A stretch of DNA of 64,000 bases, from positions 86,590 to 150,589 of the forward strand of contig CAZVMN010000007.1 of the NCBI GenBank assembly GCA_964629015.1. Direction: 5' to 3'. Shown here in pieces: positions 1 through 64,000 of the stretch. Positions within the stretch are counted from its first letter, which is position 1. Each line of letters opens with the position of its first letter. This stretch comes from an uncultured Oceanococcus sp. Lineage in GTDB: Bacteria > Pseudomonadota > Gammaproteobacteria > Nevskiales > Oceanococcaceae. Below the pieces are notes generated by a model. It made no database searches. It was not told where the DNA came from and was given only the letters and a program-made list of their open reading frames with translations. Position numbers and translations under genes: made by a program.

Positions 1-29
1 GACAGTGGTGACATCAAAGAGGTCTGAAC

Positions 30-995
30 ATGGCGGCAAATCGCGGAGTGCTGGTGGTCAACCTGGGCACTCCACAAGCGCCAACCGCGGCAGCGGTGCG
101 TACCTATCTGGCGGAGTTTTTGAGTGACTCTCGCGTGGTCGAAATCCCCGCGCTGTTGTGGCGCCCGCTGCTGTTTGGCCTGATTCTGCCGCTGCGCTGT
201 CGGCGGGTCGCGCACAACTATGCATCGATATGGATGGAAGACGGCTCGCCCCTGGCGGTTTACACCCAACGAATCGCCGATGGCCTGCGTCAGCAACTGA
301 TGTGCCCGGTCGAAACGGCGTACCGTTATGGTCGCCCATCTCTGCAGGATGGTCTGGACAATCTGCGCGAGCAGGGTTGCGGCGAAGTCATCGTACTGCC
401 GCTGTATCCGCAGTTTTCGGCCACCACCAGCGCGACCGTGTTCGACCGCATTGCCGACATCTACCGCCAACGCCGCGCCATGCCGGCGCTGCAATGGATT
501 GCCGATTACGCCACCGATCCGGGTTACATCGGCGCTCTGGCCAATTCGGTACAGCAACATTGGAAGACTCAGGGTCGCGGCGAACGTCTGCTCATGAGCT
601 TTCACGGTTTGCCGCAACGCAATGTCGAACTGGGTGATCCGTATCAGTCGCAGTGCGAAGCCACCGCAAGGGCCTTGGCAGACGCGCTGGAGCTGGGTGA
701 CGGCGACTGGGCCCTGAGCTACCAAAGCCGCTTTGGCAAACAGGTCTGGCTGCAGCCGTATACCGAACCAACCCTCGAACGCTGGGCGCGCGATGGTTTA
801 CGCGAGGTCGATGTGATTTGCCCAGGCTTTCCAGCCGATTGTCTTGAAACGCTGGAAGAAATCCGCATACAGGCAGCAGAAACTTTTTGCGCAGCGGGCG
901 GCCGAAAATTGACTTACATTCCCGCACTCAATGATGCGCCTGCCCATATTGATGCGCTCGCCAAACTGCTTAAGCCTCGCCTAGGCAACCTCTAA
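30..995 (+). CDS. hemH: ferrochelatase
   Basis: 321-aa ORF. N-terminal GVLVVNLGTPxxPT plus LPLYPQFS and SFHGLP motifs are typical of ferrochelatase. Confidence 0.93.
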   Translation: MAANRGVLVVNLGTPQAPTAAAVRTYLAEFLSDSRVVEIPALLWRPLLFGLILPLRCRRVAHNYASIWMEDGSPLAVYTQRIADGLRQQLMCPVETAYRYGRPSLQDGLDNLREQGCGEVIVLPLYPQFSATTSATVFDRIADIYRQRRAMPALQWIADYATDPGYIGALANSVQQHWKTQGRGERLLMSFHGLPQRNVELGDPYQSQCEATARALADALELGDGDWALSYQSRFGKQVWLQPYTEPTLERWARDGLREVDVICPGFPADCLETLEEIRIQAAETFCAAGGRKLTYIPALNDAPAHIDALAKLLKPRLGNL

Positions 996-1020
996 TATCC
1001 CCATCCCCATCGGATAACGC

Positions 1021-2061
1021 ATGTCTGAATTTCTTGTCGAATACGGCCTGTTTCTGGCCAAGGCCGTGACTTTGGTTGCCGCCATCGTGTTTGTTGTTGG
1101 CACCGTGCTGACGCTGGTGCGTCAGATGCGCGAGCAGATGAGCGAGCAACTCGAAATCAAGAACATCAATCGCCGTTACGAAACGATGAGTGACATCCTG
1201 AACCAGGAATTGCTCAGCAACGACGAGGCCAAAGCACAGCAAAAGCAGAAAAAGAAGGAGCAGAAAGCCGAAGCCAAAGCAGCCAAACAAGGGAAAAAAC
1301 CGCCAGCGCATCCCAAATTGTTCGTGCTTGATTTTGATGGCGACCTGCGCGCCAGCGCGGTGGACAACCTGCGTGAGGAAATCAGCGCGATCCTGCAGGT
1401 CGCCAAAGCTGAGGACGAAGTGCTGGTCAAGATCGAATCCGGCGGTGGGCTGGTCCACAGCTACGGCTTGGCCGCCTCACAGCTGCGTCGGCTACGCGAT
1501 CGTGACGTGCGTTTGGTCGTCTCAATCGACCGCGTTGCCGCCAGCGGCGGCTACATGATGGCTGGCGTGGCGGATCACATCATCGCCGCACCGTTCGCCA
1601 TTGTGGGCTCGATTGGGGTCATCGCTCAGATTCCCAACTTCCACCGTCTGCTCAAGAAAAACGACATCGATTTCGAAATGATCACGGCTGGTGAATACAA
1701 ACGCACTCTGACCATGTTCGGTGAAAACGACGACAAGGCGCGCGAGAAATTCCGCGAGGAAATTCAGGACACGCACGAATTGTTCAAGGAGTTCCTGCTC
1801 GACACTCGGCCCAAGCTGGAGCTGGAGAAAGTTGCCACCGGCGAACATTGGTACGGTCGTCGGGCTTTGGCTCTGGGTCTCATCGACGAGATCAAAACCA
1901 GCGACGATTACTTGCTGGAAAGCCTCAAAACCCGCGACATCTACAGCGTCGAATACAAGACGCGCCAACCCTTGGCGGAAAAGCTGTCGCAAGCGGTGCA
2001 GGTTTTCCGCAAGCCGCTCAATGTTGAGCGACACGACTATTTGAGACTGCAAAGCGAATAG
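1021..2061 (+). CDS. sohB: protease SohB (peptidase S49 family)
   Basis: 346 aa. N-terminal TM helix, Lys/Glu-rich linker, then an S49 core (VVSIDRVAASGGYMMA) and SohB-like length. Confidence 0.88.
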   Translation: MSEFLVEYGLFLAKAVTLVAAIVFVVGTVLTLVRQMREQMSEQLEIKNINRRYETMSDILNQELLSNDEAKAQQKQKKKEQKAEAKAAKQGKKPPAHPKLFVLDFDGDLRASAVDNLREEISAILQVAKAEDEVLVKIESGGGLVHSYGLAASQLRRLRDRDVRLVVSIDRVAASGGYMMAGVADHIIAAPFAIVGSIGVIAQIPNFHRLLKKNDIDFEMITAGEYKRTLTMFGENDDKAREKFREEIQDTHELFKEFLLDTRPKLELEKVATGEHWYGRRALALGLIDEIKTSDDYLLESLKTRDIYSVEYKTRQPLAEKLSQAVQVFRKPLNVERHDYLRLQSE

Positions 2062-2074
2062 CAAGGAGCGTGAC

Positions 2075-2704
2075 ATGCAATTGACCAGTGACAGCCTGAC
2101 CCCCAATCAGCCCATCCCCGGCGAGTTTGCATTCTGTATCCCGGACCCTGACCAGCATGTGCAGATGGCGCCCAACCGGAATCCGCACCTGGCTTGGAGC
2201 GGCGCACCCGAAGGCACGCGTTCATTCGTGATCTGTTGCATCGACACCGACGTGCCCACCAAACCCGATGACGTGAATCAGGAAGACCGCATGGTTCCTG
2301 CCGATCTGCCCCGCGCCGAGTTTGTGCATTGGCTGATCAGCGATATTCCCGCCGATCTCACCAGCATCTCTGCCGGCAGTTGCTGCGACGGCATCACCGC
2401 CAAAGGCAAGGACAACCCTCCCGGCCCCGCCGGCAGCACCCAGGGCGTGAATGATTACACCGGCTGGTTTGCTGGCGACCCCGACATGGGCGGCACCTAT
2501 CTGGGTTATGACGGCCCTTGCCCGCCGTGGAATGACTCCTTGGTCCACCACTATCACTTCACCGTGTATGCCGTGGACACGCCGAGCCTGGGGCTGAGTA
2601 AAGGCTTTGATCTCAGCGCCTTACGCGAAGCCCTCGAAGGGCATGTGCTGGACCAAGCCTCGTTCGTCGCGACCTACAGCTTGAACCCTGACGTCCCCGC
2701 CTGA
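2075..2704 (+). CDS. YbhB/YbcL family Raf-kinase-inhibitor-like (PEBP) protein
   Basis: HWLISDIP and GPCPPxxxxxHHYHFTVYAVD motifs are characteristic of bacterial PEBP proteins. Confidence 0.82.
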   Translation: MQLTSDSLTPNQPIPGEFAFCIPDPDQHVQMAPNRNPHLAWSGAPEGTRSFVICCIDTDVPTKPDDVNQEDRMVPADLPRAEFVHWLISDIPADLTSISAGSCCDGITAKGKDNPPGPAGSTQGVNDYTGWFAGDPDMGGTYLGYDGPCPPWNDSLVHHYHFTVYAVDTPSLGLSKGFDLSALREALEGHVLDQASFVATYSLNPDVPA

Positions 2705-2774
2705 TCCATCGGCGGGGAACCGTTGGCGGAGATTTCAGTCACAGCACCGTTCCCCACAACACAAACACACCACC

Positions 2775-4124
2775 ATGCGCAAAACCCTACTGTTAGCCCT
2801 GAGTCTGATCGTGATGCCCACAGCGCACGCGGCACTGCCGCAGGCGGTTGCTGATGAGCCATTGCCGAGTCTGGCGCCTATGCTCAAACAGGTCACACCA
2901 GCCGTGGTTAACGTTCTGGTCAAAGGCACCGGTCAAGTCCAGCACCCGTTTTTCAACGACCCCAACTTCCGCCAGTTCTTCGGTGACCGCGTGCCGGAAC
3001 GCGAAGTCCGCGGCCTGGGCTCGGGCGTCATTGTGGATGCCAAAGAAGGCTTGGTGCTGACCAATCATCACGTGATCGCGCAAGCCGACGAGATCAAGAT
3101 TCGCCTGGCCGATGACCGTGAACTGGATGCCGAACTGGTCGGCTCCGACCCGGACAGCGACGTGGCGGTACTGCGCATTCCATCCAAAAATCTCACCGCG
3201 GTGGACATTGGCAATTCCGACAAGCTGGAAGTTGGTGATTTCGTCGTCGCCATCGGCAATCCCTTTGGTCTGCGTCAGACCGTGACCTCCGGCATTGTCA
3301 GCGCCAAAGGCCGTTCAGGCCTGGGCAATCGCTACGAGAACTTCATCCAGACCGATGCGTCAATCAACCGCGGCAACTCCGGTGGTGCACTGGTCGACCT
3401 GCGTGGACGTTTGGTCGGTATCAACACCGCAATCATCTCCACCAGCGGTGGCAGCGTCGGTATCGGTTTCGCGATTCCCATCAAGCTGGCCATGTCGGTG
3501 ATGGATCAGATCGTTGAGCATGGCAGCGTCAAGCGCGGCATGCTCGGGGTGATCGGCCAGGACTTGACCCCGGAACTGGCCAAAGCCTTTGGCTTGGATG
3601 CAGCACGTGGCGCTGTGGTAGCGCGGGTACTGGAAGATTCCGCTGCGGAATCCGCCGGGCTCAAATCCGGCGACATCATCACCAAAGTCGACGATCAGGA
3701 GATTCGCAATTTTGATGCGCTGCGGAACGCCATTGGTCTGTACCGCGAAGGCGACAAGGTGAAAATCGATTACCTGCGCGACGGCGAGCGCATGAGCGTG
3801 AAGCTGGCCTTGGGCAAGAGCACCATTCCAGGCAGCGGCAGCGTCGATCATCCGCGCCTGCGCGGCGCAACGCTCGGCGATCTGCCCGCGGACCACCCGC
3901 TGGCTGAGCAACTCGACGGCGGCGTGCTGGTTGAAGAGGTGGAACGCGGCAGCCCGGCGGCCGAAGCTGGCTTGCGCCCAGGCGATGTCATCACCTCGAT
4001 TAACCGCAAGCCGGTGAATTCCATGGCCGCGCTGAGTGAGCTGTTGGAAAACAGCGCCGACGATGCGCAACTGCTGCTGCACCTGAATCGCGGCCAGGGC
4101 GCACTGTTCCTGCTGTTGCGTTAG
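2775..4124 (+). CDS. periplasmic Do/DegQ/MucD-type serine endoprotease (HtrA family)
   Basis: Signal peptide. Trypsin-like core with TNHHV (His), a conserved Asp and GNSGGAL (Ser), followed by two PDZ-like segments. 449 aa. Confidence 0.9.
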   Translation: MRKTLLLALSLIVMPTAHAALPQAVADEPLPSLAPMLKQVTPAVVNVLVKGTGQVQHPFFNDPNFRQFFGDRVPEREVRGLGSGVIVDAKEGLVLTNHHVIAQADEIKIRLADDRELDAELVGSDPDSDVAVLRIPSKNLTAVDIGNSDKLEVGDFVVAIGNPFGLRQTVTSGIVSAKGRSGLGNRYENFIQTDASINRGNSGGALVDLRGRLVGINTAIISTSGGSVGIGFAIPIKLAMSVMDQIVEHGSVKRGMLGVIGQDLTPELAKAFGLDAARGAVVARVLEDSAAESAGLKSGDIITKVDDQEIRNFDALRNAIGLYREGDKVKIDYLRDGERMSVKLALGKSTIPGSGSVDHPRLRGATLGDLPADHPLAEQLDGGVLVEEVERGSPAAEAGLRPGDVITSINRKPVNSMAALSELLENSADDAQLLLHLNRGQGALFLLLR

Positions 4125-4132
4125 GTCCGTGC

Positions 4133-4159
4133 GTGCGCCGGCCAACAGGCCGGCGCACC
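4133..4159 (+). terminator. GC-rich hairpin downstream of the HtrA-type protease gene
   Basis: Perfect inverted repeat gtgcgccggcc-aacag-ggccggcgcac, 9 nt after the stop codon. No clear T-tract follows, so intrinsic terminator function is uncertain. Confidence 0.45.
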
Positions 4160-4232
4160 TGCCACAGGGCTGTCATCAACGTCAGCCAAGCCTTTGTTAT
4201 AGTGCCCGGACATCCCCCGACGGGATTGCGTC

Positions 4233-5384
4233 ATGCCTCTTGCTGAACGTTATCCAGAGATCCGCGCCCGCAGCGAGGCGCTGATAGCGCCACTGAGCGC
4301 CGAAGATTGTGCGATCCAGAGCATGGATGACGCGAGCCCGGCCAAATGGCATTTGGCGCATACCACCTGGTTCTTTGAAACGGTGGTCTTGCAGGAACTG
4401 ATCCCCAACTACAGCCTGCACAACGACGCCTATTCGTATCTGTTCAACTCGTACTACAACAGTCTTGGCGAGCGTCATGCACGCCCCCAGCGAGGCTTGC
4501 TCACGCGACCGTCTCTCGACCAGGTGCTGACCTATCGCAAGGCGGTCGACGCGGCCATGCTGAAGCATCTGCCGAACGCCAGCGAAACGTTCTTGCGCCT
4601 TACCGAAATCGGCGTGAACCACGAACAACAGCATCAGGAGCTGTTGCTCACCGATATCCAACACGCTTTCCATTGCAATCCACTGCATCCCGTCTATGCA
4701 CCGGATGCGCCGCAGACCACACCGGCCACGGCGGTGCACGAATGGCTGAGCCTGGATGAGGGCCTGTATCAAATCGGCCACGCTCAGTCCGGTTTCTGCT
4801 ACGACAACGAAACGCCGGCTCACCAAACCTGGCTCCAGGCTTGCGAACTCGCGTCGAGCTTGGTCAGCAACGCCGAGTTCCAGTGTTTTATCGACGACGG
4901 CGGCTACCGCGACCCCAAGTACTGGTTATCAGACGGGTGGGACTGGATTCGCGGGCAGAAAATCCAATCCCCGCTTTACTGGCATGAATCGGAGCCCCGT
5001 GCGTTCAGCCTGCGCGGCGAGCGCCCACGCGACCCACAGACGCCGGTGGCCCATCTGAGTTTTTACGAAGCCGATGCCTACGCGCGCTGGGCCGACGCGC
5101 GACTTCCCAGCGAAAGCGAATGGGAGGTCGCTGCGCGCCTGTTCCCTGATCACGACTGGTTCGGGCAAGTCTGGCAATGGACGGCCAGCCCTTATCAGGC
5201 TTATCCGGGCTATCGCCCGCCCGACGGGCCGCTGGGCGAATACAACGCCAAATTCATGTGCAACCAAATGGTCTTGCGCGGCAGCTCTGCATTCACCCCA
5301 CCGGGACATAGCCGCCTGACCTATCGCAATTTTTTTCACCCGCATTGCCGTTGGCAGATCAGCGGACTGCGCTTGGCTCGATAG
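4233..5384 (+). CDS. egtB: ergothioneine biosynthesis sulfoxide synthase EgtB (DinB-like + FGE-sulfatase fold)
   Basis: N-terminal DinB_2-like region with His motifs WHLAHTTWF and NHEQQHQEL. C-terminal FGE-sulfatase-type region (LPSESEWEVAA, GQVWQWT). Immediately followed by egtD. Confidence 0.85.
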   Translation: MPLAERYPEIRARSEALIAPLSAEDCAIQSMDDASPAKWHLAHTTWFFETVVLQELIPNYSLHNDAYSYLFNSYYNSLGERHARPQRGLLTRPSLDQVLTYRKAVDAAMLKHLPNASETFLRLTEIGVNHEQQHQELLLTDIQHAFHCNPLHPVYAPDAPQTTPATAVHEWLSLDEGLYQIGHAQSGFCYDNETPAHQTWLQACELASSLVSNAEFQCFIDDGGYRDPKYWLSDGWDWIRGQKIQSPLYWHESEPRAFSLRGERPRDPQTPVAHLSFYEADAYARWADARLPSESEWEVAARLFPDHDWFGQVWQWTASPYQAYPGYRPPDGPLGEYNAKFMCNQMVLRGSSAFTPPGHSRLTYRNFFHPHCRWQISGLRLAR

Positions 5385-5386
5385 CG

Positions 5387-6328
5387 ATGAACCAACCCAA
5401 TCCCATGCCCCAACTGACCCGAGTCCAAGCTGAGGTGATCAACGGCTTGAGTCAGCCCGACAAACACCTGCCGTCGAAGTATTTCTATGATGCACGGGGC
5501 GCGCAGTTGTTTGAGCAGATCTGCGAACTGCCGGAGTACTACCCCACGCGCACCGAAATCAGCATTCTGCGCACCCACTTGTCGGACATCGCAGCGCGCC
5601 TGGGCCCTCAGCGCTGGCTGGTCGAGCCCGGCAGCGGCAGCGGTCTAAAAACCCGCCTGTTGCTCGAAGCGTTGCATGAGCCGGCCGGATATGTCCCCAT
5701 CGACATCAGCGAAAAGCAGTTGTTGGCGTACGCTGAGGAACTCGAAGCACATTTTCCGACGCTGAGTGTGCGTCCGGTCAGCACCGACTTCACCGCCGAT
5801 TTGCGGTTGCCTGACGGCATTGAAGACCCGGTCGTGTGGTTTCCGGGGTCAACCATCGGAAATTTCGCGCGCGAGCATGCCGGAGCTTTTCTGCAGCGCC
5901 TGAGTCGCTGGGGACGCGGTCGCAGCGAGCTGTTGCTCGGAGTGGATCTGGTCAAACCCGTGGACGTGCTGGAAGCCGCATACAACGACAGTGCCGGCGT
6001 GACCGCCGCGTTCAACCTCAACATGCTCACTCATCTGAACCGCACCGCGCAAAGCAACTTCAACCCACTCATGTTTCGGCACGAAGCGCGTTGGAACGAG
6101 GACATCGGTGCGATTCAGATGTTTTTGATCAGCCGTTGCGCGCAGACGATTCAGGTTGCCGACGCAACGTTCGACATGGCCGCCGACGAAGCGATCTGCA
6201 CCGAATATTCGCACAAGTACACCCCGACCGAGGTGGTCGAAATGGCTGCTGAAGCCGGCTGGCGCGCCTGCGACTGCTACACCGATCCGCGCGGCTGGTT
6301 CGGCGTGTTTCACCTGGAATGCGTGTAG
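5387..6328 (+). CDS. egtD: L-histidine N-alpha-methyltransferase EgtD
   Basis: YFYDARGAQLFEQICELPEYYPTRTE signature plus an EPGSGSG SAM-binding loop. Start trimmed to MNQPNP, 3 nt after the egtB stop (the ORF track begins at 5345). Confidence 0.85.
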   Translation: MNQPNPMPQLTRVQAEVINGLSQPDKHLPSKYFYDARGAQLFEQICELPEYYPTRTEISILRTHLSDIAARLGPQRWLVEPGSGSGLKTRLLLEALHEPAGYVPIDISEKQLLAYAEELEAHFPTLSVRPVSTDFTADLRLPDGIEDPVVWFPGSTIGNFAREHAGAFLQRLSRWGRGRSELLLGVDLVKPVDVLEAAYNDSAGVTAAFNLNMLTHLNRTAQSNFNPLMFRHEARWNEDIGAIQMFLISRCAQTIQVADATFDMAADEAICTEYSHKYTPTEVVEMAAEAGWRACDCYTDPRGWFGVFHLECV

Positions 6329-6377
6329 CGGCGAATGGGCCTGTTAAACTCAACGTTTTCGTGCATGGTAAGCCACG

Positions 6378-6572
6378 ATGACCGAACAACAATGGCTCAA
6401 GCTGGAGCGTCGTATCGATGCTCTGCTCGACTCGCATGCCGCGCTGCGCGAAAGCAATCGCAAGCTGCGTATCGAGCGTCAGGATTTGTATGAACGTAAC
6501 GCCGAACTGCGCCAACGTCTGGAAAACGTGATTGAGCGTATCAAACGGCTGGAAATGGAGAGTGATGCATGA
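6378..6572 (+). CDS. small coiled-coil protein (TIGR02449-like) preceding zapA
   Basis: 64-aa heptad-rich ORF with a 4-nt overlap to zapA. A protein of this kind sits upstream of zapA in pseudomonads. Confidence 0.6.
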   Translation: MTEQQWLKLERRIDALLDSHAALRESNRKLRIERQDLYERNAELRQRLENVIERIKRLEMESDA

Positions 6573-6907
6573 AATCGCATGATTCGGTGCCGTTGACGGT
6601 CAAAATCATGGGCCGCGAGTACCAAGTGGCTTGCCCTAAGGACGAGCGCGACCTGCTGCTCGCCTCGGCCCGCTACCTGGATGACCGCATGGTCGCCATC
6701 CGCAAACGCTCCGCCGGTCTGGGCATTGAGCGCATTGCGGTGATGGCGGCCTTGAACATGGCGCGCGAGATGCATCAGGCCGGTCAGTCCACGGATGACC
6801 TCGCCCAAAGCGTCGATTTTGCTCTGGACGGCAGTATGGAAGAGGCTGACGACGAGCGTACACATCAGATGCAGCTGCGTATTGACGCAGAACTTGAAGC
6901 TGATTGA
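6569..6907 (+). CDS. zapA: cell division protein ZapA
   Basis: 112 aa, VKIMGREYQVACPxDE N-terminus. Conserved zapA-ssrS-5FCL gene order. Confidence 0.85.
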   Translation: MKSHDSVPLTVKIMGREYQVACPKDERDLLLASARYLDDRMVAIRKRSAGLGIERIAVMAALNMAREMHQAGQSTDDLAQSVDFALDGSMEEADDERTHQMQLRIDAELEAD

Positions 6908-6924
6908 TGCGTCCCCAAGTATAA

Positions 6925-7128
6925 TTTCAGACCCGGTTCTGCTGCGGTGCTCGATAGTGTGTCGGGAACCCCTTGAGCCAATTTTGTCACCCCGGGAGCG
7001 GGGCTTGCGCTTGTGTGCAGGTCCGCCTTGTAGCGGAAAGCCTAATGGCGTTAAGTGTCGCACCCACTTGAGACGTCGTCTCAAGGTCAATGACACGCGT
7101 CGGCACTGGCGGTGAACCGGGCCCTCTT
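6925..7128 (+). ncRNA. ssrS: 6S RNA (SsrS)
   Basis: Located between zapA and the 5-formyl-THF cyclo-ligase gene, as in E. coli and Pseudomonas. The 5-prime auuucagacccgguuc can pair with the 3-prime gaaccgggcc to form the closing stem. Internal cccuugagcc and gaaagccuaa blocks resemble the E. coli 6S sequence. A tataat sits just upstream. Ends are approximate. Confidence 0.8.
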
Positions 7129-7138
7129 TCCTCCACAC

Positions 7139-7699
7139 GTGTTTGTGAATCGCCCAACACTGCGTCGTGAACTGCGCGCCAGGCGTCGCGCGCTAAATCC
7201 TCGGCAACAAGCCGAGGCGGCAAAAGCTGTCGCGCGACGTTTACGTCAGCTGCGCGGCGTACACCAAGCCAAACGCATAGCCGCTTACACAGCGGTTGGC
7301 AGCGAGCTGTCGCTGCAGGATTTTCTTGGCCGCTGCGGGAAAGGCCGCGTCGCGCTTCCGCAGGTCATCGGGACCACCCTGCGCTTTCTCCCGGCAGACG
7401 CGCCACAGCGCCGCCATCGTTTGGGTTTTGTTGAGCCCTATGGCCGTCGAGCCTGGGCGATCTGGTCCATGAGCGTGATTCTGGTCCCTCTGTTGGGCTT
7501 CGATCTCCAAGGCCATCGCATGGGCCAAGGCGGGGGGCACTATGATCGCGCACTGTCACGTCTGCGTTTTCGCCGCCCCTGGCTGCTGGGTATCGCGCAC
7601 GACGTTCAGGAGGTGGCCCAAGTCCCTGTGGAAGCTTGGGACATCCCGCTGGATGGCATCATCACCCCGACCCGTACCCTACTGATCACAAGGAAATAG
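7139..7699 (+). CDS. 5-formyltetrahydrofolate cyclo-ligase
   Basis: LRRELRARRRAL N-terminus, GxGGGHYDR motif, and conserved position after ssrS. The ORF-track start (GTG 7112) would lie inside the 6S RNA closing stem, so I prefer GTG at 7139 or 7145. Confidence 0.82.
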   Translation: MFVNRPTLRRELRARRRALNPRQQAEAAKAVARRLRQLRGVHQAKRIAAYTAVGSELSLQDFLGRCGKGRVALPQVIGTTLRFLPADAPQRRHRLGFVEPYGRRAWAIWSMSVILVPLLGFDLQGHRMGQGGGHYDRALSRLRFRRPWLLGIAHDVQEVAQVPVEAWDIPLDGIITPTRTLLITRK

Positions 7700-7705
7700 A
7701 ACCGC

Positions 7706-8167
7706 ATGGCCTACTGGCTGATGAAATCCGAACCCGACGAGTTCAGCTTTGCGGACTTGGAAAAGCGTCCCGAGCAAACCGAACCCTGGGATGGTGTACG
7801 CAACTATCAAGCGCGCAATTTCATGCGTGACGCCATGTCTGATGGCGATCAGGTGTTCTTCTACCATTCCAATTGCGATGAGCCCGGCATCGTGGGCATC
7901 GCACGCGTGCGTGGCGAAACCCGCCCCGATCACAGCGCGTTTGATCCGGACGACAAACATTTCGATCCGAAAAGCGACCCGGACAATCCGCGCTGGTACC
8001 TGCGCGACATCCAGTTCGTGCGTCCACTCAAGCGCACCATCAGCCTGCGCGAGCTCAAACAACACGCCGAAGCCTTAGAGGATTTCGCACTGGTGCGGCG
8101 TGGCAATCGCTTGTCAGTGATGCCGGTGGCAGTCGAGCACTGGGACTACATCCTGGGGCTGGAATAA
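7706..8167 (+). CDS. EVE (PUA-like) domain protein
   Basis: MAYWLMKSEPDEFSFADL N-terminus and a length of 153 aa are typical of EVE domain proteins. Confidence 0.8.
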   Translation: MAYWLMKSEPDEFSFADLEKRPEQTEPWDGVRNYQARNFMRDAMSDGDQVFFYHSNCDEPGIVGIARVRGETRPDHSAFDPDDKHFDPKSDPDNPRWYLRDIQFVRPLKRTISLRELKQHAEALEDFALVRRGNRLSVMPVAVEHWDYILGLE

Positions 8168-8171
8168 AACC

Positions 8172-8756
8172 ATGCCCCGCACACTCACCGCCACATTGCG
8201 TGAGGTGCGTGCCTGCCAACTGTGTGCGCCAAAGCTGCCACACCCGCCACGCCCTGTGCTCCAAGCCGCCACATCCGCGCGCGTGCTGATCGCAGGGCAA
8301 GCCCCAGGGCGCCGCGTGCATGTCAGCGGCGTTCCCTTTGATGACCCCAGTGGAGAGCGTCTGCGCGAGTGGCTGGGTGTGGATCGCGATACGTTTTATG
8401 ACCCAAACAAGATCGCCATCTTACCCATGGGATTCTGCTACCCCGGTCACGCTCGACAAGGCGATTTGCCACCGCGCGAGGAATGCGCACCGGCATGGCG
8501 CGAGACCTTGCTGGCGCAACTTCCCAACATCGAACTGACCGTCGTGCTGGGCCAATACGCCATCAACTACCACCTGGATGGCGGCGAGCCTACGCTCACC
8601 GCAACAGTCCAGCAGTGGCAACGCTATTGGCCTACCGCACTGCCTCTGCCGCACCCCAGTCCGCGCAACAACCTCTGGCTAAAACGCAACCCGTGGTTTG
8701 AGCAGGACGTGATTCCCGTCCTGCAACAACGGGTTGCGCAGCTTGTCAGGGTTTAG
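8172..8756 (+). CDS. uracil-DNA glycosylase superfamily protein
   Basis: CxLC near the N-terminus, a GQAPG motif and an HPSPRN motif fit UDG family 4/5-like enzymes. Confidence 0.72.
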   Translation: MPRTLTATLREVRACQLCAPKLPHPPRPVLQAATSARVLIAGQAPGRRVHVSGVPFDDPSGERLREWLGVDRDTFYDPNKIAILPMGFCYPGHARQGDLPPREECAPAWRETLLAQLPNIELTVVLGQYAINYHLDGGEPTLTATVQQWQRYWPTALPLPHPSPRNNLWLKRNPWFEQDVIPVLQQRVAQLVRV

Positions 8757-10630
8757 TCAGCGACGTAGCGCTGCGGTTCCGGATCGACCCAACGGTTGCC
8801 CGGCACCGCGCTTCCCGCCCACTCTATCGGTAACAATCCGCCGACCAGATTACCCACCGGGTTGAGCAAGGCATCAAGAATGTCGCTCACCGTGCTCAAC
8901 AAAGGTTGAGTTGATGCGGCCACCGGATCCTGACTCGGCGTGGATGCCGCCGAGGTATCCCAGTCATATGAACGGCTCCAAATGTAGGCGCGTGACCAGA
9001 TATAGGCACGGCTCCAGATGTAAGCCCGCGACCAGATGTAGGCACGGCTCCAGATGTAAGCCCGAGACCAGATATAGGCGCGGCTCCAGATGTAGGCGTC
9101 ACCATTCAGCTCGGTCGGATTGCCGTTCTCATCGCGAATCACAAAGTTGCCGTTGGCATCTTCCTGCACCGGGCCAGCGTAGTGCTGCTCACCAGACAGA
9201 TCCTTGGCGATGTCCAGCCCCTGATTGGCGCAGCCAGACGCATCGCTGGCCACCGCATCAGCGGCGTGAATCACACCCGCACCCTGCTGAAACACCGAGT
9301 ACATGGCATCGTTTCCGTGCATTGCCGCATAAGCCGTGCTGGCCAAACGGCATTTCACGTCATCCGGGCTCAGCGTGGGATCGGCCTGCAGCATCAGCGC
9401 GACCACGCCACTCACCACAGCAGCAGATTGCGAGGTGCCAGACATACGGAAGTGACGGTTGTCTTCCAGCAGGTAGGTCTCATGACCTTCAATGATCTTG
9501 GCCTGAGACGGCATCACGCCCATCAAGTGTCCGCCCGGCGCAACAAAATCCGGTTTCACAAAGCCTTCGAAGGTTGGTCCCACGGAGGAAAACTCCGACA
9601 GAAAATTGTCGCTGTGATCGTCCGGCGTGTAGTTGTCATCCGCCGCACCAACCGTAATCACGTACGGAAGATTGCCAGGCACGCCGATGGTCATCGGTTC
9701 CGGCCCGGAGTTGCCAGCGGATGCCACAACCACAATGCCGGCCTGCCAAGCCGCCATGACCGCTTGATTCAGTGGATCGTCCCAGTAGAACGACTGCGGC
9801 GGCGCGCTGAATGACATATTCAGAACGCGGATGTTGTATTCGTCACGGTGCGTGACCACCCACTCGATGCCCTCGATCACGTCCAGATAGGTCGACGAGC
9901 CGTTCTCATCGAAGGCTTTGACATCAACCAGATCAGCATCCGGCGCGATGCCCTGATAGCGACCGCTGGGGGTAATAAAGCTGCTCGCAGCCACCGTAGA
10001 AATGTGTGTGCCATGACCACTGGGATCACCATCGACGTCGTCAATCACATTGACGCGCGCAACGATGCGCGGGGTGCGCAGATTGACCCCCAGCTCCAGG
10101 CCATGGTGCTGCCAAATACCGGTATCCAGAACAGCGATCGACACGCCACGTCCTGTCACCCCTTGGTTGTGCAGCTGATCAGCCGCAACCCACGTGGTGT
10201 AGTTCGTTTCCTTGGGCTGCCACAAAATCAGCCCTTCCTGGTCGTCCAATTCCACGTTCTGAACCACGCCACCGACTGTTCCGCCCAGAGTACCCCCCAG
10301 ACTGCCGAGCAAACCCGACACCTTGACCGGGTGGTTAGCCTGAACACGCAGGGCCGGAGGATCGGTACGCAGCTGCTCAACCTGAGCTGCACTCAGGACC
10401 GCGCCAACACCGCGTATCACGCTCAGTTCGGATTCGACTTCACCGCCCACCCGCTCGACCCAGGCGCGAGCCTCGGCGGCAGTATTGGCTTGAACAATGT
10501 AACGCTCACCATCGACGACGAGCGCTTGCGCGTGAACGCTAGAAACCGAAACAGCCATTAGGGCCAAAACGGCGGCGGCGGAATGGCGAAAAATTGAAGT
10601 CATGGCGTGCTCACTTGTGACTTGAGTCAT
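8753..10630 (-). CDS. secreted S8 (subtilisin-like) serine peptidase with I9-like propeptide and repeat-containing C-terminal tail
   Basis: Signal peptide (AVLALMAVSVSSVHA). Catalytic triad motifs are VLDTGI (Asp), HGTHIS (His) and SGTSQSAA (Ser). The C-terminal tail carries AYIWSR repeats. The true start may be the internal Met at about 10603. Confidence 0.9.
   Translation of the reverse strand: MTQVTSEHAMTSIFRHSAAAVLALMAVSVSSVHAQALVVDGERYIVQANTAAEARAWVERVGGEVESELSVIRGVGAVLSAAQVEQLRTDPPALRVQANHPVKVSGLLGSLGGTLGGTVGGVVQNVELDDQEGLILWQPKETNYTTWVAADQLHNQGVTGRGVSIAVLDTGIWQHHGLELGVNLRTPRIVARVNVIDDVDGDPSGHGTHISTVAASSFITPSGRYQGIAPDADLVDVKAFDENGSSTYLDVIEGIEWVVTHRDEYNIRVLNMSFSAPPQSFYWDDPLNQAVMAAWQAGIVVVASAGNSGPEPMTIGVPGNLPYVITVGAADDNYTPDDHSDNFLSEFSSVGPTFEGFVKPDFVAPGGHLMGVMPSQAKIIEGHETYLLEDNRHFRMSGTSQSAAVVSGVVALMLQADPTLSPDDVKCRLASTAYAAMHGNDAMYSVFQQGAGVIHAADAVASDASGCANQGLDIAKDLSGEQHYAGPVQEDANGNFVIRDENGNPTELNGDAYIWSRAYIWSRAYIWSRAYIWSRAYIWSRAYIWSRAYIWSRSYDWDTSAASTPSQDPVAASTQPLLSTVSDILDALLNPVGNLVGGLLPIEWAGSAVPGNRWVDPEPQRYVAD
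8960..9103 (-). repeat. in-frame 18-bp tandem repeat (8 units including degenerate end units) encoding AYIWSR
   Basis: The plus strand reads successive ccaNatRtaRgcNcgNNN units. The translation is DAYIWSR followed by AYIWSR x6, then SYDWD. Synonymous positions differ between units. Confidence 0.9.
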
Positions 10631-10742
10631 GGCCCTGCAAGTGTCATTCCGCGCCTTTGACGTCAGGCAACACGAATAAGACTCTTGTGGGATTGGCGTA
10701 GACTTTGCACTGCCCTGCGCGAATTAAATGTGAACGGCCGGC

Positions 10743-13700
10743 ATGCCTCGAAACCTCCCCACAATCTCTCGGACGCTGAGCAAAGCTCTGGCTGTGCTCG
10801 TCTGTGCATGCGTGAGCGCTTTGATCACGTCGCCATCGCAGGCCACGCCGGTGATGGTTTTTCAATCGTTGAGCCAGAGCGACGGGTTGTCACAGAACAC
10901 TGTCAACGACATTTTTCAGGACAGCTACGGTTTCATCTGGCTGGCCACAGAAAGCGGCCTGAATCGTTATGACGGCAACACGTTCATACGCTATCAGCGC
11001 GATCATCGAGCCCCACACAGTCTGCCGGCCGATTTTGTTTGGGACATCGCCGAGGACCGCGACGGCAATCTTTGGCTGGCCACGCGCGGCAGCGGTCTGG
11101 TGCGCATGGAGCGAACCCGACACAGATTCTCCAGCGCGCTGAATATCGGGGAGGACCGCTACGCCGATAGCCGCAATGGCCGAAGCTTGCTCATCGACAG
11201 CCGTGGTGACATCTGGATGGGCACGCGCAACGCCGGGGTCATCCAGTACTCGCCACAAGGCGCGATCAAACATTGGTACCGCGGAAGCGACGGCAACCCC
11301 GGGGGCGTATACGACTTGCTTGAGCACCCGGACGGGCGGATCCTCATGGCCACGGACCAAGGCGCTTGGCAGCTCGATCCCGGCAGCGGTGGCATGCGCC
11401 CATTGGGCGGGCTCAGTCAGGCTGCGTCCTCATTGCTGCTGGATGTCTCCGGGCGCATCTGGGTGGGTTATTTCGAGCACGGGCTGGAAAGCCTTGGCAG
11501 CGATGCCACTCAGCGCAAACGTTTTCGCCACAATCCCAATGATGCCGACAGCTTGAGTGATGACCGGGTCCGCAGCCTCTTGCAGGACACTGTCGGGCAC
11601 ATCTGGGTTGCCACCCAAACCGGGCTCAATCTGCGCGAATCTCGAGACACGGGCTTTGTGCGCTTTCGCCATGATCCGGCCAACCCCCTCAGTCTCTCTG
11701 ATGATCGATTGATGTCGCTGGCCCAGGATCGAAACGGTCTGATCTGGATCGGCACGCGCGTCGGCGGCGTCAACCGCTGGAACCCTCGGAGCTGGCTGCT
11801 GGGCGGGTATGAGCCAACCGAGCTTGACGGAGCGGTGATTCTGGCCTTTGCCGATGGCGAAGACAGTCAAACCTGGATCGGTAGCTTCGGTGCACCTCTG
11901 GTGCGCGCGAACGACAGCGGCCAAATCACTGCTCAGTTCCGCCCTGAGGACGGTTTTCCGGCACGCGGCGAATCCCCGGTCACCGCGCTATTGCGCGACC
12001 GCCAGCAACGCCTTTGGATTGGTACATTCGACAACGGATTGCAGATTTACCAGACCAGCGACAGGACTTTGTCTTCGCTGCGTCATGACGCCAAAAATCC
12101 GGCGAGCCTGGGCGCCGACGGCATCATGAGTTTGTTCCAGGATCGTCGCGACGACGTTTGGGTGGGCACGTTTGGCGCGGGCATAAGCCGCGTCAGCGCC
12201 GAGACTCAGCGTGTTGAGCGACTGCCTGCTGATCCAGGCTCGCCCTTGCACAAGACCCGTCCGACGGCGATTGCGGAAGACGGCTTTGGCCACATCTGGG
12301 TTGGCACCGATGGTGACGGCCTATTCCGCCTCAATGTCGATGGCGAAGTCGAGCAAAACTTCCGCCATCTTCCAGGTGACGAGCGCGACCTCGGCGCGGA
12401 TACGATCTATGGACTGCTCGTGGACTCGTTCGGACGGCTCTGGATCGGCACCGCAGATGCCGGTCTGGTCCACCTCGCCCTGGATCAGATGCGCAGCGAT
12501 CGCCCCAGTTTTCAACGGCTCACCGCCGCCCAAGGCCTACCCAGCAACGTAATTAATGGCTTGCGCGAAGATGAGCGCGGTCGCCTGTGGATCAGCACCA
12601 ACCGGGGCCTCGTCCGTTATACCCCGGAAAATGGCGAGCTACGCCAATTCCATCAGGCTCAGGGGCTGCAGAGTGAAGAGCTCAACTTCGGAGCCATCCA
12701 CAAATCCAGCGACGGCCGATTGTTCTTTGGCGGGCATGGCGGATACAACAGTTTCATGCCGGCGAGCATAGAACCGCTGAACAAGCCCCCGCAAATCGTC
12801 ATCACGGCACTGGAAAGCGTGAATCGTCCGGTCACCACCGCTGTGCCCTATCCGGCGGTGCAGGCCATAACCCTTGGCCACCGCGACCCGGTATTGAGTA
12901 TCGACTACGCCGCGCTGGACTTCACCGCACCGCAGCGTAATCAGTACTCGGTCATGCTGGAAGGTTTCGACAGCGAATGGTCGCCTCCCAGTTCGCGGAC
13001 ACGCAGCACGTACACCAACCTCGATCCGGGGCGTTACGTTTTCAAGATCAAAGCATCCAACAGCGATGGCGTGTGGACTGAGCAACCCAAGACGCTGGAC
13101 ATCAAGATCAAACCGGCGCCTTGGGCCACGCTGCCGGCCAAATTTTTCTACGTCGCACTGATGTGCGGCTTACTTTGGCTATTCATGCGCTGGCGCTTGC
13201 GCAGCTTGCAGCGCGAAGCGCAGATCAATCAACTGGCCTACTACGACCGCGTAACCGGGCTACCCAACCGGGATCTGCTGGAACTGCGCAGCGCCAATCT
13301 GATTGAAAAACACGACGGCTTACACCCCTCGACGGCCTTTATTGTGGTTCGCATCGGTCCGTTCAAACATCTCCAGGACAGCCTCGGTTTTCGTTCGACG
13401 GATGACATCATGCGCACCATCAGTCGGCGCCTGTCGCAAGTGATATTCGCTGATGGCGCCAGCAGCGCCTCAAGAGAGCTGGCACGGCTGGGCGAGGAAT
13501 CGTTCGTCGCTGTCATGCAAATGGAAGCGGCCGAAATGCAGGCCATGCGCTGGGCGCGCACGCTCAGCGAAGCGGCCTCGACCCCCGTCGAATTCGGCGC
13601 CCACAAAGTCAGTGTGCAGGTCCGTGTGGGTATCGCCTGCTATCCCAAACATGCCAACGACGTTTTCACCCTGATCAAATGTGCTGACACCGCCGCGCAC

Positions 13701-14552
13701 GACGCCGCGCGTGATGGACAGTCCGGCATCGCCTTTTATGAACACGGCATGACCGAACGGGCCTTGGACCGCCTGACCCTGGAAAGCGACCTGCGCCAAG
13801 CCATCAAAGACGATGAGCTGGAACTTCACCTTCAGGGCAAGTTTGACCGTCAGCGATGCATTGTTGGCACCGAAGCGCTGGTGCGCTGGCGTCATCCGCA
13901 GCGCGGCATGATTTCACCATCCGTGTTTGTTCCTCTGGCCGAGGAAACCGACCTGATACTTGAGCTGGATCATTGGGTTATTGGTCAGGCCTGCGCCACC
14001 CTGGCACGCTGGAAAACCGAAGGCCATGACATCAGCATTGCGGTGAACGTCTCCGCCGAGACATTCATCAGCGGACGGATTTTTTCCGCCCTGAAACGCA
14101 ATCGACAGCGCTACGAATTTGATCCCGCCAAGCTGGAGATCGAGATCACGGAATCGGTGTTGGCCAGCGACATGGACATGATCACCGAGTCGCTCAATCG
14201 CATCAAAGCGCTCGGTCATACGCTCTCCCTGGATGACTTCGGCACGGGCTATTCATCGCTGACCTACTTACAGCGTTTCCCCATCGATAAGCTGAAAATC
14301 GACCAGGCCTTCGTGCGCGATCTGGAGCACCGCAATGATCAACGCGCCCTGTGTACCGCGATTGTGGCGCTGGCCCGCAGTCTCGATATGACCACCGTGG
14401 CGGAAGGCGTTGAGAACCGATTCCAGCTCGATTTTCTATTGTCTCTGGGCTGCGATCAATTGCAGGGCTTTGTGCTGCACAAGCCGCAAGCCGTCGCGGA
14501 CTTTGAACAAGCTTGCCTGCTTCGCGATCAGGTGCCCAAAAACAACTCGTAA
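10743..14552 (+). CDS. membrane sensor: periplasmic two-component-regulator-propeller/Y_Y_Y domain, one TM helix, degenerate GGDEF domain, EAL phosphodiesterase domain
   Basis: Repeated IWxGT/LWIGT propeller motifs. TM helix FFYVALMCGLLWLF. GGDEF site reads RLGEESF. EAL domain retains EALVRW, EITE, DDFGTGYSSL, KIDQAFV and EGVE. Confidence 0.88.
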   Translation: MPRNLPTISRTLSKALAVLVCACVSALITSPSQATPVMVFQSLSQSDGLSQNTVNDIFQDSYGFIWLATESGLNRYDGNTFIRYQRDHRAPHSLPADFVWDIAEDRDGNLWLATRGSGLVRMERTRHRFSSALNIGEDRYADSRNGRSLLIDSRGDIWMGTRNAGVIQYSPQGAIKHWYRGSDGNPGGVYDLLEHPDGRILMATDQGAWQLDPGSGGMRPLGGLSQAASSLLLDVSGRIWVGYFEHGLESLGSDATQRKRFRHNPNDADSLSDDRVRSLLQDTVGHIWVATQTGLNLRESRDTGFVRFRHDPANPLSLSDDRLMSLAQDRNGLIWIGTRVGGVNRWNPRSWLLGGYEPTELDGAVILAFADGEDSQTWIGSFGAPLVRANDSGQITAQFRPEDGFPARGESPVTALLRDRQQRLWIGTFDNGLQIYQTSDRTLSSLRHDAKNPASLGADGIMSLFQDRRDDVWVGTFGAGISRVSAETQRVERLPADPGSPLHKTRPTAIAEDGFGHIWVGTDGDGLFRLNVDGEVEQNFRHLPGDERDLGADTIYGLLVDSFGRLWIGTADAGLVHLALDQMRSDRPSFQRLTAAQGLPSNVINGLREDERGRLWISTNRGLVRYTPENGELRQFHQAQGLQSEELNFGAIHKSSDGRLFFGGHGGYNSFMPASIEPLNKPPQIVITALESVNRPVTTAVPYPAVQAITLGHRDPVLSIDYAALDFTAPQRNQYSVMLEGFDSEWSPPSSRTRSTYTNLDPGRYVFKIKASNSDGVWTEQPKTLDIKIKPAPWATLPAKFFYVALMCGLLWLFMRWRLRSLQREAQINQLAYYDRVTGLPNRDLLELRSANLIEKHDGLHPSTAFIVVRIGPFKHLQDSLGFRSTDDIMRTISRRLSQVIFADGASSASRELARLGEESFVAVMQMEAAEMQAMRWARTLSEAASTPVEFGAHKVSVQVRVGIACYPKHANDVFTLIKCADTAAHDAARDGQSGIAFYEHGMTERALDRLTLESDLRQAIKDDELELHLQGKFDRQRCIVGTEALVRWRHPQRGMISPSVFVPLAEETDLILELDHWVIGQACATLARWKTEGHDISIAVNVSAETFISGRIFSALKRNRQRYEFDPAKLEIEITESVLASDMDMITESLNRIKALGHTLSLDDFGTGYSSLTYLQRFPIDKLKIDQAFVRDLEHRNDQRALCTAIVALARSLDMTTVAEGVENRFQLDFLLSLGCDQLQGFVLHKPQAVADFEQACLLRDQVPKNNS

Positions 14553-16057
14553 GCCGGGTTGCCGGTCTCTTCGTGATACGCGTAAGACAAGCTATCGAGC
14601 GCTTCGCGACAGGCTGCATGCTCATGCTGCGGCACCTGAATGCCGACCAGCACTCGCCCGTAGGCCGCGCCGTGATTGCGATAGTGAAACAGGGATATAT
14701 TCCAGCGCGTGCCGATGCGCTGCAAGAACGCCAGCAGCGCCCCTGGGCGTTCCGGAAACTCGAAGCGGAATAAGAGCTCGTTCTGCAACCCCGGAACACG
14801 ACCACCGACCATGTAGCGCACATGCACCTTGGCCATTTCGCTTTCGCTCAGGTCGGTGACCGGGAAACCTGCTGCACTGAAGGATTCCACCAAGGCTGAA
14901 CGCTCCGACGCTTTGCCCAACTTCACACCGACGAAAATGTGCGCGTCGCTTTTGTCAGCGTAACGGTAATTGAACTCGGTGACCGCACGCCGCCCCAGCT
15001 GCTCGCAGAACGCCAGGAAGCTACCCGGACGCTCCGGGATGGTAACCGCAAACAACGCCTCGCGATGCTCACCCAATTCGGCACGTTCCGCGATATGACG
15101 CAAGCGGTCAAAGTTGACATTTGCGCCACTCTCGATAGCGACCAAAACCTCATTTTCACGCTGAGGATGGGCTTCGGCGTATTTCTTCAGCCCCGCTATA
15201 GCCAGCGCTCCGGCCGGCTCCGGCACAGATCGATTGTCCTCAAACACATCGCGCACGGCCGCGCAGATTTCATCCACGCTACATGTGACCACGTCATCGA
15301 CCAGCTCGCGGCAAACATCAAAGGTGTGCTTGCCGATCTGGCGAACCGCGACACCATCGGCAAACAAGCCGACCTGCGCGAGCACGCCGCGCTCGCCGGT
15401 GTCCAGAGCCAACTTGAGACACGCCGCGTCTTCCGGCTCAACCGCGACAATCCGAATCGACGGATCGGCAGCCTTGATCGCTAAGGCCACACCGGCAATC
15501 AAACCGCCGCCGCCAACCGGAACAAAAATGGCATCCGGTTTTTCGCTGTACTGTTTGAGAATTTCCTGCCCCACGGTGGCCTGCCCGGCGATCACGTCCG
15601 GATCGTCATAGGGATGCACATAGGTCAGGTCTTGCTCGCGGGCCAGGGCTTGTGCGTGTTCGCTGGCCACATCAAACGTATCGCCGTGCAATACGACCTC
15701 GCCACCGTGCGCGCGCACCGCATCGACCTTGATGCTCGGTGTGGTGCTGGGCATCACGATGACGGCACGCAAGCCCATTCGCGTTGCCGCCAACGCTAGG
15801 CCCTGAGCGTGATTACCCGCCGATGCCGCGATCACACCACACTGTCGGTCGTCCTCGCTCAGGCAACGAAGCTTGTTGTAGGCCCCACGCAGCTTGAAAG
15901 AGAATACCGGCTGCAAATCTTCGCGCTTGAGCCAGACCCGATGCCCCACGCGCTCGCTCAGTTTGCGGGCAAATTCAAGCGGGGTTTGAATCGCAACCTC
16001 ATACACATCTGCGTTGGCGAGACGTGAGGCATATTGCGCAAGGATTTCGACAGGCAT
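14528..16057 (-). CDS. ilvA: biosynthetic threonine ammonia-lyase (threonine dehydratase)
   Basis: PLP Lys motif FSFKLRGAY, a GGGGL loop and two C-terminal ACT-like regulatory repeats. Start trimmed to MPVEILAQY, giving 509 aa (the ORF track extends to 16141). Confidence 0.93.
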   Translation of the reverse strand: MPVEILAQYASRLANADVYEVAIQTPLEFARKLSERVGHRVWLKREDLQPVFSFKLRGAYNKLRCLSEDDRQCGVIAASAGNHAQGLALAATRMGLRAVIVMPSTTPSIKVDAVRAHGGEVVLHGDTFDVASEHAQALAREQDLTYVHPYDDPDVIAGQATVGQEILKQYSEKPDAIFVPVGGGGLIAGVALAIKAADPSIRIVAVEPEDAACLKLALDTGERGVLAQVGLFADGVAVRQIGKHTFDVCRELVDDVVTCSVDEICAAVRDVFEDNRSVPEPAGALAIAGLKKYAEAHPQRENEVLVAIESGANVNFDRLRHIAERAELGEHREALFAVTIPERPGSFLAFCEQLGRRAVTEFNYRYADKSDAHIFVGVKLGKASERSALVESFSAAGFPVTDLSESEMAKVHVRYMVGGRVPGLQNELLFRFEFPERPGALLAFLQRIGTRWNISLFHYRNHGAAYGRVLVGIQVPQHEHAACREALDSLSYAYHEETGNPAYELFLGT

Positions 16058-16152
16058 CAAACCGCTGAATCGGGGACAATGGGCGGGCAGAATACCCAAA
16101 GGCGCGCGCGCGGTAAAAGCGCGAGCCCCTCGGCCTCTCAAGGATTTTAGAT

Positions 16153-16971
16153 ATGCACAGCAAAACCATCGGCTTCATTGGTGGCGGAAATATGGCCACC
16201 AGTCTGATTGGCGGCCTGGTGGCGACCAGCCACGATCCTGACCGCATCCTGGTCACCGAGCCGAATGCGGATCGTCGTGACCTGTTGGTTTCTGATCATG
16301 GCATCGTCGCGCTCCAGGACAACACGGTGTTGGCCGCGCAGTCCGATGTCATCGTGCTCGCCGTGAAGCCCAACGTGATGGTCAGTGTGCTGGAAGAAAT
16401 CCACCAAACGGTGCAAGTGCGCAAACCGCTGATCATCAGCATTGCCGCCGGCATTCCTTTGCAACGCTATCGGGACCTGCTTGGACCCGGTGTACCGATC
16501 GTACGCTCCATGCCCAATACCCCGGCGTTGGTTCGGGCAGGTATGACGGGGGCCATTATTGATGCGGACAACCCCGCCGAAGTGCGCAAGTTGGCCACCG
16601 CGGTGCTTGCCGCCGCCGGCGAAGTGCGCTGGTTTGAAACCGATCATGATTTGGACTGTCTGACCGCTGTGTCAGGCAGTGGCCCGGCTTATTTCTTCCA
16701 TTTAATGGAATGCATGCAAGCCGGCGCGGAACGCCTGGGCATGACACCCGAGGTCGCCCGCGATCTGGTCTTGCACACCGCTTATGGCGCCGCCAAGTTG
16801 GCCCTGCATGACAGTGCGTCACCGGCTGAGCTGCGCCAACGCGTGACCTCCCCGGGTGGAACCACAGCCAAGGCGCTGGAAGCCTTTGCTGCGGGAGATT
16901 TTCCCCGTGTGGTGGACAACGCCATGCAGGCTGTGGTCAAGCGCGCGGCCGAGATGTCGCGTGAAAACTGA
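16153..16971 (+). CDS. proC: pyrroline-5-carboxylate reductase
   Basis: IGFIGGGNMA Rossmann N-terminus and SPGGTT motif. Conserved proC-yggT order. Confidence 0.93.
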   Translation: MHSKTIGFIGGGNMATSLIGGLVATSHDPDRILVTEPNADRRDLLVSDHGIVALQDNTVLAAQSDVIVLAVKPNVMVSVLEEIHQTVQVRKPLIISIAAGIPLQRYRDLLGPGVPIVRSMPNTPALVRAGMTGAIIDADNPAEVRKLATAVLAAAGEVRWFETDHDLDCLTAVSGSGPAYFFHLMECMQAGAERLGMTPEVARDLVLHTAYGAAKLALHDSASPAELRQRVTSPGGTTAKALEAFAAGDFPRVVDNAMQAVVKRAAEMSREN

Positions 16972-17024
16972 TCGTTTGCCCCCATACACTCAAGATGCTT
17001 TCGCCTTAATCGCGTGACACCCGC

Positions 17025-17582
17025 ATGACTTCCAACATCGACAACGCTGGGCTGTTTCTGGTCAATACTTTGTTCAGCCTGTACGCCTACACGCTGATTT
17101 TGCGCATCCTGCTGCAGTGGGTGCGCGCAGACTTCTACAACCCCATGGCACAGTTCGTGTGGAAGGTGACCAACCCGCCGACGCAGATTCTGCGCCAGCT
17201 CGTGCCGCGCTACCGTCAGCTCGATATCCCCGCACTGGTCGTGTTGGTCGTGGTGGTTTTACTCAACATTTTGGTCGATCTGCTGATCATCGGCAGCGGC
17301 GCGAGCCTGGTCACTATTCTGGGGATCACCATCCTGAAGATGCTGACCCTGACCATCAACCTGCTGACCATTACCATTCTGGTTCAAGCGGTGATGAGCT
17401 GGTTCGGCGCGTCCATGCACAGCCCCGCGTCCAGCCTACTGTTTTCCGTCAACGAGCCGATGTTGCGCCCAGTGCGTCGCATCCTGCCGCCGGTCGGTGG
17501 CCTGGATTTGTCGCCGTTGGTGGTGATTTTGGTTCTTCAGGTGCTGATTCGCCTGATCCCCTTGCCGTACATTTTTCGATGA
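17025..17582 (+). CDS. yggT: YggT family membrane protein
   Basis: 185 aa, duplicated YggT-type TM repeats. Position after proC. Confidence 0.85.
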
Positions 17583-18736
17583 GCGAAACCACAGCGTCCT
17601 GGCCGGCTGATTCGGTTGGCCTGGTCTCGCCCCGCAGCCTGCATTTCGATCAAGCACTTGAACTGGATTGCGGCCGCAGTCTGGAAGCTTTCGATCTGAT
17701 GATCGAAACCTATGGCGAGCTAAATACGACACGCAGCAACGCCGTACTGATCTGTCATGCGCTGTCGGGTGATCATCATGCTGCTGGCTACCACAGCGCG
17801 GACGACCGTAAACCCGGCTGGTGGGAGTCCTGTGTTGGACCGGGCAAACCGATTGATACCAATCGATTTTTCGTGGTTTGCCTGAACAACCTCGGCGGCT
17901 GCGGCGGCTCAACCGGTCCGAATGTTGTGCGCACCGATACTGGCAAGCCGTGGGGCCCAGATTTCCCCATCGTCACGGTGCGTGACTGGGTCCGCTCGCA
18001 GCACCGTCTGATGCAGGCCCTGGACATCCCGCGCTGGGCCGCCGTCATCGGCGGCAGTCTGGGCGGCATGCAGGCTCTGCAGTGGAGCGTGGATTTCCCG
18101 GAGCTGACCCGTCATGTGGTGGCCATTGCGGCTGCACCGCGCCTTTCGACCCAGAACATCGCGTTCAACGAAGTGGCGCGTCAGGCCATTCTGACCGACC
18201 CGGACTTTCACGACGGCCGCTATACCGAGAACGGCACGGTCCCCAGCCGCGGCTTGATGCTGGCCCGCATGCTCGGACACATCACGTATCTGTCGGATAA
18301 CGCGATGGCCGACAAGTTTGGTCGCGACCTGATCAGCGGCAACCCGCAGTTCTCGTTCGAGGCGGAGTTCCAAGTCGAGAGCTATCTGCGCTATCAAGGC
18401 CGCAGCTTCATCGACCGCTTCGATGCCAACACCTATCTGCTCATGACCAAAGCGCTGGATTACTTTGATCCGGCCCGCGACTTTGGCGGCGATCTGGTCC
18501 AGGCGTTTGAGCGTACCGACGCTGGTTTTCTGCTGGTCGCTTTTACCCGCGACTGGCGTTTTTCACCGGAGCGTTCGCGCGAGCTGATGCGCGCGCTGCT
18601 GCAGGCCGGAAAATCAGTCAGCTACGCCTGCATCGACTCGCCGCTCGGCCATGACGATTTCCTCGTCCCTGTGCCGGACTATCTCAAGGTCTTTGGCCAG
18701 TACATGAGCAGGGTCGCCGAGGAGGCAGGTGCATGA
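17579..18736 (+). CDS. metX: homoserine O-acyltransferase MetX (MetXS/MetXA type)
   Basis: Alpha/beta hydrolase with [10 protein letters not shown] nucleophile elbow and CHALSGDHH motif, followed by metW. True start is MSETTASW at 17579 (ATGA overlap with yggT). The upstream part of the 539-aa ORF is a frame artefact across yggT. Confidence 0.93.
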
Positions 18737-19329
18737 AGCCGGAATTCTCGATAATCAGCGAATGGATTGAGCCGGACAGCCGTGTACTCGATCTGGGTTG
18801 CGGTGACGGCACCTTGCTGGCGCTGCTTCAGGCCGAACGCAATGTCACCGGTTATGGGCTGGATCTGGATGTCGGCAATATCGCTGCCTGCATCGCCAAA
18901 GGCGTGGACGCCATTCACACTGACGTTGACAACGGGCTGAGCGAATTCAGTGACCAACGCTTCGACTATGTGGTCATGACCCAAGCCCTGCAAGTCATGC
19001 AGCAGCCCGATCAGGTGCTGATCGAGATGCTGCGCGTGGGTCGTCGCGGCGTGGTGACCTTCCCCAACTTTGCCCACTGGTCCACACGCATGCAGCTGAT
19101 GCTGTCCGGTCGAATGCCGCGCACCCGCGCTCTGCCCGCGACCTGGTACAACACGCAGAACATCCACTTATGCACGCTCAAGGATTTTGAAGCACTGTGC
19201 GATGAACTGGGTATCCGCGTGCTGGAGCGACGGGTCTCGGATGATCAGCACCGTAACGGCCGCTCACGGCGCTGGTTTCCCAATCTCTCAGGCCAGGTTG
19301 GCCTTTACCTGCTGGACAAACCACGATGA
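18733..19329 (+). CDS. metW: methionine biosynthesis protein MetW
   Basis: [11 protein letters not shown]-MTase-like motif, 198 aa, 4-nt overlap with metX. Confidence 0.9.
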
Positions 19330-19757
19330 AGCGCTGGGTCACCTTGCTGCTGGTCCTATTGAGTCTTCCCGCTCAGGCCGAGCAGATCATCGAGTCAGGC
19401 CCGTATCGCCTGCACTACATGGCGATGGTGACGTATGAGCTACCACCTCAAGTTGCCGAGGTGTACGGCATCACACGCAGCCGCAAACAGGGCATTGCCG
19501 TACTCAATCTGCAACATGTGGATCAACCGCAGGTCAGCGTGGCCTCGACCGTCACCGGGCGGATTCGCAACCTGATTGGCCAGGAACGCCTCGACGATCT
19601 GCGCGAGGTCCGCGAGCAGGATGCGATCTACTGGATTGCGACCTTTGATTTTTCCAATCTGGAAACCATGCGCTTTGATTTCCAGATTGATCCGGAAGGT
19701 CCGCACGGCCCGTTCCCGCTGCATTTCTCGCAACAGTTTTACCGCCCGGCACCTTAA
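19326..19757 (+). CDS. DUF4426-like periplasmic protein
   Basis: Signal peptide. Occupies the position after metW that a DUF4426 protein holds in pseudomonads. Confidence 0.6.
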   Translation: MKRWVTLLLVLLSLPAQAEQIIESGPYRLHYMAMVTYELPPQVAEVYGITRSRKQGIAVLNLQHVDQPQVSVASTVTGRIRNLIGQERLDDLREVREQDAIYWIATFDFSNLETMRFDFQIDPEGPHGPFPLHFSQQFYRPAP

Positions 19758-19773
19758 CGCACAGCGCGTTGCA

Positions 19774-20217
19774 CTACTCTCCGGTGACTTTCAGCTTGGC
19801 CTGAATGAACTCGGCGTGGGACAAGAACAGAAGATCAGCAATCCGGCGCATCATGTGTTCTTCATGCGCATCCAGTCGCCCATCCGCCCAGGCCACCGAC
19901 CACAGCGCCTCAAGCAAATGCAGTTTTTCCGTGCGCGAACAGTTGTGATTCACCGCGCTGACAAAAGGCTGCATGGAGGTGCTGTTGGCTTGCGCCTGCT
20001 CCGCGCGCGCGATCAAGTCACTCGCCGCCGCATGATCCAACGCAAACACCTCACGCACGCCCTGCTCAACTTTAGCCCGTTCACTGTCGGCCAGTTGCTG
20101 ATCCGCCTGGGCAATCTCGACTAGCAACACCGTCGCTGCCAACTGCGCGTCGACAGCGCCAGCGTGCGATGACGGGGCACTCACAAATGCCCGCTCAAAC
20201 AGTTTTTTCAGACTCAT
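19774..20217 (-). CDS. TerB-family (tellurite-resistance-like) protein
   Basis: 147 aa helical protein with LLEALWSVAWADGRLDAHEEHMMRRIADLL, typical of TerB/DjlA-N type domains. Confidence 0.62.
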   Translation of the reverse strand: MSLKKLFERAFVSAPSSHAGAVDAQLAATVLLVEIAQADQQLADSERAKVEQGVREVFALDHAAASDLIARAEQAQANSTSMQPFVSAVNHNCSRTEKLHLLEALWSVAWADGRLDAHEEHMMRRIADLLFLSHAEFIQAKLKVTGE

Positions 20218-20895
20218 TCAGACTCCGTCTGTGGCCAGCTGCGTTTGGAGCCAGGTTTCGACCAGATCACGCAGCTGAGTCAGCTCGCCGTGGAAAAAAT
20301 GTCCGACACCGGCAATGGTGTGAAATTCCGGCGGTTGCGCCATCTGCATCGCGCGCGTGCGCGTCTCCTCATACGACACCACGTCATCGGCGTCGCCATG
20401 AATCACCAGCCAATTGCAATGCGGTTGCGGCACATCGGCGTCACCGGCATAGACCAGCGGTGGTGCGATTGCGACCAATCCGCTCAGATCCTCGGTCTGC
20501 GCGGCGACTTTGATCGCCATATAGGAGCCAAAAGAAAACCCCATGAGCAAGGCCGGACATTGCGGCCAAATCCGGCGCAGCTCAGCAAGTAGAAACGCGG
20601 TGTCCTCGGCTTCACCGACGCCTTTGTCATGAGGACCATCACTGGAACCGACCCCACGAAACTGAAAGCGTAAAGCTACGACGCCACAACTTTGCGCACT
20701 GCGTGCCAGCGAATACACCACTTTGTTGTCCATGGTGCCCTGGAACAGCGGGTGCGGGTGACAAATCACCGCCACCGCGCGCGGCTCGTCAGCGGGCATG
20801 TCGAGACGATATTCCAATCCTCCCGCCGGCCCCTGGATCACACCGCGACGACTCTCGCCCGGCTCAAGTTTCGGCAGGTACTGGTCCATCGTCAC
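20218..20895 (-). CDS. alpha/beta hydrolase
   Basis: GFSFGS nucleophile elbow and a late HGDADDVV...GHFFHG motif. About 225 aa. Confidence 0.7.
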   Translation of the reverse strand: MTMDQYLPKLEPGESRRGVIQGPAGGLEYRLDMPADEPRAVAVICHPHPLFQGTMDNKVVYSLARSAQSCGVVALRFQFRGVGSSDGPHDKGVGEAEDTAFLLAELRRIWPQCPALLMGFSFGSYMAIKVAAQTEDLSGLVAIAPPLVYAGDADVPQPHCNWLVIHGDADDVVSYEETRTRAMQMAQPPEFHTIAGVGHFFHGELTQLRDLVETWLQTQLATDGV

Positions 20896-22735
20896 TCGGG
20901 TCCTTGTCCGTTTTGGCCGTCTTTTTGGCCGCAGGCGGTTTGATCGGTTTGCTGTCCGGCGGGGCGTAGTACACCACGGTGTCGCCGGCTTGCGGGCGAA
21001 TCGGGTTCAACGGCGCATGGAACGTCATGCGCCGGCCATCCTTGACCGCACCAATCGGAATGGATTCTCCACTCACGTCGGCCAGGAAGGTTTCCCAATC
21101 GTAGGTGCTGGTGATGCGCGTTTTGCTGAAATTCCAGCCCTGGAAATGACGCCGCCACAACTCTTCGTATTGCGAGTCTTCCGAAAACGCCATGATGCCG
21201 GTCAATGGCTTGGCCACCTTGCGGCGTTTGTGTGACTCCTCCGCCGCATACATCGGCAGCTGGAACACCCGGTCTGGCCCGAGCTCCTGGGCGAAATGAC
21301 GACATACCAAAGCGTTGTAGGCGTCATTGCTGGTCGCAGCCAGCAAGCAATTCACACTGCCCAACTCCAAGCCCTGCTGAAGCTCTTCCGAGAGAATTTC
21401 TCCGTACTGCACCGGGATGCCATTGAGGCGCGCCTCGCGCAGGCGGTGCCAGGAGCTGTCGACCAGAATGATGTTGCTGCCCAGATCATTCTTGATGGTC
21501 TGGGCCAGCGCGGTTGTCCAGGGCGAGGCGCCGACGATCACCACTGTATTCGGGGTCACGGTCAGATCCAGACGCCGCGCCAGCCAGCCGATGGAAAACC
21601 CATGGCTGATCACGGTGGCGAAGACCAAAGCAAACATCAGTGGCGCCAGCAAAGCGCCGTCTTCATAACCTGCGGCAACCAGATCCGGCCCGAACACCCC
21701 GGCCACCGCCGTGGCGACGATCCCGCGTGGCGCAATCCACGCCACCAGAATGCGCTCTGACCAACGCATGTCGGTCCAAATCGTCGCGATCAGCACGGCT
21801 GCCGGGCGCACGATGAACATCAGGGCCAGGATCAGCGCCACCGCATGCCAGTCCAGGATGTTGAGGATGTCGCGGTCGATATCGGCACTGAGCATGACAA
21901 ACACTGAGGAGACCAACATCAGGGTGATGTACTCCTTGAATCGGCGCATCTCCCCCATGCTCGGCAAGTCCATATTGCCCATCCACAGCCCCATCACGGT
22001 GACGGCCAGCAAGCCGGCCTCATGCTGCATGTGATTGGACAAGGTATAGACCACCAGCACAGTGGCCAGTGTGCAAGGTGCTTTCAGGTACTCAGGAATC
22101 ATGCCGTTGTTGAAAGCCCGACCAAGCAGCCACGCCGCGCCGCCTCCCAGGCCAATACCGGAGCCCAACGCAATCAGCAGACCGGATAGCAGACCACCAT
22201 GGCCGGATTGATCACTGAGCACGAAGACCTGGAAGATCAAAACCGCTGCCAACGCCCCGATGGGGTCGTTGATGATGCCTTCCCATTTGAGATAGGAGGC
22301 GGTGCGACGATTGAGATGCGACTGACGCAACATCGGCATGATCACAGTCGGCCCGGTCACCACGATGATCGCGCCGAACACCATGGCCACCGGCAGTTCC
22401 AGACCACCGACCCAATGCGCGGCAATCGAGCCGAGAACGAAACTCAAAGCCGCAGCGACGGTGACCAGACGCTTGACCCCGGAGGCGGAACTGGACAGTT
22501 CGTGCCAGTGCAGATTCAAGCCGCCCTCAAACAGAATCACCGCCACACACAGCGAAACCACCGGTCGGAATACATCGCCGAGCACCAGCGATGGGTTCAC
22601 CACGCCAGCAATCGGGCCAATGATCAAACCGACGGCGGCGAACAACACGATCGCCGGGATGTGCGCGCGCCAAGCCAACCACTGGGCCAGAACGCCCAGC
22701 GAGAAGATCAGGACAATAACTTCTGCGATATTCAT
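20864..22735 (-). CDS. CPA1-type cation:proton (Na+/H+) antiporter with cytoplasmic C-terminal domain
   Basis: About 12 TM segments with Na_H_exchanger-like motifs, then a soluble C-terminal region of about 200 aa with a Lys/Pro-rich tail. Confidence 0.82.
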   Translation of the reverse strand: MNIAEVIVLIFSLGVLAQWLAWRAHIPAIVLFAAVGLIIGPIAGVVNPSLVLGDVFRPVVSLCVAVILFEGGLNLHWHELSSSASGVKRLVTVAAALSFVLGSIAAHWVGGLELPVAMVFGAIIVVTGPTVIMPMLRQSHLNRRTASYLKWEGIINDPIGALAAVLIFQVFVLSDQSGHGGLLSGLLIALGSGIGLGGGAAWLLGRAFNNGMIPEYLKAPCTLATVLVVYTLSNHMQHEAGLLAVTVMGLWMGNMDLPSMGEMRRFKEYITLMLVSSVFVMLSADIDRDILNILDWHAVALILALMFIVRPAAVLIATIWTDMRWSERILVAWIAPRGIVATAVAGVFGPDLVAAGYEDGALLAPLMFALVFATVISHGFSIGWLARRLDLTVTPNTVVIVGASPWTTALAQTIKNDLGSNIILVDSSWHRLREARLNGIPVQYGEILSEELQQGLELGSVNCLLAATSNDAYNALVCRHFAQELGPDRVFQLPMYAAEESHKRRKVAKPLTGIMAFSEDSQYEELWRRHFQGWNFSKTRITSTYDWETFLADVSGESIPIGAVKDGRRMTFHAPLNPIRPQAGDTVVYYAPPDSKPIKPPAAKKTAKTDKDPSDDGPVPAET

Positions 22736-22744
22736 GAACGCTCT

Positions 22745-23407
22745 TTACCAGCTGCTGGTGCGACGCGGGCGCAGCAAGGGAATGATCAACCCGATCAATA
22801 ACCCGGCGAGCAAGATCCCTGCGCCGAGCAACATATTGGAACGGCGCAGTTCGCGGCTATTGAGATCGTCGCGCAGCGCCTCACCCTGAACCTGAGCATC
22901 ACCCAGCGCTTGCTCCAGGTCAGTATTGCGCTGCTGAATTTCCAAAGTGCTGGCCGCCGCCGTGGAGACCTCATTCAATTGCTGGCGCAGTGTTTGGGCT
23001 TCGCTCTGCAGTTGCTCATGCGCCTCCAACAACGCAGCATGTTCGCTGCGCAAGGCTTCCAGGCCTTGCTCAGCTTGTTCGCGCGCTTGAATCGCGCTGT
23101 CACGTTGCGCCTGCAGGGTTTCGAGTTGATCACGCGCAACCGGTTCATCCTGGACGAACCGCGCCAGCACCCAGCCCTCTTTGCCACGCGGCGTGCGAAC
23201 TTTGTAATACCCCGGCTCCTCACCCAACACTTCCAGGCGCTCACCACTGTGGGCGGCGCCGATAATGCCGTGACCGGTACCGACTCCAGAGCGAACATTG
23301 ATCGGTAGTTGATCGGACACCACAACGGTCTTGGCCGCGAAGGCCAGGCCGGGAAGGCTCAACAGGATCAATACAGGCTGGAGTGTTTTGAAAAATGCTC
23401 TGGACAT
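22745..23407 (-). CDS. SH3-domain membrane-anchored protein (TIGR04211/YgiM-like)
   Basis: Signal peptide, bacterial SH3 (GYYKVRTPRGKEGWV), long coiled coil, C-terminal TM anchor. Confidence 0.7.
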   Translation of the reverse strand: MSRAFFKTLQPVLILLSLPGLAFAAKTVVVSDQLPINVRSGVGTGHGIIGAAHSGERLEVLGEEPGYYKVRTPRGKEGWVLARFVQDEPVARDQLETLQAQRDSAIQAREQAEQGLEALRSEHAALLEAHEQLQSEAQTLRQQLNEVSTAAASTLEIQQRNTDLEQALGDAQVQGEALRDDLNSRELRRSNMLLGAGILLAGLLIGLIIPLLRPRRTSSW

Positions 23408-23521
23408 AAATCCTTGGAACAGGCGTGACGACCACGCCAGCCGGCACTAAACTGCCTGACCAACGCATGCGGCGGCGGCAACGCCGCCATCAACTCACTA
23501 CTTTACTGCTTTCGAATCCAA

Positions 23522-24331
23522 GTGTCCGCTGCCCAGCCCCGCCTGACCGACATTGGTGCCAATTTGCACCACGACAGTTTCGACCATGACCGCGACGACG
23601 TTCTGCAGCGCGCTGCCGACGCTGGCGTCACCACCATCATCGTGACCGGCAGCTGCCTCGACAGCGCCATCGGCGCCGCAGAAATGAGCGGTTTGCGCTG
23701 CGGTGTTGAGCTGTTCGCGACAGCCGGGCTGCATCCGCATCACGCCAGCGATTGGAATACCGAGATGGCGTCGTGCTTTCGTGACCTTGCGCAACATCCC
23801 AGAGTGGTTTCATTGGGGGAATGTGGGCTCGACTACCACCGCAATTTCTCACCAGCCGACGATCAAAAACGCGCCTTTGCTGCCCAGTTGGATCTCGCCA
23901 TAGAAACAGCCATGCCGGTGTTTCTGCATCAGCGCGATGCCCATCGTGATTTTCTGGACATCCTCAAACCACGGCTGGGTGAGCTTGCTGGCGTTGTTGT
24001 GCATTGTTTCACCGGCAGCGCTGATGAGCTGGCTGACTATGTTGCACTGGACGTCTACGTCGGTATCACCGGCTGGATTTGCGATGAACGCCGCGGCGCA
24101 CACCTGCTGGATTGTGTCGGGCACATCCCGGATAACCGCCTGTTGATCGAAACCGACGCGCCCTATCTGCTGCCACGTAGCCTGCGCCCGCGACCGAAAA
24201 CGCGGCGCAACGAACCGGTGCACCTCCCAGAGGTGGCCAGCACCGTCGCCCAAGCACGCGGCCAAACCGCGGATCATGTGGCAAGGATCACTCGCGACAA
24301 CGCCACTCGCCTGTTCGGTCTGCCCACATGA
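23522..24331 (+). CDS. tatD: TatD-family metal-dependent hydrolase/DNase
   Basis: DIGANLHH, GECGLDYH, FLHQRDAH and ETDAPYLLP motifs of the TatD family. Confidence 0.88.
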   Translation: MSAAQPRLTDIGANLHHDSFDHDRDDVLQRAADAGVTTIIVTGSCLDSAIGAAEMSGLRCGVELFATAGLHPHHASDWNTEMASCFRDLAQHPRVVSLGECGLDYHRNFSPADDQKRAFAAQLDLAIETAMPVFLHQRDAHRDFLDILKPRLGELAGVVVHCFTGSADELADYVALDVYVGITGWICDERRGAHLLDCVGHIPDNRLLIETDAPYLLPRSLRPRPKTRRNEPVHLPEVASTVAQARGQTADHVARITRDNATRLFGLPT

Positions 24332-24822
24332 AACTCGCTCGGATTGCGATTTTTGTCCTGCTCTGTTCTCCCGCCTGGGCTCAGATGGATCACTCGCATA
24401 TGCCCTTGGAGGTTCCGGACGATGTGCCCGCGCCTGCACTGGATCTGCAACTCACCGCCGATGTGATGAGCGGCTACAACCTACATCTGAACACCCGCAA
24501 CTTTGTGCTGGAACCACCGCCTCAGCAGATGAACATGCGCCAGATGATGAGCGCATCACGTGATGCGCAAAGCGGCGTCCTCAGCGGACATGCTCATCTG
24601 TACGTCAACGGCCGCAAGATTCAACGCCTGTACGCCGCAGATGTACACCTGCCCGGCCATCTGTTTGACGACGGAGTCAATCAGATCACCGTAACCTTGA
24701 ACAACCATGGGCATATGGATCTGGTCCAAGACGACCGGCAGATTCTTGCCAGCCTGTTCGTGGACCCCAGCGCCTCACCTGCGGTGGTGCATCGCTTTGC
24801 CTCGCACCCACCAAGCGACTGA
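24328..24822 (+). CDS. hypothetical periplasmic His/Met-rich protein
   Basis: Signal peptide (IFVLLCSPAWA), then QMDHSHMP. Later motifs are SGHAHLYVNG and NNHGHM. ATGA overlap with tatD. No family recognised with confidence. Confidence 0.4.
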   Translation: MKLARIAIFVLLCSPAWAQMDHSHMPLEVPDDVPAPALDLQLTADVMSGYNLHLNTRNFVLEPPPQQMNMRQMMSASRDAQSGVLSGHAHLYVNGRKIQRLYAADVHLPGHLFDDGVNQITVTLNNHGHMDLVQDDRQILASLFVDPSASPAVVHRFASHPPSD

Positions 24823-25758
24823 TCAGCTCAAGCTGTAACCAAATTCCTGCGCAAAACGCGCAGCAAAAGTGTCCGGCGTGAAACTGTGGTTCTGCGTTCC
24901 GGATTGTTCAATCTTGATCGAGCCGCACAGCGCGGCGATGCGCGCCGTGGTTTGCCAGTCCATGCCTTGCTGCAACCCGTAAATCAGGCCGCCACGATAA
25001 GCATCACCGCAGCCCGTCGGATCGCTCAGTTGCGCGGCTTTCACAGTTGGAATCTCCAACAGCTTGCCGCCACTGTAGATGCGCGAACCCTCGGCACCAC
25101 GCGTCACGATCAGGGCATCCACGCGTTGGGCCACCTGCTCGGGAGTGAGGCCGGTGCGTTCGCACAGCATGCCGCACTCATAGTCATTCACCGCCACATA
25201 GGTGGCTTGGTCGATGAAGGTGTTGAGGTCGTTGCCGTCAAACATCGGCATGCCCTGACCGGGATCGAAGATGAACGGAATGCCCGCATCGGCAAACTGC
25301 TGGGCGTGCTGGATCATGCCATCGCGACCATCCGGCGAGACCATACCCAGCGTCACGCCCTGATCGGTCGGCACCACCTGCTGATGCGCCTCGCTCATCG
25401 CGCCAGGATGAAACGCAGTGATCTGATTGTCGTCACGATCGGTGACGATGTAGGCCTGCGCGGTGAAAGTGCCTTCCACGCTTTTGACGTGGCGATCATC
25501 AATGCCCAGCGAATTCAGACGCTGCCGGTAGGGGGCAAAATCCTCGCCCACGGTGCCCATAGGCAAGGCAGAACCACCGAGCATATCCAGGGTGTAGGCG
25601 ACGTTGCCAGCACAGCCGCCAAACTCCTTGCGCAACTGCGGCACCAGAAACGACACATTCAAAATGTGCACCTTGTCGGGCAGGATCTCGTCGGCGAAGC
25701 GGCCCTGAAAGACCATGATGTTGTCGTAGGCGAAGGATCCACAAATCAGTGCAGTCAT
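24823..25758 (-). CDS. PfkB-family carbohydrate/nucleoside kinase (adenosine-kinase-like)
   Basis: GGCAGNVAY N-terminal motif and DPTGCGDAYRGG C-terminal PfkB signature. Confidence 0.85.
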   Translation of the reverse strand: MTALICGSFAYDNIMVFQGRFADEILPDKVHILNVSFLVPQLRKEFGGCAGNVAYTLDMLGGSALPMGTVGEDFAPYRQRLNSLGIDDRHVKSVEGTFTAQAYIVTDRDDNQITAFHPGAMSEAHQQVVPTDQGVTLGMVSPDGRDGMIQHAQQFADAGIPFIFDPGQGMPMFDGNDLNTFIDQATYVAVNDYECGMLCERTGLTPEQVAQRVDALIVTRGAEGSRIYSGGKLLEIPTVKAAQLSDPTGCGDAYRGGLIYGLQQGMDWQTTARIAALCGSIKIEQSGTQNHSFTPDTFAARFAQEFGYSLS

Positions 25759-25846
25759 GCGTAAGTTTTACTGTTGTCAGTGAAAGGAAGGCGGCTGCGC
25801 CGCGGCGGCAGCCTGCCATCATAAGCGATCAACGCGTGGCGCAGAC

Positions 25847-28834
25847 TCATCCAAATGGTGCGTTCTGCGCGCGCGTAGGCGGCACATCGGGCAGGCCCGC
25901 ATCAGGGCGCCAATGTTTAAGAAACGGCAGGACACCGCCGGAACCACAGGTGTTGGCATCTGCGTCAGCGTAATCGGCGATGACATCATCAACCCAGCGC
26001 ATCAGCAGTTCCACCGCTTCACTGTGGGCCACGGACCGGGCCAGCGGCGGCATTGCCGCGCCGAACTCGGTGGTCGCCACGCGCAGCGGCAGTATGGACT
26101 GTCCCGCATTGCCGGGCTCGATATCGTAGTTGCCGAAATCCGCGGCCTTGCCGGCGGCCACCGGGGGTTTACAAATGCCCTGGCGCTGCCCCATCGGTTC
26201 GGTGAAGGAATCCAACACCAACGCTGAGTTCTGCGCGTTGCCGCCCGGGTTGTGGCAGTGGTAGCAGTTCACTTCCAGGTAGGCGCGCGCACGCTTGTGG
26301 AGGTCCTCCGGGGAATCCGGCACCGCCCCGCTGCCGCCAGGTACATCCCATTTGGGCAAACGCTCCAACTCGGCCGGCGCGGCCGGCAACTCCAACAGAC
26401 CGCGTGATTGCATGTAGGCCAGCTGGTTCATCGGTCCGACATCCGGGTAATCGAACACGCGATTCAAATTGCGAATCTTGGGCCCGATCGGTGGCGCGCC
26501 GGCCTCCAGATCATCGCCACCGTGGCACAGCAGGCAGGAGCCCGCATCCGGCACGGCGTAGCGCTCGCTGCTGCCCTGGTAGTGGCGCACCGTGCCCGTG
26601 CCATCGACAACCTCCGGATCGGGATCGGTGTAATCCCAACGCACGGGAACCGCTGCGCCTTCGATACGTAGCCGTGCCCGGCGTAAACCACTGTTCTCAT
26701 CGGTTTCCCACTGGTACGGCAAACCAACCCAGTAGACGGAGCCATCCACATGACGTCGCTTGATCAGCAAGCGGGTCTCAACCACGTTCTCGTCATCACC
26801 GTCCCGAAACGCGAAGGTCTTGCTCAACACGGTGCCGACCGGAAATTTGAGCGCGGCGGTGTAGCAGTCGTATATGTTCAGCGTGTCGCAGTTCTGCGAA
26901 TCCTGAAATTGCGCTTTCTGAACCGTGCCACCTGGACCGGGCGGCAGAAACAAGAAGCGATATTTCAGGGCGTAATCGGAGAACAGGATGGCGTTCAAAT
27001 CGAATGGAACACCCGGGGCCGAGGGTAGAACGCGCGGATCCTGCGTATCCTGGAACAGCCCATAGTCGGACAAATCAGGGCAGTTGTAGGCCAACACCGC
27101 ATCCATATTCACGGCGCCCGGTTGGCCCTGCCCGCAAACCGCATCAAGCGCAGCCTGACTGGGGCGTGGATCGGCGGATGGGTCCGGCGTAAAACCCGGC
27201 AGCACAGGCACGAACGACGGCAGCAAAGACGCCTCCACCACCGGGCAATCGCTGGGAATCGCATTGTCGGCCGGGACCAGATTGGCCGGGTCAAACGGGT
27301 CCACGGTGGAAAAATGCACGTTGGCGAAATCGCTGACTAGCGGATTCTGCGGATTCTCGTAGCTGTTGTTTTCGATGCACAAGCCATTGGCCGGCTTGTT
27401 CAGCTCGCCCTGCTCATCAAATTTCCACGCATTCCACTTACACGCCGGGATCGGATCGAACTGATAAAAATTGGGCCGACCACGCTCATCGGTGCGCGGC
27501 TCCGGACGCCCAATGTCATTCGGATTGGGTTGGTTCAGCGCGATGCCGTCGCGATCAACCGGCACTTGATCGCAATCGTTGGGCTCATCAACCCCACCAT
27601 CCCAAATGATGTGCGCACTGCGCCCGAGGTTTTTCACCTGCAAAATCAACGGCAATACCGTTGCATTGTCGAGCAGACATTCGGGATTTTCCTGCAAGCC
27701 CGGCAGCCCCAGAATCGGCAGCGCCGGATTGCCCGCACAACCGCTGCGCTCCAGATCCGGCAGGGCCGGCGCATAGCCATTGTTGCGGAAGCTGTTGTTG
27801 TAAATGTGCAGACCTTCGGGGAAGAAATCGTAGTTGGTCGCCGGCTCGTTGATGTCAGCCAGACCGTAATTCACGATCGCCACACCCACGGTCTTGTTGT
27901 CGTAGATCTCGTTGTCGTAAATCTCAACCTGATCCGCTGCCGCAATCAACATGCCGGTGCCTGAGGGAATCACCGCCACAATCGCACCACGCGGAGCAAA
28001 CTGCGGAATATTGTTGTTGTAGGTTTTGTTGCGGTGGACCAGGTTTTTCTCACCAAACTGCACGCGCCCGGGCAGATCGAAGACCAGAAAACCGCCCACA
28101 TTGTCGTGCGCAATGTTGTCGACAAACTCGGCGCGGTAGGTGTTCTCAAACTCGAAACCCGCCACGTTATGAAACGCTTCGGTGCGACGCACGATGATGT
28201 CGCTGGACTGGCCCACGTAGACCCCGGCATCGGACGACCCGACGGACACGCAGTCTTCGATCAAAATGTGGCGGGACACCACCGGGTAAAACGCATAGGC
28301 CCCATTGCCGCTCCACGAATTCATTGAGGCATCGAAGTTTGAAGATGCGGGGTCGGCATTCGACCAGCCGATCTTGACCCGCCGAAACACCACATGCTCA
28401 GAGCGGAACACGCGCACACCGTTGCCCTGCGCGTCGTACACGGTCAGGTCTTTAATAGTGAAGCCGGTGGTTTGATTGACGTTAATGCCGTCCTGCGCGG
28501 GACTGTTGGCGAACGACAGTATGGTCTCGTCCATCCCCGCGCCGCGCACCGTGATGCCGCGTTTGCCGGTCATGGTCAGGCCGGTGGTGAAATCAAACTC
28601 GCCGGCGCAGAACTCGATCACATCGCCTTCGCGTGCTTCGAAAAAGGCGATCAGCGCTTCGCTCTGCGCTTGTGGCCCGGGACAGATGCGAAACGTGGTG
28701 ATCTCGCCCGGTGCCGTGACATCCGGTGCGCTCGGCACCGGCGCGGCATCACGGCCGCCCTGACACGCGGAAAACACCCCCACAACCAAAAGTCCAACAA
28801 TGATGCGATGCATGACGACCTCCCCAAGCGACAT
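25847..28834 (-). CDS. lipoprotein fusing an N-terminal parallel beta-helix repeat module to a C-terminal dihaem c-type cytochrome module (SO_2930/HNE_0200-like)
   Basis: Lipobox VFSAC. Beta-helix repeats carry NGxxVF, VGxSxDAGxYVGQS and HNVAGFEFEN type turns. The C-terminal half has LSDYGLF and FDLNAILFSDYALKYRF, plus two CxxCH haem sites (CLLCH, CYHCH). The start may be the internal Met at about 28813. Confidence 0.68.
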   Translation of the reverse strand: MSLGEVVMHRIIVGLLVVGVFSACQGGRDAAPVPSAPDVTAPGEITTFRICPGPQAQSEALIAFFEAREGDVIEFCAGEFDFTTGLTMTGKRGITVRGAGMDETILSFANSPAQDGINVNQTTGFTIKDLTVYDAQGNGVRVFRSEHVVFRRVKIGWSNADPASSNFDASMNSWSGNGAYAFYPVVSRHILIEDCVSVGSSDAGVYVGQSSDIIVRRTEAFHNVAGFEFENTYRAEFVDNIAHDNVGGFLVFDLPGRVQFGEKNLVHRNKTYNNNIPQFAPRGAIVAVIPSGTGMLIAAADQVEIYDNEIYDNKTVGVAIVNYGLADINEPATNYDFFPEGLHIYNNSFRNNGYAPALPDLERSGCAGNPALPILGLPGLQENPECLLDNATVLPLILQVKNLGRSAHIIWDGGVDEPNDCDQVPVDRDGIALNQPNPNDIGRPEPRTDERGRPNFYQFDPIPACKWNAWKFDEQGELNKPANGLCIENNSYENPQNPLVSDFANVHFSTVDPFDPANLVPADNAIPSDCPVVEASLLPSFVPVLPGFTPDPSADPRPSQAALDAVCGQGQPGAVNMDAVLAYNCPDLSDYGLFQDTQDPRVLPSAPGVPFDLNAILFSDYALKYRFLFLPPGPGGTVQKAQFQDSQNCDTLNIYDCYTAALKFPVGTVLSKTFAFRDGDDENVVETRLLIKRRHVDGSVYWVGLPYQWETDENSGLRRARLRIEGAAVPVRWDYTDPDPEVVDGTGTVRHYQGSSERYAVPDAGSCLLCHGGDDLEAGAPPIGPKIRNLNRVFDYPDVGPMNQLAYMQSRGLLELPAAPAELERLPKWDVPGGSGAVPDSPEDLHKRARAYLEVNCYHCHNPGGNAQNSALVLDSFTEPMGQRQGICKPPVAAGKAADFGNYDIEPGNAGQSILPLRVATTEFGAAMPPLARSVAHSEAVELLMRWVDDVIADYADADANTCGSGGVLPFLKHWRPDAGLPDVPPTRAQNAPFG

Positions 28835-28890
28835 GACCCCACAGCAGTGTAGCGAAACACTGGACGTCGCACGCGAAACCGGCGAATCTC

Positions 28891-29313
28891 ATGCGCCCTG
28901 TTCAATTTCGCATCATGATTATCCGCCTGAACAAAGCCCCGGAAGGGGTCTACCGCCAGCACATCCACATCGACGAACACAGCGTTTTTAGCGATGTCAG
29001 CCGTGAACTGGGCGGTGACGGTTCCGCGCCAGACCCGCACGATCTGTTCGACGCTTCCTTAGCTGCCTGTAAGGCCATCACGGTGATGATGGTGGCGCGA
29101 CGGCGCAAGCTCGCGCTGGACAGCATCGATGTGGTGGTGACCCGCGATGCCAGCGAGGAAGCCAAAGGACGCTATGGCCTGGATGTGGCCATGACCTTCA
29201 ACGGCGATCTGGACGAAGCCGCCCGCACCAAGCTGCTGGAGATCTCCGACAAGTGTCCGATCCACAAACTGATGACTCACGCGGATATCAAGGTCGATAC
29301 CCACCTGGCCTGA
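28891..29313 (+). CDS. OsmC/Ohr family peroxiredoxin-like protein
   Basis: PDPHDLFDASLAACKAI and CPIHKLM carry the two conserved Cys of the OsmC family. Confidence 0.85.
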   Translation: MRPVQFRIMIIRLNKAPEGVYRQHIHIDEHSVFSDVSRELGGDGSAPDPHDLFDASLAACKAITVMMVARRRKLALDSIDVVVTRDASEEAKGRYGLDVAMTFNGDLDEAARTKLLEISDKCPIHKLMTHADIKVDTHLA

Positions 29314-29320
29314 AATCGTC

Positions 29321-30292
29321 CTACCAGTAGGGCGGTGGAGCTTCCAGCGGATCGCCGCAGGCTGAGCATTCGGCCTTGCGCTTGTAAGCGTTGTTTTTCT
29401 TGCCGCAGGTGGTGCAAGCAATCATGACCGGCTTGGCCCGGACCAGCTGATAGACGCGCGAATGCGTGCCGTAGGCCAGGCCCTCCTTCATGAAACGTCG
29501 AACCGCCACTTTGTGGTCTTCGTTGGGCAGAAGATTGGCTTCCAACGCGTCCAGATTTTCCCACGCGGACAAAGTAAATCCGGAGGAATTGCCGTCGGCA
29601 TCCGGTGGGCGCGCTCCGATGATGCCGGTGATGAAACCGGGTTTGTCGGCGAAACTTTCCAGCACCCTGTTTGTGACCTCGGCCGCCTGATCAAACGGCT
29701 CCTGACCGCCGCGCACCTGCAACCACGTTATGCCGATGGCTTCCGGCGGTGCGACGTTGCCACGATTCAGACGATAGTAAGCGCCAAATTGATAGTCGCC
29801 CTGCTCCCTGGGCATCAGCAATGCCATAAAACCCAGCTGCTCGGCCAGAATGTCCAGCCCGAAATGGTTGTCGATGGTGACCAGCCCATCGCGCCCGAAA
29901 CGCACGCTCATGGTGGCGTCGAGCGACAGTTCACGATGAGTCGGAGCCACCGCCTCAATGCCCAATCCACCCGGCAACGGGCCGTCGTGCTGTCCACGCA
30001 AGCGATACCCTGCAACCAGACAGCCATCACCCACCGAAAGTGGCCCGGACAGCTCGAAACTCAGATCGGGAAATGCGGTGATCAAAGCCTGTACATGACT
30101 TTTCAACGCATCGCCAGTGAGCGTGCCCGGACACAGAGGATCGCGATAGCGGCCTGCGCCGATCAGGTCCACAACCGCTTGGACGTCGTGCGCATTCCAG
30201 GCATCGAGAAAGCGCCGTGCAAAGCTCAACATACGCGGCGACTGGACGAACAAGCCTTTGAACAGGCCAGCGAGAATGGCCAACGGACTCAT
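29321..30292 (-). CDS. hypothetical three-module protein: SnoaL-like (NTF2 fold), ABM/Dabb-like module, C-terminal CxxC...CxxC zinc ribbon
   Basis: FLDAWNAHDVQAVVDLI...FPDLSFE resembles SnoaL-type ester cyclases. The central region looks like an antibiotic-biosynthesis-monooxygenase-type fold. The C-terminus is CTTCGKKNNAYKRKAECSACG. Start trimmed to MSPLAIL, which forms an ATGA overlap with the upstream membrane-protein gene. Confidence 0.5.
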   Translation of the reverse strand: MSPLAILAGLFKGLFVQSPRMLSFARRFLDAWNAHDVQAVVDLIGAGRYRDPLCPGTLTGDALKSHVQALITAFPDLSFELSGPLSVGDGCLVAGYRLRGQHDGPLPGGLGIEAVAPTHRELSLDATMSVRFGRDGLVTIDNHFGLDILAEQLGFMALLMPREQGDYQFGAYYRLNRGNVAPPEAIGITWLQVRGGQEPFDQAAEVTNRVLESFADKPGFITGIIGARPPDADGNSSGFTLSAWENLDALEANLLPNEDHKVAVRRFMKEGLAYGTHSRVYQLVRAKPVMIACTTCGKKNNAYKRKAECSACGDPLEAPPPYW

Positions 30293-30777
30293 GCTGAGAC
30301 CTCCTGTTTGACCGCTCGGGCACCCCGCCACAACAACCACGCTTGTGCAAAAGCCGTCGGCACCGCGATCAAAAACAACAGGTAATTCAGAGCGTTACTC
30401 CAGGAGCCGCCGAACTCCAAGCCACGCACGCCAAACAATGCGCCGACCAAAAAGCCCAAACTGTTCGACCAACCGGTGATGCATACGCAGATGATGTACC
30501 AGCGGCGCGCGCCCTGCGTCAGTCGGATACTCGCGCCGGCGGCTGCGAACGCAATCATGGCCAGAGCGTTAATCAACAGCCCCAGGTGTGTGCGGCGCCA
30601 CGCAGCCTCGGTACCGGGCATGTCAATATCCAGCGCCGGAATCAAAGGCCAGGCCGCCACGTGACCAATCGCTTTGAACGTGAATACCAGTCCAATCACC
30701 AGACCCAGGCCAAACAACCAGGCCGCAGGCCCCAGGATGCGAGCCCGCTCCTGAGCACTGAGATACTCTGCTGTCAT
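30289..30777 (-). CDS. small 4-TM membrane protein, styrene-oxide-isomerase (StyC)-like, paralog 1
   Basis: 162 aa. Motifs PGTEAAWRRTHLGLLINA, ITGWSN and VRGLEFGG match my recollection of StyC (PGSxxGWARAHSGxxLNG, DGWSN, NRGLSFG). Paralogous to the 31508..32005 product. Confidence 0.5.
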   Translation of the reverse strand: MTAEYLSAQERARILGPAAWLFGLGLVIGLVFTFKAIGHVAAWPLIPALDIDMPGTEAAWRRTHLGLLINALAMIAFAAAGASIRLTQGARRWYIICVCITGWSNSLGFLVGALFGVRGLEFGGSWSNALNYLLFLIAVPTAFAQAWLLWRGARAVKQEVSA

Positions 30778-30825
30778 CGCCTCTCCTTCCTCTTGTTCGT
30801 GTGTTTTTGACCGCGCGGAACAAAG

Positions 30826-30855
30826 ATTGACACCGTCAATTTAACACTGTCAAAT
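30826..30855. promoter_or_regulatory. two adjacent TTGAC-N3-GTCAA-type palindromes (candidate TetR operators) in the divergent promoter region
   Basis: attgacACCgtcaat is directly followed by tttaacACTgtcaaa. They lie between the divergently transcribed membrane-protein gene and the TetR gene and end about 6 nt before the TetR ATG. Confidence 0.45.
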
Positions 30856-30861
30856 ATATCC

Positions 30862-31482
30862 ATGCCTCGACAAACCCTGAGTGATTCGCAAGTTGAGCAA
30901 CGCCGCGGCGAGATTCTTGATGCCGCCATGCAGCTGTTCGAAGACCACGGCCTTGAGGCGGTGAGTTTTCGTAAGATTGCTGCGCTGTTGGGGTGCAGCT
31001 ACTCCACGCCCTATCGCTACTTCCCGAGCAAAGACGCTCTGCTCACCGCCATGCGGGCGCAAGCGTTTCGCTGGATCGAACAGTCCATGCTCGAAGCCAC
31101 GCGCGAAGAGAGCGACCCGCTGCGTCGCCTCAATGTCCTGGCCGAAGCCTTCATTCGAGCGGGCATCAATCGACCCAAGCGCTATGCCCTGATGTTCTTT
31201 CGCCTGCCCGAACCGGAAACCGGTCCCCATCTGGAAGAACTGACCGCGGCCAAGTTCGATGCGCTGAATGTGTGCACACAAGCGGTCACCGCGGCCCATG
31301 ACAGCGGCGTCCTGCATCTGGAGACCGATCCGCTCACCGCCAGCCATCTGTTCTGGACCGGCGCCCACGGTCTGGTCTCGCTGGAAGTCGCCGGTCAGTT
31401 CGTGATGGGGCGCCGTCTGGATGAACTTCTGCCGGAAATGATCAAAACGCTGCTTCGGGGGCTGGAAGCCAAGCGCGCCTGA
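30862..31482 (+). CDS. TetR/AcrR family transcriptional regulator
   Basis: N-terminal HTH (ILDAAMQLFEDHGLEAVSFRKIAALLGCSYSTPYRYFPSKDALL), 206 aa. Confidence 0.88.
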   Translation: MPRQTLSDSQVEQRRGEILDAAMQLFEDHGLEAVSFRKIAALLGCSYSTPYRYFPSKDALLTAMRAQAFRWIEQSMLEATREESDPLRRLNVLAEAFIRAGINRPKRYALMFFRLPEPETGPHLEELTAAKFDALNVCTQAVTAAHDSGVLHLETDPLTASHLFWTGAHGLVSLEVAGQFVMGRRLDELLPEMIKTLLRGLEAKRA

Positions 31483-31507
31483 GCCCACCATCCCGCATCT
31501 CTCCGCC

Positions 31508-32005
31508 GTGCCACTTCAGGAGTTACCCATGAACGCTGAACTCGACATCATCAAGCGCCGTTTGGTCGGCCATGGCGCCCTGCTGATTTTTCTCGGCGGC
31601 GTCTTGGGATTCGGCTTCCTGTTCTTTTTGATGGAACGCATTGCGCTGTGGCCGTTTCCCTTCAGCGTCGACATTCAACTGCCCGGCACTTACGACGCTT
31701 GGCGCATGGCCCACATGGAAGGCATCGTCAATGGTTTCGGGCTCTGGATAGCCGCCGCCGTTCTGCCGATTTTCCCTTTCGGCATCAAAGGCTTGAATCG
31801 TATCGCCTGGGGTCTGATCTCGGTGGGCTGGACCATCGTTATCGCCTCGGCCATGGACCCACTGTTTCCCGACAGTCGAGGCCTGGAGTTTGGCAGCCCA
31901 GCCACCAACCAAGTCGCGTTCTTCCTGTTCTATTGGGGCGTTGTGCTGGTGATGATCATCATGGGCGTGATCGCCTGGCGCTGCCTCGCCCCGACCAAAC
32001 GCTAG
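31508..32005 (+). CDS. small 4-TM membrane protein, styrene-oxide-isomerase (StyC)-like, paralog 2
   Basis: 165 aa. VGHGALLIF, LPGTYDAWRMAHMEGIVNG and SRGLEFGS resemble StyC motifs. Downstream of and probably co-transcribed with the TetR gene. Confidence 0.55.
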   Translation: MPLQELPMNAELDIIKRRLVGHGALLIFLGGVLGFGFLFFLMERIALWPFPFSVDIQLPGTYDAWRMAHMEGIVNGFGLWIAAAVLPIFPFGIKGLNRIAWGLISVGWTIVIASAMDPLFPDSRGLEFGSPATNQVAFFLFYWGVVLVMIIMGVIAWRCLAPTKR

Positions 32006-32170
32006 CGCGGATACACCAGGCAAAACGCCACCGTTGTTCCCAATCACCGCGTGGACGGGCACAATACGCTTGCGGATGGCGATAGATATTTTTAGCCAAA
32101 CACGCACCTGACGAGCCGATTCCTACGATTTCAAAATAACGGCCGCGGGGGTGCACTGAGGAGACACAAC

Positions 32171-34486
32171 ATGGTGATTGGGCGACGCGCAGCAGCGCTG
32201 GCAGTGCTGTGGGCAGGCGCAATGCTTGCAGGATGCGGGCAAGGGGGTCGTGATGCGACCACCGCCACAAACAGGGACGATGCGGCAGCGCCGATCATCG
32301 AAGTCCTTTCCAACCGCGCTGACTTGATCAGCGGTGATGACGCTCTGATCAGCGTTCGCACTCAGGATGGCTCGCCGCTGCAAACGGCCAACGTCAGCCT
32401 CAACGGCAGCGACGTCAGCGCACTCTTCCATCCCATGCCCGACGGCTCGCTGATGGGCCGGATCGAAGGGCTGGAACTCGGCGAGAACACGCTCAGCGCA
32501 CGTGCTGGTGGTGGACAAGCGCAGAGCCAGATCTACAACTATCCGAATCAGGGGCCCATCTTTTCGCGCCCGGAGATCAAGCGCTTTCGCTGCCAGGACA
32601 GCGCCACCGACATTCACTGCAACCAGCCGGCCGAGTACACCTACCTCTACCGCCCCACTGCATTTGTCGACAATCTGGATGTGGTCACCGACATCGTGCC
32701 GATTGCCGAGTTGGGCACCGAGCTTCTGCCCTACGACCCGCAGAATCCGCCCGACGATGTGGCCATGACAACCACGCAAAACGGCCAAACCGTGCCGTTT
32801 ATCGTGCGCCTGGAACGTGGCTATCAGGATCGCGATGAATACAAGATTCTGACCCTATTCAACCCCGATGAACCCTGGGAACCTTGGGCGCCGCAGCCGC
32901 AATGGAACGGCAAAATGCTGATCACCCACGGCGGCAACTGTGGCGCCAAGTACCGCCCGGGCAGCGCCCCGCTGGATGACTATTCCGGCACCTTTGGCGA
33001 CTTGCCCCTGCTTGAACCCAGCTACATCTATGCGCTCGGCCAAGGTTACGCGGTGCTGTCGACCGCGCTGGCCAACACCGGACATAACTGCGACGTCGCG
33101 CTGAATGCCGAATCGATCATGATGGCCAAGGAGCGCTTTGTTGAGCAGTACGGTCCGCTGCGCTACACCATTGGCACAGGCTGCTCGGGTGGTTCGATTG
33201 CCCAACTGACCATCGCCAATGCATACCCCGGCCTGTACCAGGGTCTGCTGGTCATGTGCGCCTACCCGGATTCCTTGTCCGCCGGCTTGCAGTTCGCCGA
33301 TTTGCATCTCATGCGCAAATACTTTGAAGCACCGGCGCGCTGGGCACCCGGCGTGATCTGGAATCCATTGTTGTGGGGGCCAGTGGAAGGCCATCTGACT
33401 CATCTCAATGCCATCGTGGCTGACGAGGGCCTGTTCAAAGCGGCCACACAGACCACCGGCGACTGTTTTGGCGAAAACACTTACGATCCCGAAACCAACC
33501 CAACCGGGCAACGCTGCGGCATTCTCGAATGGATTCCGCACATCCTCGGTCAACGGTCACCCGAGGTCTGGTCGGAGATCGAAAAGCAGGTCGGTTACGG
33601 CTTCACCGGCATCCCGCTGGGCAATACCGGGGTTCAATACGGTCTCAACGCGCTGCGTGCCGGCTTGATCACACCGGCCATGTTTGTCGATCTGAACGTC
33701 AAAATCGGCGGTCTGGACATCGACATGCAGCCGCAGGAAGCGCGCACCCGCGCCGACAATCCTGCCGTCGGCAATGCTTATCGCAGTGGCATGATCAATA
33801 TGACCAACAACCTGGATACGGTGCCGATCCTGAATTTCGTCGGCCCCGATCCGGGCATCGCCCATGATGCACTGCACGCCTGGTGGATCCGTTGGCGCAT
33901 CGAACGCGAACACGGCAGCGCGCGCAATCACGTGATGTGGGCCGGCCCGGTGCCGCTGCTCGGCGATCTGTCCTACGTTTACAAAGGTCTGGACGCGATG
34001 GATCGCTGGCTGTCGAATATTGAAGCTGACCTGAGCGACACACCGTTGCCGGACAAAATCTCGCGCAACCGACCTGGCGACATCCAGGACCAATGCGCCC
34101 TGGCGGCCGGCCAACCGATCCTCGGCGAGGTCTGTGTGGATTTGCTGCGACCGCTTTACGCCTATGGCACACCGCGCACCGTCGCAGGCGACACCGAAAC
34201 GGCTGACAATTTTGATTGCCAGCTCAAGCCCATGGATCGCAATGACGACTATGGTCCTGTGCCGTTCACCGATGCTCAGTGGGAACAGCTGCAAAGCGTC
34301 TTCCCGGACGGTGTGTGCGACTACCGCGCACCGGGCAAGAACAAGCAGAAAACGGTGTCATGGCTGAGCTATGTGGATCGCAGCGGCCGTATGGTCGTCG
34401 GCGGCGAACCGCTACCCGCCCCGCCACCAAACTCCGCGACCGGCACGCAGTCTGCTGCGTTCAACTATCCGGTTCGCGACCGCTGA
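32171..34486 (+). CDS. large lipoprotein, putative tannase/feruloyl-esterase-like serine hydrolase (DUF6351-like)
   Basis: Lipobox MLAGC. The GTGCSGGS motif resembles the GCSxGG nucleophile motif of tannase-family esterases. 771 aa. Family assignment is tentative. Confidence 0.45.
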   Translation: MVIGRRAAALAVLWAGAMLAGCGQGGRDATTATNRDDAAAPIIEVLSNRADLISGDDALISVRTQDGSPLQTANVSLNGSDVSALFHPMPDGSLMGRIEGLELGENTLSARAGGGQAQSQIYNYPNQGPIFSRPEIKRFRCQDSATDIHCNQPAEYTYLYRPTAFVDNLDVVTDIVPIAELGTELLPYDPQNPPDDVAMTTTQNGQTVPFIVRLERGYQDRDEYKILTLFNPDEPWEPWAPQPQWNGKMLITHGGNCGAKYRPGSAPLDDYSGTFGDLPLLEPSYIYALGQGYAVLSTALANTGHNCDVALNAESIMMAKERFVEQYGPLRYTIGTGCSGGSIAQLTIANAYPGLYQGLLVMCAYPDSLSAGLQFADLHLMRKYFEAPARWAPGVIWNPLLWGPVEGHLTHLNAIVADEGLFKAATQTTGDCFGENTYDPETNPTGQRCGILEWIPHILGQRSPEVWSEIEKQVGYGFTGIPLGNTGVQYGLNALRAGLITPAMFVDLNVKIGGLDIDMQPQEARTRADNPAVGNAYRSGMINMTNNLDTVPILNFVGPDPGIAHDALHAWWIRWRIEREHGSARNHVMWAGPVPLLGDLSYVYKGLDAMDRWLSNIEADLSDTPLPDKISRNRPGDIQDQCALAAGQPILGEVCVDLLRPLYAYGTPRTVAGDTETADNFDCQLKPMDRNDDYGPVPFTDAQWEQLQSVFPDGVCDYRAPGKNKQKTVSWLSYVDRSGRMVVGGEPLPAPPPNSATGTQSAAFNYPVRDR

Positions 34487-34493
34487 TAAACAA

Positions 34494-34521
34494 GGGCCGC
34501 GTTGCGCAAGTAACGCGGCCC
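34494..34521. terminator. bidirectional hairpin between convergent genes
   Basis: gggccgcgtt-gcgcaagt-aacgcggccc. It lies between the stop of the 771-aa lipoprotein gene and the stop of the AEC transporter gene. Confidence 0.55.
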
Positions 34522-35420
34522 TAACCCAGCATTAAGTGCCAGGCCGGCACACTCAGCAGCGACAGCAAGATGCCAAAGGCCAGAACAGCATTGGCCAGAG
34601 GCGGATCCAAGTGGTGTTGATCAGCCAGAATCGCGGCGGAGATCATCGGCGCCATGGCCGATTCCAACACGCCAACATGCAAAATTTGCCCGGCTGAACC
34701 TGCCCCCACACCGATACCCAGCACCACCAGTGGTGCCATGAGCAACTTCCACGACAGGCCCAAAACAACAGGCCAGGCCTGATCCCGGGTGATGCGGGGA
34801 CGAAAACGCAAACCCACAGAAAACAATGCCAGCGGTGTCAGGGTCTGACCAATCGGTTGCAGAACGCCATCAATCGCTGGCGGCCAGCCACCCAGAACGC
34901 CAATGAGCAAAGCCGCAACCAGCGCCACAAACGGCGGGAACCGCACCACACGGGTGCTGATTTCTTTGAGATTGGCCGGTTTCCCGGAGTAGGTCGCGGC
35001 GACCACAGCGCCGCCCACAGCGAGCGCCACGAAGCAACCCAACTGATCGGCAATCACCGCCAGCGCCAATGCCTCCTGTCCGCGCAGCGCATCGATCATC
35101 GGGTAACCCATGAATGAGGTGTTGCCCAACCCGCAAACCAGGACCAGCGCACCAATCCGTGCCCGGCTCCAGTCCAGTTGCCGCCCCAAAGTGGCAAACA
35201 GCAGCCATGCCCCGCCAAACACCACCCACTGCGAGGCCACCAGAAACCACAAACTCAAATCCAGATGGATGCGCGGCACCAGATAGAGCACCAGGGCCGG
35301 CAGCGCGATGTTGATGACCCACCAGTTGAGCATCTGCGCCAGCCCGATGGGCGGTTGCGCAAAACGCGCCACACCCGCGCCCAGCGCCAGGCAGGTCAAC
35401 AGCAGCCAGAATGCATCCAT
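34521..35420 (-). CDS. AEC (auxin efflux carrier) family transporter
   Basis: 299 aa, about 10 TM segments, with a sequence style typical of AEC/MdcF-like permeases. Confidence 0.78.
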   Translation of the reverse strand: MDAFWLLLTCLALGAGVARFAQPPIGLAQMLNWWVINIALPALVLYLVPRIHLDLSLWFLVASQWVVFGGAWLLFATLGRQLDWSRARIGALVLVCGLGNTSFMGYPMIDALRGQEALALAVIADQLGCFVALAVGGAVVAATYSGKPANLKEISTRVVRFPPFVALVAALLIGVLGGWPPAIDGVLQPIGQTLTPLALFSVGLRFRPRITRDQAWPVVLGLSWKLLMAPLVVLGIGVGAGSAGQILHVGVLESAMAPMISAAILADQHHLDPPLANAVLAFGILLSLLSVPAWHLMLG

Positions 35421-35489
35421 GAACTCACAGCGTTACAAATCAAGCCGGATATGATGAGGCTTCCGATTGCAGGCCCACAAGCGCTGCGC

Positions 35490-36134
35490 TCATTCGTTGC
35501 GCGGCAGACTGTCTCTTTGTTCACGGGCAAAGCGCAGCAAGGCGTTGCTGCCGCGCAGATCGAGCTTGCGCAGAATGTGCGCGCGATGATTGTCCACCGT
35601 GCGGACGCTGATGTTGAGCAACTCGGCAATTTCGCGACTGCTGCGGTAATCCGCCACCAGCTCGAGCACACGTTGCTCCGCCGCGGTAAGCACCGCCAGT
35701 GGATTGCTGGCTCGCGGCGAACCCAGATCATCCAGCTTCCAAGTGATGCCGGAGCCGACATAGCGCTGGCCATCGATCACCGCACGCAGGCAGCGTTCCA
35801 ATTCCTCCTCCGCCTGTTCCTTGAGCAAGTAACCCCGCGCGCCCAGGCGGAACGCGCGATTAAAGTAGGCGCGCTCATCATGCATGGTCAAAATCACACA
35901 ATGGGGCGCGTCGGGCCAGCGCTGGGTCTGCTCCAGAACGCTCAGCCCGTCCATCTGCGGCATGCTCACATCGAGTAAAGCCAGATGTGGACGGTGCTCG
36001 CGGATCAGGCGCAGCGCCAGCTGCCCATCACTCGCTTCTGCCACCACTTGAAACGCCTCACTGGCGCTCAGAATTTCACGCAAACCGCGCAGGAAAATCG
36101 GGTGATCGTCGGCAATGAGCACGCTCTTATTCAT
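35490..36134 (-). CDS. NarL/FixJ (LuxR-type) response regulator
   Basis: REC domain (VLIADDHP, LALLDVSMP) plus a C-terminal LuxR HTH (LTAAEQRVLELVADYRSSREIAELLNISVRTVDNHR). Confidence 0.9.
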   Translation of the reverse strand: MNKSVLIADDHPIFLRGLREILSASEAFQVVAEASDGQLALRLIREHRPHLALLDVSMPQMDGLSVLEQTQRWPDAPHCVILTMHDERAYFNRAFRLGARGYLLKEQAEEELERCLRAVIDGQRYVGSGITWKLDDLGSPRASNPLAVLTAAEQRVLELVADYRSSREIAELLNISVRTVDNHRAHILRKLDLRGSNALLRFAREQRDSLPRNE

Positions 36135-37906
36135 ACGAGCGGCACCTCCATAATCACCTGTGTGCCACCCTGCTCCGCGGCACGGATATGCAAGCGCCCA
36201 TTCACACGCAGGGCGCGATCATGCATACCGGGAATGCCCTGACCACCAGACACGCTGTCCTCAGCGACAAGGCCTTGACCATCATCCGCAACAAGCAGAC
36301 GCAAGGTGGTCTGATCCACACTCAAGGCCAGATGCACATGTTGCGCTTTGGCGTGTCGCAACACGTTGCTGATCGCTTCCTGAGCCACACGAAACACCTG
36401 AAGCGCATCGCGTTGACTCAGTTCGACATCCTGCACATCGTGCGACCAGCTCAGCTGCGCCGGTTCGCAAGCCGCCTCCAGCATCGCCTGCAAGGCTTCA
36501 GGCAGTCCCACACGATCCAGTTGCACGGGATACATATTGGCCGACACGCGGCGGGTCTCACGGATGGCGTCACGCACGTCGTCTTCCAATCCGTCAGCGG
36601 CATCGCGGGGCACGCGGCGAGATTTCAGCAGAATGGTCAACAGGCGCTGGCCCAGCCCATCGTGCAACTCCTGAGCAATCCGTCGGCGCTCGGCATCTTG
36701 GACATCCAGCAAAGCCTGAGCCCCACGTTCGCGCTGCTGGGCCAGAGCCTGCGTGGCACGCTCTTTCTCAAGATTGAGCAGATTGATGCGGTCAGCCAAG
36801 GCGAAAGACAGCAACATCGCTTCGGCCATCGTGCCCAGCTGGTAGGCGTGCTCGGTCAACCACGTGGCGGGCACCGCGCCCGCCGTTCTCAGGCACAGCA
36901 AAACCGCACCCGGCATGAACGCGCAGTAGCCCAGCAGCATAAAACGCGCTTGTCGTTCACCTGCTTGCAGCACCCGGATCAACGTCCAGGGGAATAACAC
37001 ACTGCACACGACGACCATGCCAAGAAGCGTCAGCAGGGCAACGCGGTATTCGATCAACGCGATCAACGCAGATAGCGCGGCCAACCCTGCAACCCCGAGC
37101 AGAACCTTGTGCAGCCCGGGGACCCAGCGCTGGGCTCGCGACATGTCGGCGACAAAAGCGGCGCCAAAGCCCAGAGTTGCCGCCAACCCCAGCATTGTTG
37201 AGGCATGGGCGAACCAATTGGTGTGCGGCCACAGCAACCACTGGCCGTGCCCGCTGTAGGCCATCTGAAACAACAACAAACCGAGCAGATAGAGCACGTA
37301 ATTGCGATACGCGCGATCACGAAATGCCAGCCACAAAAACGCGTTGTACATCGCCAGCGCGAACAACACGGAGTAATAAAAACCGTAGGCCAATTGGTTG
37401 CGCGCATCCTGACGCCAGAACGCGCGCTCATCCCACAACTGCAGCGGCACGTTGACCGAGCCGCTTGATGCGACACGCAAATATGCCGGCCCAGCATGTC
37501 CAGGTTCTATCGCGAAGATCGGTTGCGGATGGGCAATCTCGCGATCCGACATCGGCGTGAGATCGCCCGCTGCGGTTTGCTGCCAATGGCCCTGCGCGTC
37601 CTGTCGAAAGAGCGCGAGATGATCATTCTGCGAATACGGCACGACCAGCAAACGCGCCGTGGATTCGGCCGCAAAATCAATCCGTATCCACCAGACGGAA
37701 TCGCTAAAACCCGCGTTCAGGCCGTTTTCGCCGGGCTCAGAGGCAGATGGCCGAGCATCCAGCTGTTCGGCCACCTGCTCGATCGACATTCCACCCGATA
37801 CGTCCTCCACCAGGGCGTAGTCGGGCGTCAGCCACGCTGCTGCGAGCATACCGAGCCCGAAAACCGCAAAGTCCACACCACCCCCGATCGCGCTGGCGCA
37901 CGCCAA
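36131..37906 (-). CDS. 7TMR-DISM sensor histidine kinase (DISMED2 + 7TM + HisKA_3 + HATPase)
   Basis: N-terminal extracytoplasmic region (SVWWIRIDF, LQLWDERAFW) and seven TM helices. H-box ELHDGLGQ. ATPase region has NVLRHA and DDGQG. 4-nt overlap with the response regulator gene. Confidence 0.85.
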   Translation of the reverse strand: MACASAIGGGVDFAVFGLGMLAAAWLTPDYALVEDVSGGMSIEQVAEQLDARPSASEPGENGLNAGFSDSVWWIRIDFAAESTARLLVVPYSQNDHLALFRQDAQGHWQQTAAGDLTPMSDREIAHPQPIFAIEPGHAGPAYLRVASSGSVNVPLQLWDERAFWRQDARNQLAYGFYYSVLFALAMYNAFLWLAFRDRAYRNYVLYLLGLLLFQMAYSGHGQWLLWPHTNWFAHASTMLGLAATLGFGAAFVADMSRAQRWVPGLHKVLLGVAGLAALSALIALIEYRVALLTLLGMVVVCSVLFPWTLIRVLQAGERQARFMLLGYCAFMPGAVLLCLRTAGAVPATWLTEHAYQLGTMAEAMLLSFALADRINLLNLEKERATQALAQQRERGAQALLDVQDAERRRIAQELHDGLGQRLLTILLKSRRVPRDAADGLEDDVRDAIRETRRVSANMYPVQLDRVGLPEALQAMLEAACEPAQLSWSHDVQDVELSQRDALQVFRVAQEAISNVLRHAKAQHVHLALSVDQTTLRLLVADDGQGLVAEDSVSGGQGIPGMHDRALRVNGRLHIRAAEQGGTQVIMEVPLV

Positions 37907-37986
37907 GCCGTGTCATTCACTCACACCCCACAACCATCGATAATGAACCAGGTGGCCGGCAAGATCATCTTGGCCGGGTGCAGTTG

Positions 37987-40032
37987 CTAGTGTTGCAGTT
38001 CAATGGTCAGCGCTGAAGCCGCATTGCAAAGCGGCGTGTCCGATTCAAAATCCCCGTTGCTGTCATTTTCAAACAGATCAAAGGCGGACACCGCGCTACA
38101 CAGGCCATTGCCGCTGACCCGATAGCGAATGCTCTGGGCGTTCACGATTTGCGCATCGACAGCCACATCAAGCAGTTGCATGGTGATGTCGCGGTCATCA
38201 CCATCGGAGTGAGTCACCTGTATGGTGTGCGCCGTTTTGCAGGTCTGCGGATCGACTTGAAGAACAATCGCACCGCGGGAGCTATCACCACCGCTTTGAT
38301 TGCTGAACGCGAAGCCGAACGCCCGATTGTTTTGCTCGCTGCCGAGATCCTGCCGCGGACAGGGCACATTGCCGAACCCCGGGTAGCTGTGATCGTCGTT
38401 CACAGCACGGACCTGAGCAAATCCATCCTCCCCAGCGGCGTCGGGATAGAACACACCGTCGGCGTTCACATTGAGCGTGAAACGCGCACGGCTCACGCTG
38501 GAAAAATCGAAATCAGCGGGTTCGGGCTCATTGTCCGGCTCGCCTTCAAACACCACGCTGCGCCGCTGGCTGACCGATTGCGCGGTTGCCGTGTTGCTCG
38601 CCGACACCGTCACAACATCCACGGTGTCGGCTTGGGTGGCGGCTGGCACCTGCATGGAAATGCTGCGTCGATTGTTCGAACTGGTGAGCGAATTGGCGGC
38701 CACGGTGCTTCCACCACGCTCAGCTGAGAGCGCGATATCCGCGCCCTGCACACACGACAGGGTGGCACTCGCGGTATACGGTTGATCAAGTTGCGGCGTT
38801 GCCGGCGAGGTCACAAAACGATCCACACTGGGGCTCAGATCGTTGATCACCAACGTCGGAAAGGGTCCCGCCGCGTTGGCGCTACGCTGCTCCGAAGTGA
38901 CGATCCCGCGCGGTTGCGAACCGGGCGCAGCGATGGATGCCCCGGCCTGGAAATCCGCAATGGCCTGCAAGGACACCTGGTCCAGGCCGACGGCGGAATC
39001 GACAGCATTCAATGCCCCTTCCACGTCACACAGGCGATCCAGCATGCTCGGCGTATCCGGCGATGCGCTGAAACTCTGACCCAGGGTGTTACAGGCGAAC
39101 GTACCGCCTGCCAGTGTGGCCAAACATAATGCGCCGGCAGCGCCACCCGTGATCGGTGCGGCCGGCGTGGCCGACGCCAGCACCGCAACCTGCGCGCAGA
39201 ACCCGGCTTGAAACGTCGGGTCGCCGACCAATTGGCTGCCCGCCGGCGAAGCCGCGGGATTGAACACCAGACAGGCTTGATTGAGCAGACTGGAAAAGCC
39301 CGTGCACACCGACTCCAGCTGATCCGGCACATCGATAGGCTGACGCACCGGGACGCGGGCCACGTATCGCCCGGTCTGGCCGGTGGACCAGGCTGGATAG
39401 CGCCCGCTGGACGCGACGCTCAGGCTGGCGAAATTGACCACCACGCCACCGCTGGGATTCACCGCGGTGTCACATTTGGCCACATCCACGGTGACATTGC
39501 CGACCGGTTCAGCGGCTTGCAGCTGAGCCAAGGCATCATCCAGATCCACAATCACCGGGCTGTCCAAACTCACCACACCGCCGATCGAGCGCGCCTCATC
39601 ACCATCGTTGCTGATGATGTCGATGCCTATGCTACTGACGCTACGCGTCGCATTGGCGCCATCCGCTTTCAAGCGTTTCTGTACCGCTTGTCCATCGCTG
39701 TCCAGGTAGGTGAGGCGGATGACATTGCCACGTTCATCGGCGCCACGAATGGGCAAGCCAAACTCATCCACTCCGATCTCGTAGGTTTTGCCCTGCGTGT
39801 CCTGGTAGGACAAATGGGTGATCGCTGTCGGCACACCGTCGCCATCACGCTGGCCAAAAAACGTCACCTGTTCGCCGTTGTCCGCATCCAGTTTGTACAC
39901 CGCGCTGTCGTCCGGATTGACGTAAACGGTGCGCTCGGAAATCGAAGCACCCCCGCCACCTCCACCGCCGCCGCACGCCATCAAAGCCAGTGCAAATCCA
40001 CTCAAAATCGCGCCGCGCCAGTCCGTTGTCAT
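37987..40032 (-). CDS. orphan Cys-rich lipoprotein of unknown function
   Basis: Lipobox LMAC followed by G8. 681 aa, rich in Ser/Ala/Asp/Val and with many Cys. No domain recognised. Same strand as the 7TMR-DISM kinase gene and 80 nt upstream of it. Confidence 0.5.
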   Translation of the reverse strand: MTTDWRGAILSGFALALMACGGGGGGGGASISERTVYVNPDDSAVYKLDADNGEQVTFFGQRDGDGVPTAITHLSYQDTQGKTYEIGVDEFGLPIRGADERGNVIRLTYLDSDGQAVQKRLKADGANATRSVSSIGIDIISNDGDEARSIGGVVSLDSPVIVDLDDALAQLQAAEPVGNVTVDVAKCDTAVNPSGGVVVNFASLSVASSGRYPAWSTGQTGRYVARVPVRQPIDVPDQLESVCTGFSSLLNQACLVFNPAASPAGSQLVGDPTFQAGFCAQVAVLASATPAAPITGGAAGALCLATLAGGTFACNTLGQSFSASPDTPSMLDRLCDVEGALNAVDSAVGLDQVSLQAIADFQAGASIAAPGSQPRGIVTSEQRSANAAGPFPTLVINDLSPSVDRFVTSPATPQLDQPYTASATLSCVQGADIALSAERGGSTVAANSLTSSNNRRSISMQVPAATQADTVDVVTVSASNTATAQSVSQRRSVVFEGEPDNEPEPADFDFSSVSRARFTLNVNADGVFYPDAAGEDGFAQVRAVNDDHSYPGFGNVPCPRQDLGSEQNNRAFGFAFSNQSGGDSSRGAIVLQVDPQTCKTAHTIQVTHSDGDDRDITMQLLDVAVDAQIVNAQSIRYRVSGNGLCSAVSAFDLFENDSNGDFESDTPLCNAASALTIELQH

Positions 40033-40182
40033 GCCCCTGCTCCGCTGTGATTCGTTCGGCCACCTACGCTAGAACAGCCCCCTTGAGGACACCATGAGCA
40101 GTCCTACTCATTTTTTTGAATGGCGCGGTGCGCGGCGAAGTAGTCCTAGCTGAGTAGGCGAACAGCGCCAGCCGATGGCAGC

Positions 40183-42462
40183 GTGGAGGCTTGTAATCGC
40201 ATGACAGAGCTCCAGCCGATGAAACAGCGCAAACACACCTTCTGCCGCATCTGCGAAGCCAGCTGCGGACTGGAAGCCGAGCTTGAGGATGGTCGTATCG
40301 TTGAGTTGCGACCCAATCGCGCGCACATGGGCACCGATGGTTTTGCCTGCATGAAAGGTTTGAACCAGCACAAAATGTATGACTCGCCCGATCGGCTGCG
40401 CTATCCGCTGAAACGTGTCGGCCAGCATTTTGAGCGCATCAGCTGGGCGCAGGCCTATGCCGAGATTGGTGCCAAGGTCAAAGCCCTGCGCCAACGCAGC
40501 GCACGCTCCTTGTCGATGTACGTGGGCACAGCCGCCGGTTTCAGCATCTTGCATCCGATCTTTGCCGAGGGCTTCATGCAGGGGCTGGGTTCACCCAATA
40601 TTTTTTCCTCATCGACCCAGGATTGCGCCAACCGCTTTGCCGCGGCCAATGAAATTTACGGCTTTCCCTTTTGTCAGCCGTTTGTCGATCTCGACCATGT
40701 GAAATTCATGCTCATCGTCGGGACCAATCCGGTGGTCTCCAAGTGGACCTTTTTGCAGGTTGCCCATCCGGTCAAACGACTCAAGGAAGTCCTCAGCCGC
40801 GGGGCGCAAATCGTCGTGGTCGACCCGCGGTATACCGAAACTGCCAAGGTCGCCAGCGACCATCAGTTCATTCGTCCCAACACGGATGTGTTCTTCTTCC
40901 TGTCCTTCTTGCATGAACTGTTCGCCCAAGGCGGTGTGGATCGCACACATGCGGCCAAGTACATGAATGGCGTGGACGAATTGCAGGCGCTATCCGCAGC
41001 TTGGCCGGCCAGCCGCACAGCGGATTTGACCGGCATAGACGAACCCCGCCTGAAACAGCTGGTTGGCGACTACATCGTGGCTGGTGCATCGGCTATCGTG
41101 ACCGGGACCGGTCTGGGCATGGGCAAACACGGCACCCTGGCCCAGTGGTTGGCCGAAGCGATCAACGCGCTGAGCGGAAACCTCGATCGGCAGGGCGGCA
41201 CGCTTGTTGGCAAAGGCCTGTTCGATTTCGCCGCCTATGCGAAAAAAGAGAAACTGTTCGAGCGCCACGAGCGCTCCCGTATCGGTGATTTCTTCGAGCT
41301 CAACGGCGGCTTCCCGGGCGGCATTCTGGCCGACGAGATTTTGCAGCCTGGCGAGGATCGCATCCGCGCGCTGTTCGTCACTGGCGGCAATCCGCTGCTG
41401 ACCATGCCCAATGCGGCGCGGCTGCGCGAAGCCTTGAGCGAATTGGAGCTGTTGGTTGTGACCGACATCTACCTCAATGAAACCGCTAGCCTCGCGCACT
41501 ATGTGCTGCCGGCGACCTCACCGCTGGAACGCCCCGACCTGCCTTTCGTATTCCCCTTGTTTCTGGGCATGCAATCCAAGCCTTATGTCGCCGCCACGGA
41601 CGCCATTGTCGAACCCGATGGCGAGCAAAAGGATGAAGCGACCATCTACACCGAGCTGGCGCGCGCCTGTGGGGTGAGCCTTTTCAAGGCCAAACCCCTG
41701 CAGTGGATGCTGCAAGCCTTGCTGGCCGCCAACACACCATGGCGGCGCGGCAAGCCGCGCGCCCTGCCGGTGCGCCTGATCCTGGACCTGATCCTGCGAC
41801 TGAGCAAAACCGGGCGCTTTCGCGATCTGGCAGCCAAGCCCAACGGCATGGATTGGAAGGGCGGTGCCACGCCGGGCACTTATCTGGGTCAGCGTGTGGT
41901 GACCGATGACGGCAAACTGCACCTGGCCCCCGAACGTCTGATGCAACAAACCGCAAGACTGGACGACATTTTCCATGCGGAAATGGCCAGCTATCAGGGC
42001 GGTGAGATGCGTCTGATCAGCAAACGCATGCATAGCACCCACAACTCCTGGACGCAAAACATTGAGGAGTTGACCAACGGGCGTATGGGCCAGACCAATT
42101 ATCTGTACATGCACCCCGAGGATGCCGCAGCCAAAGGCTTGGGTGAGTACGATGCGGCCGACATCCAGTCAAAAACGGCAACCATCCGGCTGCCCGTCAA
42201 ACTGCTCGACACCTTGCTACCGGGGACTGTGGCGGTGCCGCATGGCTGGGGTCATCAGCATGCCCGTGGACTCGGTGTTGCGAGCAAGCTGGCCGGGGCC
42301 AACGTCAATCTGCTGGCCGCTGATGGAATCGACGCGGTGGAACCGGTATCCGGCATGGCCCATCTCAGCGGCATTCCGGTCAGTATCGAAAAGGCCGCCG
42401 GGCCGATTGATCCGGCCAGTTGGTCGGGCATTGCGCCACAATCCGCAACGGCCTCTGCGTAA
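40183..42462 (+). CDS. cytoplasmic molybdopterin (bis-MGD) oxidoreductase family protein
   Basis: N-terminal Fe-S cluster motif CRICEASCG...CMKG, a candidate Mo-ligand region TQDCANRF, and a C-terminal molydopterin-dinucleotide-binding region. No Tat signal. The start may be one of the internal Met codons (about 40201). Confidence 0.82.
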   Translation: MEACNRMTELQPMKQRKHTFCRICEASCGLEAELEDGRIVELRPNRAHMGTDGFACMKGLNQHKMYDSPDRLRYPLKRVGQHFERISWAQAYAEIGAKVKALRQRSARSLSMYVGTAAGFSILHPIFAEGFMQGLGSPNIFSSSTQDCANRFAAANEIYGFPFCQPFVDLDHVKFMLIVGTNPVVSKWTFLQVAHPVKRLKEVLSRGAQIVVVDPRYTETAKVASDHQFIRPNTDVFFFLSFLHELFAQGGVDRTHAAKYMNGVDELQALSAAWPASRTADLTGIDEPRLKQLVGDYIVAGASAIVTGTGLGMGKHGTLAQWLAEAINALSGNLDRQGGTLVGKGLFDFAAYAKKEKLFERHERSRIGDFFELNGGFPGGILADEILQPGEDRIRALFVTGGNPLLTMPNAARLREALSELELLVVTDIYLNETASLAHYVLPATSPLERPDLPFVFPLFLGMQSKPYVAATDAIVEPDGEQKDEATIYTELARACGVSLFKAKPLQWMLQALLAANTPWRRGKPRALPVRLILDLILRLSKTGRFRDLAAKPNGMDWKGGATPGTYLGQRVVTDDGKLHLAPERLMQQTARLDDIFHAEMASYQGGEMRLISKRMHSTHNSWTQNIEELTNGRMGQTNYLYMHPEDAAAKGLGEYDAADIQSKTATIRLPVKLLDTLLPGTVAVPHGWGHQHARGLGVASKLAGANVNLLAADGIDAVEPVSGMAHLSGIPVSIEKAAGPIDPASWSGIAPQSATASA

Positions 42463-43752
42463 TCAGGCGCCGCTGGTAAACACCGGCCAAGTGTCGACGA
42501 TCGCACCATCGTCGTACACCGCGATGTCGCCGAACTGCAGGAATACGAACTCGGACTGACGCGGACGCAGGAACACCATATCGCCGACGCCCAATTCAAC
42601 CTGCTCGGAACCGTTGAGCAGATCCTGATTGGTCGAATGTCCCCAGATGGCATTGCGCTGCAAACCGGGCGGCGAAACGCTGTCGGCCAGCCAGTAGCCG
42701 CCGTAGATGTAAAAGGCTTGTGCGGTGTTGGGGTCCCACGCACGCATCACCCCGGTCATGGATTCCAGACCGGGCAAATCTGTCCGGTTCAGTGCCTTGA
42801 GCACCGGGGTGGCAATAAAGCTGGCCGGTTGATTGTCAGCCAGGGCCGGCACATCAAAGTCGGACGGCATAACCAGACCCGACCCCATGGCCAACTCATT
42901 GCAGGGCGCGCTGTTGTCGTACATGGAAAACGTCGAGCTGCCGCCCGCATTGAGCGTGTAAGCCGACGGATCATAGGCGCTGCCCATGCGCTCACGCAGC
43001 ACATCCAATGCAGTGCTGTAGCGCTGCATGGCCATATCCAGCGCTTTGCGCGGCCCACCCAGAAACCCTGGCATTTTGGACGCATGGGCTTCGTAGCCCA
43101 TGAAGCCGGCAAAGCTCAGCGAAGGTGACTGCTCCACCACCCGCAGCACCTCAGCCACGTCCGAAGCTTCGCGCAAACCACCGCGGTGCAAGCCCACATC
43201 CAACTCCAAGTTGACGCGCATCGGACCAAGCCCCTCAGCCTGACGCGCCGTGGCAAGCTCGGCATATTCACGCGCACGCTGGGGCGTGTCGATCAGCCAT
43301 TCGATCTGCGAGGCCGGATCAAAACCCGGGTTCCGGTGCCTGTCGAAGAATCGCTGCGCGGCGCCCACCGGCATGGGTTTGCCGAGCAGGACGCGCGCAT
43401 CGCTCATCTGCGCACCGACCAGATTGAGAAACGGCTGATGGAACACCATCAGGCGATCCGTGCCGGTGGCGTCGCGCACCGCCTGGATTAACGGCAGGCT
43501 GGGCAAAGATTTGGCGACGATGCGGTAGGCCATCTGCGACGGCAGATGGGCCTTGAGTTGGCCAATGTTGTGCTGCAGGCGTGCCCTGTCGATCACCAAT
43601 GTGGGTCGAAACAACCCCGCCTGAGCCAGTGCGTTCTGCACCGCGCGAAAGTATTCATCGTGCCGCCCGCTTTGTGCGGTGGGACGTAGGGCGACGGCTG
43701 CAGCGGGCGCGGCGATCGCAGCCCCAAGCAATAAACGGCGACGGCGATTCAT
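42463..43752 (-). CDS. Tat-exported PLP enzyme of the alanine-racemase-fold/DSD1 (D-serine dehydratase / D-threonine aldolase-like) family
   Basis: Twin-arginine leader MNRRRRLLLGAAIAAPAAAVA. Ala_racemase_N-like barrel with a candidate PLP Lys in YRIVAKSLPS, followed by a C-terminal beta domain. Confidence 0.68.
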   Translation of the reverse strand: MNRRRRLLLGAAIAAPAAAVALRPTAQSGRHDEYFRAVQNALAQAGLFRPTLVIDRARLQHNIGQLKAHLPSQMAYRIVAKSLPSLPLIQAVRDATGTDRLMVFHQPFLNLVGAQMSDARVLLGKPMPVGAAQRFFDRHRNPGFDPASQIEWLIDTPQRAREYAELATARQAEGLGPMRVNLELDVGLHRGGLREASDVAEVLRVVEQSPSLSFAGFMGYEAHASKMPGFLGGPRKALDMAMQRYSTALDVLRERMGSAYDPSAYTLNAGGSSTFSMYDNSAPCNELAMGSGLVMPSDFDVPALADNQPASFIATPVLKALNRTDLPGLESMTGVMRAWDPNTAQAFYIYGGYWLADSVSPPGLQRNAIWGHSTNQDLLNGSEQVELGVGDMVFLRPRQSEFVFLQFGDIAVYDDGAIVDTWPVFTSGA

Positions 43753-43761
43753 GACAACTCC

Positions 43762-45177
43762 TCAGGCGACGCCGAACAGCTGGCGCAAATATGGATTGAG
43801 CATGCGCCCCTGCGGGTCCAAGGCTTCACGCACGGTCAAAAACTCCTGCCAGCGCGGATAACGCGCCGCCAGTTGCTGCGGTGTCAGCGTGTGCATCTTG
43901 CCCCAGTGCGGACGCCCTTCGTATGGCTGGTAGATCGGTTCCAGGCTGGCAAAGTACGGCAGCGGATCTTCCTTGTGATAACGATGCACCGCGATGGAAC
44001 CGGACACCGCGTGGCCCTGAAAGGGCGACAACATGGCGTCATCACCGCGCACCACCCGGATTTCGATGGGGAAAAACTCTTCGTGATGTTGCGATTCAAT
44101 GCGTTCGCGCACCTGTTTGAACGCCGGCATCAGGGCCTCGGATGGCAAGTGATATTCCATCTCGTTGAAACGCACTTCGCGGCTGGATGGGAAGATGCGA
44201 TACCACAGATCGACCGCCTCTTCCGGCTCGAAGTCGCCGGTGGCCATGTCGAGCAGGCGACGCCGCATCCCCGGCCACCATGACAACCAGTCGCGCAGCT
44301 GTTTGATCTGCATCACCGCATCGTTGTCCTGCTCGGGTCCGCGCGGCTGCACATCCTCGTCAGTAGGGTTGATGGCAATCGCCATCGCTTGGCTACAGAA
44401 CGGGATGTAATACATCTCGAAACTGTGATTTTCCCGAACCAATTGATCAAAGTTCTCGATGAGCTCGTCAATCGGTGCCAGCCAGCTGCGCCGTTTGAGC
44501 TTGTGCGTCGGCACGTTCTGCAAGGTCATCTCGGTGATCACGCCGAGACTGCCGAGGGACACTTTGGCCGCGCTAAACACCTCAGGGTTGGTCTGTGCGC
44601 TGCAATCCAGCACCTCGCCATTGGGCGTGACCAAGCGCAGGCTTTTTACATAGCTATGCAGCGCACCCAGCTGAGCGCCGGTGCCATGAGTTGCGGTGCC
44701 GATGGCGCCGGCCAGGGTTTGCGAGTCGATGTCCGGCATATTGGCCAGCGCCTGGCCCACCTCATCCAGCATCGGCCCCAGATCACCCAGGCGCGTGCCA
44801 GCGCCGAGCGTCGCGGTCATGGCGGTGCTGTCATGCGACTTCAAGCCGGCGAAATTGCGCAAGGACAGCAATGTGCCATCGGTGGGCACCAACGCGGTGA
44901 ACGAATGCCCAGCCCCAACCGGGCGGATCGGTGCCGGTGTCTGGCGCAGAATGTCGGCCAGTTCACCTTCATCTTTGGGCACCAGACGCTGCACCGGCAC
45001 ACCGAATTGGTAGCCCGACCAGTTCTGCCAGGGGATCAAACGTTTGCCATCGGGCCCGGTGGTGGGTGCTGGCGCCTGCGGCATGTTGGACGCACCGTGG
45101 TCATCGCAACCGGCCAAGCCGACGCCGCTGGCTGCCGCCACCGACGACAGCAACATCTCACGTCGATTCATCGCCAT
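43762..45177 (-). CDS. Tat-exported lipoprotein flavoenzyme, VAO/PCMH fold with aldonolactone oxidase (ALO/GULO) C-terminal domain
   Basis: Tat motif NRREMLL plus lipobox LAGC. FAD_binding_4 region with PVGAGHSF (position of the flavinylated His in GULO-type enzymes). GRPHWGKMH is an ALO-family signature. Confidence 0.8.
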   Translation of the reverse strand: MAMNRREMLLSSVAAASGVGLAGCDDHGASNMPQAPAPTTGPDGKRLIPWQNWSGYQFGVPVQRLVPKDEGELADILRQTPAPIRPVGAGHSFTALVPTDGTLLSLRNFAGLKSHDSTAMTATLGAGTRLGDLGPMLDEVGQALANMPDIDSQTLAGAIGTATHGTGAQLGALHSYVKSLRLVTPNGEVLDCSAQTNPEVFSAAKVSLGSLGVITEMTLQNVPTHKLKRRSWLAPIDELIENFDQLVRENHSFEMYYIPFCSQAMAIAINPTDEDVQPRGPEQDNDAVMQIKQLRDWLSWWPGMRRRLLDMATGDFEPEEAVDLWYRIFPSSREVRFNEMEYHLPSEALMPAFKQVRERIESQHHEEFFPIEIRVVRGDDAMLSPFQGHAVSGSIAVHRYHKEDPLPYFASLEPIYQPYEGRPHWGKMHTLTPQQLAARYPRWQEFLTVREALDPQGRMLNPYLRQLFGVA

Positions 45178-45178
45178 A

Positions 45179-45541
45179 TCACTGCCCCGCCATGTAGTTG
45201 ATCAGAGCAATGAAATCGTCTTCGCTGCAATCCATGCAAGCACCCAGCGGCGGCATGCCGTTGTAGCCATTGATGGTGTGTTCAACGAGCACGTCCATGC
45301 CCTGCTTCATGCGCGGTGCCCAGGCGGCCTGATCACCAGCCATCGGCGCGCCGGTGCGCGATGAGGCATGACAGGCCCGGCAGGTTTGATCGTAAACACG
45401 GGCCAGCGCCGGATCCGCCGGCGGTGGTGGCGGCGTGACGGAAGCCTGCGTTGTCGATGCCGGTGTCGCTGAATCCCCGCAAGCGCTCAACATCAGCGCC
45501 AAAGCGCCAAACACCGGCGCCATCCCCAAGCCACTTTTCAT
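45179..45541 (-). CDS. lipoprotein monohaem c-type cytochrome (cytochrome c5-like)
   Basis: Lipobox MLSAC, a Pro-rich linker, the haem site CRACH and a distal Met in GYNGMPPLG. Start trimmed to MKSGLGM (the ORF track extends to 45601). 1-nt gap to the flavoprotein gene. Confidence 0.8.
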   Translation of the reverse strand: MKSGLGMAPVFGALALMLSACGDSATPASTTQASVTPPPPPADPALARVYDQTCRACHASSRTGAPMAGDQAAWAPRMKQGMDVLVEHTINGYNGMPPLGACMDCSEDDFIALINYMAGQ

Positions 45542-45604
45542 GCTGTGTGTCCTCACTGTGTCGCCGTCATGGACTGGCAACAGTTCGATACTCTTTCGCA
45601 AATT

Positions 45605-45621
45605 ACATACTCAGGGTATGT
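45605..45621. promoter_or_regulatory. inverted repeat acatac-N5-gtatgt overlapping the TetR start codon (candidate operator)
   Basis: Lies in the roughly 75-nt divergent region between the cytochrome c gene and the TetR gene. Short, so it may be a chance match. Confidence 0.3.
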
Positions 45622-46298
45622 TTATGTCAACACAACACCGGATTCGCCGCTCGTCCATGGCACCACAAGCCGCCCATAAAACATCCACTCGCACCGCGCG
45701 TCGGCGCCCGCAAGCGCGCGGCATCGCGACGCGCGAGCGCCTGTTGAGTGCGGCCGAGGCGCTATTCATCGATGAAGGCTATGACGATGTCAGCATCGAC
45801 CGCATCGTTGCCGCTGCCGCCGTCACCAAGGGCGCGTTCTATCACCACTTTGGCGACAAGCTGGCGATCTTCCGGGAAGTTTTCGAGGCCATCGATCAAG
45901 AAATGGCCGATTTGGTGCGCGAGCGCGCGATGACAGCCGAAACACCTCTCGGCATTGTTCAACGCGGCGTGCGCACCTGTTTTGAGCTGTGCACCCAACC
46001 GCGCTACGGGCGTTTTGTCTACATCACCGCACCGCCGGTGATTGGTTGGACCGGTTGGTATGAAACGGACAACGCCATCTCGCGCGAGATCGTGATGGCG
46101 GGCTTGCAAAACGCGGTTGAGCTGGGGGAGCTCGCGCCGTTGTCGGTGTCATCACTCACCACCCTGTTGATGGGGCTGGTTCTGCAAGGCGCGATTGCGG
46201 TCGTGACTTCAGACACGCCCGATCAGACGGCGGCGGAGTTGGCAGCCGAGGCGGACCATCTTTTGCTTGCACTTGCAGCACAGGCCAAATCGGATTGA
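45618..46298 (+). CDS. TetR/AcrR family transcriptional regulator
   Basis: HTH region RERLLSAAEALFIDEGYDDVSIDRIVAAAAVTKGAFYHHFGDK. Start trimmed to MFMSTQH; the upstream part of the 287-aa ORF overlaps the cytochrome gene region. Confidence 0.85.
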   Translation: MFMSTQHRIRRSSMAPQAAHKTSTRTARRRPQARGIATRERLLSAAEALFIDEGYDDVSIDRIVAAAAVTKGAFYHHFGDKLAIFREVFEAIDQEMADLVRERAMTAETPLGIVQRGVRTCFELCTQPRYGRFVYITAPPVIGWTGWYETDNAISREIVMAGLQNAVELGELAPLSVSSLTTLLMGLVLQGAIAVVTSDTPDQTAAELAAEADHLLLALAAQAKSD

Positions 46299-46332
46299 TG
46301 GCTGTGCACACCTCAAGGAACAGGGGATTGAG

Positions 46333-48858
46333 ATGCGTTTGATTTTTCTATTGCTGCCACTGGCGCTCTGGGCAACGGCGTCCAGCGCCCAAGATGATGA
46401 TCTGGACTTTCTGTTTTCCGATACCGAGATCACGCCCACACCTCGCCCCTCGCCATCGCCTTCCGAGGCAAGCTCAATAACGACCGACGATGAGCCGGTC
46501 ACAACCATCCCGGTCAGCGAATTGCGCTCGCCGGAGCCGACGCGCGCCCCCGCACCCCCGAGCCGGGTGCTGGAGGAAATCGTGGTCACCGCGCAAAAAC
46601 GCGAACAGTCACTGCAGGACGTGCCCATTTCGGTCACCGCGGTGGACGGCTCGTTCATTGAAATGACCAACGCCGCTGACCTGGCTGATGTCTCGCTGTA
46701 TGTGCCCAATGTGCGTGTGGACGCCGATGACCTGGGTTCACCGCAACTGTTCATTCGCGGCTTTGGCACCAATGCCTTCAACCCCAGCTTCGAAAGTTCG
46801 GTCGGCTTTGTGCAAGACGAAATCTACTTCGGCCGCCCCGGCTACTTCACCGAGTCCATGTTCGATGTGGATCGGGTCGAAGTGCTGCGCGGGCCGCAGG
46901 GCACCCTGTTCGGCAAAAACACCATCGCCGGCGTGTTCAACGTCAGCACGCGCAATCCCAGCGAGCTGTTTGAAGCGGATACGCGTTACACCTATGGCAG
47001 CAACAATGCGCACCGCCTGGAGTTTGGCGTCGGCGGCATGTTTGCGGATTGGGGCGGCGTGCGCATTTCCGGTCTCTATCGCGACGAAGACGGCGAGTTG
47101 TACAACCAATTCCTGGATCGTGACGAAGAGGAACTGACCCAGCAAGCCGGGCGCATCAAGCTGATGCTCCTACCCAGCGACACCCTGAGCGTCAACCTCA
47201 CCGCGCAGATTTCCGACACCGAAGCCGCATTCTGGCCCTATCAGCTGATGGAGTTGGATTCCGGCAGCTTCAACTTCCTGCGCAGCTACGACCCGGACGT
47301 CGAAGACGATCCCTACGATTTCCGCAACTCGGCCGACACCCCCGGCTTCATCGAAAAAGGCTCGGAAACCGTCTCGGCAATCACCCAATGGGACGTGGGC
47401 GATCTGTGGGGTTTGCAGGACAGCGCCTTCACATTGGTGCTGGCCGGCTCGAAATTCCATATCGATCAGCTCAACGAATTGGACGTCTCCCCAGCCGACA
47501 TTGGCCGACTGGAGAATTACGAAGACCATGAGCAACTGTCCGGCGAACTGCGTTTCTCCGCCCGCGCCGATAGCCTGTTTGGCTTTGGTGGCGATGTCGA
47601 TCTGGTTGCCGGTGCATTCTGGTACGACTCGCAGTACACCTTGCTCGCGCGTATCCACGCCGGCTCCGACATCGGCTCCTTTGTCCTCACCGAAGACGCC
47701 TTGCAACTGGTCAGCGGCTCGGGCGGCTTCGGCCTGATTGGCGGCCTGCCCGGCATTCCACTGCTCGGTAACATTCTCGGCCCAATCATCGGCGAGGATT
47801 TCTACCAGCTGGATTATGACCAGGCGGTGACCTCGCTGGCGTTCTTCGGGCAGATGACCTGGTATCTGACCGAGCGCATTGCGCTCACGCCGGGGGTACG
47901 TATCAACACCGAGGATAAAACTATTGACTCCGCGGGTTCACGAAGCTGCACCCTGGATCAACTGGGTCTGCCGGTCTGCGTGATGGCCACGCTCCTGGAA
48001 GCCGAGAATTACGAGCGCAACGGTCTCAAACGTAGCGAGTCGGATGTTTCTCCCAAATTCGTCATCCAGTACTTTGGCGACAACGACATCAACTGGTTTG
48101 CCTCCTACGCGCGCGGTTACAAAAGCGGCGGGTTCAACTCCCTGTCCTACACCGGTGAAGATCTGGAGTTCGAGCCAGAGAAAGCCGAAACCTTTGAGTT
48201 GGGCGTCAAAGCCACCTTGTTTGATCGCACCCTGCGCCTCAACGCCACGCTGTACGACACGCGTTTCGACAATCTTCAGGTTTTGGCTTTCAACAGCGTG
48301 TTTTTCGATGTCGGCAACGCGGCGTCCGCCCGCTCACGCGGCCTGGAAGCCGATTTCATGTGGTTCACCCCGTTCGAGCCGCTGCAAATCATGGGCTCGA
48401 TCGGCTTGCTCGAAGCCAAATACGACAGCTACGACGGCGCCCCCGCCCCGATTCGCGACAGCAACGGTGATCTGCAGATCGACGCCACCCAGGACCTCAG
48501 TGGCCAGCGCATTGCTTTTGCGCCTCGTACCACGGCAACTCTCACGCCGATGCTGACCTTCCCGCTGTTTGGCCTGACCGGTCGTTTCGCGGTGGATGTT
48601 CTGCATCAAGGTGATCAATTCACCGACACCGACCTTGACCCCAACAGTCACGTGGATGCGTACACGCTGTACGCCGCGCGCGTGTCGATTTCCAACTACA
48701 CAGAGAGCTGGTCAGTCACCTTGGGGGGCAGCAACCTGACCGACAAACGTGTTCTCAATCAGGTCACCGACGCAACCTTCTTCCCCGGCAGCTACTTTGC
48801 CCAGCAGGCCAGCGGACGTCAGTTGTTTGCGACCTTCAATTTGCGCTTCGGCGATTGA
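46333..48858 (+). CDS. TonB-dependent receptor
   Basis: Signal peptide MRLIFLLLPLALWATASSA, a Pro/Ser/Thr-rich linker, plug motifs (EEIVVTAQKREQSLQDVPISVTAV, VEVLRGPQGTLFGKNT) and a long beta-barrel. Start trimmed from the ORF-track 46267. Confidence 0.9.
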   Translation: MRLIFLLLPLALWATASSAQDDDLDFLFSDTEITPTPRPSPSPSEASSITTDDEPVTTIPVSELRSPEPTRAPAPPSRVLEEIVVTAQKREQSLQDVPISVTAVDGSFIEMTNAADLADVSLYVPNVRVDADDLGSPQLFIRGFGTNAFNPSFESSVGFVQDEIYFGRPGYFTESMFDVDRVEVLRGPQGTLFGKNTIAGVFNVSTRNPSELFEADTRYTYGSNNAHRLEFGVGGMFADWGGVRISGLYRDEDGELYNQFLDRDEEELTQQAGRIKLMLLPSDTLSVNLTAQISDTEAAFWPYQLMELDSGSFNFLRSYDPDVEDDPYDFRNSADTPGFIEKGSETVSAITQWDVGDLWGLQDSAFTLVLAGSKFHIDQLNELDVSPADIGRLENYEDHEQLSGELRFSARADSLFGFGGDVDLVAGAFWYDSQYTLLARIHAGSDIGSFVLTEDALQLVSGSGGFGLIGGLPGIPLLGNILGPIIGEDFYQLDYDQAVTSLAFFGQMTWYLTERIALTPGVRINTEDKTIDSAGSRSCTLDQLGLPVCVMATLLEAENYERNGLKRSESDVSPKFVIQYFGDNDINWFASYARGYKSGGFNSLSYTGEDLEFEPEKAETFELGVKATLFDRTLRLNATLYDTRFDNLQVLAFNSVFFDVGNAASARSRGLEADFMWFTPFEPLQIMGSIGLLEAKYDSYDGAPAPIRDSNGDLQIDATQDLSGQRIAFAPRTTATLTPMLTFPLFGLTGRFAVDVLHQGDQFTDTDLDPNSHVDAYTLYAARVSISNYTESWSVTLGGSNLTDKRVLNQVTDATFFPGSYFAQQASGRQLFATFNLRFGD

Positions 48859-48957
48859 GCACTATGGATTCGTAAATTCAGCTACAGCCCGGGACAGTCC
48901 TGGGGCCCCGGCTTAAGATGAGCGCACCAAATATTCCTAAAACAACTGGGGGAACAC

Positions 48958-51405
48958 ATGCGCGGCATACTCAGCCTCGTTCTGCTTGTCGTCTTGAGCG
49001 CGTGTCAAAGTGGCGGGCGCGATTCAGTCAATTCGCTGCCATCATCCAATGACGCGCTGTCGGCTGAACTGCGTCGCAGCGACTACGGCATTGTTCACGT
49101 CAAAGCCGATGACTTCGCCAGCCTCGGTTATGGCTACGCTTATGCCTTCGCCGAAGACAACCTGTGCCTGATTGCCGACAGCTACGTCACAGTCAATGGT
49201 GAACGCAGCAAGTATTTTGGCCCGGACAACAGCTGGACCTTCACCGGCAACAGCACCACCAACAACAATCTGAATTCGGATTTCTTCTTCAAGCTGATCA
49301 TCGCCGAACAGCGCATCGAAAAGCTGCTCGACTTGCCGCCGCCGCAGGGCCCATTGCCGCAAGTGCGAGAGCTGGTGCGTGGCTATGTGGCCGGCTACAA
49401 CCGCTACCTACAGGATACCGGCGTTGACAATCTGCCGGACCCGACCTGCCGCGGTGAACCCTGGGTCCGGGAAATTCGCGAGATTGACGTCTACCGGCGT
49501 TTCTATCAGCTCGCCATGCTGGCGTCGTCGGGCGTCGCCATCAATGGCATCGGCAGCGCCCAACCCCCGACCGCCGGACTGATCCCCAGTGTGCTGCCCT
49601 CGGCTGAGGACATCGCCGCACAACTCGGCGCGCGCTGGGAAGGCATCCAGATTGGCAGCAATGCCATCGCCCTTGGCAGCGAGGCGACCGACACCGGCGG
49701 TGGCATGATTTTGGGCAACCCACATTTCCCCTGGGACGGCACAGAGCGCTTTCATCAGGCCCATCTCACGATCCCGGGCAAGCTGGATGTCACCGGTGTA
49801 AGCCTGTTCGGCGTGCCATTGATCTTGATCGGCTACAACAAAGACCTAGCCTGGAGCCACACGGTGTCCAGCGCCTGGCGTTTCACCCCATACCAGTTGA
49901 CCCTGGTCCCCGGCGCACCAACCACCTATCTGGTTGATGGCGTTCCGGAAGCCATGACGCCGTGGGATCTGGAGGTGGAAAGCCTGCAAAGCGACGGCAG
50001 CGTCACGAACGTCTCACGCACGCTGTACACCACCCGTTGGGGACCGGTTTTCAACGAAATCCTTGGCTTGCCGCTGTTCCCATGGCTGCCGGTTCAGGCC
50101 TACGCGCTGGCCGATGCCAACGCCGCGAACTTCCGCTACGTGAATCATTTCCTGGAAACCAACCAGGCGAGTTCCAGCCGCGAGTTGCTGGAGATCCTCA
50201 AGCGCAACCAGGGCATACCGTGGGTGAATACCTTGGCCAGCGACCGCCACGGCGAAGCGCTCTACGCGGATATTTCCGTCACGCCGAACGTCCCCGATGA
50301 CATGGCCCTGAGCTGCGCGGGTGTGCTCGGACTGGTAACCCACCCCTTGCTCGGCTTACCCGTGCTCGACGGTTCGCGCAGCAGCTGTGCGTGGCGCAAT
50401 GATGAGGATGCGATCCAAGCCGGCACGCTGGGGCCATCGAACATGCCGTATCTGCTGCGCAACGATTACGTCACCAATTCCAACGACAGCCATTGGCTGT
50501 CCAGCCCACAGCAGCCACTGGAAGGTTTCGCCCGCATCATTGGCGACGAACAACGTGCGCGACGCATGCGCACCCGCTCCGGCTTGGTCATGCTGGAGGA
50601 GCATCTTTATGGCGACAACGGCCACACGTTCAGTCGTCAGCAGATGCAGGATTTGTTGTACAACGACCGTCAGCACGCCGCCCATCTGTGGATTGATGAC
50701 CTGATCCCGTTCTGCCGCCTGCTCCCCATTATGGTCGGGCTAGGTGGACCGGTGACCACCGGCGAGGCCTGCGATGTGCTGGAGGCCTGGGACCGCAGCG
50801 ATCGCCTCGACAGTGCGGGCGCCGTGCTGTTCCGACGCTTCGCCGAGAACCTCTACATCGCCAACATTCCCTCGGGCACCTCGGCATCGCAGCTCGAATT
50901 CCTGGATGTCTGGACCCAGCCCTTTGATGTCAACGACCCGGTCCACACGCCGAGTGGTCTGAATGTGCTCAACCCGCACGTGGAGCTTGCTCTGGCCAGC
51001 GCCATCAGTGACCTCAACGGTGCGGGCATGCCACTCGATGCGACCCTGCGACAAGCCCAGACAGAGCGGCGCGGTGAGGAGAAAATCCCCATTCATGGCG
51101 GCCCTGGCGCCATGGGCGTCTTCAATGCGATCACCAACCCGTGGGTGGACGGTGAGGGCTATATCGACGTCGTGCATGGCTCCAGTTTTATTCAGGTGGT
51201 CAGCTTTGACGGCGACGACTGTCCCGATGCGCGCACCATCCTGACGTACTCGCAGAGCTCCGACCCAAGCTCCCCGCACTTCGCGGATCAGACACGCCTT
51301 TACTCAGAAAGTGGTTGGGTCGAGGCCCAGTTCTGTGAGAGCGAGATCCGTGGCAGGGTTACGCACAGCAAGACCTTGAGTGAAGGCACAGCGAGCCTGA
51401 ACTAA
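48958..51405 (+). CDS. lipoprotein Ntn-hydrolase of the penicillin/acyl-homoserine-lactone acylase family (S45; PvdQ/QuiP-like)
   Basis: Lipobox VLSAC. An IGSNAIALG motif provides the autoproteolytic Gly-Ser site with an N-terminal nucleophile Ser. NPHFPW motif. 815 aa. Confidence 0.85.
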   Translation: MRGILSLVLLVVLSACQSGGRDSVNSLPSSNDALSAELRRSDYGIVHVKADDFASLGYGYAYAFAEDNLCLIADSYVTVNGERSKYFGPDNSWTFTGNSTTNNNLNSDFFFKLIIAEQRIEKLLDLPPPQGPLPQVRELVRGYVAGYNRYLQDTGVDNLPDPTCRGEPWVREIREIDVYRRFYQLAMLASSGVAINGIGSAQPPTAGLIPSVLPSAEDIAAQLGARWEGIQIGSNAIALGSEATDTGGGMILGNPHFPWDGTERFHQAHLTIPGKLDVTGVSLFGVPLILIGYNKDLAWSHTVSSAWRFTPYQLTLVPGAPTTYLVDGVPEAMTPWDLEVESLQSDGSVTNVSRTLYTTRWGPVFNEILGLPLFPWLPVQAYALADANAANFRYVNHFLETNQASSSRELLEILKRNQGIPWVNTLASDRHGEALYADISVTPNVPDDMALSCAGVLGLVTHPLLGLPVLDGSRSSCAWRNDEDAIQAGTLGPSNMPYLLRNDYVTNSNDSHWLSSPQQPLEGFARIIGDEQRARRMRTRSGLVMLEEHLYGDNGHTFSRQQMQDLLYNDRQHAAHLWIDDLIPFCRLLPIMVGLGGPVTTGEACDVLEAWDRSDRLDSAGAVLFRRFAENLYIANIPSGTSASQLEFLDVWTQPFDVNDPVHTPSGLNVLNPHVELALASAISDLNGAGMPLDATLRQAQTERRGEEKIPIHGGPGAMGVFNAITNPWVDGEGYIDVVHGSSFIQVVSFDGDDCPDARTILTYSQSSDPSSPHFADQTRLYSESGWVEAQFCESEIRGRVTHSKTLSEGTASLN

Positions 51406-51426
51406 GCCAGAGTGTGGCGTAGCAAC

Positions 51427-51457
51427 GGGTGGTGCCGTGACATACACGGCGCCACCC
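51427..51457. terminator. bidirectional hairpin between convergent acylase and gcvPB genes
   Basis: gggtggtgccgtg-acata-cacggcgccaccc (one G-U pair). A second short cccgag...ctcggg stem follows. Confidence 0.55.
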
Positions 51458-51479
51458 GAGCTCTTTCACCTCGGGCGAC

Positions 51480-52934
51480 TTAGCCCTGCCAGCGCAAATC
51501 CAGCTGCCGCGCCGCGCGCACGTCATCCAGGCGCCGCACCGGCTGGGTATAGGGCGCACCCTTGACCTTGTCGATGTCGGCCTTGGCCTCGTCCCAGATC
51601 GCGACCATGGCATCGACGAAAGCATCCAGTGTGGCCTGATCTTCCGACTCAGTCGGCTCGATCAGCAGGCATTCGGGTACCAGCAGCGGAAAGTAGATGG
51701 TTGGGGCGTGATAGCCGTAATCGAGCAGACGCTTGGCCATATCGGTGGCGGTGAACTCGAGTTCCTGCTTCTGCTTTTTGAGCGTCACGATGAACTCGTG
51801 GGTCGCTCGGCGTCCGTCAAAGGCCAGATCGAAACCTTTGTCTTTCAGGCGCGCCATCAGGTAATTGGCATTCAGGGTGGCGAACTCGGCCACCCGGGTC
51901 ATGCCATCCGGCCCCAGCATCAACGCATAGACATAGGCCCGCAGCAGTACCCCGGCGTTGCCCATGAAGGCAGACAGTCGCCCGATGCTTTGTGGCAGAT
52001 CGTTTTCATCCAGCCAGCGGTACTGATCGCCATCTTTGCCCACCACCGGAATCGGCATGAATGGGCGCAGGCGCTCGGACACACCGACCGCACCAGAGCC
52101 CGGCCCGCCGCCGCCATGCGGGGTGGAGAAGGTTTTGTGCAGGTTCATGTGGATGACATCAAAACCCATATCGCCCGGACGCACCTTGCCGAGAATCGCG
52201 TTGAGATTGGCGCCGTCGTAGTACAGCAGGCCGCCCGCCTCGTGAACCTTCTTGGCGATGATTTCGATCTTGCGTTCGAACACGCCCAGAGTCGACGGAT
52301 TGGTCAGCATGATGCCAGCGGTCTTTGGACCCAATGCCGCTTCCAGAGCTTCGAGATCCACGTCGCCGTTCTTGTCGGTGGGGATCTCGCGCACCGTGCA
52401 GCCACACTGGATCGCGGTGGCCGGATTGGTGCCATGGGCGGCATCCGGCACCAGAATCTCGGTGCGCTCGGTATCACCGCGCGACAGGTGGTAGGCGCGG
52501 ATCATGGCGACGCCAGCGAACTCCCCCTGAGCGCCGGCCATCGGGGTCAGCGACACGCCTTTCATGCCGGTGACTGATTTGAGAATCTCTTGCAAATCGT
52601 ACATACAGGCCAGATAGCCCTGACTGTGATCCGGCGTGGCGAGCGGATGGCGGGCCAGAAACTCCGGCAACATGGCCAGGGTGTTGCAGGCCCGCGGGTT
52701 GTATTTCATCGTGCAGCTACCCAGTGGGTAGAAATGCGTGTCGATGGAGAAGTTCTTCTGCGACAGGCGGGTGTAATGACGCACCACCTGCATCTCCGAG
52801 ACTTCCGGCAGACCGGGAGTGTCCTGACGCAGGAATTCTGCCGGAATGGCGGTTGGCGCAGCCGCCTCCACGGGCGCCTGAGCAGCGGCACGGCGGCCCG
52901 GCGAGGACAGTTCAAAAATCAGCGCTTCGCTCAT
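51480..52934 (-). CDS. gcvPB: glycine dehydrogenase (aminomethyl-transferring) subunit 2
   Basis: PLP-binding region [16 protein letters not shown]. Start trimmed to [10 protein letters not shown] at 52934, 2 nt after the gcvPA stop (the ORF track extends to 53012). Confidence 0.95.
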
Positions 52935-52936
52935 GA

Positions 52937-54298
52937 TCAGGCTCCCAGTGCAGCTTTGAGTTCGTCGACATAGCGGGTGATGTCGGCGTCGCTCTTGGTT
53001 TCGGTCACGCACACCAGCAGGGCATTGCCCAGCGTCGGGTAATGCGCGTGCAGATCCAGACCGGCGAGGATGTCGCGCTTGGACAGCGCATCAATCACCT
53101 CGGCGGCCGGCTTGGGCAGACGAATCACCGCCTCATGGAAACCGGCGCCAGTGAACACCGCGTCAACGCCGTCAATGGTGCACAGCGCATCAACCAGCTT
53201 GCGCGTGTTGTGCCAGCAGGCCGAAGCCACGCGACGCAAACCCTCGGCGCCGAGCAAGGACATATGGATTGTCGATGCCGTGACCACCAAGCCCTGGTTG
53301 GTGCAGATGTTGGACGTCGCTTTGGCGCGGCGAATGTGCTGCTCGCGCGCCTGCAGGGTCAGGGTGTAACCGACCTTGCCTTCCAGATCGACGGTGCGCC
53401 CGACAATGCGCCCCGGCATCTGTCGCACATGCTGTTGTTTGCAGCACATAAAGCCGTAGTACGGCCCACCAGAGGACAGCGGTGCGCCCAGCGGTTGGCC
53501 GTCACCACAGACAATGTCCGCGCCCTGTGTACCCCATTGGCCCGGCGCCTTCAGCAGAGCCAGCGCCACCGGGTTGACCACGCCAATAACCAGCGCGCCC
53601 TGGGCATGCGCCCAATCGGTGAGTTGATCCACCGCTTCCAGCTGCCCGAAGAAGTTGGGCTGCGGAATCACCAGCGAGGAAATCGCCTGACCTTCGTAGG
53701 CTTTGAGGCTGTCGAGCAGCGTGGTGCCGGTGCTGTCATCAAACTCGATGCTGATGAACTCAAAACCCTGGGCGTCACAGATCGCCTTGGCGCAGGCCCG
53801 GTAGTAGGGATGCACCGAGGCCGGCATCAGCACCCGATGTTCCTTGACCTTACGGTTGGCCCGCGCCGCCATCAGCACGGCTTCAGCCAGACCGGTGGCA
53901 CCGTCGTACAGCGAAGCATTGGACACGTCCATGCCGGTCAGGCTGCACATCATGGTCTGATACTCGTAGATCAGTTGCAGCGTGCCCTGGCTGGCTTCGG
54001 CCTGATACGGCGTGTAAGCCGAATAAAACTCACCGCGAGTGGCGATCTGCCACACCGCTGCCGGGATGTGGTGTTCGTAGGCGCCCGCGCCGATGAAACA
54101 CAGCGGTTGACCGTCGGTCTCTGCGCGCTCGTGCATCAGGCGCGAGACTTCCATCTCGGAGCGACGCGCCGGAATGTTGTCGAAGGATTTGACCTTGAGA
54201 TTCTCGGGAATCTCGTCAAACAGGTCTTCGATGCTGTTGGCACCGATCGCGGCCAGCATGCGGCTGACCTCGGCTTCCGTGTGCGGAATGAAAGGCAT
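52937..54298 (-). CDS. gcvPA: glycine dehydrogenase (aminomethyl-transferring) subunit 1
   Basis: [16 protein letters not shown]-terminus and [14 protein letters not shown] motif. 453 aa, split-type P protein. Confidence 0.95.
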
Positions 54299-54351
54299 AT
54301 CTGCGTCTCGCTAAAACCGGCCCCGAATCCAGACGAACTGGGGCGGTGAAA

Positions 54352-54744
54352 TTACTGTTCGGACTTGAGGAAGTCGGCGTAGCCGTCGGCGCTCATCAGG
54401 CCATCCAGCTCACCGGCATCGGCGGGCTGCAATTTGAAAATCCAGCCTTCGCCGTAAGGGTCATCGTTGAGCGTTTCCGGCGCATCGGCCAGGACGTCAT
54501 TGCCGCCGATCACGTCACCAGCCACCGGTGCGTAGACATCCGAGGCAGCCTTGACCGACTCAACCACAGCGGCGGCATCACCCGTGCCAAAGCTTTGGCC
54601 CGCTTCCGGGGTTTCCACAAACACCAGATCGCCCAGGGCCTCCTGCGCATGGTCGGTGATGCCGATGGTCAGACTGCCGTCGGCCTCGACGCGAATCCAT
54701 TCATGGGATTTGGTGTACTTCAGTTCTGCGGGAATCTGGCTCAT
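54352..54744 (-). CDS. gcvH: glycine cleavage system H protein
   Basis: YTKSHEWI and the lipoyl-Lys motif [12 protein letters not shown]. 130 aa. Confidence 0.95.
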
Positions 54745-55850
54745 GACGAGGCCTCCGGTAGATCAATCAGGATTTTTCCATTGCGCACGAACGGGGCTTT
54801 GACCACCCGCGCCGGCACGTTCTTGTTGCGAATCTGAATCTCGACCCGGTCGAAATCGCCCCGGGGAATGCGCGCCAGCGCGATCGACACACCGGCAGTG
54901 GGTGAGAAACCACCGCTGGTCACCTCGCCTTGCCCGGCGGGGGTGTCCACCAGCTGATGCGCGCGCATGATGCCGCGCCCTTCCAGCACCAGACCGACAA
55001 AGCGCGGGAGCTGGCCCGCGACTTTTTGTTCTTCAAGTGCCTTGCGCCCCACGAAATCGCGCGTGCCGGGCTCCCAGGCCACCGTCCAGCCCAACCCGGC
55101 TTGCAGCGGCGTGATGTCTTCGTCCATGTCCTGGCCGTACAGGTTCATGCCGGCTTCCATGCGCAGCGTGTCGCGCGCGCCCAGCCCGCAAGGCGCGACG
55201 CCAGCAGCAAGCAGCGCATCCCACAGGGCCGGCAGTTCGGCGACCGGCAATATGCATTCAAAACCGTCTTCGCCGGTGTAACCCGTGCGCCCGATCAGAC
55301 CGTCGGCGTCCCCCACGCACTGGAACACACCCAGTTCGGACGCTTTGGCGCGATACGCGCTGGGCAGCAACGGCAATGCTTTTTCACGCGCCTTGGGGCC
55401 TTGCACCGCGACGATGCCCAGATCGCGCCGCACTTTGATGTCGACATCGAAGTCCTGGCTGCGCGCCTGCATCCAGGCGACGTCTTTGTCGGCCGTGCCC
55501 GCATTGACCACCACGCGGTACACCCCGTCCAACACGTACACGATGAGATCGTCGACCACCCCGCCCTGCTCATTCAGCATGCATGAGTAGATCGCTTTGC
55601 CGGGCGCGACGCGGGCGACATCATTGGCCAGAAGGTACTGAAGAAAAGCTTGCGCCTGGTCGCCGGACACATCGACCGCGCACATGTGCGAGACATCGAA
55701 CATGCCGGCATCACGACGCACCGCATGGTGCTCTTCGACCTGCGAGCCATAATGCAAGGGCATGTCCCAGCCGGCGAAATCGACGATCTTGGCGCCAGCC
55801 TGCTGGTGTTTTTGGTAAAGAGGCGTTGTCTGAGCCACGGCGTATCTCAC
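54741..55850 (-). CDS. gcvT: glycine cleavage system aminomethyltransferase T
   Basis: [19 protein letters not shown] and [11 protein letters not shown] motifs. The start codon appears to be GTG. Confidence 0.95.
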
Positions 55851-55874
55851 CTGAATCGGTTGAATGATCGCCGC

Positions 55875-56040
55875 CCCTCTGTCCTATAACCTGAGAGTTA
55901 AGCCCCTTCGGTGGGTGATCACAGATCACCGCTCTCCAGAGTCAGCCGAATTCGCGCACGCGGTCCATGGGCCTGAGCGATTCCGGGCGGATTTGCGCCT
56001 TCGGCGGCAGCGCCATCCGGCCCTGCTCTCTCCCACGTTT
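55875..56040 (-). promoter_or_regulatory. tandem glycine riboswitch in the gcvT leader
   Basis: The minus strand reads two aptamers. Aptamer 1: GGGAGAGAGCAGG...CGCCGAAGGCGCAA...CUCAGGC...GGAC. Aptamer 2: CUGGAGAGCGG...CACCGAAGGGGCUUAACUCUCAGGUUAUAGGAC. Both match the GGAGAG / CACCGAAGGGGCAA / CUCAGGCAAAAGGAC consensus. The element ends about 30 nt before the gcvT start. Confidence 0.85.
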
Positions 56041-56089
56041 GCGACGATCAGGTGGTGACCCGACCGAGCTGAGAGGCGAAGTATAGCCT

Positions 56090-56119
56090 CTGCCCAGCGC
56101 TGCTGTCATCGCTGGGCAG
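56090..56119 (-). terminator. hairpin between the ubiH-like gene stop and the gcv promoter/riboswitch
   Basis: Perfect 10-bp stem ctgcccagcg...cgctgggcag with a 10-nt loop, about 55 nt downstream of the ubiH-like stop on the minus strand. Confidence 0.45.
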
Positions 56120-56173
56120 GCTGCGCTGACGCATGGGCAGGCCGGTGGCCACGTGATCTGGTGTGACGCGCCC

Positions 56174-57367
56174 TCAGGCCGCTGCGCTGCTGCCGCCCAG
56201 GGCATAGGCCATGAACTCGGATTTCAAACGTTGACGCGTATTGACCACGCTCAAGCCACCGCCACGCAAACGCATCAATTCCGCACTGCGCGAGCCAAAC
56301 AATGCATCCAAACCGTCGATCAAACCCAAGGCCGGCAAAACTTGGCGACGACGTGTACGCGCATATTGGGCTAAAGCCGCTTCTGCCGCGCGTTGTGAGC
56401 GTAATAGCCGCGGGTTGTCCAAACTGGCCACCAGCGCGGCTGCATCCTCAAATCCCAGATTCATACCCAGCCCGGCCAGCGGATGAACCACATGCGCGGC
56501 GTCCCCGACCAGCACGCTCCGGTCCTGCGCATAGTGGGTCGCGTGTTGAAGCATCAGCGGAAAGCTCACGCGGCGGCTGCGCAAACGAAAATGCTGGTCC
56601 GCCACCACATGCTGAAGCTCGGCGCAGAAGGCTTGCTCGTCCAGAGCACACAAACGCTGCGCTTCCGCCGTTGCCACCGACCACACGATCGAAACCTGTC
56701 CCTGCGGCAACGGCAGCAAGCCCAAAGGGCCGGTCGCGGTAAAAACCTGGCGCGCGCTGTCACAAATCGCGGGTTGTGCGTCCAACACCGCAACCACGCC
56801 ACTCTGAGCGTAGTCACGCGCTTCAATCCCGATGCCGCTGGCAGCACGCACACGCGAATCACGCCCATCCGCGCCCACAACCACGGTCGCTTCAAGCTGA
56901 CGCCCGTCCGCGCAGTGCAACACGGTGCCCGTCGCGCTCACCTGCATGTGCTGAAATTTGGCCGCGCTCCAACGCGTCACATTCACATGCTCGGCCAGCG
57001 CCTGATCCAGGCCCCATTGCAGCACGCGCACTTCCACGATCTGGCCCAAGGCGTCACGACCGAGTGTTCCGGCGTCGAATTCGATGTTGCCCTGGCCGTC
57101 ACCATCCCACACGCGCATGCGCTGGTAAGGCTGGATGCGCGAGTCGAGCGCGACAGGCCAGGCCTTGACCCGTTCAAACAAGCCACGCGAGCCGGGTGAG
57201 ACCGCAACCACACGCAGATCGTATTCCCCATCCGGCATGACCGCGGTGGGCTCGGGCGCGGCATCCAGCAGCACGACACGGAACCCCTGTTCAGCCGCCA
57301 GCAGCGCGGTTAATGCCCCAACCGGGCCTGCGCCAACAATCGCCAGATCAAAGCGTTCCTGACTCAT
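56174..57367 (-). CDS. UbiH/UbiF/VisC/COQ6-family FAD-dependent ubiquinone biosynthesis hydroxylase
   Basis: FDLAIVGAGPVG dinucleotide fold, a GDAAHVVHPLAGLGMNLG motif, and a position between gcvT and pepP as in E. coli. Confidence 0.85.
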   Translation of the reverse strand: MSQERFDLAIVGAGPVGALTALLAAEQGFRVVLLDAAPEPTAVMPDGEYDLRVVAVSPGSRGLFERVKAWPVALDSRIQPYQRMRVWDGDGQGNIEFDAGTLGRDALGQIVEVRVLQWGLDQALAEHVNVTRWSAAKFQHMQVSATGTVLHCADGRQLEATVVVGADGRDSRVRAASGIGIEARDYAQSGVVAVLDAQPAICDSARQVFTATGPLGLLPLPQGQVSIVWSVATAEAQRLCALDEQAFCAELQHVVADQHFRLRSRRVSFPLMLQHATHYAQDRSVLVGDAAHVVHPLAGLGMNLGFEDAAALVASLDNPRLLRSQRAAEAALAQYARTRRRQVLPALGLIDGLDALFGSRSAELMRLRGGGLSVVNTRQRLKSEFMAYALGGSSAAA

Positions 57368-59043
57368 GCTGCCAAGGCCGTGGATATGTCGGGATACACA
57401 CGAATCGCCGGTTGGCGGAGCAAGCCGTAGCGCTGCATCTTCTCCTGCAAACGCGTGCTCACGTGCACCAACAGCAAACGCTTGTTCTGCGTCGCCAACT
57501 CACCCGCGATGGACTCCAGATTCATCATCGCGGTGGTATCCAATACGCTCACATCGGCCAGATCCAGCACCACGGTGTGCACCTCCCGATCCACCGTGGA
57601 AATCACTCTCAAAGCCTTGTGCGCCGCGCCGAAGAACAGGGGGCCGTTGACGTCGTAAATCACCACACCCGGCACCGAGCTCTGCTCGTGAACATGCGCG
57701 GCCGGGCTGACTTTCTCGCTGCCGGTCAGCTCAATCATGCGGCGCATAAACAGCATCGACGCCAGAACCACACCGGCCGCCACCGCAACCTGCATATCGA
57801 TCAGCACAGTCAGGCTGAAGCAGGTGAAAAACACTGCTGCGTCAGCGCGCGGTGCACGTCGCACGATGCGGATCGCGTGATGAGCCTCGCTCATATTCCA
57901 CGCGACCATCAGCAGCACCGCGGCCATGGCTGCCATGGGTATCAACGACAGCCAGGGCGCCAGCAGCAACATCGCCATGAGTACAGACACCGAATGCGTG
58001 ATCGCGGCAACCGGCGTGGTTGCCCCCGAACGGACATTGGTCGCGGTGCGCGCAATCGCCGCCGTCGCCGGAATACCGCCAAAAAATGCCACCGCAATAT
58101 TGCCAGCGCCCTGCCCGATCAATTCGCTGTCTGGCTTGTGCCGCGATCCGGTCATGCCATCAGCCACCAAGGCACACAGCAACGATTCCAAAGCCCCCAG
58201 CAACGCAATCGCAAAGGCCGGTCCCAGCAGCGCACGCACCAGGTCGAAATTCAGGTTCAAGGGCTGGCCATCCGCGCCCGGCAGCTGCCAGGGCAGAATC
58301 AGCTGCGGTGCAATGGCGGGAATGCCAGGCACGCTCTCGCCATGGCGCTCGAAACTGAAACGGCTGGCGATGGTTTCCACATCGGGCAGGCGGTCAGAGG
58401 CGTTGAAGACCGCGGCCAGCGATGTGCCGATCAGCAAAGCCACCAGATACGATGGCACCCGGGTTTTGACCTTGCGCCAAGCGATGAGCACCGCAAACGT
58501 CAGCGCACCGATCAAGCACTCCTGCCAACGCAGGCTGGGCAGCGCGGAGAGCATCTGCGCCAGCTTGTCGACGAAATGCACGGCGTCGCCCTGCACCGTC
58601 AGACCGAGAAAATCCTTGAGCTGCAAACTGGCGATGACAACACCAATACCCGAGGTAAAACCCACCACCACGGGATACGGGATCAGTTGGATCAGCCCGC
58701 CGAGCCGCAACAGCCCGAAGCCAATCATGATCACGCCAGCCATGGCGCCAGCCAACAGCAAACCCGCCAACCCGAACTGCTGCACCACCGGCAACAACAC
58801 CACGACAAAGGCGGCGGTGGGGCCGGAGATATTGACCCGTGAACCACCCAGTAGCGCAATCAGTAATCCACCGACAATCGCCGTATAAAGTCCGTGTTGG
58901 GGTGCCACACCACTGGCGATCGCGAGGCCCATCGACAACGGCAGGGCAACGATTCCCACGGTAATACCAGCGAGAATATTCGTGGGCAGGGTGTTGGTGA
59001 GGGTGCCCTCCTGCCAAGCCTCGCGTAAGGCCGCAGCAATCAT
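57364..59043 (-). CDS. SulP-family anion transporter with C-terminal STAS domain
   Basis: N-terminal ILAGITVGIVALPLSMGLAIASGV motif, multiple TM segments and a C-terminal STAS-like region. 4-nt overlaps with both neighbours. Confidence 0.9.
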   Translation of the reverse strand: MIAAALREAWQEGTLTNTLPTNILAGITVGIVALPLSMGLAIASGVAPQHGLYTAIVGGLLIALLGGSRVNISGPTAAFVVVLLPVVQQFGLAGLLLAGAMAGVIMIGFGLLRLGGLIQLIPYPVVVGFTSGIGVVIASLQLKDFLGLTVQGDAVHFVDKLAQMLSALPSLRWQECLIGALTFAVLIAWRKVKTRVPSYLVALLIGTSLAAVFNASDRLPDVETIASRFSFERHGESVPGIPAIAPQLILPWQLPGADGQPLNLNFDLVRALLGPAFAIALLGALESLLCALVADGMTGSRHKPDSELIGQGAGNIAVAFFGGIPATAAIARTATNVRSGATTPVAAITHSVSVLMAMLLLAPWLSLIPMAAMAAVLLMVAWNMSEAHHAIRIVRRAPRADAAVFFTCFSLTVLIDMQVAVAAGVVLASMLFMRRMIELTGSEKVSPAAHVHEQSSVPGVVIYDVNGPLFFGAAHKALRVISTVDREVHTVVLDLADVSVLDTTAMMNLESIAGELATQNKRLLLVHVSTRLQEKMQRYGLLRQPAIRVYPDISTALAA

Positions 59044-60383
59044 GCCTGGGCCATCAGCGCTTCAATGTCTTCCGCGGATTTAGGCACATCACGGGTCAAC
59101 ACATCGGCTTCGGCCTCGGTGACCAGCACGTCATCTTCGATACGGATACCGATATTGGCGAACTCTTCGCTCACCCCGGGACTGCCGGCGGACAGGTACA
59201 GGCCCGGCTCTATGGTCAGCACCATGCCCGGTTCGAGCGCACGCCACCGGCGATTCGCGCGATAGCTGCCGACATCATGCACATCCATACCCAGCCAGTG
59301 CCCCGTCTTGTGCATGAAAAACTCAGTGTATTTCTCGGTCTCGATAAGCTCATCAACACTGCCTTTGAGCAATCCCAGATCGACCAGCCCCTGGGTCAGT
59401 ATCGGAACCACCACCTCGTGTGGCGCCATCCAGTTGGCGCCCTTGCGCACTGCATCCACGGCGGCCAATTGTGACTCCAAAACGATGTCGTAGACCGCAC
59501 GCTGCGCCGCGCTGAAATGCCCATTGACCGGGAACGTGCGAGTAATGTCGGCGCAATACCCCTCGAACTCAGCACCGGCATCAATCAGGCACAAATCCCC
59601 GTCCGCCAACGGCTGTGCATTTTCCACGTAATGCAGAATGCAGGCGTTGGCACCGCCACCAACGATGCTTCCGTAAGCGCACTCCATACCGTGGCGCTCG
59701 AAATCATGATGCAATTCCGCACCCAACTGATATTCGTACATACCGGGGCTGACACGCTGCATGGCCCGCACATGCGCTGCGGCTGAGACCTCCGCCGCGT
59801 AGCGCATCATGGCCACTTCGGCGGGCGATTTACGCAGGCGCTGCTCATGCAGAATCGTGCCAATCTGATGAACCTGGGTGGGCGCATTGACCCCTGTGCG
59901 CACCATGGCGCGCACCGCGGCCAGCCATTGCTGCAAGCGCACATCATTGGCCTGCTTCCACCCACTGGTGAAATGCACGGCTTCACGATCCTTCAGAAGC
60001 TCCGGCATTTTGCTGTCGAGATCAGAAATGACCTCCGCACGATCTGCACCGTAGCGCTCCACGCAGCCTTCCGGCCCAGCCCGGTAACCATCCCATTGCT
60101 CACGCGCCTTGTCTCGCGGACGGCAGAACATGACGAACTCGCCATCGGCGTGCCCTGGTGCCAACACCGCCCAGGCATCGGGTTCGGGAAAACCGGTCAG
60201 GTAGCGGAAATCCGAGTCCTGACGAAACCGGTAATGCACATCGCTGTTACGGGTTTGCTCGGTCGCCGCAGGAATAATCGCAACCGCATCGGGACCAATC
60301 GAATCCATCAACGCGCGACGACGGCGCGCATATTCATCAGCGGTGATCTGGGCCTCAGTCGGCCTGGGGATGTAATTCGACAT
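59040..60383 (-). CDS. pepP: Xaa-Pro aminopeptidase
   Basis: M24B pita-bread motifs (LIDAGAEFEGYCADITRT, HKTGHWLGMDVHD, TIEPGLY, IRIEDD). Start trimmed to MSNYIPRP (the ORF track extends to 60446). Confidence 0.93.
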   Translation of the reverse strand: MSNYIPRPTEAQITADEYARRRRALMDSIGPDAVAIIPAATEQTRNSDVHYRFRQDSDFRYLTGFPEPDAWAVLAPGHADGEFVMFCRPRDKAREQWDGYRAGPEGCVERYGADRAEVISDLDSKMPELLKDREAVHFTSGWKQANDVRLQQWLAAVRAMVRTGVNAPTQVHQIGTILHEQRLRKSPAEVAMMRYAAEVSAAAHVRAMQRVSPGMYEYQLGAELHHDFERHGMECAYGSIVGGGANACILHYVENAQPLADGDLCLIDAGAEFEGYCADITRTFPVNGHFSAAQRAVYDIVLESQLAAVDAVRKGANWMAPHEVVVPILTQGLVDLGLLKGSVDELIETEKYTEFFMHKTGHWLGMDVHDVGSYRANRRWRALEPGMVLTIEPGLYLSAGSPGVSEEFANIGIRIEDDVLVTEAEADVLTRDVPKSAEDIEALMAQA

Positions 60384-60867
60384 AGAGCGTCTGCGCTGCC
60401 ACTTTGAGATATTCGACGATTTCGGTGTAGGCGTCTTCCGCTTCACCGTCCTCTTCCTCTTCCACGCTGATCTTGCAGATCTCCATCAAGTCGCGCAGAA
60501 GTTCCTTGACCTCATCCGAGGCCTTGTCTTGGCCCAACTCGCCCGCACTGCCCACGCCAAACATCAGCCCGGCGCTCCAGTCAGCCAGCGCCGTGACCCG
60601 GTCCGTCAAGGGCGCGGAATCCGGTGGCAGTATCGGTTGAAATCCACAGGATGGATCTTCCAGTTCATCACGCACCTGCTGGGCAAACTCAAGCAATGAG
60701 GTCCAAGCGGATGTGTTGCGGTCGACATCATCCAGCGCCAGATCGGCGGGAAGCTGGTCGTGGCGACACCACATCCCCGCGAGCTGGCCATGAAAACCGG
60801 CCGGACTGGTGGTGGATTCCACCTCGGTCAGCCAATCGGCCAAGGTGTTGTAAGTCAGGTCATGCAT
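60355..60867 (-). CDS. UPF0149/YgfB family protein
   Basis: YNTLADWL...FHGQLAGMWC N-terminus and an acidic C-terminal region (EEEEDGEAEDAYTEIVEYLKVAA) resemble E. coli YgfB. Position upstream of pepP. The ORF track extends to 60924. Confidence 0.78.
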   Translation of the reverse strand: MHDLTYNTLADWLTEVESTTSPAGFHGQLAGMWCRHDQLPADLALDDVDRNTSAWTSLLEFAQQVRDELEDPSCGFQPILPPDSAPLTDRVTALADWSAGLMFGVGSAGELGQDKASDEVKELLRDLMEICKISVEEEEDGEAEDAYTEIVEYLKVAAQTLYVELHPQAD

Positions 60868-61086
60868 CTGTGCATTATCCCACGCCGCTGCCACGCGTAC
60901 CAAAAAGCCCCGCTGTGTCGGCATTCCGCGACAGGCGCACAGCGCTTAGCTCAGGGCCGCTCCGCCAGATCTCTGCCTGCGATGTTGCCGTTCGGCAACA
61001 GAATGCTGCCAACCATGCGACGAGACCAAGACACAAAACCCAGAAGAAGACCACAAAATATTGTTTTTATTGGATTTATAGAAACT

Positions 61087-61101
61087 TGGCACACAGCTTG
61101 T
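61087..61101 (+). promoter_or_regulatory. possible sigma-54 (-24/-12) promoter upstream of the EF-hand gene
   Basis: TGGCACacagcTTGT has the consensus TGGCAC-N5-TTGC spacing, but the -12 element is TTGT rather than TTGC. It lies about 70 nt upstream of the ATG. No enhancer-binding protein gene is nearby. Confidence 0.28.
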
Positions 61102-61172
61102 TCAAGACTTACTGCGAGCGGGACACTCCCCTAACGCCCCTCGCGATCCATTTGCACTCTAAGGAGAGAAGC

Positions 61173-61478
61173 ATGAACAAGGTACGTCATACTGCACTGG
61201 CACTGACTTCCGCCGCCCTGCTGGGCCTGGCTGGCACCGCCATGGCTGAATCGCAGACGCCTTACACTGATCTCGACCGCAACGGCGACGGCAAGATTTC
61301 CAAAACCGAAGCCGGTGCTGATACCGAACTGTCCAAGCAGTTCAACCAGATCGATACGGACGGCAACGGCGTTCTGGAATGGGGCGAGTTCGCTCGCTTT
61401 GAGTCAGAAGGTGAGATGTCCGACCAACCGGCGACGGATATGAATCCGCAGCCGTTGGGCGAGACCACACCGCAGTAA
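61173..61478 (+). CDS. secreted EF-hand calcium-binding protein
   Basis: Strong RBS aaggagag. Signal peptide ALTSAALLGLAGTAMA. Two canonical EF loops, DLDRNGDGKISKTE and DTDGNGVLEWGE. It is the in-frame distal part of the 284-aa track ORF. Confidence 0.8.
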   Translation: MNKVRHTALALTSAALLGLAGTAMAESQTPYTDLDRNGDGKISKTEAGADTELSKQFNQIDTDGNGVLEWGEFARFESEGEMSDQPATDMNPQPLGETTPQ

Positions 61479-61500
61479 AAACTGCTGTGCACGCCGCACC

Positions 61501-61532
61501 AGCGCCCGGCCTTGGCCGGGCGCTTTGCGTTT
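61501..61532. terminator. hairpin terminator shared by convergent EF-hand and aspartic-protease genes
   Basis: agcgcccggcc-ttgg-ccgggcgct followed by ttgcgttt on the plus strand. It sits 8 nt from the stop of the minus-strand gene. Confidence 0.62.
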
Positions 61533-62088
61533 AAGGGATAGCGAGATGCTGAGGATCACCGGCGGTCATCAGCTCGCAGCGACTCAAAGACAATTCCGCT
61601 GGCGCGATGGAAAACTGAAAAGGCGCAAGACGCTCGAGTGCGCGCATCCCCAGTATGGGTCGCGTTCCCGCCGGAAACACCGCGGTTTCGACATCACGCA
61701 ACCAACACGCCTCGCCAAGTCGCAGCGCCTTGATCCGGTAAATCGGCACTTTGCGCACCGACTCATCCGCCATGCGCGCGCCGATATGACGATCAAACGC
61801 CGCCTCATCCCGCGCCAACAAATCATCGAGCATGTCTTGCGGGATCACCATGAAACTCGAACCGGTGTCGACTAACAAGGAAAACGGTTCGGTGTGCGCG
61901 AACGCCGCATTGAGATAAAAGGTGCCAGTGGACTGACGCTGCATCGCGACGCTGTGCATCGGCGTCGCTGCAGACGCCTCCGTCTGCGCTTGAGCCGTAG
62001 CACTGAACAACACCAACACAAATGTGACGATTCGCAAAGACAAGGCGGGCCCTCCAAACATCAGTCCAGCCGGCTGCGCCACCGGCAC
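61531..62088 (-). CDS. retropepsin-like (clan AA, TIGR02281-type) aspartic protease
   Basis: Signal/TM segment followed by LLVDTGSSFMVIP (DTG active site) and ILGMRAL. 185 aa. Confidence 0.75.
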   Translation of the reverse strand: MPVAQPAGLMFGGPALSLRIVTFVLVLFSATAQAQTEASAATPMHSVAMQRQSTGTFYLNAAFAHTEPFSLLVDTGSSFMVIPQDMLDDLLARDEAAFDRHIGARMADESVRKVPIYRIKALRLGEACWLRDVETAVFPAGTRPILGMRALERLAPFQFSIAPAELSLSRCELMTAGDPQHLAIP

Positions 62089-62189
62089 CTGCTCAAACTC
62101 TACGCAGGGCTCAGAGAACTTTGCGTGAAGCCGATCACAATCGCAACGGCGATCTCCGCAAAGTCCTCGAAGTAACTGATAATACGGCG

Positions 62190-63344
62190 ATGATCGCCAG
62201 CCCTACACTCATTCAATCGCTCACCCAGCTGATCGGCACGTCTTCGGTCAGCAGCACGCTGCGCGCGCTGGATACGAGCAACCATGCGGTGTGTGCTTTG
62301 CTCGCCAACTGGCTTGAACCTCTGGGTTTTTCCTGCGAGTTGTTGCCTATCGACGGCAGCCCCGGCAAATACAACCTGATTGCGACGCGCGGCCAGGGCG
62401 ATGGCGGCTTGGTGCTGTCCGGCCACACCGATACGGTGCCTTACGACGATGCGGGCTGGGACAGCGATCCGTTCAAGCTGCGTGATGCTGGCGACCGCTG
62501 GCATGGGCTTGGCACCTGCGACATGAAGGGCTTTTTCGCGCTCTGCGTCCAGCTGGCCGCCGAGCTCAAAGACGTTGATCTCAAACAACCTCTGGTGATT
62601 CTGGCCACCGCCGACGAAGAATCCGGCATGGACGGTGCCAAAGCCCTGCTCAAGGCTGGCCGACCACTGGGCCGCCACGCCTTGGTCGGAGAGCCCACCG
62701 GCTTGATTCCGGTGCGCATGCACAAAGGCATATTCATGGATGTGCTGCGGGTGCGCGGACGGGCTGGGCATTCTTCCAATCCCGCCGCAGGCGTGAACGC
62801 GGTGGAGGGCGTCCACAAAGCGCTCGGCGCCTTGCTGGATCTGCGCGAGGAGCTCAAGACCCGGCTGCTGCGTGAGGAATTTTCGGTACCGCACTCAACC
62901 CTGAACCCAGGCTGTGTGCATGGCGGTGACAGCCCCAATCGCATTCCTGCAGCTTGTGAGCTGCAATTCGATCTGCGCCCTGTGCCCGGCTTGGATCTGG
63001 AAGATCTGCGCCAGGAAGCACGCGCACGCATGGATGCGGTACTGGGCGATGGCCCGTGGCAGTGGGAACATGACACCGTTTTCGAAGGTGCTGAAGCGTT
63101 TGAAACACCGGCAAATGCGGCGATCGTACAAGCGGCTGAACGGCTCACCGACAGCCCTGCGCAGGCGGTTAACTTCTGCACCGAAGGGGGTTATCTCAAC
63201 CGCTTGGGCCTGCAGACGCTGGTTCTTGGCCCTGGAGATATCGCGCAAGCCCATCAGCCCAACGAGTACCTGGCCATGGACCAAGTCGCGCCGATGATGG
63301 ACATCCTGCGCGGTCTGGTGAAGGATTTCTGCCATGAGCAGTGA
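62190..63344 (+). CDS. argE: acetylornithine deacetylase
   Basis: M20 peptidase motifs (LSGHTDTVP, CDMKGF, TADEESG). Adjacent to argA. Start trimmed to MIASPTLIQ (the ORF track starts at 62121). Confidence 0.88.
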   Translation: MIASPTLIQSLTQLIGTSSVSSTLRALDTSNHAVCALLANWLEPLGFSCELLPIDGSPGKYNLIATRGQGDGGLVLSGHTDTVPYDDAGWDSDPFKLRDAGDRWHGLGTCDMKGFFALCVQLAAELKDVDLKQPLVILATADEESGMDGAKALLKAGRPLGRHALVGEPTGLIPVRMHKGIFMDVLRVRGRAGHSSNPAAGVNAVEGVHKALGALLDLREELKTRLLREEFSVPHSTLNPGCVHGGDSPNRIPAACELQFDLRPVPGLDLEDLRQEARARMDAVLGDGPWQWEHDTVFEGAEAFETPANAAIVQAAERLTDSPAQAVNFCTEGGYLNRLGLQTLVLGPGDIAQAHQPNEYLAMDQVAPMMDILRGLVKDFCHEQ

Positions 63345-64000
63345 CAACAGCATGGCTTTTCCGCAAGCGCTACGCAGCGCAGCGCCGTACATCAACGCCC
63401 ACAGCGGGCGCATTTGCGTGGTTCACATCCCTGGTGATGTGGCCGCGACCGATGCCTTCAAACCCCTGATCTACGACCTGGCCCTGGCGCACAGCCTTGG
63501 CCTGAAGTTGATTCTGGTGCTGGGCGCGCGACCACAGATCGAAATGCGTTTAGCCCGCGAGCAACACCACACCCCCATGGTGGCCGGCCATCGGGTGACC
63601 GACGCAGTGACCTTGGATTGTGTGCGAGAAGCGGTCGGACAACTGCGCGCCGAATTCGAGGCGACGTTGTCCACCGGGCTGGCAAGCACGCCTATGGGCG
63701 GTGCGCGCATTCATGTGGCCAGCGGCAATCTGGTCACCGCACGCCCCGTCGGCATCCATGACGGTGTGGATCTGCAGTTCACCGGCGTGCTGCGGCGGCT
63801 CGACACCGACACCATTGCGGATCATCTGCGCAATGGTCGTATCGTGCTGCTGGGACCACTGGGCTATTCACCGACCGGCGAAACCTTCAACCTGCGCAGC
63901 GATGATTTGGCGTTGGCAACAGCCAAAGCCATGCACGCCGACAAGCTGGTGCTGTTCACCGACAGCGACATCGCCCGCGGCGAACTCAGTCTCAGTAACG
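63334..64000 (+). CDS. argA: amino-acid N-acetyltransferase (N-acetylglutamate synthase), 5-prime partial, runs off the window
   Basis: Absent from the ORF track because it is open-ended. My hand translation from ATG 63334 gives MSSDNSMAFPQALRSAAPYINAHSGRICVV...LGARPQIEMRL...GNLVTARPVG...GETFNL. This aligns colinearly with my recollection of E. coli ArgA (FRHSVPYINTHRGKTFVI...YGARPQI...GESFNL). It overlaps the argE stop. Confidence 0.88.
   Translation, partial: MSSDNSMAFPQALRSAAPYINAHSGRICVVHIPGDVAATDAFKPLIYDLALAHSLGLKLILVLGARPQIEMRLAREQHHTPMVAGHRVTDAVTLDCVREAVGQLRAEFEATLSTGLASTPMGGARIHVASGNLVTARPVGIHDGVDLQFTGVLRRLDTDTIADHLRNGRIVLLGPLGYSPTGETFNLRSDDLALATAKAMHADKLVLFTDSDIARGELSLSN

Follow-up and report, generated by a model that had tools for sequence, protein, structure and literature searches.

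A locus of a marine, Oceanococcus-like bacterium encodes two membrane proteins, SOI1 and SOI2, whose relationship to styrene oxide isomerase (SOI, StyC) is real but distant and which constitute new subfamilies of this known haem membrane-enzyme fold, with new partners. The locus lies within the 64-kb stretch of DNA that was analysed (the window) and consists of a TetR-SOI2 operon on the plus strand that is divergent from an SOI1-FUS operon on the minus strand (Table 1). The four genes are present as a first-pass annotation of this DNA had described them, and the peptide strings quoted there occur in the translations. The two SOI-like genes had been placed divergently around the TetR gene, which holds for SOI1 but not for SOI2, as the latter lies downstream of the TetR gene on the same strand; hence the layout as two divergent operons. 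SOI2 is co-transcribed with the TetR gene. Its most likely start is the ATG at 31529, which follows an AGGAG ribosome-binding site at a distance of 7 nt and yields a 158-aa product matching the relatives; the 165-aa product annotated earlier is possible from a GTG at 31508, but less likely. An HMM search of the six-frame translation returned SOI1 and SOI2 as the only SOI-family genes in the window.

Table 1. Coordinates of the SOI locus and its flanking genes in the window.
Feature	Position	Strand	Basis
OsmC/Ohr-like peroxiredoxin	28891..29313	plus, convergent with FUS	Pfam OsmC, 55.8 bits
FUS, 323-aa soluble partner	29321..30292	minus	Pfam, AF2 model, Foldseek, relatives
SOI1, 162-aa four-helix membrane protein, SOI superfamily	30289..30777	minus	profile, fold, residue signature
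Probable TetR operator, 27-bp palindrome	30827..30853		inverted repeat, conserved in relatives
TetR-family regulator, 206 aa (TetR_N + TetR_C_33)	30862..31482	plus	Pfam
SOI2, 158-aa SOI-superfamily membrane protein	31529..32005	plus	profile, residue signature
DUF6351 (tannase-like) lipoprotein, 771 aa	32171..34486	plus	Pfam PF19878, 687 bits

Relationship to styrene oxide isomerase

SOI1 and SOI2 are paralogs, as had been proposed (34% identity over 129 residues, E 2e-15 by BLASTP), and the homology of both to StyC/SOI is confirmed by the NCBIfam model NF045734 (E 1.8e-13 and 3.9e-13). StyC membership on this equivalog model means a score of at least 150 bits, the curated cutoff, which neither SOI1 (50.8 bits) nor SOI2 (49.7 bits) reaches. 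Both proteins match the SOI chains in the PDB (8PNU; phmmer, E 2e-9 to 4e-6), precomputed Pfam annotation assigns PF26512 ('SOI') to homologs that share 98-99% identity with each of them, and the AF2 model of SOI1 (pLDDT 95.4) has 8PNU_A as its sole significant fold match in the PDB (TM 0.73/0.77 over 153 columns). SOI1 and SOI2 resemble the StyC/SOI proteins of Pseudomonas sp. VLB120 (8PNU/8PNV) and Rhodococcus opacus (RoSOI1) in their length of about 160 aa, their four transmembrane helices, similarity at E 1e-6 to 1e-9 and, for the SOI1 model, fold (TM 0.73-0.77). However, identity is only 21-28%, the equivalog score is about 50 rather than 150 bits, styA, styB and styD neighbours are absent, and the partners differ, being FUS for SOI1 and, in relatives, a diiron-like PF10118 protein for the SOI2 class. 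Of the StyC-type motifs that had been assigned to the pair, GHGxLxIF occurs in SOI2 only and GWSN in SOI1 only. The absence of styrene genes noted at first pass is upheld: when 30 large ORFs from the whole 64 kb were scanned with Pfam, none was a styA, styB, styD or paa gene. The related loci examined likewise lack styA, styB, styD and phenylacetate genes. Nor did Pfam scans of the large ORFs and the six-frame search detect an epoxide-forming oxygenase in the 64-kb window.

Haem-site and pocket residues

In Pseudomonas SOI, roles have been described for His58, the axial haem ligand, and for Asn64; Tyr103 hydrogen-bonds the epoxide oxygen, Asn64, Asp95 and Asn99 belong to hydrogen-bond network 1, and the N99A and Y103A variants are inactive (PMC11374702). 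The haem resides in the periplasmic half of the membrane, with His58 following periplasmic loop 1 and Arg112 located in periplasmic loop 2 (PMC11374702). In RoSOI1, H57A loses haem, R111 stabilises haem and D94A is tolerated (PMC12502698). The corresponding signature is His58, Gly60, Asn64, Thr95, Asn99, Phe103 and Arg112 in SOI1, and His58, Glu60, Asn64, Val95, Ile99, Ser103 and Arg112 in SOI2. The axial His and the Asn that had been taken to be conserved are indeed invariant in both families, as are Trp54 and Arg112-Gly-Leu (34 SOI1-family and about 121 SOI2-family sequences). Together with the conserved Pro48-Gly49 loop, these residues suggest that the haem-b site at the trimer interface is probably kept.

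The catalytic Tyr is not kept, in contrast to the haem residues. Position 103 is Phe in all 34 SOI1-family sequences and, in the SOI2 family, Ser in 111 and Ala in 9 of 121; Asn99 is retained in SOI1 and replaced by Ile in SOI2, and at the equivalent of Asp95 SOI1 has Thr and SOI2 has Val. The substitutions at positions 95, 99 and 103 are class-specific and conserved within each family, and the HGNTNF signature is common to all FUS-linked SOIs examined. Since dN/dS is also low (0.05 for SOI1, 0.09 for SOI2 and 0.11 for FUS; overall range 0.05-0.16), the pockets appear to be functional and redesigned rather than decaying. With Tyr103, Asp95 and, in SOI2, Asn99 replaced and the replacements fixed in each family, SOI1 and SOI2 are not styrene oxide isomerases. 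The reading as StyC-like isomerases thus stands as far as homology and the haem residues are concerned, but not with regard to Tyr103, Asn99 of SOI2 and a score of one third of the cutoff, so that 'epoxide-to-aldehyde isomerase' is an analogy. In other genomes, a separate lineage of paralogs, encoded in tandem with genes of the SOI2 type, keeps both Asn99 and Tyr103; neither Tyr-less class is therefore simply 'the' isomerase.

FUS, the soluble partner of SOI1

The ATGA overlap reported between SOI1 and FUS is present: the SOI1 stop TGA (30291-30289) and the FUS start ATG (30292-30290) share 4 nt, the minus strand at the junction reads ...AGGAGgtctcagcATGAgt, and the FUS ATG is preceded by an AGGAG ribosome-binding site. 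Pfam, the AF2 model (pLDDT 94.1), Foldseek and the relatives support the three-part make-up described for FUS, with a SnoaL domain followed by a probable ABM-like domain and a ribbon of four Cys, and the N-terminus forms a positively charged amphipathic helix. The SnoaL part is matched by SnoaL_2 (PF12680; 42 bits, cutoff 27) and SnoaL (PF07366; 30.9 bits, cutoff 28.4), and the top Foldseek matches are SnoaL2, AclR, KstA15 and ChaU, the first two at E 6e-9. FUS shares the NTF2-like cone fold of its N-terminal domain with the SnoaL-family cyclases and hydroxylases (SnoaL2, AclR, KstA15, ChaU, AknH; Foldseek E 6e-9 to 1e-6, TM to target 0.7-0.8), but differs from them in that identity is only 17-24%, in the ABM-like and zinc-ribbon parts fused to that domain, in the amphipathic helix, and in that it lies outside polyketide clusters, coupled to a membrane protein of the SOI family with a predicted haem. 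The ABM-like domain of the window FUS alone has no Pfam match; five of 13 relatives match PF03992 (best E 2e-4), a profile matches the ABM protein YqjZ (2GO8, E 0.006), and in the AF2 model residues 171-282 follow a ferredoxin-fold-like beta-beta-alpha-beta-beta-alpha-alpha-beta order. One relative bears the JGI name 'ester cyclase/heme-degrading monooxygenase HmoA'. The predicted zinc ribbon has C293, C296, C309 and C312 invariant in 53/53 sequences, with a spacing of CxxC-N12-CxxC, not N13 as first annotated.

The SOI1-FUS pair is kept in other genomes, namely at 10 of the 13 informative loci that carry a close FUS relative (at least 46% identity). Throughout the 10 distinct loci, where identity falls as low as 46-49%, the two genes either overlap by 4 nt or are separated by no more than 45 nt. 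The N-terminal helix is present in the group of at least 46% identity and absent from 31%-identical homologs, which lack an SOI neighbour. As there are FUS homologs lacking any SOI neighbour (L091, L094, L099, L101), FUS has no strict need of SOI1.

Related loci and the PF10118 partner of the SOI2 family

SOI2 belongs to a far broader family, whose cassette with PF10118 occurs in 80 genomes, from marine gamma- and alphaproteobacteria, Myxococcota and Actinomycetota. A PF10118 gene accompanies the SOI2-family gene at about 69 of 81 loci, almost always immediately upstream of it, and its product displays invariant E, ExxH, E and ExxH motifs of the diiron type. A six-frame HMM search detected no PF10118-like sequence anywhere in the 64-kb window, and the gene has been lost from it. 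Both SOI classes are found together in at least 17 loci. Genes for SDR, acyl-CoA dehydrogenase, P450 and GMC oxidoreductase proteins surround SOI2 homologs, while in relatives SOI1-FUS forms the end of an MMPL/RND-DUF1329-DUF1302-BNR operon with a MalT-type regulator, an aldehyde dehydrogenase and an acyl-CoA ligase gene nearby. These neighbours suggest a hydrophobic-substrate context, which we count for the explanation favoured below. We found no experimental study of members of either SOI subfamily or of PF10118 in the literature.

In the sty operon, the StyAB epoxidase is followed by the membrane isomerase StyC and the aldehyde dehydrogenase StyD. The PF10118-SOI2 gene order in relatives, with a putative oxygenase directly before an SOI-type gene and with aldehyde dehydrogenase and acyl-CoA ligase genes near some SOI loci, parallels this oxygenase-then-isomerase logic and likewise counts for that explanation, but unlike the flavin epoxidase StyAB, PF10118 is diiron-like, and the window lacks it. 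A second resemblance concerns the cofitness cluster of DUF1302, DUF1329, BNR and RND genes in Shewanella and Pseudomonas (10.1101/072470, 10.1101/2020.07.04.188060). SOI1-FUS close exactly that four-gene set in Sinimarinibacterium and a JGI contig, and a MalT/LuxR regulator comes next, as in P. putida PP_0765-0767; however, none of the four occurs in the window, and SOI-like and SnoaL-fusion genes are missing from the published clusters.

It is possible, though on balance unlikely, that SOI1 and SOI2 are true Meinwald epoxide-to-carbonyl isomerases for a non-styrene epoxide, be it aliphatic, terpene or fatty-acid derived, with FUS carrying out follow-up chemistry. Isomerisation is the sole known activity of the SOI family, conservation extends to Asn64 as well as the haem ligand, and SOI1 keeps Asn99. 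Moreover, aldehyde dehydrogenase and acyl-CoA ligase genes adjoin SOI1-FUS in Sinimarinibacterium and the JGI contig, the PF10118 gene preceding SOI2 homologs may encode an epoxidase, and the SnoaL fold covers epoxide-opening enzymes, of which LEH and SalBIII are among the Foldseek matches of FUS (about E 4e-6). Yet a Phe or Ser takes the place of Tyr103, whose exchange for Ala inactivates SOI (PMC11374702), and Ile occupies position 99 of SOI2; the equivalog scores and the separate Asn99/Tyr103 lineage also argue against it.

Perhaps the SOI-like proteins are instead non-catalytic and, with their haem b, anchor soluble enzymes to the membrane, act as scaffolds for them or partner them in redox reactions. 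SOI1 would do so for FUS, whose ABM domain would then be a monooxygenase that works without a cofactor or handles haem, and SOI2-type proteins would do so for the diiron protein PF10118. The tight coupling of each SOI class to a soluble partner through overlapping or adjacent genes, the loss of the catalytic Tyr, and the inclusion of haem-binding IsdG/HmoA types among ABM domains are consistent with this rather improbable role. However, the haem would be positioned in the periplasmic half of the membrane and the partners presumably in the cytoplasm, given that they lack a signal peptide and given the zinc ribbon, which makes for a poor electron-transfer geometry. In addition, SOI2 is under purifying selection in Oceanococcus without a PF10118 gene nearby, and FUS homologs function without an SOI neighbour.

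The TetR regulator, its probable operator and the flanking genes

The TetR regulator (TetR_N, 55.5 bits; TetR_C_33, 59 bits; Pfam) is divergent from SOI1-FUS in every Nevskiales locus examined, and at 22 of 81 loci a regulator of the same type is the first gene of a PF10118-SOI2 operon. An operator had been predicted at 30826-30855, and an inverted-repeat search recovers a palindrome there, its exact extent being the 27 bp from 30827 to 30853 (TTGACACCGTCAA-T-TTAACACTGTCAA). The divergent operons are separated by 84 bp, and within this intergenic stretch the palindrome precedes the TetR ATG by 9-35 nt and the SOI1 ATG by 50-76 nt. It has a single match in 64 kb, and the motif is kept beside TetR in five other loci (L001, L088, L090, L089, L005). 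The palindrome is thus a probable TetR operator.

Whether the flanking genes belong to the module is doubtful. The DUF6351 gene starts 165 nt 3' of SOI2 and may be co-transcribed with it; it adjoins SOI genes in Oceanococcus loci only (L001-3, L008, L009) and not at other SOI2 loci. The OsmC/Ohr-like gene invites a reading of the module, peroxiredoxin included, as envelope or oxidative-stress detoxification that removes lipid peroxidation products such as epoxides, aldehydes and hydroperoxides. This gene is convergent with FUS and conserved at the Oceanococcus loci, an OsmC gene is also found near the SOI-less FUS homolog in L099, and TetR control is typical for responses to toxic hydrophobic compounds. 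However, OsmC is absent from Sinimarinibacterium, Flagellatimonas and other SOI1-FUS loci, and from 80 SOI2 loci, indicating that the association is lineage-local, and we consider this function very unlikely.

Discussion

The explanation that we favour, tentatively and at a little less than even confidence, is that TetR-repressed divergent operons produce two classes of the SOI superfamily whose rebuilt pockets act on a non-styrene, membrane-partitioned compound. Judging from their sequences, SOI1 and SOI2 would each form four transmembrane helices and assemble as trimers with one haem b per subunit interface, held by His58 in the periplasmic half of the membrane, with a propionate anchored by Arg112. 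The open Fe(III) site would most likely serve to rearrange some other membrane-partitioned compound by Lewis-acid catalysis, or to convert it in a related manner; an oxygenated lipid, terpene or hydrocarbon derivative may be expected. FUS, presumably cytoplasmic and made stoichiometrically with SOI1, would probably dock on the membrane or on SOI1 via its N-terminal amphipathic helix and handle a step before or after SOI1, while a hydrophobic ligand would free TetR from the palindrome common to both promoters. Because residues essential to the sole characterised activity of the family (Tyr103 and, in SOI2, Asn99) are not kept, the isomerase chemistry may have been lost rather than retargeted.

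A more elaborate scenario, which is improbable as it stands, is that the Glu60/Ser103 class, to which SOI2 belongs, and the class with Gly60 or Ala60 and Tyr103 or Phe103, which includes SOI1, are functionally interlocked, either in mixed trimers with non-equivalent interface haems or in consecutive steps. With a PF10118 diiron oxygenase, they would form a widespread marine pathway that corresponds to StyAB/StyC but is non-flavin and non-aromatic, oxidising and rearranging substrates of an aliphatic, lipid or terpene kind; the Oceanococcus locus would be a reduced version of it with SOI1 re-wired to FUS. Under such a diiron-oxygenase pathway, the name 'metal-dependent hydrolase' given to PF10118 would be a misnomer.

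SOI is a sought-after biocatalyst in which haem acts, as it rarely does, as a Lewis acid. To our knowledge it is the only enzyme for the Meinwald rearrangement, and the only members studied so far are those from styrene clusters. The locus reveals two conserved SOI subfamilies in which the haem-site residues are kept and the substrate pocket is rebuilt, each of them linked to a distinct soluble partner. Their characterisation could bring to light haem Lewis-acid reactions or substrates that are new, could give PF10118 a function and could explain why the two SOI classes co-occur so frequently.

Organization of the locus

The two small membrane proteins, SOI1 and SOI2, distant relatives of styrene oxide isomerase (SOI, StyC), are paralogs as the first-pass annotation had proposed (34% identity across 129 residues, E 2e-15), and all the peptides quoted there were found in the ORF translations. 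Its description of the two genes as diverging around a TetR gene does not hold for SOI2, which lies downstream of that gene on the same strand; the true layout is a TetR-SOI2 pair divergent from SOI1 and the gene for its partner protein, FUS. The ATGA overlap of the SOI1 stop with the FUS start is present and is preceded by AGGAG. The SOI2 product, first given as 165 aa, probably has 158 aa, since AGGAG stands 7 nt ahead of a later ATG and relatives measure about 158-163 residues. The closest named relatives are from Oceanococcus, at 87% identity, which places the window in an Oceanococcus-like member of the Nevskiales. Between the window and one such relative, dN/dS is 0.05 for SOI1, 0.09 for SOI2, 0.11 for FUS and 0.16 for TetR, which rules out decayed or spurious ORFs and marks all four genes as functional. 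Within the 84-bp intergenic region lies a 27-bp palindrome, TTGACACCGTCAA-T-TTAACACTGTCAA, that has no second match in the window and whose motif is conserved next to the start of TetR at five other loci; a scan of this region found no sigma-70 consensus promoter.

As first noted, styrene genes are absent: Pfam scans of 30 large ORFs of the window detected no styA, styB, styD or paa, these ORFs being housekeeping and unrelated genes, and a six-frame HMM search recovered SOI1 and SOI2 as the only SOI-family genes. The DUF6351 gene directly 3' of SOI2 has an Oceanococcus ortholog 95% identical (dN/dS 0.03) and does not adjoin SOI2 homologs in other genera. DUF6351 and OsmC were considered as core parts of the module and ruled against, as their adjacency is confined to Oceanococcus; that the locus is a lipid-oxidation detoxification unit with OsmC included appears highly improbable. 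A lipoprotein gene separates PfkB from OsmC; in the Oceanococcus loci L001-L003 (L numbers denote loci with SOI-family or FUS homologs in other genomes or metagenomes) those two genes stand side by side, so the lipoprotein gene is an insertion relative to these loci. Elsewhere in the window, an overlapping gene pair looks like an ergothioneine biosynthesis pair, and a 681-aa ORF kept in L001 and L002 lies upstream of a pair encoding a 7TMR-DISM histidine kinase and a LuxR response regulator.

Coordinates of features in the window and, where a locus number is given, in other loci
Feature	Position	Strand	Remarks
EgtB-like and EgtD-like genes	4233-6328	plus	overlapping; DinB_2 + FGE-sulfatase and histidine-specific methyltransferase (Methyltransf_33)
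Signalling protein	10743-14552	plus	1269 aa; Reg_prop/Y_Y_Y sensor repeats, GGDEF and EAL domains
Lipoprotein	25847-28834	minus	995 aa; right-handed beta-helix (NosD-like), two C-terminal CxxCH haem-c motifs (CLLCH, CYHCH)
FUS	29321-30292	minus	323-aa ORF
SOI1	30289-30777	minus	162-aa ORF
Palindrome	30827-30853		27 bp
TetR gene	30862-31482	plus	206 aa
SOI2	31508-32005	plus	165-aa ORF; probable start ATG 31529
DUF6351 (tannase-like) lipoprotein	32171-34486	plus	directly 3' of SOI2
ORF without Pfam match at E 1e-5	37987-40032	minus	681 aa
PF10118 genes	L075:9002-9892 (example)		noted in L005, L006, L010-L087
Tandem SOI class pairs after PF10118	~10000-11050 in each locus		L030, L033, L034, L036, L037, L044, L047-L049, L054, L072, L079
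Copper membrane monooxygenase cluster	L005:13715-18844		Sinimarinibacterium sp. CAU 1509; AmoC, AMO, Monooxygenase_B families and multicopper oxidase

Family membership and active-site residues

Both proteins match the NCBIfam StyC equivalog model NF045734 (E 1.8e-13 for SOI1 and 3.9e-13 for SOI2), but their scores of 50.8 and 49.7 bits fall below its cutoff of 150. A phmmer search of PDB sequences returned SOI chains only (8PNU/8PNV and an entry listed as 30tw; E 2e-9 to 4e-6), and homologs 98-99% identical to SOI1 and to SOI2 carry the precomputed Pfam family PF26512 ('SOI'). The proteins themselves gave no significant match, PF26512 included, with the local Pfam copy, which probably lacks that model. 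The AlphaFold2 model of SOI1 (pLDDT 95.4) has four long helices, and its sole significant PDB fold match is 8PNU_A (TM 0.73/0.77). Membership of the SOI superfamily, a fold family already recognised by Pfam, is therefore established, but equivalence to StyC is not. The next-best Foldseek analogues are MAPEG-family trimeric membrane enzymes (mPGES-1; TM about 0.54, not significant), which may represent a distant architectural parallel of a four-helix trimer with its active site at the subunit interface.

An exhaustive phmmer search with SOI1 of 1.84 billion representative proteins found only 112 clusters at E ≤ 1e-3. Sorted by key residues (Pseudomonas sp. VLB120 SOI numbering), they fall into two large classes, Gly60 with Tyr103 and Glu60 with Ser or Ala at 103, and the canonical Asp95 is rare. 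SOI2 is a member of the Glu/Ser class, and SOI1 is an offshoot of the Gly class in which Tyr103 became Phe.

In SOI, His58 is the axial haem ligand, supplied by the adjacent subunit, and cryo-EM places Asn64, Asp95, Asn99 and Tyr103 in a network that positions the substrate; the N99A and Y103A mutants are inactive (PMC11374702). In RoSOI1, the H57A mutant is left with neither haem nor activity, haem binding is weaker in R111A, and D94A is still active (PMC12502698). When 34 SOI1-family and 121 SOI2-family sequences were aligned to the VLB120 sequence, His58, Asn64, Trp54, Pro48-Gly49 and Arg112-Gly-Leu proved invariant in the former and invariant or nearly so in the latter, which bears out the proposed conservation of the axial His and of Asn. 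The catalytic Tyr/Asn pair fared differently: Tyr103 of VLB120 SOI is Phe in 34/34 SOI1-family sequences and Ser (111) or Ala (9) among the 121 of the SOI2 family, and Asn99 is retained in the SOI1 family but replaced in the SOI2 family by Ile (90 of 121) or Phe (30). Asp95 is Thr in the SOI1 family and Val or Ile in the SOI2 family, and position 60 is Gly in the former and an invariant Glu (motif WRMAHME) in the latter. These alignments show that the haem-binding determinants are retained and that each family has rebuilt the catalytic pocket in its own way, with the changes fixed. It is possible that SOI1 and SOI2 are strict Meinwald isomerases acting on another epoxide; however, the loss of Tyr103 speaks against StyC-like catalysis, and we regard this as somewhat unlikely. 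The reading with the best support, which we favour tentatively, is that they are membrane proteins of the SOI fold that carry haem b and whose pockets have been redesigned, that the probable substrate is hydrophobic and membrane-partitioned rather than styrene oxide, and that SOI1 works with FUS.

The partner protein FUS

FUS had been described as a fusion of SnoaL, ABM and ribbon parts. Pfam SnoaL_2 and SnoaL both score above their cutoffs, and four ribbon cysteines (C293, C296, C309, C312) are invariant in an alignment of 53 relatives, with the ribbon spacing being CxxC-N12-CxxC and not the N13 first reported. A TxSAWE...H motif is likewise conserved. The central domain matches Pfam ABM in 5/13 relatives (best E 2e-4) and its profile matches the ABM protein YqjZ (E 0.006); the designation 'ABM-like' is therefore moderately supported. 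The AlphaFold2 model (pLDDT 94.1) starts with a long helix at residues 3-33 and further comprises an NTF2 cone, a ferredoxin-like domain at 171-282 and a small ribbon; its best Foldseek matches are SnoaL2, AclR, KstA15, ChaU and AknH; the epoxide-opening NTF2 enzymes LEH and SalBIII stand lower in the list with similar scores. Relatives carry the JGI names 'ester cyclase/HmoA' and 'ester cyclase/L37E'. An amphipathic helix with positive charge spans the first ~20 residues and is missing from 31%-identical homologs.

Ten distinct loci have an SOI gene bearing the HGNTNF signature (positions 58/60/64/95/99/103) immediately 5' of FUS, the two genes overlapping by 4 nt or standing no more than 45 nt apart: the window, Oceanococcus (L001-3), Sinimarinibacterium (L004), Flagellatimonas (L088), a JGI and an ENA contig (L089, L090), metagenome contigs L092, L093 and L096, and the 49%-identical L100. 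Eight further pairs of homologs come from same-sized contigs in both homolog lists; a metagenome scan with a narrow FUS alignment yielded 7 loci only. No SOI neighbour stands beside three FUS homologs of 47-55% identity (L094, L099, L101) or one of 31% identity (L091). Thus, the pair is conserved across Nevskiales and beyond, but an SOI gene is no strict requirement for FUS. That SOI1 and SOI2 are non-catalytic anchors or redox partners seems unlikely. The SOI haem sits in the periplasmic half of the membrane (PMC11374702) and the partners are presumably cytoplasmic, which argues against simple electron transfer.

SOI2 homologs and larger loci

SOI2 homologs form more than 360 clusters, and a scan of one genome per species found 80 loci, in Nevskiales, Zavarzinia, Caulobacterales, Erythrobacter, Halieaceae, Porticoccaceae, Cellvibrionaceae, Myxococcota, Actinomycetota and others. 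ORF clustering of these and the window (81 loci) revealed a gene of roughly 296 aa beside the SOI2-type gene in ~69, in almost every case as the gene immediately before it in the same orientation. It belongs to PF10118, 'predicted metal-dependent hydrolase', and its invariant residues in 63 sequences (E55, E85xxH88, E137, E173xxH176) suggest a diiron-carboxylate oxygenase type, a signature that makes the family name probably wrong. A sequence search with a representative found no PDB relatives, even at E 10. The six-frame search found no PF10118 gene anywhere in the window, and TetR is followed directly by SOI2 there, in two Oceanococcus MAGs and in one other MAG (L012). Regulators at the 81 loci include TetR (22), MEDS-HTH (12), PadR (9) and AraC (9); genes for SDR, acyl-CoA dehydrogenase, P450, GMC oxidoreductase, aldehyde dehydrogenase and acyl-CoA ligase recur nearby.

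In Sinimarinibacterium and a JGI contig, an operon of TetR, PF10118 and SOI2, with an additional GMC oxidoreductase gene in Sinimarinibacterium (L005), diverges from one of MMPL, DUF1329, DUF1302, BNR, SOI1, FUS and MalT, and genes for aldehyde dehydrogenase and acyl-CoA ligase lie alongside. The arrangement in the window thus resembles a pared-down version of this larger locus. The DUF1302/DUF1329/BNR/RND set, already known as a cofitness cluster, has been tied to envelope export, fatty ester use, and aromatic and steroid clusters (10.1101/072470; 10.1101/2020.07.04.188060). In L005, the TetR-PF10118-SOI2-GMC operon is followed 3-8 kb downstream by a copper membrane monooxygenase cluster, which hints at a connection with hydrocarbon oxidation.

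At least 17 of the 81 loci have a Glu/Ser-class gene within 7 kb of one of another class (Gly60 or Ala60, Tyr103 or Phe103), most commonly as a second SOI gene in tandem behind PF10118 and the SOI2-type gene, in the order Glu60/Ser103, then Gly60/Asn99/Tyr103 or Ala60/Asn99/Phe103. One locus, L072, has three SOI genes and two PF10118 genes. The tandem second copies, of either type, were rejected as SOI1 orthologs at only 19-24% identity to SOI1 and are separate lineages. Because each SOI haem site spans two neighbouring subunits, it is conceivable that the two classes form mixed trimers or catalyse consecutive steps.

Our literature searches turned up nothing on SOI subfamilies that lack the Tyr, on how these are coupled to FUS or PF10118, or on the PF10118 family. 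The SOI1 and SOI2 subfamilies are of moderate interest to biocatalysis and to work on marine hydrocarbon and lipid metabolism.

Follow-up and report, generated by a model that had tools for sequence, protein, structure and literature searches.

A counterpart of the Pseudomonas sphBCD genes in an uncultured Oceanococcus species and its probable role in the oxidation of long-chain amino-diols

Three adjacent genes in a stretch of 64,000 nucleotides (the window) from an uncultured Oceanococcus species encode a cytochrome c, a flavoprotein and a PLP enzyme, and they belong to an already known system. They are best explained, with a probability that we put at about 0.6, as the Nevskiales counterpart of the sphBCD operon of Pseudomonas aeruginosa, that is, as a periplasmic module oxidising, and probably cleaving, a long-chain 2-amino-1,3-diol such as a sphingoid base. 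An earlier, sequence-only reading of this DNA knew of no described pathway with that combination, but an operon of these exact components has been described (PMC3900636, PMC11893366), and it matches the trio gene for gene with the order kept. The trio consists of the following genes.

42463..43752, minus strand: SphD homologue, a fold type III PLP enzyme with a Tat signal, 429 aa (Pfam, AlphaFold2/Foldseek and SphD match)
43762..45177, minus strand: SphC homologue, a VAO-fold flavoprotein (TIGR01679) with a Tat signal and a lipobox, 471 aa (Pfam, NCBIfam, PDB and SphC match)
45179..45541, minus strand: SphB homologue, a lipoprotein mono-haem cytochrome c5 (Pfam, PDB and SphB match)

The trio genes are real. 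The first two fill their minus-strand open reading frames, and the third frame runs from 45179 to 45601 and includes the ATG at 45541, which gives the same 120-aa cytochrome as the sequence-only reading had. The tight packing described there is confirmed, with gaps of 1 nt (45178) and 9 nt (43753-43761), and so is the stop-to-stop abutment with a convergent Mo-oxidoreductase gene that leaves no room for a terminator: this frame ends at 42462, the TAA at 42460-42462 is followed without spacer by TCA at 42463-42465 (TGA on the minus strand), and scanning of the junction gave no terminator-like site.

SphB, SphC and SphD of P. aeruginosa (PA5328-PA5326) are 55, 48 and 44% identical to the trio products over the mature proteins (BLASTP, 6e-40, 6e-140 and 6e-117, respectively, at locus L081), are encoded in the order B-C-D and are likewise a lipoprotein c5-type cytochrome, a Tat flavoprotein and a DSD1/threonine-aldolase-type PLP enzyme. 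The Pseudomonas locus also has annotated sphR, argB and an SphA-type transporter. In a neighbour-joining tree PaSphC lies, together with the window protein, within the clade of Gram-negative trio members. The Tat signal of SphC (PA5327) has been validated experimentally, and the SphC frame of this locus, when extended upstream, carries the same signal, MPSHLSRRQLLQRAGALGAFAAMVGNPALA; SphD acquires an RR signal when translation is taken to begin at a GTG 69 nt ahead of the RefSeq start, and both lengths, 425 aa and 402 aa, are found in databases. In Pseudomonas, sphB and sphC are required for growth with sphingosine, sphinganine and phytosphingosine and for the disappearance of sphingosine, and sphD is dispensable in the sphingosine assay (PMC11893366, PMC3900636). 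The Pseudomonas authors favour C1 oxidation and then an aldol cleavage that yields glycine and a fatty aldehyde (PMC3900636), and the reaction product has never been identified, even in Pseudomonas (PMC11893366, PMC3900636). In addition, the Caulobacter homologues (42-44% identity) gave no significant complementation, and their deletion phenotype was almost nil (PMC11893366), so function is not safely transferable at similar identity. The missing product and the lack of a clear effect in Caulobacter both count against a sphingoid base as the substrate.

The order cytochrome-flavoprotein-PLP enzyme is kept in all 68 loci with sufficient upstream sequence, a count that leaves out the Myxococcota-type group: 26/26 Nevskiales-like, 10/10 Spongiibacteraceae, 30/30 Halieaceae and 2/2 Parvibaculales loci. 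The co-occurrence for which the sequence-only reading had proposed a neighbourhood comparison is therefore seen in every usable locus, and the trio is a conserved operon unit across several orders of marine bacteria. The strict adjacency of the flavoprotein and PLP genes in these loci argues for a common pathway, and the pair is also present in Ruegeria, Yoonia, Eleftheria, Arthrobacter and Mycobacterium. SphD homologues of the Myxococcota type are surrounded by genes for acyl-CoA synthetase, thiolase and acyl-CoA dehydrogenase, and the Yoonia copy is adjoined by genes for an SGNH hydrolase and an AMP-binding enzyme; these lipid-catabolic neighbours count for the sphingoid-base reading.

All three products bear conserved envelope-targeting signals; export itself was assessed on these motifs and on the Pseudomonas homologue with its experimental validation. 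Twin arginines are found in 59 of 60 N-termini of flavoprotein homologues and in 52 of 53 of PLP homologues, the exception being a truncated sequence in each case; of the 118 full-length close family members, 114 have RR and then a stretch of 12 or more uncharged residues, and about 65 of 67 cytochrome homologues have a lipobox-type Cys after the hydrophobic region.

The c-type cytochrome with lipobox LSAC (Cys21) and haem site CRACH (C54-R-A-C57-H58) stands as first read; it matches Pfam Cytochrome_CBB3 (5.9e-14) and has Met96 and the c5-type pair Cys102/Cys105, and its best PDB matches are cytochromes c5/cA (7e-19 to 3e-15). We propose it as the electron acceptor of the flavoprotein. The latter matches Pfam FAD_binding_4 (1.4e-25) and ALO (1.5e-54) and contains GAGH91SF, with His91 at the flavinylation position, and HWGK427, in agreement with the VAO-type FAD domain, ALO C-terminus and GAGHSF histidine reported earlier. 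The two export signals seen then, the twin arginine (R5-R6) and the lipobox LAGC (Cys24), are both present, but the lipobox is limited to the Nevskiales-like clade and is not family-wide.

The closest solved relatives of the flavoprotein are alditol/glycerol oxidases, which act on a terminal CH2OH. By sequence the best are AldOAb (8OT8, 6e-43) and AldO of Streptomyces coelicolor (2VFR, 3e-35), and alditol oxidases oxidise the terminal CH2OH sometimes twice, from polyol to acid. When the flavoprotein residues were mapped onto those given for 8OT8 (PMC10771423), the flavinylated His45 and the residues binding C1-O1 and the neighbouring hydroxyls (His118, Glu327, Arg329, His350 and Lys382) were all kept, so that the alditol-oxidase catalytic set is retained as His164, Glu372, Arg374, His398 and Lys427. 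However, identity is only about 30%, the alditol oxidase residues Ser103 and Gln295 correspond to Asp149 and Glu339, both invariant in the family, and alditol oxidases are cytoplasmic, O2-using enzymes of small polyols, whereas the window flavoprotein combines a Tat signal with a lipid anchor and has a cytochrome c of its own. Its gatekeeper residue is Pro (Ala in Pseudomonas SphC), which the published rule associates with oxidases and not dehydrogenases; this oxidase-linked Pro counts against the sphingoid-base reading. A VAO-fold flavoprotein that has its own c-type cytochrome partner is indicative of a dehydrogenase in the periplasm, and in this respect the earlier proposal is supported.

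The same proposal, in which an undescribed periplasmic flavocytochrome of the aldonolactone-oxidase type and a PLP enzyme would together process a free amino acid, an aldonolactone or an amino-lactone such as homoserine lactone, is very improbable in its lactone framing. It can draw on the ALO domain and HWGK motif, on the PvdQ-like acylase described below, which could in principle free homoserine lactone from acyl-homoserine lactones, and on Rv1771 of Mycobacterium tuberculosis, a member of the same NCBIfam subfamily TIGR01679 (525 bits for the window protein, cut-off 292), which in vitro couples the oxidation of L-gulono-1,4-lactone to the reduction of cytochrome c. The Rv1771 activity, however, was assigned with a flavin-free recombinant protein and is thus doubtful, and Rv1771 differs in having no dedicated cytochrome gene and Gly as gatekeeper. 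(A Mycobacterium riyadhense homologue, 36% identical, is encoded two genes from a fold-type-III PLP gene; the flavoprotein tree places it in a second clade, to which the window protein does not belong.) Furthermore, the window flavoprotein fails the NCBIfam models for sugar-1,4-lactone oxidase (198 bits, cut-off 397) and L-galactonolactone dehydrogenase (94, cut-off 458) and is nearer to alditol oxidases than to lactone oxidoreductases, and a system of the identical three components has already been described. Identity as an aldonolactone oxidase is not supported, in view of the model scores and the nearer alditol/glycerol oxidases.

The PLP protein matches Pfam Ala_racemase_N (5e-16) and has NRRRR at residues 2-6 and Lys81 at the PLP-lysine position, which bears out the alanine-racemase-fold protein with a conserved Tat leader that had been noticed. 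Among the Pfam families named for searching at that time, FAD_binding_4, ALO and Ala_racemase_N gave matches, but the D-ser_dehydrat C-terminal domain had none in this protein. None of the curated equivalog models matched its family. By sequence it weakly matches BhcC and D-threonine aldolase (BhcC model, 37 bits, cut-off 690). The AlphaFold2 model has a pLDDT of 80.8, and its C-terminal third reaches only 60-70, so the metal site and the catalytic base are unreadable there; this region counts against the sphingoid-base reading, as do His223 and His372, invariant in the marine clade, where P. aeruginosa SphD has Phe and Arg. The top Foldseek matches are 6qkb, 4v15, 4pb5 and 3anu (TM 0.63-0.74), and in the model the protein is nearest to D-threonine and 3-hydroxy-D-aspartate aldolases, not racemases.

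That the enzyme is a periplasmic amino-acid racemase of the broad-spectrum kind, only loosely tied to the flavocytochrome, is scarcely credible, although it has the Pfam match, alignment puts Lys81 opposite the PLP lysine of alanine racemases and periplasmic broad-spectrum racemases exist in the PDB (7agz). Against it, the protein scores 15 bits with TIGR00492, the model for alanine racemase (cut-off 168), the racemases fit the structural model less closely (rmsd 6-7 A, TM 0.55-0.6) than do members of the aldolase/dehydratase group (3.6-4.1 A), and the adjacency to the flavoprotein gene is strict in 68 loci.

The best structural and sequence matches are thus the DSD1-type fold type III enzymes, namely D-threonine aldolase, BhcC and D-serine dehydratase, with which the protein shares a central motif including the Arg of GLHRGG and Tyr220. 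Identity is only 15-20%, and the known enzymes are cytoplasmic, whereas the window clade is Tat-exported. Since the protein groups with enzymes acting on amino-acid-like substrates, the claim of a PLP partner for such substrates is supported. Within the same pathway it is conceivable, but unlikely, that this enzyme is a dehydratase/deaminase, which by beta-elimination would turn the oxidised D-beta-hydroxy amino acid into ammonia and a 2-oxo acid: the model is fitted nearly as well by D-serine dehydratase and D-threo-3-hydroxyaspartate dehydratase as by the aldolases (TM 0.63-0.74), sequence alone cannot tell the two activities apart in this superfamily, and no equivalog model matched the family. 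The best matches in sequence and structure are nevertheless the aldolases BhcC and D-threonine aldolase, and aldol cleavage is preferred by the Pseudomonas authors (PMC3900636), neither point being decisive.

Upstream of the trio lie the following features.

45602..45630, minus strand: promoter-like element of the trio, TTGACA, 17 nt, TGTAAT (sequence reading)
45606-45620: palindrome CATAC-N5-GTATG inside the promoter-like element, a predicted TetR operator
45657..46298, plus strand: TetR-family regulator, divergent from the trio (Pfam, conservation)
46330..48858, plus strand: TonB-dependent outer-membrane receptor (Pfam Plug and TonB_dep_Rec_b-barrel)
48958..51405, plus strand: PvdQ-like Ntn-hydrolase acylase with the lipoprotein signal LVVLSAC (Pfam Penicil_amidase, 1.6e-117)

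The regulator matches TetR_N (8.6e-16) and TetR_C_41 (1.6e-13), and its start at ATG 45657 was inferred from conservation in two related loci, L001 and L002. Its homologues (50-73% identity) occur in eight loci, and the palindrome, which occurs once in the window, is found directly upstream of the cytochrome gene in exactly those eight (8/8); Ruegeria pomeroyi likewise has the order TetR-cytochrome-ALO-DSD1. A consensus promoter scan did not call the promoter-like element and a repeat tool missed the palindrome. The putative TetR-type operator overlaps the promoter-like element, and the TetR protein is likely a repressor of the trio and the receptor operon. The receptor, its presumed start placed at the signal peptide MRLIFLLLPLALWATASSAQ, has only generic (siderophore-receptor) NCBIfam matches, all under cut-off, and is the likely importer of the trio's substrate. 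In 25 loci of the Nevskiales-like group and the Spongiibacteraceae an orthologue (50-75% identity) is divergent from the cytochrome gene, at a distance of 200-2800 bp. The acylase scores 621 bits with the NCBIfam PvdQ model (cut-off 950), and of the other loci only two, both from Halioglobus (L053, L055), have a PvdQ-like lipoprotein acylase, a distant one, divergent from the trio. The window acylase is only tentatively assigned to the module, in which it might free the substrate from an N-acylated form, in analogy to the ceramidase CerN of the SphR regulon.

In these neighbours the window differs from Pseudomonas: a TetR protein with its own palindromic operator stands for the AraC-type SphR, a TonB-dependent receptor for the SphA (Phenol_MetA_deg) channel, and a ceramidase is lacking but the PvdQ-like acylase is close by; in the flavoprotein the Tat signal is followed by a lipobox instead of a plain AxA cleavage site. 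Homologues of SphR, SphA and ceramidase were sought in the window, and of SphA in 80 loci, and none was found. These absences, and a TonB-dependent receptor as an atypical route for a hydrophobic lipid, count against the sphingoid-base reading.

The same machinery could instead act on another TonB-imported compound, hydrophilic or amphiphilic, the head group of which would be of the amino-polyol or beta-hydroxy-amino kind (for instance an amino-alditol, a derivative of an amino sugar, or an acyl peptide or siderophore bearing a hydroxy-amino acid), the resemblance to sphBCD then reflecting common chemistry and not a common substrate. We consider this possible, though rather doubtful. TonB-dependent receptors usually carry siderophores, cobalamin and oligosaccharides, and here only siderophore-receptor matches of a generic kind were obtained; PvdQ is named for acyl-siderophore and acyl-homoserine-lactone chemistry; a 3-hydroxy-D-aspartate aldolase is the closest solved relative of the PLP protein; small polyols are the substrates of the closest flavoprotein structures; and the Caulobacter homologues, of similar identity, had no clear sphingosine phenotype (PMC11893366). 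On the other hand, sphingoid bases are the only subject of experimental data on this gene trio, PaSphC and the window protein group together, related loci have lipid-catabolic neighbours, the acylase accompanies the trio in two lineages only, and the Halieaceae keep the trio without the receptor.

Oxidation and cleavage of a sphingoid base would proceed as follows. The substrate would enter across the outer membrane via the TonB-dependent receptor, and the acylase may first free it from an N-acyl form. Much as alditol oxidases act on polyols, the membrane-tethered flavoprotein would convert the CH2OH group at C1 into an aldehyde and possibly further into the acid, with electrons passing through the cytochrome c5 to the respiratory chain. 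From a (2S,3R) sphingoid base, oxidation of C1 to the acid would give the (2R,3R) configuration, a D-erythro beta-hydroxy-alpha-amino acid, which is the D-configured substrate class of the D-threonine aldolase and other DSD1-type enzymes, and the exported PLP enzyme would break the C2-C3 bond, releasing a fatty aldehyde together with glycine (or aminoacetaldehyde). The design principle would be that of p-cresol methylhydroxylase, in which a covalent-FAD VAO-fold dehydrogenase passes electrons to a c-type cytochrome in the periplasm, although that enzyme belongs to another VAO-fold subfamily and has an aromatic substrate, and the trio cytochrome is a separate c5-type lipoprotein. The proposed end result is that of the sphingosine-1-phosphate lyase route, PLP-dependent C2-C3 cleavage of a sphingoid base to a fatty aldehyde and a C2 amine; however, in that route phosphorylation and not oxidation comes first, and the lyase is an unrelated fold type I enzyme on the cytoplasmic side (cytoplasm/ER). 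Sphingosine is an antimicrobial lipid which sphBCD is genetically known to remove (PMC11893366, PMC3900636), and the counterpart described here belongs to a marine Nevskiales bacterium instead of a host-associated pseudomonad.

The cytochrome, flavoprotein and PLP genes of the trio lie on the minus strand of the window, and the ORF list places them as follows:

42463-43752, minus strand, PLP gene (429 aa)
43762-45177, minus strand, flavoprotein gene (471 aa)
45179-45601, minus strand, cytochrome ORF, in which an internal ATG at 45541 gives a 120-aa cytochrome

All three genes are co-oriented with intergenic gaps of 1 nt and 9 nt, so the packed three-gene layout described in the sequence-only reading is borne out, and the G+C content is uniform over the region. 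The motifs named in that reading were all found: LSAC and CRACH in the cytochrome, the twin arginine R5R6, LAGC, GAGH91SF and HWGK427 in the flavoprotein and a twin arginine in the PLP protein. The cytochrome matches Pfam Cytochrome_CBB3 and carries the lipobox LSAC (Cys21), C54RAC57H58, Met96 and a c5-type pair Cys102/Cys105, that is, the single CxxCH site, distal Met and C-terminal Cys pair of a cytochrome c5, and the PDB cytochromes c5 1cc5 and 8smr match it at 1e-15 to 1e-16.

A search of a plasmid collection with the window flavoprotein gave as its best match a Pseudomonas aeruginosa record, evidently a piece of chromosome (L081, the sph locus), in which the gene order is spoT, rpoZ, gmk, rph, pyrE, a cytochrome c5 family protein, a D-arabinono-1,4-lactone oxidase, a DSD1 family PLP-dependent enzyme, a transporter, the AraC family transcriptional regulator SphR and argB. 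The co-oriented, adjacent cytochrome, flavoprotein and PLP genes, in this order both here and in the window, are sphBCD (PA5328, PA5327 and PA5326, respectively). BLASTP over essentially the whole mature proteins gave 55% identity of the cytochrome to SphB (6e-40), 48% of the flavoprotein to SphC (6e-140) and 44% of the PLP enzyme to SphD (6e-117). P. aeruginosa SphC is thus as close to the window flavoprotein as are the Halieaceae trio members (43-49%), and in a neighbour-joining tree of flavoproteins it groups inside the Gram-negative trio clade, apart from a Burkholderia/Brevibacillus/Mycobacterium/Arthrobacter clade and from a Sinorhizobium outgroup without a PLP partner. Judged from these sequences, the trio is a member of the sphBCD family and not a new kind of system, and the earlier statement that no pathway with this combination had been described does not hold. 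The accompanying picture of a flavocytochrome and a PLP enzyme acting together in the periplasm is reasonable, but the three components are already described in sphBCD.

In Pseudomonas, PA5328-PA5326 belong to the SphR regulon, which responds to sphingosine and also includes sphA and the ceramidase gene cerN (LaBauve and Wargo 2014, PMC3900636). Normal growth with sphingosine, sphinganine and phytosphingosine requires sphB and sphC (DiGianivittorio et al. 2025, PMC11893366); the disappearance of sphingosine likewise requires both genes, while sphD is dispensable in that assay. The sphBC product was not identified in the same study, and direct action of SphB and SphC on sphingosine is left open by the Pseudomonas work. 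A literature search found neither newer SphC or SphD biochemistry nor marine sphingoid-base catabolism via these genes.

As to the distribution of the trio, a protein-collection search with the PLP protein gave more than 4,000 relatives, the named ones being from Nevskiales genera (among them Sinimarinibacterium, Fontimonas, Solimonas and Hydrocarboniphaga). An alignment of 19 PLP relatives (A1) was made, and a profile scan of one genome per species gave 80 loci, among which the presence of the trio was scored by tblastn with the window proteins where a locus had enough upstream sequence.

Presence of the trio in loci with enough upstream sequence
Nevskiales-like loci: 26 of 26
Spongiibacteraceae loci: 10 of 10
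Halieaceae/Cellvibrionales loci: 30 of 30
Parvibaculales loci: 2 of 2
Myxococcota-type loci: 0 of 6

The Myxococcota-type group is made up of 6 MAGs labelled delta-proteobacteria, Polyangiales, Myxococcales or "uncultured bacterium", plus one Gammaproteobacteria MAG. Outside this group the gene order is kept in every locus with enough sequence, so the trio is a conserved neighbourhood; beyond it, clustering of all locus ORFs showed only a TonB-dependent receptor to be broadly conserved. The window is closest to two Oceanococcus MAGs (81-90% identity). Some carriers are oddly labelled: L005 is called "Ferrovibrio", yet its tblastn coordinates and identities almost equal those of the Sinimarinibacterium flocculans locus L004, and L022 ("Verrucomicrobiia") and L033 ("Paracoccaceae") also bear unlikely MAG labels; these three may be binning contamination and not lateral transfer.

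The genes are also found together in further loci. On the Ruegeria pomeroyi DSS-3 megaplasmid, for whose locus tags no literature was found, TetR, cytochrome, ALO, DSD1 and DUF819 genes are consecutive, and Yoonia has cytochrome, ALO, DUF819 and SGNH hydrolase genes with an AMP-binding enzyme and a PLP gene alongside. The DUF819 membrane proteins that follow the trio genes in these roseobacters (L082:7477-8622 in R. pomeroyi; L085:5364-6530 in Yoonia) may be inner-membrane transporters for a pathway product. In Eleftheria the ALO gene is followed by the PLP gene, in Arthrobacter the PLP gene by ALO, and Mycobacterium riyadhense has a PLP gene, an M28 peptidase and ALO in that order. Burkholderia stagnalis has a divergent PLP-like gene upstream of an ALO homologue (38% identical to the window flavoprotein); about 3 kb from the latter lies a protein 37% identical to P. 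aeruginosa SphR (L086:8254-9234), and the SphR-type regulator may extend to Burkholderia. The Myxococcota-type loci contain an RR-bearing SphD homologue without the flavoprotein, and its neighbours are two acyl-CoA synthetases, a thiolase, an SDR, an enoyl-reductase-like ADH and acyl-CoA dehydrogenases; in L040:4179-17194 and L041 neither a flavoprotein nor a cytochrome gene occurs within 10 kb, and SDRs and a CAAX-protease-like membrane protein are among the neighbours. These lipid-type neighbours, together with the SGNH hydrolase and AMP-binding enzyme of Yoonia, fit a fatty product, although this is circumstantial.

Export was predicted as of the Tat type where a twin-arginine motif and an uncharged hydrophobic region occur inside the first 35 residues. 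By this measure both the window flavoprotein (NRREMLL with R5-R6, then 17 uncharged residues, and the lipobox LAGC with Cys24) and the PLP protein (NRRRRLLL with NRRRR at residues 2-6, then 16 uncharged residues) are predicted Tat substrates. The cytochrome lipobox LSAC and the Tat-type signal of the flavoprotein point to periplasmic targeting as in sphBCD, with SphB as a Sec lipoprotein and SphC as a Tat substrate; PA5327 was validated as a Tat substrate and its signal peptide given (Gimenez et al. 2018, PMC6085387), and the long SphC ORF of L081 opens with exactly that published peptide. Among the N-termini of all loci, about 65 of 67 cytochromes, P. aeruginosa SphB included, have a Cys right behind the hydrophobic region, and a twin arginine occurs in 59 of 60 flavoproteins (the lone exception appears truncated) and in 52 of 53 PLP proteins, in which an AxA-like site and a conserved (K/R)-P motif follow. 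The export signals that had been claimed for all three products are, at the level of predicted motifs, both present and conserved across homologues. A flavoprotein lipobox of the form L-[AST]-G-C-D-D-(H/Y)-G-A, in which Asp stands at +2 and which is accompanied by a linker rich in Pro and Ala, is confined to Nevskiales-like loci, and the flavoproteins of Spongiibacteraceae, Halieaceae and Pseudomonas carry a usual AxA site instead.

The PLP partner of Pseudomonas appears to be exported in the same way. A GTG 69 nt upstream of the RefSeq start of P. aeruginosa SphD (L081:8301-9578) gives a longer protein with the N-terminus VNRRKFMFAGLGAGALLAGAAAW. Both a 425-aa and a 402-aa form are in the sequence collection, and the RefSeq names are on the shorter one, the start of which cuts off this twin-arginine sequence, while the 425-aa form retains the signal. 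The upstream-GTG signal suggests that SphD, too, is probably a Tat substrate; this is not stated in the sphBCD and Tat-substrate papers, and PA5326 is absent from the main text of PMC6085387. In close PLP-family members, RR and then at least 12 uncharged residues are found in 114 of 118 full-length proteins. In the wider family (234 representatives at E <= 1e-30, clustered at 50% identity), many proteins begin at the mature N-terminus or bear a hydrophobic anchor without RR, and because only 34 of the 108 full-length representatives have a Tat-type signal, predicted Tat export is a trait of the trio's PLP subclade and not of the fold.

The flavoprotein consists of the Pfam domains FAD_binding_4 and ALO. 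Its NCBIfam match is TIGR01679 (bact_FAD_ox, 524.8 bits against a cut-off of 292.25; residues 50-469 on model positions 1-419), and it falls under the cut-offs of the sugar 1,4-lactone oxidases (TIGR01678, 197.9 against 396.8 bits) and of L-galactonolactone dehydrogenase, GLDH (TIGR01676, 93.9 against 458.25 bits). Membership of the aldonolactone oxidases or dehydrogenases is ruled out by these cut-offs, solely the Pfam ALO domain of the wider group being matched, and an aldonolactone as the substrate of the trio is regarded as highly improbable. Among solved structures the flavoprotein is closest to two alditol/glycerol oxidases, 8OT8 (6e-43) and 2VFR (3e-35), with L-galactonolactone dehydrogenases next at 1e-33 and well aligned over the FAD domain only. 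The structure 8OT8 was identified and its residue roles were taken via PMC10771423, and the residues were mapped to the window protein through the printed alignment.

Residues of the alditol oxidase 8OT8, their roles and the corresponding residues of the window flavoprotein
His45, covalent FAD: His91
Ser103, hydrogen bond to flavin N5: Asp149
His118, active site: His164
Gln295, active site (substrate site): Glu339
Glu327 and Arg329, active site: Glu372 and Arg374
His350 and Lys382, hold C1-O1 before flavin N5: His398 and Lys427

The catalytic residues of the alditol oxidases are kept in 12 of the 12 family members compared, save a Leu at the Glu372 position in Sinorhizobium, and the window flavoprotein retains the His used for flavinylation and the C1-OH catalytic constellation of enzymes that oxidise polyols twice, to the acid. 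It differs from them, however, in having Asp149 and Glu339 for Ser103 and Gln295, and both acidic residues are invariant in a 60-sequence alignment and in all 12 compared members. As two additional carboxylates at a polyol-type site, Asp149 and Glu339 would suit a substrate with an ammonium group beside the oxidised carbon and could bind a C2 ammonium. Where GalDH has its gatekeeper Ala113, the window flavoprotein has Pro148 (window about 44734-44736) and P. aeruginosa SphC has Ala. Among 12 sequences in all, those of L081 and of the further pair loci L082-L089 included, Pro or Ala stands here in homologues with an adjoining cytochrome c gene and Gly in the six compared homologues without one (Arthrobacter, Eleftheria, M. 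riyadhense, Burkholderia, Brevibacillus and Sinorhizobium). By the published rule, to which there are exceptions, Ala marks dehydrogenases and Gly or Pro marks oxidases, and the conserved dedicated cytochrome is a better argument for a dehydrogenase than the gatekeeper residue.

The PLP protein has Ala_racemase_N (PF01168, 5e-16) as its sole Pfam match, and its invariant Lys81 falls in the alignment on the alanine racemase PLP lysine. The Pfam search gave no match to the C-terminal D-ser_dehydrat domain (PF14031), and the equivalog model of BhcC, a 3-hydroxy-D-aspartate aldolase, scores 37 bits, under its cut-off of 690. The protein is remote from solved structures: D-3-hydroxyaspartate aldolase matches at 1.6e-7, or 1.2e-10 by profile, and D-threonine aldolases match at about 1e-3 with ambiguous alignments; in these matches the central region alone is aligned. 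An AlphaFold2 model computed from A1 has a pLDDT of 80.8 (60-70 in the C-terminal third) and a pTM of 0.80, and in Foldseek against the PDB its top matches are 6qkb, 4v15, 4pb5 and 3anu (TM 0.63-0.74, rmsd 3.6-4.1 Å), the enzymes being β-hydroxyaspartate aldolase, D-threonine aldolase, D-threo-3-hydroxyaspartate dehydratase and D-serine dehydratase. Alanine racemases rank below these with an rmsd of 6-7 Å, and membership of that family is ruled out by the model score and by the structure. The protein shares with the DSD1/D-threonine aldolase family an alanine-racemase-type N-terminal barrel with a PLP lysine, its predicted fold being nearer to aldolases and dehydratases than to racemases, but it has neither a BhcC-level score nor a D-ser_dehydrat domain. 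His223 and His372 are invariant in the marine clade, and Phe and Arg are found in P. aeruginosa SphD.

The leading Foldseek enzymes all act on D-configured β-hydroxy-α-amino acids. When C1 of a (2S,3R) sphingoid base is oxidised to a carboxylate, the priorities at C2 change and the product is a (2R,3R), that is, D-erythro β-hydroxy amino acid, like D-allo-threonine. This D-configured product fits the D-specific fold of SphD and supports an order in which the flavoprotein acts first and the PLP enzyme second, which also agrees with sphD being dispensable for detoxification in Pseudomonas.

Upstream of the trio the following features were found:

45606-45620, putative operator, the palindrome CATAC-N5-GTATG, within an element at 45602-45630 that on the trio strand has TTGACA, 17 nt and TGTAAT
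from a likely start ATG at 45657, plus strand, TetR gene divergent from the cytochrome gene (Pfam TetR_N and TetR_C_41)
46330-48858, plus strand, TonB-dependent receptor, downstream of the TetR gene
48958-51405, plus strand, lipoprotein acylase of the penicillin-amidase family (Ntn-hydrolase), closest to PvdQ (621 bits against a cut-off of 950)

The palindrome occurs as a single copy in the 64-kb window, inside the 115 bp that separate the cytochrome gene from the TetR gene. It stands just upstream of the cytochrome gene in exactly 8 TetR-bearing loci (L001, L002, L004, L005, L010, L013, L016 and L023) and at that site in none of the loci without a TetR homologue, and it is read as a putative TetR operator lying over the trio promoter. 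It was recognised by cross-locus comparison of upstream regions alone; an inverted-repeat tool and a promoter scan gave nothing in this gap. Searches by tblastn with P. aeruginosa SphR and SphA gave no match in the window, and the 80 loci all proved to be without a SphA homologue. Thus, while Pseudomonas has SphR control and linkage to sphA, the window has TetR with its putative operator, a TonB-dependent receptor as the outer-membrane partner and a flavoprotein predicted to be lipid-anchored. In 25 Nevskiales-like and Spongiibacteraceae loci an orthologue of the receptor (50-75% identity) is divergent from the cytochrome gene at a distance of 200-2800 bp.

A sphingoid-base-type substrate for the trio is the preferred reading, and we give it a probability of roughly 0.6. 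It is not put higher because function at 44-55% identity is not transferable with certainty, since Caulobacter homologues at 42-44% identity gave no significant complementation (PMC11893366), and because a TonB-dependent receptor is unusual for a lipid. That the trio carries out the same chemistry as sphBCD on another amino-polyol-like compound would accommodate both points, and is judged rather unlikely. With a sphingoid base as substrate, the acylase might, by analogy with the ceramidase of the SphR regulon, free the base from an N-acyl form. Two closely related Halioglobus MAGs (L053:5707-7938; L055) also have a distant PvdQ-like lipoprotein acylase (23% identity), divergent from their trio, and no locus other than these and the window has one there. 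Because such an acylase accompanies the trio in two lineages only, the link is no more than a suggestion; the enzyme may remove the acyl group from an N-acylated substrate, or it may have nothing to do with the trio and have acyl siderophores or acyl-homoserine lactones as its substrates.

Other genes of the window are placed around the trio and the acylase as follows:

32171-34486, plus strand, 771-aa protein of the tannase-like family DUF6351 (4.7e-206)
37987-40032, minus strand, 681-aa predicted lipoprotein with LALMAC and then a Gly run, no Pfam match
40183-42462, plus strand, Mo-oxidoreductase (Pfam Molybdopterin, Molydop_binding and Molybdop_Fe4S4)
51480-55850, minus strand, glycine cleavage genes gcvT and then gcvPA and gcvPB, with room for gcvH between, directly past the acylase

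The TAA of the convergent Mo-oxidoreductase gene ends at 42462 and the next bases, TCA, are the minus-strand TGA of the PLP gene, so the two genes do abut stop to stop at 42462/42463 as had been noticed, and a terminator scan gave no terminator-like hairpin at this junction. The Mo-oxidoreductase has an N-terminal Fe4S4 cysteine motif and is probably cytoplasmic because it is without a twin-arginine signal. It is under every NCBIfam equivalog cut-off, the best models being formate dehydrogenase alpha and thiosulfate reductase PhsA (about 200 bits), and since it is shared only with the Oceanococcus MAG locus L002, it is not part of the conserved module. The 681-aa predicted lipoprotein also lies beside the Mo-oxidoreductase in L002 (86% identity). 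Glycine is the proposed product of SphD and glycine cleavage genes are nearby, but a link between them and the trio was not retained, since other loci do not share this adjacency.

A more far-reaching proposal, which we make tentatively and with the odds somewhat against it, is that the trio and the TonB-dependent receptor form a complete periplasmic catabolic route for sphingoid bases or long-chain amino-diols, widespread in marine Gammaproteobacteria. In this route a lipid-anchored, Tat-exported, alditol-oxidase-like dehydrogenase would carry out a four-electron oxidation of C1 to give the D-erythro β-hydroxy amino acid, and a Tat-exported, D-threonine-aldolase-like PLP lyase would cleave the latter to glycine and a fatty aldehyde. 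As the PLP partner is a conserved predicted Tat substrate, P. aeruginosa SphD included, all of the proposed chemistry would be periplasmic. If true, this would offer an alternative to the sphingosine-1-phosphate lyase pathway that needs no phosphorylation; its PLP aldolase would be the first one defined in the periplasm, and its receptor would make the first TonB-dependent system for the uptake of a sphingoid lipid.

For sphBCD itself, a pathway whose chemistry is unsolved in Pseudomonas, the trio adds concrete testable points, namely, the Tat signal of the PLP enzyme, the alditol-oxidase machinery with two invariant acidic residues and the D-configured product. Marine lineages that degrade lipids and hydrocarbons commonly have the module, with a TonB-dependent receptor and a putative TetR operator tied to it. 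If confirmed, these relationships would extend a host-pathogen detoxification system to the general environmental turnover of sphingolipid head groups and would offer non-pathogenic enzymes for solving the mechanism of sphBCD.

What the first reader, a model, noticed from the sequence alone, without database searches (positions are those of the whole stretch)
42463..51405. Divergent TetR-centred supra-locus: TonB-dependent receptor plus lipoprotein AHL/penicillin-type acylase opposite the flavocytochrome/PLP operon; possible complete periplasmic pathway for N-acylated amino-lactone compounds
Seen: one TetR gene (45618-46298) sits at a divergent node. To its right, on the same strand, are a TonB-dependent receptor (starting 35 nt after the TetR stop) and a lipoprotein Ntn acylase with the GS autoprocessing site (IGSNAIALG). 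To its left is the cytochrome c / ALO-flavoprotein / PLP operon. Apart from the regulator and the outer-membrane receptor, every product is predicted to act in the periplasm. Established: acylases of this family (PvdQ, QuiP, AiiD type) cleave acyl-homoserine lactones into a fatty acid and homoserine lactone, or trim acylated siderophore precursors. Inference (speculative): receptor uptake, then deacylation, then PLP-dependent and lactone-oxidoreductase-type chemistry on the released head group. Together these would form a self-contained scavenging route for acyl-homoserine lactones or similar acyl-amino-lactones. The fate of released homoserine lactone is, to my knowledge, poorly defined enzymatically.
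Basis: inference. Interest (0 to 1): 0.7.

Follow-up and report, generated by a model that had tools for sequence, protein, structure and literature searches.

The report
Sphingosine-type operon with TonB receptor
The three "flavocytochrome/PLP" genes are a marine counterpart of the Pseudomonas sphBCD operon, which is linked to breakdown of sphingosine-like lipids; here they are paired with their own TetR repressor and outer-membrane receptor, and the neighbouring acylase sits beside them only in this one genus, so an acyl-homoserine-lactone pathway is unlikely.

Summary

The left arm was not recognised for what it is. Cytochrome c, ALO-type flavoprotein and PLP enzyme are collinear, full-length homologues of Pseudomonas aeruginosa SphB, SphC and SphD (55%, 48% and 44% identity). 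In P. aeruginosa that operon is induced by sphingosine and is needed to metabolise sphingoid bases.

Across 80 genomes:
- The cytochrome/flavoprotein pair is nearly universal (cytochrome c in 77 of 79 informative loci).
- The PLP gene follows in 54 of 72 informative loci.
- An orthologous TonB-dependent receptor lies divergently next to the trio in 25 loci (Nevskiales and Spongiibacteraceae).
- The TetR occurs only in the closest relatives, always with one conserved palindrome, ACATAC-N5-GTATGT (window 45605-45621).

The acylase (MacQ/PvdQ-like, nucleophile Ser234) is adjacent only in the same genus (87% identity). Orthologues at 66-77% identity sit elsewhere, often among fatty-acid beta-oxidation genes.

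The real unit is therefore TetR + receptor + sphBCD-like trio. The acyl-homoserine-lactone idea is not supported. The general logic of uptake, deacylation, then oxidation and PLP cleavage does parallel the Pseudomonas SphR regulon (SphA, CerN, SphBCD).

Verdict: a new variant of a known but biochemically unresolved system. Moderate interest.

The parts
42463..43752 (-). sphD-like gene: Tat-signal, DSD1-type (fold-type III) PLP enzyme; predicted aldolase or dehydratase acting on a D-beta-hydroxy-alpha-amino acid
   Evidence: Ala_racemase_N, E 5e-16. 44% identity over 408 aa to P. aeruginosa SphD, E 6e-117. The AlphaFold model's best fold matches are beta-hydroxyaspartate aldolase 6qkb, D-threonine aldolase 4v15 and D-threo-3-hydroxyaspartate dehydratase 3wqf. 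R5, R6 and K81 are invariant in 24 homologues. Follows the flavoprotein gene in 54 of 72 informative loci.
43762..45177 (-). sphC-like gene: Tat-exported lipoprotein flavoprotein of the VAO/ALO family (TIGR01679), with a GAGHSF motif
   Evidence: FAD_binding_4 + ALO. TIGR01679 524.8 bits against a 292 cut-off. 48% identity over 428 aa to P. aeruginosa SphC, E 6e-140. R5, R6 and H91 are invariant and C24 nearly invariant in 23 homologues. Best solved relatives are alditol/glycerol oxidase 8ot8 and AldO 2vfr.
45179..45541 (-). sphB-like gene: lipoprotein mono-haem cytochrome c, presumed electron acceptor of the flavoprotein
   Evidence: Cytochrome_CBB3, E 8e-14. CRACH motif and lipobox LSAC. 55% identity over 99 aa to P. 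aeruginosa SphB, E 6e-40. Present upstream of the flavoprotein gene in 77 of 79 informative loci.
45605..45621 (.). Candidate TetR operator: perfect palindrome ACATAC-TCAGG-GTATGT in the divergent intergenic region, overlapping the TetR start codon
   Evidence: Inverted repeat. It is the only match in the 64-kb window even with 2 mismatches allowed. Found once in each of the 8 TetR-bearing related loci and in none of the other loci held at that point, while the flanking intergenic DNA has diverged.
45618..46298 (+). TetR-family repressor gene (alternative start at 45624), first gene of the TetR-receptor transcription unit
   Evidence: TetR_N + TetR_C_41. Closest structures are Rv0078/EthR2, 5icj and 5wm9. 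Orthologues occur only in the closest relatives, L001, L002, L003, L005, L008 and L081-83. In L087 the TetR gene overlaps the receptor gene by 4 nt.
46333..48858 (+). TonB-dependent outer-membrane receptor gene, co-conserved with the sphBCD-like trio
   Evidence: Plug + TonB_dep_Rec_b-barrel. Below every siderophore, haem or B12 receptor cut-off. Orthologues at 50-83% identity lie divergently 0.5-1.3 kb from the flavoprotein gene start (3.0 kb in L008) in 25 loci of Nevskiales and Spongiibacteraceae/Litorivivens, 20 of 63 loci with enough upstream sequence.
48958..51405 (+). Lipoprotein Ntn-hydrolase acylase gene (MacQ/PvdQ-like). Adjacent to the unit, but its membership is doubtful
   Evidence: Penicil_amidase, E 1.6e-117. 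The PvdQ equivalog model scores 620.9 bits against a 950 cut-off. Best solved relative is MacQ 5c9i, E 2.9e-155, with Ser234 aligned to beta-chain residue 1 (PMC5566955). Adjacent to the receptor only in relatives at 87% identity and elsewhere in orthologues at 66-77% identity. No operator copy or terminator lies in the 99-nt spacer.

Best explanation
The core feature is a TetR-controlled, sphBCD-type periplasmic catabolic module with its own TonB-dependent outer-membrane receptor.

Proposed mechanism:
- TetR binds the palindrome at 45605-45621. From there it represses both divergent transcription units: tetR-receptor to the right and cytochrome c-flavoprotein-PLP enzyme to the left.
- An amphipathic 2-amino-1,3-diol enters through the receptor. 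The most likely candidate is a sphingoid base or a related long-chain amino alcohol.
- The Tat-exported SphC-like flavoprotein oxidises the C1 hydroxymethyl group and passes the electrons to the SphB-like lipoprotein cytochrome c, and so to the respiratory chain.
- The product is a D-configured beta-hydroxy-alpha-amino acid. The Tat-exported SphD-like PLP enzyme cleaves it to glycine plus a fatty aldehyde, or dehydrates it to a 2-oxo acid plus ammonia.

Shown here: homology and collinearity with P. aeruginosa SphBCD, the export signals, co-conservation of the receptor, and co-occurrence of TetR with the operator.

Inferred: the substrate, the order of the reactions, the products and repression by TetR.

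The acylase is most likely a genus-specific neighbour that releases fatty acids from N-acyl compounds. A role in feeding this module, as a ceramidase analogue, is possible but unproven.
For: - BLASTP against the P. aeruginosa sph locus (L169, which carries an annotated sphR next door): SphB 55%, SphC 48%, SphD 44% identity, all full-length and in the same gene order.
- The literature describes PA5328-5326 as a Cytochrome_CBB3-like, D-arabinono-1,4-lactone-oxidase-like and Ala-racemase-N-like trio (PMC5150637). It is induced by sphingosine through SphR (PMC3900636) and needed for removal of sphingosine, sphinganine and phytosphingosine. SphC is Tat-exported and SphB is a Sec lipoprotein (PMC11893366, PMC6085387).
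- The same two-step chemistry, C1 oxidation followed by aldolase cleavage to glycine plus a long-chain aldehyde, was proposed in PMC3900636.
- All 80 related loci are 40-51% identical to PaSphC.
- The trio is paired with a different outer-membrane uptake protein in different lineages. It sits with the SphA Phenol_MetA_deg barrel in Pseudomonas and with a FadL/Toluene_X channel plus an AraC regulator in Marinomonas. In Nevskiales and Spongiibacteraceae the partner is this TonB-dependent receptor. Two of these three are families of channels for hydrophobic compounds.
- The operator palindrome is present in 8 of 8 TetR-bearing loci and absent from the others.
- The PLP enzyme's fold and sequence are closest to the D-threonine / beta-hydroxyaspartate aldolase and dehydratase family.
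- The flavoprotein is closest over its full length to alditol oxidases, which oxidise terminal CH2OH groups.
Against: [quoted passage not shown] The product is unknown and sphD was dispensable in the growth assay (PMC11893366).
- Identity of 44-55% does not guarantee the same substrate.
- No SphR, SphA or CerN homologue is present in the window.
- TonB-dependent receptors are not the usual route for very hydrophobic molecules.
- No promoter-like site was detected, and TetR binding is untested.
- The C-terminal domain of the PLP enzyme model has low confidence (residues 342-392), so the metal-binding residues of the aldolase family could not be checked.
Confidence: 0.55

Rival explanations
1. 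The locus is a self-contained scavenging route for acyl-homoserine lactones or similar acyl-amino-lactones: receptor uptake, deacylation by the acylase, then PLP and lactone-oxidoreductase chemistry on homoserine lactone.
For: The acylase belongs to the MacQ/PvdQ group, whose members hydrolyse acyl-homoserine lactones (PMC5566955). All products carry export signals. The acylase lies 99 nt downstream of the receptor on the same strand with no recognisable terminator between them. The arrangement is kept in same-genus relatives.
Against: - The acylase is absent from all informative sphBCD-type loci outside the genus.
- Acylase orthologues at 66-77% identity sit in other contexts, as do 23 more distant metagenome homologues at 43-59% identity on loci of 8 kb or more.
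- The trio is homologous to sphBCD.
- TIGR01678, the sugar-1,4-lactone oxidase model, is not passed.
- Homoserine lactone lacks an oxidisable hydroxyl and is an L-amino compound without a beta-hydroxyl (inference from chemistry).
- The ScbR-type lactone-receptor hit of the TetR covers only the HTH domain and is below the cut-off.
Confidence: 0.05
2. The receptor and trio act on a hydrophilic amino sugar or amino polyol rather than a sphingoid base. One example: glucosamine or an amino-alditol is oxidised to a 2-amino-2-deoxy-aldonate, which the PLP enzyme then deaminates to a 2-keto-3-deoxy acid.
For: [quoted passage not shown] The flavoprotein's closest solved relatives are alditol/glycerol oxidases. 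TonB-dependent receptors typically import hydrophilic solutes (own knowledge).
Against: The only experimental data for this operon family point to sphingoid bases (PMC3900636, PMC11893366). Other lineages pair the trio with channels for hydrophobic compounds. No sugar kinase, KDG-pathway gene or inner-membrane sugar transporter is co-conserved with the trio.
Confidence: 0.2
3. A full ceramide-type route in this genus. The Ntn acylase acts as a non-orthologous ceramidase, the functional counterpart of CerN: it releases the sphingoid base and a fatty acid from N-acyl sphingoid bases brought in by the receptor. The base then goes through the SphC/B/D-like steps, and the glycine produced feeds the adjacent glycine-cleavage operon.
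For: The P. aeruginosa SphR regulon combines an outer-membrane channel, SphBCD and an N-deacylase, CerN (PMC3900636, PMC5150637). The acylase is an N-acyl amidase with a long acyl pocket in its relatives (PMC5566955). Its orthologues often sit among fatty-acid beta-oxidation genes. The Ntn-hydrolase superfamily includes ceramidases in animals (PMC9140057). gcvT-H-PA-PB lies directly to the right. The arrangement is kept within the genus, where sister genomes even carry a second acylase.
Against: The adjacency is confined to one genus. No operator copy lies upstream of the acylase, and the receptor-acylase spacer is not conserved between species. No penicillin-acylase-family enzyme acting on ceramide turned up in one literature search. 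The gcv adjacency is also genus-specific.
Confidence: 0.2

Closest known systems
Pseudomonas aeruginosa sphBCD operon and SphR regulon (PA5328-PA5326, sphA PA5325, sphR PA5324, cerN PA0845)
   Same: Three collinear genes: lipoprotein cytochrome c, Tat-exported ALO-type flavoprotein, DSD1-type PLP enzyme. Identities of 55%, 48% and 44% over the full length. In both cases the trio is associated with a regulator and an outer-membrane uptake protein, and an N-deacylase belongs to the same regulon or neighbourhood.
   Different: The regulator is a TetR with its own palindromic operator, not the AraC-type SphR. The outer-membrane protein is a TonB-dependent receptor, not the SphA Phenol_MetA_deg barrel. 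The neighbouring deacylase is an Ntn acylase, not a neutral ceramidase, and it is not co-conserved. The flavoprotein here carries a lipobox after its Tat signal, whereas the signal peptide reported for PA5327 has none (PMC6085387). Host-derived sphingosine is not an obvious substrate for a marine free-living bacterium.
MacQ (Acidovorax sp. MR-S7) and PvdQ (P. aeruginosa) acyl-homoserine-lactone acylases, Ntn-hydrolase / penicillin-amidase family
   Same: Full-length similarity (MacQ precursor E 2.9e-155, PvdQ E 5.7e-138). Gly-Ser autoprocessing site with Ser234 as the nucleophile. Exported.
   Different: It scores below the PvdQ equivalog cut-off (620.9 against 950). No pyoverdine genes are nearby. 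It has a lipoprotein signal. Its substrate is untested.
p-Cresol methylhydroxylase-type flavocytochromes c (own knowledge, not tested here)
   Same: A periplasmic VAO/PCMH-superfamily flavoprotein that hands electrons to a dedicated small c-type cytochrome encoded next to it.
   Different: The flavoprotein belongs to a different subfamily (ALO/alditol-oxidase-like, TIGR01679), and a PLP enzyme is co-encoded.
OngC D-glucosaminate deaminase of the oxidative chitin pathway (PMC9537276)
   Same: [quoted passage not shown] That pathway also uses TonB-dependent receptors.
   Different: OngC is cytoplasmic and sits in a different gene cluster.
Alditol oxidases (AldO 2vfr; thermostable glycerol oxidase 8ot8, PMC10771423)
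   Same: The closest solved relatives of the flavoprotein over its full length (E 6e-43 and 3e-35). The GxGHSF motif is shared; own knowledge identifies this histidine as the covalent FAD attachment site in alditol oxidase.
   Different: Those enzymes are soluble cytoplasmic oxidases that use O2. This one is Tat-exported and paired with a cytochrome c.

Membership tests
sphBCD-type operon | Three adjacent same-strand genes in the order cytochrome c, ALO/FAD_binding_4 flavoprotein, Ala_racemase_N (DSD1) PLP enzyme | tested here: met
   The same Pfam triplet is reported for PA5328-PA5326 in PMC5150637.
sphBCD-type operon | Full-length sequence homology of each product to P. aeruginosa SphB, SphC and SphD | tested here: met
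   55% over 99 aa (E 6e-40), 48% over 428 aa (E 6e-140) and 44% over 408 aa (E 6e-117). This is higher than the 44% and 42% reported for the C. crescentus candidates in PMC11893366.
sphBCD-type operon | SphC exported by Tat; SphB a signal-peptide lipoprotein | tested here: met
   Twin-arginine motif NRREMLL in the flavoprotein, with R5 and R6 invariant in homologues. Lipobox LSAC in the cytochrome. This rests on reading the sequence; no predictor was run.
sphBCD-type operon | Control by the AraC-type regulator SphR and association with the SphA outer-membrane barrel | tested here: not met
   No SphR or SphA homologue was found in the window by tblastn at E 1e-6. A TetR and a TonB-dependent receptor occupy those roles.
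sphBCD-type operon | Induction by sphingoid bases and a requirement for their metabolism | not testable with these tools
   Needs expression and growth experiments.
PvdQ bifunctional acylase (NF051460 equivalog) | Score above the curated cut-off | tested here: not met
   620.9 bits against a 950 cut-off.
Penicillin-amidase / Ntn-hydrolase acylases (PF01804) | Full-length domain match, with a Gly-Ser processing site whose serine is the N-terminal nucleophile of the beta chain | tested here: met
   394.7 bits covering model positions 2-674 of 675. Ser234 aligns with residue 1 of the MacQ and PvdQ beta chains.
Acyl-homoserine-lactone acylase (function) | Hydrolysis of acyl-homoserine lactones | not testable with these tools
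   Only homology to MacQ and PvdQ is available.
TonB-dependent siderophore receptor (TIGR01783) | Score above the curated cut-off | tested here: not met
   125.2 bits against a 223.5 cut-off, and every specific receptor model is far below its cut-off. The generic Plug and barrel domains are met.
Sugar 1,4-lactone oxidase (TIGR01678) | Score above the curated cut-off | tested here: not met
   197.9 bits against a 396.8 cut-off. The bacterial FAD-linked oxidoreductase model TIGR01679 is passed (524.8 against 292.25).
ScbR-type gamma-butyrolactone receptor TetR (NF041196) | Score above the cut-off and a match to the ligand-binding domain | tested here: not met
   65.8 bits against 150, and only model positions 1-81 (the HTH) are matched.
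DSD1 / D-threonine aldolase family (fold-type III PLP) | Fold and PLP-binding lysine | tested here: met
   The top fold matches are 6qkb, 4v15, 7yqa and 3wqf over about 405 columns. K81 is invariant; in a weak, non-significant HMM stretch it lines up with a lysine of 6qkb. BhcC equivalog membership is not met (37 bits against 690).
DSD1 / D-threonine aldolase family (fold-type III PLP) | C-terminal metal-binding residues | tested here: inconclusive
   The C-terminal domain is poorly modelled (pLDDT below 50 for residues 342-392). An invariant GHSxNQ motif is present but could not be aligned with confidence.

The most novel reading that the evidence does not exclude
In this genus the locus encodes a complete periplasmic route for N-acyl sphingoid bases (ceramide-like lipids) assembled from non-orthologous parts.

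- A TonB-dependent receptor imports the lipid, in place of SphA.
- A MacQ/PvdQ-type Ntn acylase acts as the ceramidase, in place of CerN.
- SphC/SphB oxidise C1 of the released base to give a D-beta-hydroxy amino acid.
- SphD cleaves that to glycine, which feeds the adjacent glycine-cleavage operon, and a fatty aldehyde.
- The whole unit is under a lipid-sensing TetR.

If true, this would give the first biochemical assignment to SphBCD and reveal a marine sink for sphingolipids.
Probability: 0.15. Interest if true: 0.65.

Novelty: new variant of a known kind. Interest (0 to 1): 0.42.

Why it matters
sphBCD is known only from Pseudomonas genetics. Its substrate, its product and even whether it acts directly on sphingosine remain open (PMC11893366).

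This analysis adds four things:
- The same trio is widespread in marine and soil Proteobacteria (Nevskiales, Spongiibacteraceae, Microbulbifer, Marinomonas, Parvibaculaceae).
- It recruits a different outer-membrane importer and a different regulator in different lineages.
- Here it comes with a defined candidate operator, which gives a compact and tractable system for finding the true inducer and substrate.
- The stereochemistry is consistent. Oxidising C1 of a serine-derived 2-amino-1,3-diol gives a D-beta-hydroxy amino acid, which is exactly what DSD1-type enzymes use. That makes the proposed two-step pathway directly testable.

The result also corrects a plausible-looking but name-driven link to acyl-homoserine-lactone turnover.

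Tried and rejected
- **Other co-conserved genes.** I looked for more genes conserved around the trio by all-against-all clustering of ORFs from 80 loci. Beyond the trio and the receptor there was only lineage-specific synteny: glycerol kinase and an alpha/beta hydrolase in Nevskiales, and housekeeping genes in Parvibaculaceae.
- **Gatekeeper residue.** I tried to use this residue of aldonolactone oxidoreductases to predict oxidase versus dehydrogenase behaviour. Pro148 aligns with Ala in both AldO and GLDH. The rule could not be verified from the data in hand, so I did not use it.
- **Promoters and terminators.** The scan found no sigma-70-like site and no convincing terminator between the receptor and the acylase. 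The spacer folds no better than shuffled sequence, z = 0.47.
- **First literature searches.** Searches for the trio under 'DSD1 / lactone oxidase / cytochrome c' and under 'flavocytochrome c' found nothing useful.
- **Siderophore link.** A siderophore role for the receptor and acylase was rejected. The receptor is co-conserved with sphBCD, not with iron genes, and only one acylase orthologue sits by haem/Feo genes.
- **SphR candidate.** The ORF at 56174-57367, at the position of an AraC-type gene in the sister genomes, was checked as a possible SphR. It is a FAD_binding_3 monooxygenase.
- **Protein-representative search.** Run with the PLP enzyme, it only gave the family size and carries no names.

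Full report

Yes. ORF listing, translation and profile searches confirm each gene.

- 42463-43752 (-): a PLP enzyme (Ala_racemase_N).
- 43762-45177 (-): a FAD_binding_4 + ALO flavoprotein. It passes NCBIfam TIGR01679 'bacterial FAD-linked oxidoreductase' at 524.8 bits against a 292 cut-off. It does not pass the sugar-1,4-lactone oxidase model TIGR01678.
- 45179-45541 (-): a mono-haem cytochrome c with a CRACH motif.
- 45618-46298 (+): a TetR.
- 46333-48858 (+): a TonB-dependent receptor, starting 34 nt after the TetR stop.
- 48958-51405 (+): a penicillin-amidase-family acylase.

- The PLP enzyme has a twin-arginine motif, MNRRRRLLL.
- The flavoprotein has a twin-arginine motif plus a lipobox, NRREMLL...LAGC.
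- The cytochrome and the acylase each carry the lipobox LSAC.
- The receptor has a classical signal peptide.

The twin arginines are invariant in 23 flavoprotein homologues and 24 PLP-enzyme homologues. The acylase motif GIQIG-S-NAIALG places Ser234 where the beta chains of MacQ and PvdQ begin. PDB entries 4YF9 and 5C9I are MacQ (PMC5566955).

The organism is close to Oceanococcus (Nevskiales). The nearest genome locus is an Oceanococcus MAG at 90% identity for the flavoprotein.

**2. What is the left arm?**

It is a homologue of the Pseudomonas aeruginosa sphBCD operon.

A PLSDB record labelled as a P. aeruginosa plasmid carries what is evidently the chromosomal segment pyrE ... cytochrome c5 - 'D-arabinono-1,4-lactone oxidase' - 'DSD1 family PLP-dependent enzyme' - transporter - sphR - argB. 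This is PA5328-PA5323. BLASTP of the window proteins against it gives:

| Window protein | P. aeruginosa protein | Identity | E-value |
|---|---|---|---|
| cytochrome c | SphB | 55% over 99 aa | 6e-40 |
| flavoprotein | SphC | 48% over 428 aa | 6e-140 |
| PLP enzyme | SphD | 44% over 408 aa | 6e-117 |

The gene order is the same.

The literature fits this assignment:
[quoted passage not shown] That is exactly the Pfam triplet found here (PMC5150637).
- LaBauve and Wargo showed that sphBCD, sphA (an outer-membrane protein) and cerN (neutral ceramidase) form the sphingosine-responsive SphR regulon. [quoted passage not shown]
- DiGianivittorio et al. showed that sphB and sphC are needed for removal of sphingosine, sphinganine and phytosphingosine. 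SphC is Tat-exported and SphB is a Sec lipoprotein. The product, and whether the action is direct, remain unknown (PMC11893366; PMC6085387).

**3. Independent support for the chemistry**

- The flavoprotein's best solved relatives over its whole length are alditol/glycerol oxidases: 8ot8 at E 6e-43 and AldO 2vfr at E 3e-35. Galactonolactone dehydrogenases match only in the FAD domain (8ot8 is identified in PMC10771423). From my own knowledge, alditol oxidases oxidise terminal CH2OH groups.
- A histidine, H91 in GAGHSF, is invariant in the homologues. From my own knowledge this is the covalent FAD attachment site in alditol oxidase; that was not tested here.
- The PLP enzyme is a remote member of the D-threonine aldolase / beta-hydroxyaspartate aldolase / D-threo-3-hydroxyaspartate dehydratase group, both by profile search and by fold search (model pLDDT 77; top matches 6qkb, 4v15, 7yqa, 3wqf).
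- Inference: a sphingoid base derives from L-serine, with the acyl chain replacing the carboxylate. Oxidising its C1 hydroxymethyl to a carboxylate therefore yields a D-configured beta-hydroxy-alpha-amino acid. That is the substrate class of this PLP family.
- Homoserine lactone fits neither enzyme. It has no hydroxyl to oxidise and no beta-hydroxyl, and it has the L configuration.

**4. Which genes belong together?**

A scan of one genome per species returned 80 loci encoding relatives of the flavoprotein. All are 40-51% identical to P. aeruginosa SphC. tblastn with the window proteins shows the following.

- Cytochrome c lies upstream in 77 of 79 informative loci.
- The PLP gene lies downstream in 54 of 72. 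The 18 sphBC-only loci are mostly Parvibaculum, the same situation reported for P. fluorescens WCS365 and C. crescentus.
- An orthologue of the receptor (50-83% identity) lies divergently 0.5-1.3 kb from the flavoprotein start in most of 25 loci (3.0 kb in L008). That is 20 of the 63 loci with at least 3.5 kb of upstream sequence. They span Nevskiales and Spongiibacteraceae/Litorivivens.
- The TetR orthologue occurs only in the closest relatives: L001, L002, L003, L005, L008 and the same-genus metagenome contigs L081-83.
- No flanking gene other than these is co-conserved.

Other lineages pair the trio with other uptake and regulatory genes.

- Pseudomonas has SphR with the SphA Phenol_MetA_deg barrel.
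- Marinomonas has an AraC regulator (25-27% identical to SphR), a FadL/Toluene_X outer-membrane channel and an EcKL-type kinase.
- Parvibaculaceae have a different TetR on the same strand.

So the unit 'regulator + outer-membrane importer + sphBC(D)' recurs, with non-orthologous replacement of the first two components.

**5. The operator**

The 76-nt divergent intergenic region contains a perfect palindrome, ACATAC-TCAGG-GTATGT, at 45605-45621. It overlaps the TetR start codon.

It is the only match in the window even when 2 mismatches are allowed. On its own that is not significant, since 47 of 100 shuffles give at least one match.

The conservation is what counts. The same palindrome, within a conserved AATTACATAC...GTATGTTT context, occurs exactly once in each of the 8 loci that carry the TetR orthologue, and in none of the other loci held at that point. 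The rest of the intergenic DNA has diverged, and TetR identity falls to 50-66%.

In L008 the palindrome lies in front of the cytochrome gene even though an extra gene separates it from the TetR. In L087 the TetR and receptor genes overlap by 4 nt, which indicates a single transcript. I infer that TetR represses both divergent units from this site.

The TetR's closest structures are Rv0078/EthR2. Its hit to the ScbR gamma-butyrolactone receptor is confined to the HTH and is below the cut-off, so it says nothing about a lactone ligand.

**6. The acylase**

It is MacQ/PvdQ-like (E 2.9e-155 and 5.7e-138) but below the PvdQ equivalog cut-off (620.9 bits against 950).

None of the flavoprotein loci outside the genus contains it within 10 kb. 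L001 and L002 end inside the receptor gene and are uninformative.

Starting instead from the acylase, its orthologues sit in these contexts:

| Identity | Locus | Context |
|---|---|---|
| 87% | L081-83 (same genus) | Whole arrangement kept, plus a second 1074-aa penicillin-amidase gene between the acylase and gcvPB that the window lacks |
| 77% | L084 | Between a haem-uptake cluster and feoAB |
| 74% | L170 | Next to ChsH2-like genes and MtrCAB-type cytochromes. Same Nevskiaceae assembly as the trio of L009, but on a different contig |
| 73% | L086 (Spongiibacter pelagi) | About 50 kb from that genome's trio |
| 72% | L171 | Among acyl-CoA dehydrogenases, hydratases, thiolases, an RND pump and an unrelated TonB-dependent receptor |
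| 71% | L172 | ChsH2-like gene, thiolase, alpha/beta hydrolase, acyl-CoA ligase |
| 66% | L089 | Thiolase, M20 peptidase, two unrelated TonB-dependent receptors, PQQ dehydrogenases |

None of the 23 more distant metagenome loci of 8 kb or more (43-59% identity) has the trio, the TetR or the receptor orthologue.

The recurring theme around this acylase is fatty-acyl catabolism, not any particular head group.

In the window, the 99-nt spacer after the receptor has no operator copy and no recognisable terminator. It is not conserved in the sister species, where the spacer is 262 nt. Co-transcription is therefore possible but unproven.

**7. Verdict on the interpretation**

Both are met as far as the acylase and the lactone chemistry are concerned.

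What survives:
- The divergent TetR node really does tie an outer-membrane receptor to the periplasmic trio.
- The abstract scheme of uptake, N-deacylation, then oxidation and PLP cleavage mirrors the Pseudomonas SphR regulon (SphA, CerN, SphBCD). The likely substrate class is ceramide or sphingoid base, not acyl-homoserine lactone.

Whether the acylase plays the CerN role in this genus is an attractive but weakly supported idea, at about 0.15-0.2. At the superfamily level, Ntn hydrolases do include ceramidases (PMC9140057).

A serious alternative for the trio and receptor is an amino-sugar or amino-polyol substrate. The precedent is OngC, a fold-type III PLP deaminase of D-glucosaminate in a pathway fed by TonB-dependent receptors (PMC9537276).

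**8. Novelty and score**

The operon family is known genetically from Pseudomonas but is biochemically unresolved.

New here:
- Its breadth across marine and soil Proteobacteria.
- The dedicated TonB-dependent receptor.
- The TetR and operator variant.
- The genus-specific acylase neighbour.

I rate it a new variant of a known kind, with interest about 0.4. It is not surprising enough to rank high. It is useful as a compact system for settling what SphBCD actually does.

Noticed in passing
L169:8298-8369 (P. aeruginosa NZ_CP070468.1, upstream of the annotated sphD start at L169:8370): The annotated start of P. aeruginosa sphD looks internal. The in-frame upstream sequence reads V-NRRKFMFAGLGAGALLAGAAAW from a GTG. 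That is a twin-arginine signal matching the invariant RR of the SphD-like family, so SphD is probably Tat-exported and periplasmic as well. The papers read here do not mention this.
   Followed up: partly
L081:12542-15766, L082:12542-15766 and L083:7670-10894, compared with window 51405-51480: Same-genus relatives carry a second, larger penicillin-amidase gene (1074 aa) between the acylase and gcvPB. The window has only 74 nt there. This spot looks like a variable insertion point for acylase genes.
   Followed up: no
L008:7637-9382 (-): In a Nevskiales MAG, an extra gene sits between the TetR gene and the conserved palindrome, so it probably belongs to the same regulon. It has a Tat-like signal (MISRRSLLGIGAIGAAG) and reads by eye like a class-V aminotransferase; no profile search was run on it.
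   Followed up: no
L071:5543-9322 (also L076 and L079, Marinomonas): Here the sphBCD-like trio is divergent from three genes. These are an AraC regulator (25-27% identical to SphR), a FadL/Toluene_X outer-membrane channel and an EcKL/APH-type kinase. The kinase suggests phosphorylation of the substrate or a product in that lineage.
   Followed up: partly
window 51480-55850 (-): The glycine-cleavage operon gcvT-H-PA-PB lies immediately right of the acylase, and glycine is the predicted SphD product. The adjacency is genus-specific. GcvPB is 99% identical to the sister genomes L081-83, while the neighbouring genes are 77-90% identical.
   Followed up: partly
L084:5750-14813: The acylase orthologue at 77% identity sits between a haem-uptake cluster (a PNPOx/DUF2470-domain protein, a TonB-dependent receptor, HmuY, a FecCD-type ABC transporter) and feoAB. 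This hints at an iron-related role for the acylase in that organism.
   Followed up: no
L024, L026, L028, L039-L041, L043, L044, L047, L049, L052, L055-L057, L059, L065, L067, L070: Eighteen of the 72 informative loci have the cytochrome and flavoprotein genes but no PLP gene (sphBC-only). Most are Parvibaculum. This echoes P. fluorescens WCS365 and C. crescentus, where deleting sphBC had little effect.
   Followed up: partly
window 37987-40032 (-): A 681-aa predicted lipoprotein with a Gly run straight after the lipobox (LMACGGGGGGGGAS) has no Pfam or NCBIfam match. It is conserved next to the molybdopterin oxidoreductase (40183-42462) in same-genus relatives.
   Followed up: no
L087:1820-4325; L011:4276-6873: In Nevskiales, a glycerol kinase gene and a lysophospholipase-like alpha/beta hydrolase gene (Hydrolase_4) repeatedly flank the receptor gene on the side away from the trio. 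This may be a lipid-catabolism neighbourhood.
   Followed up: no
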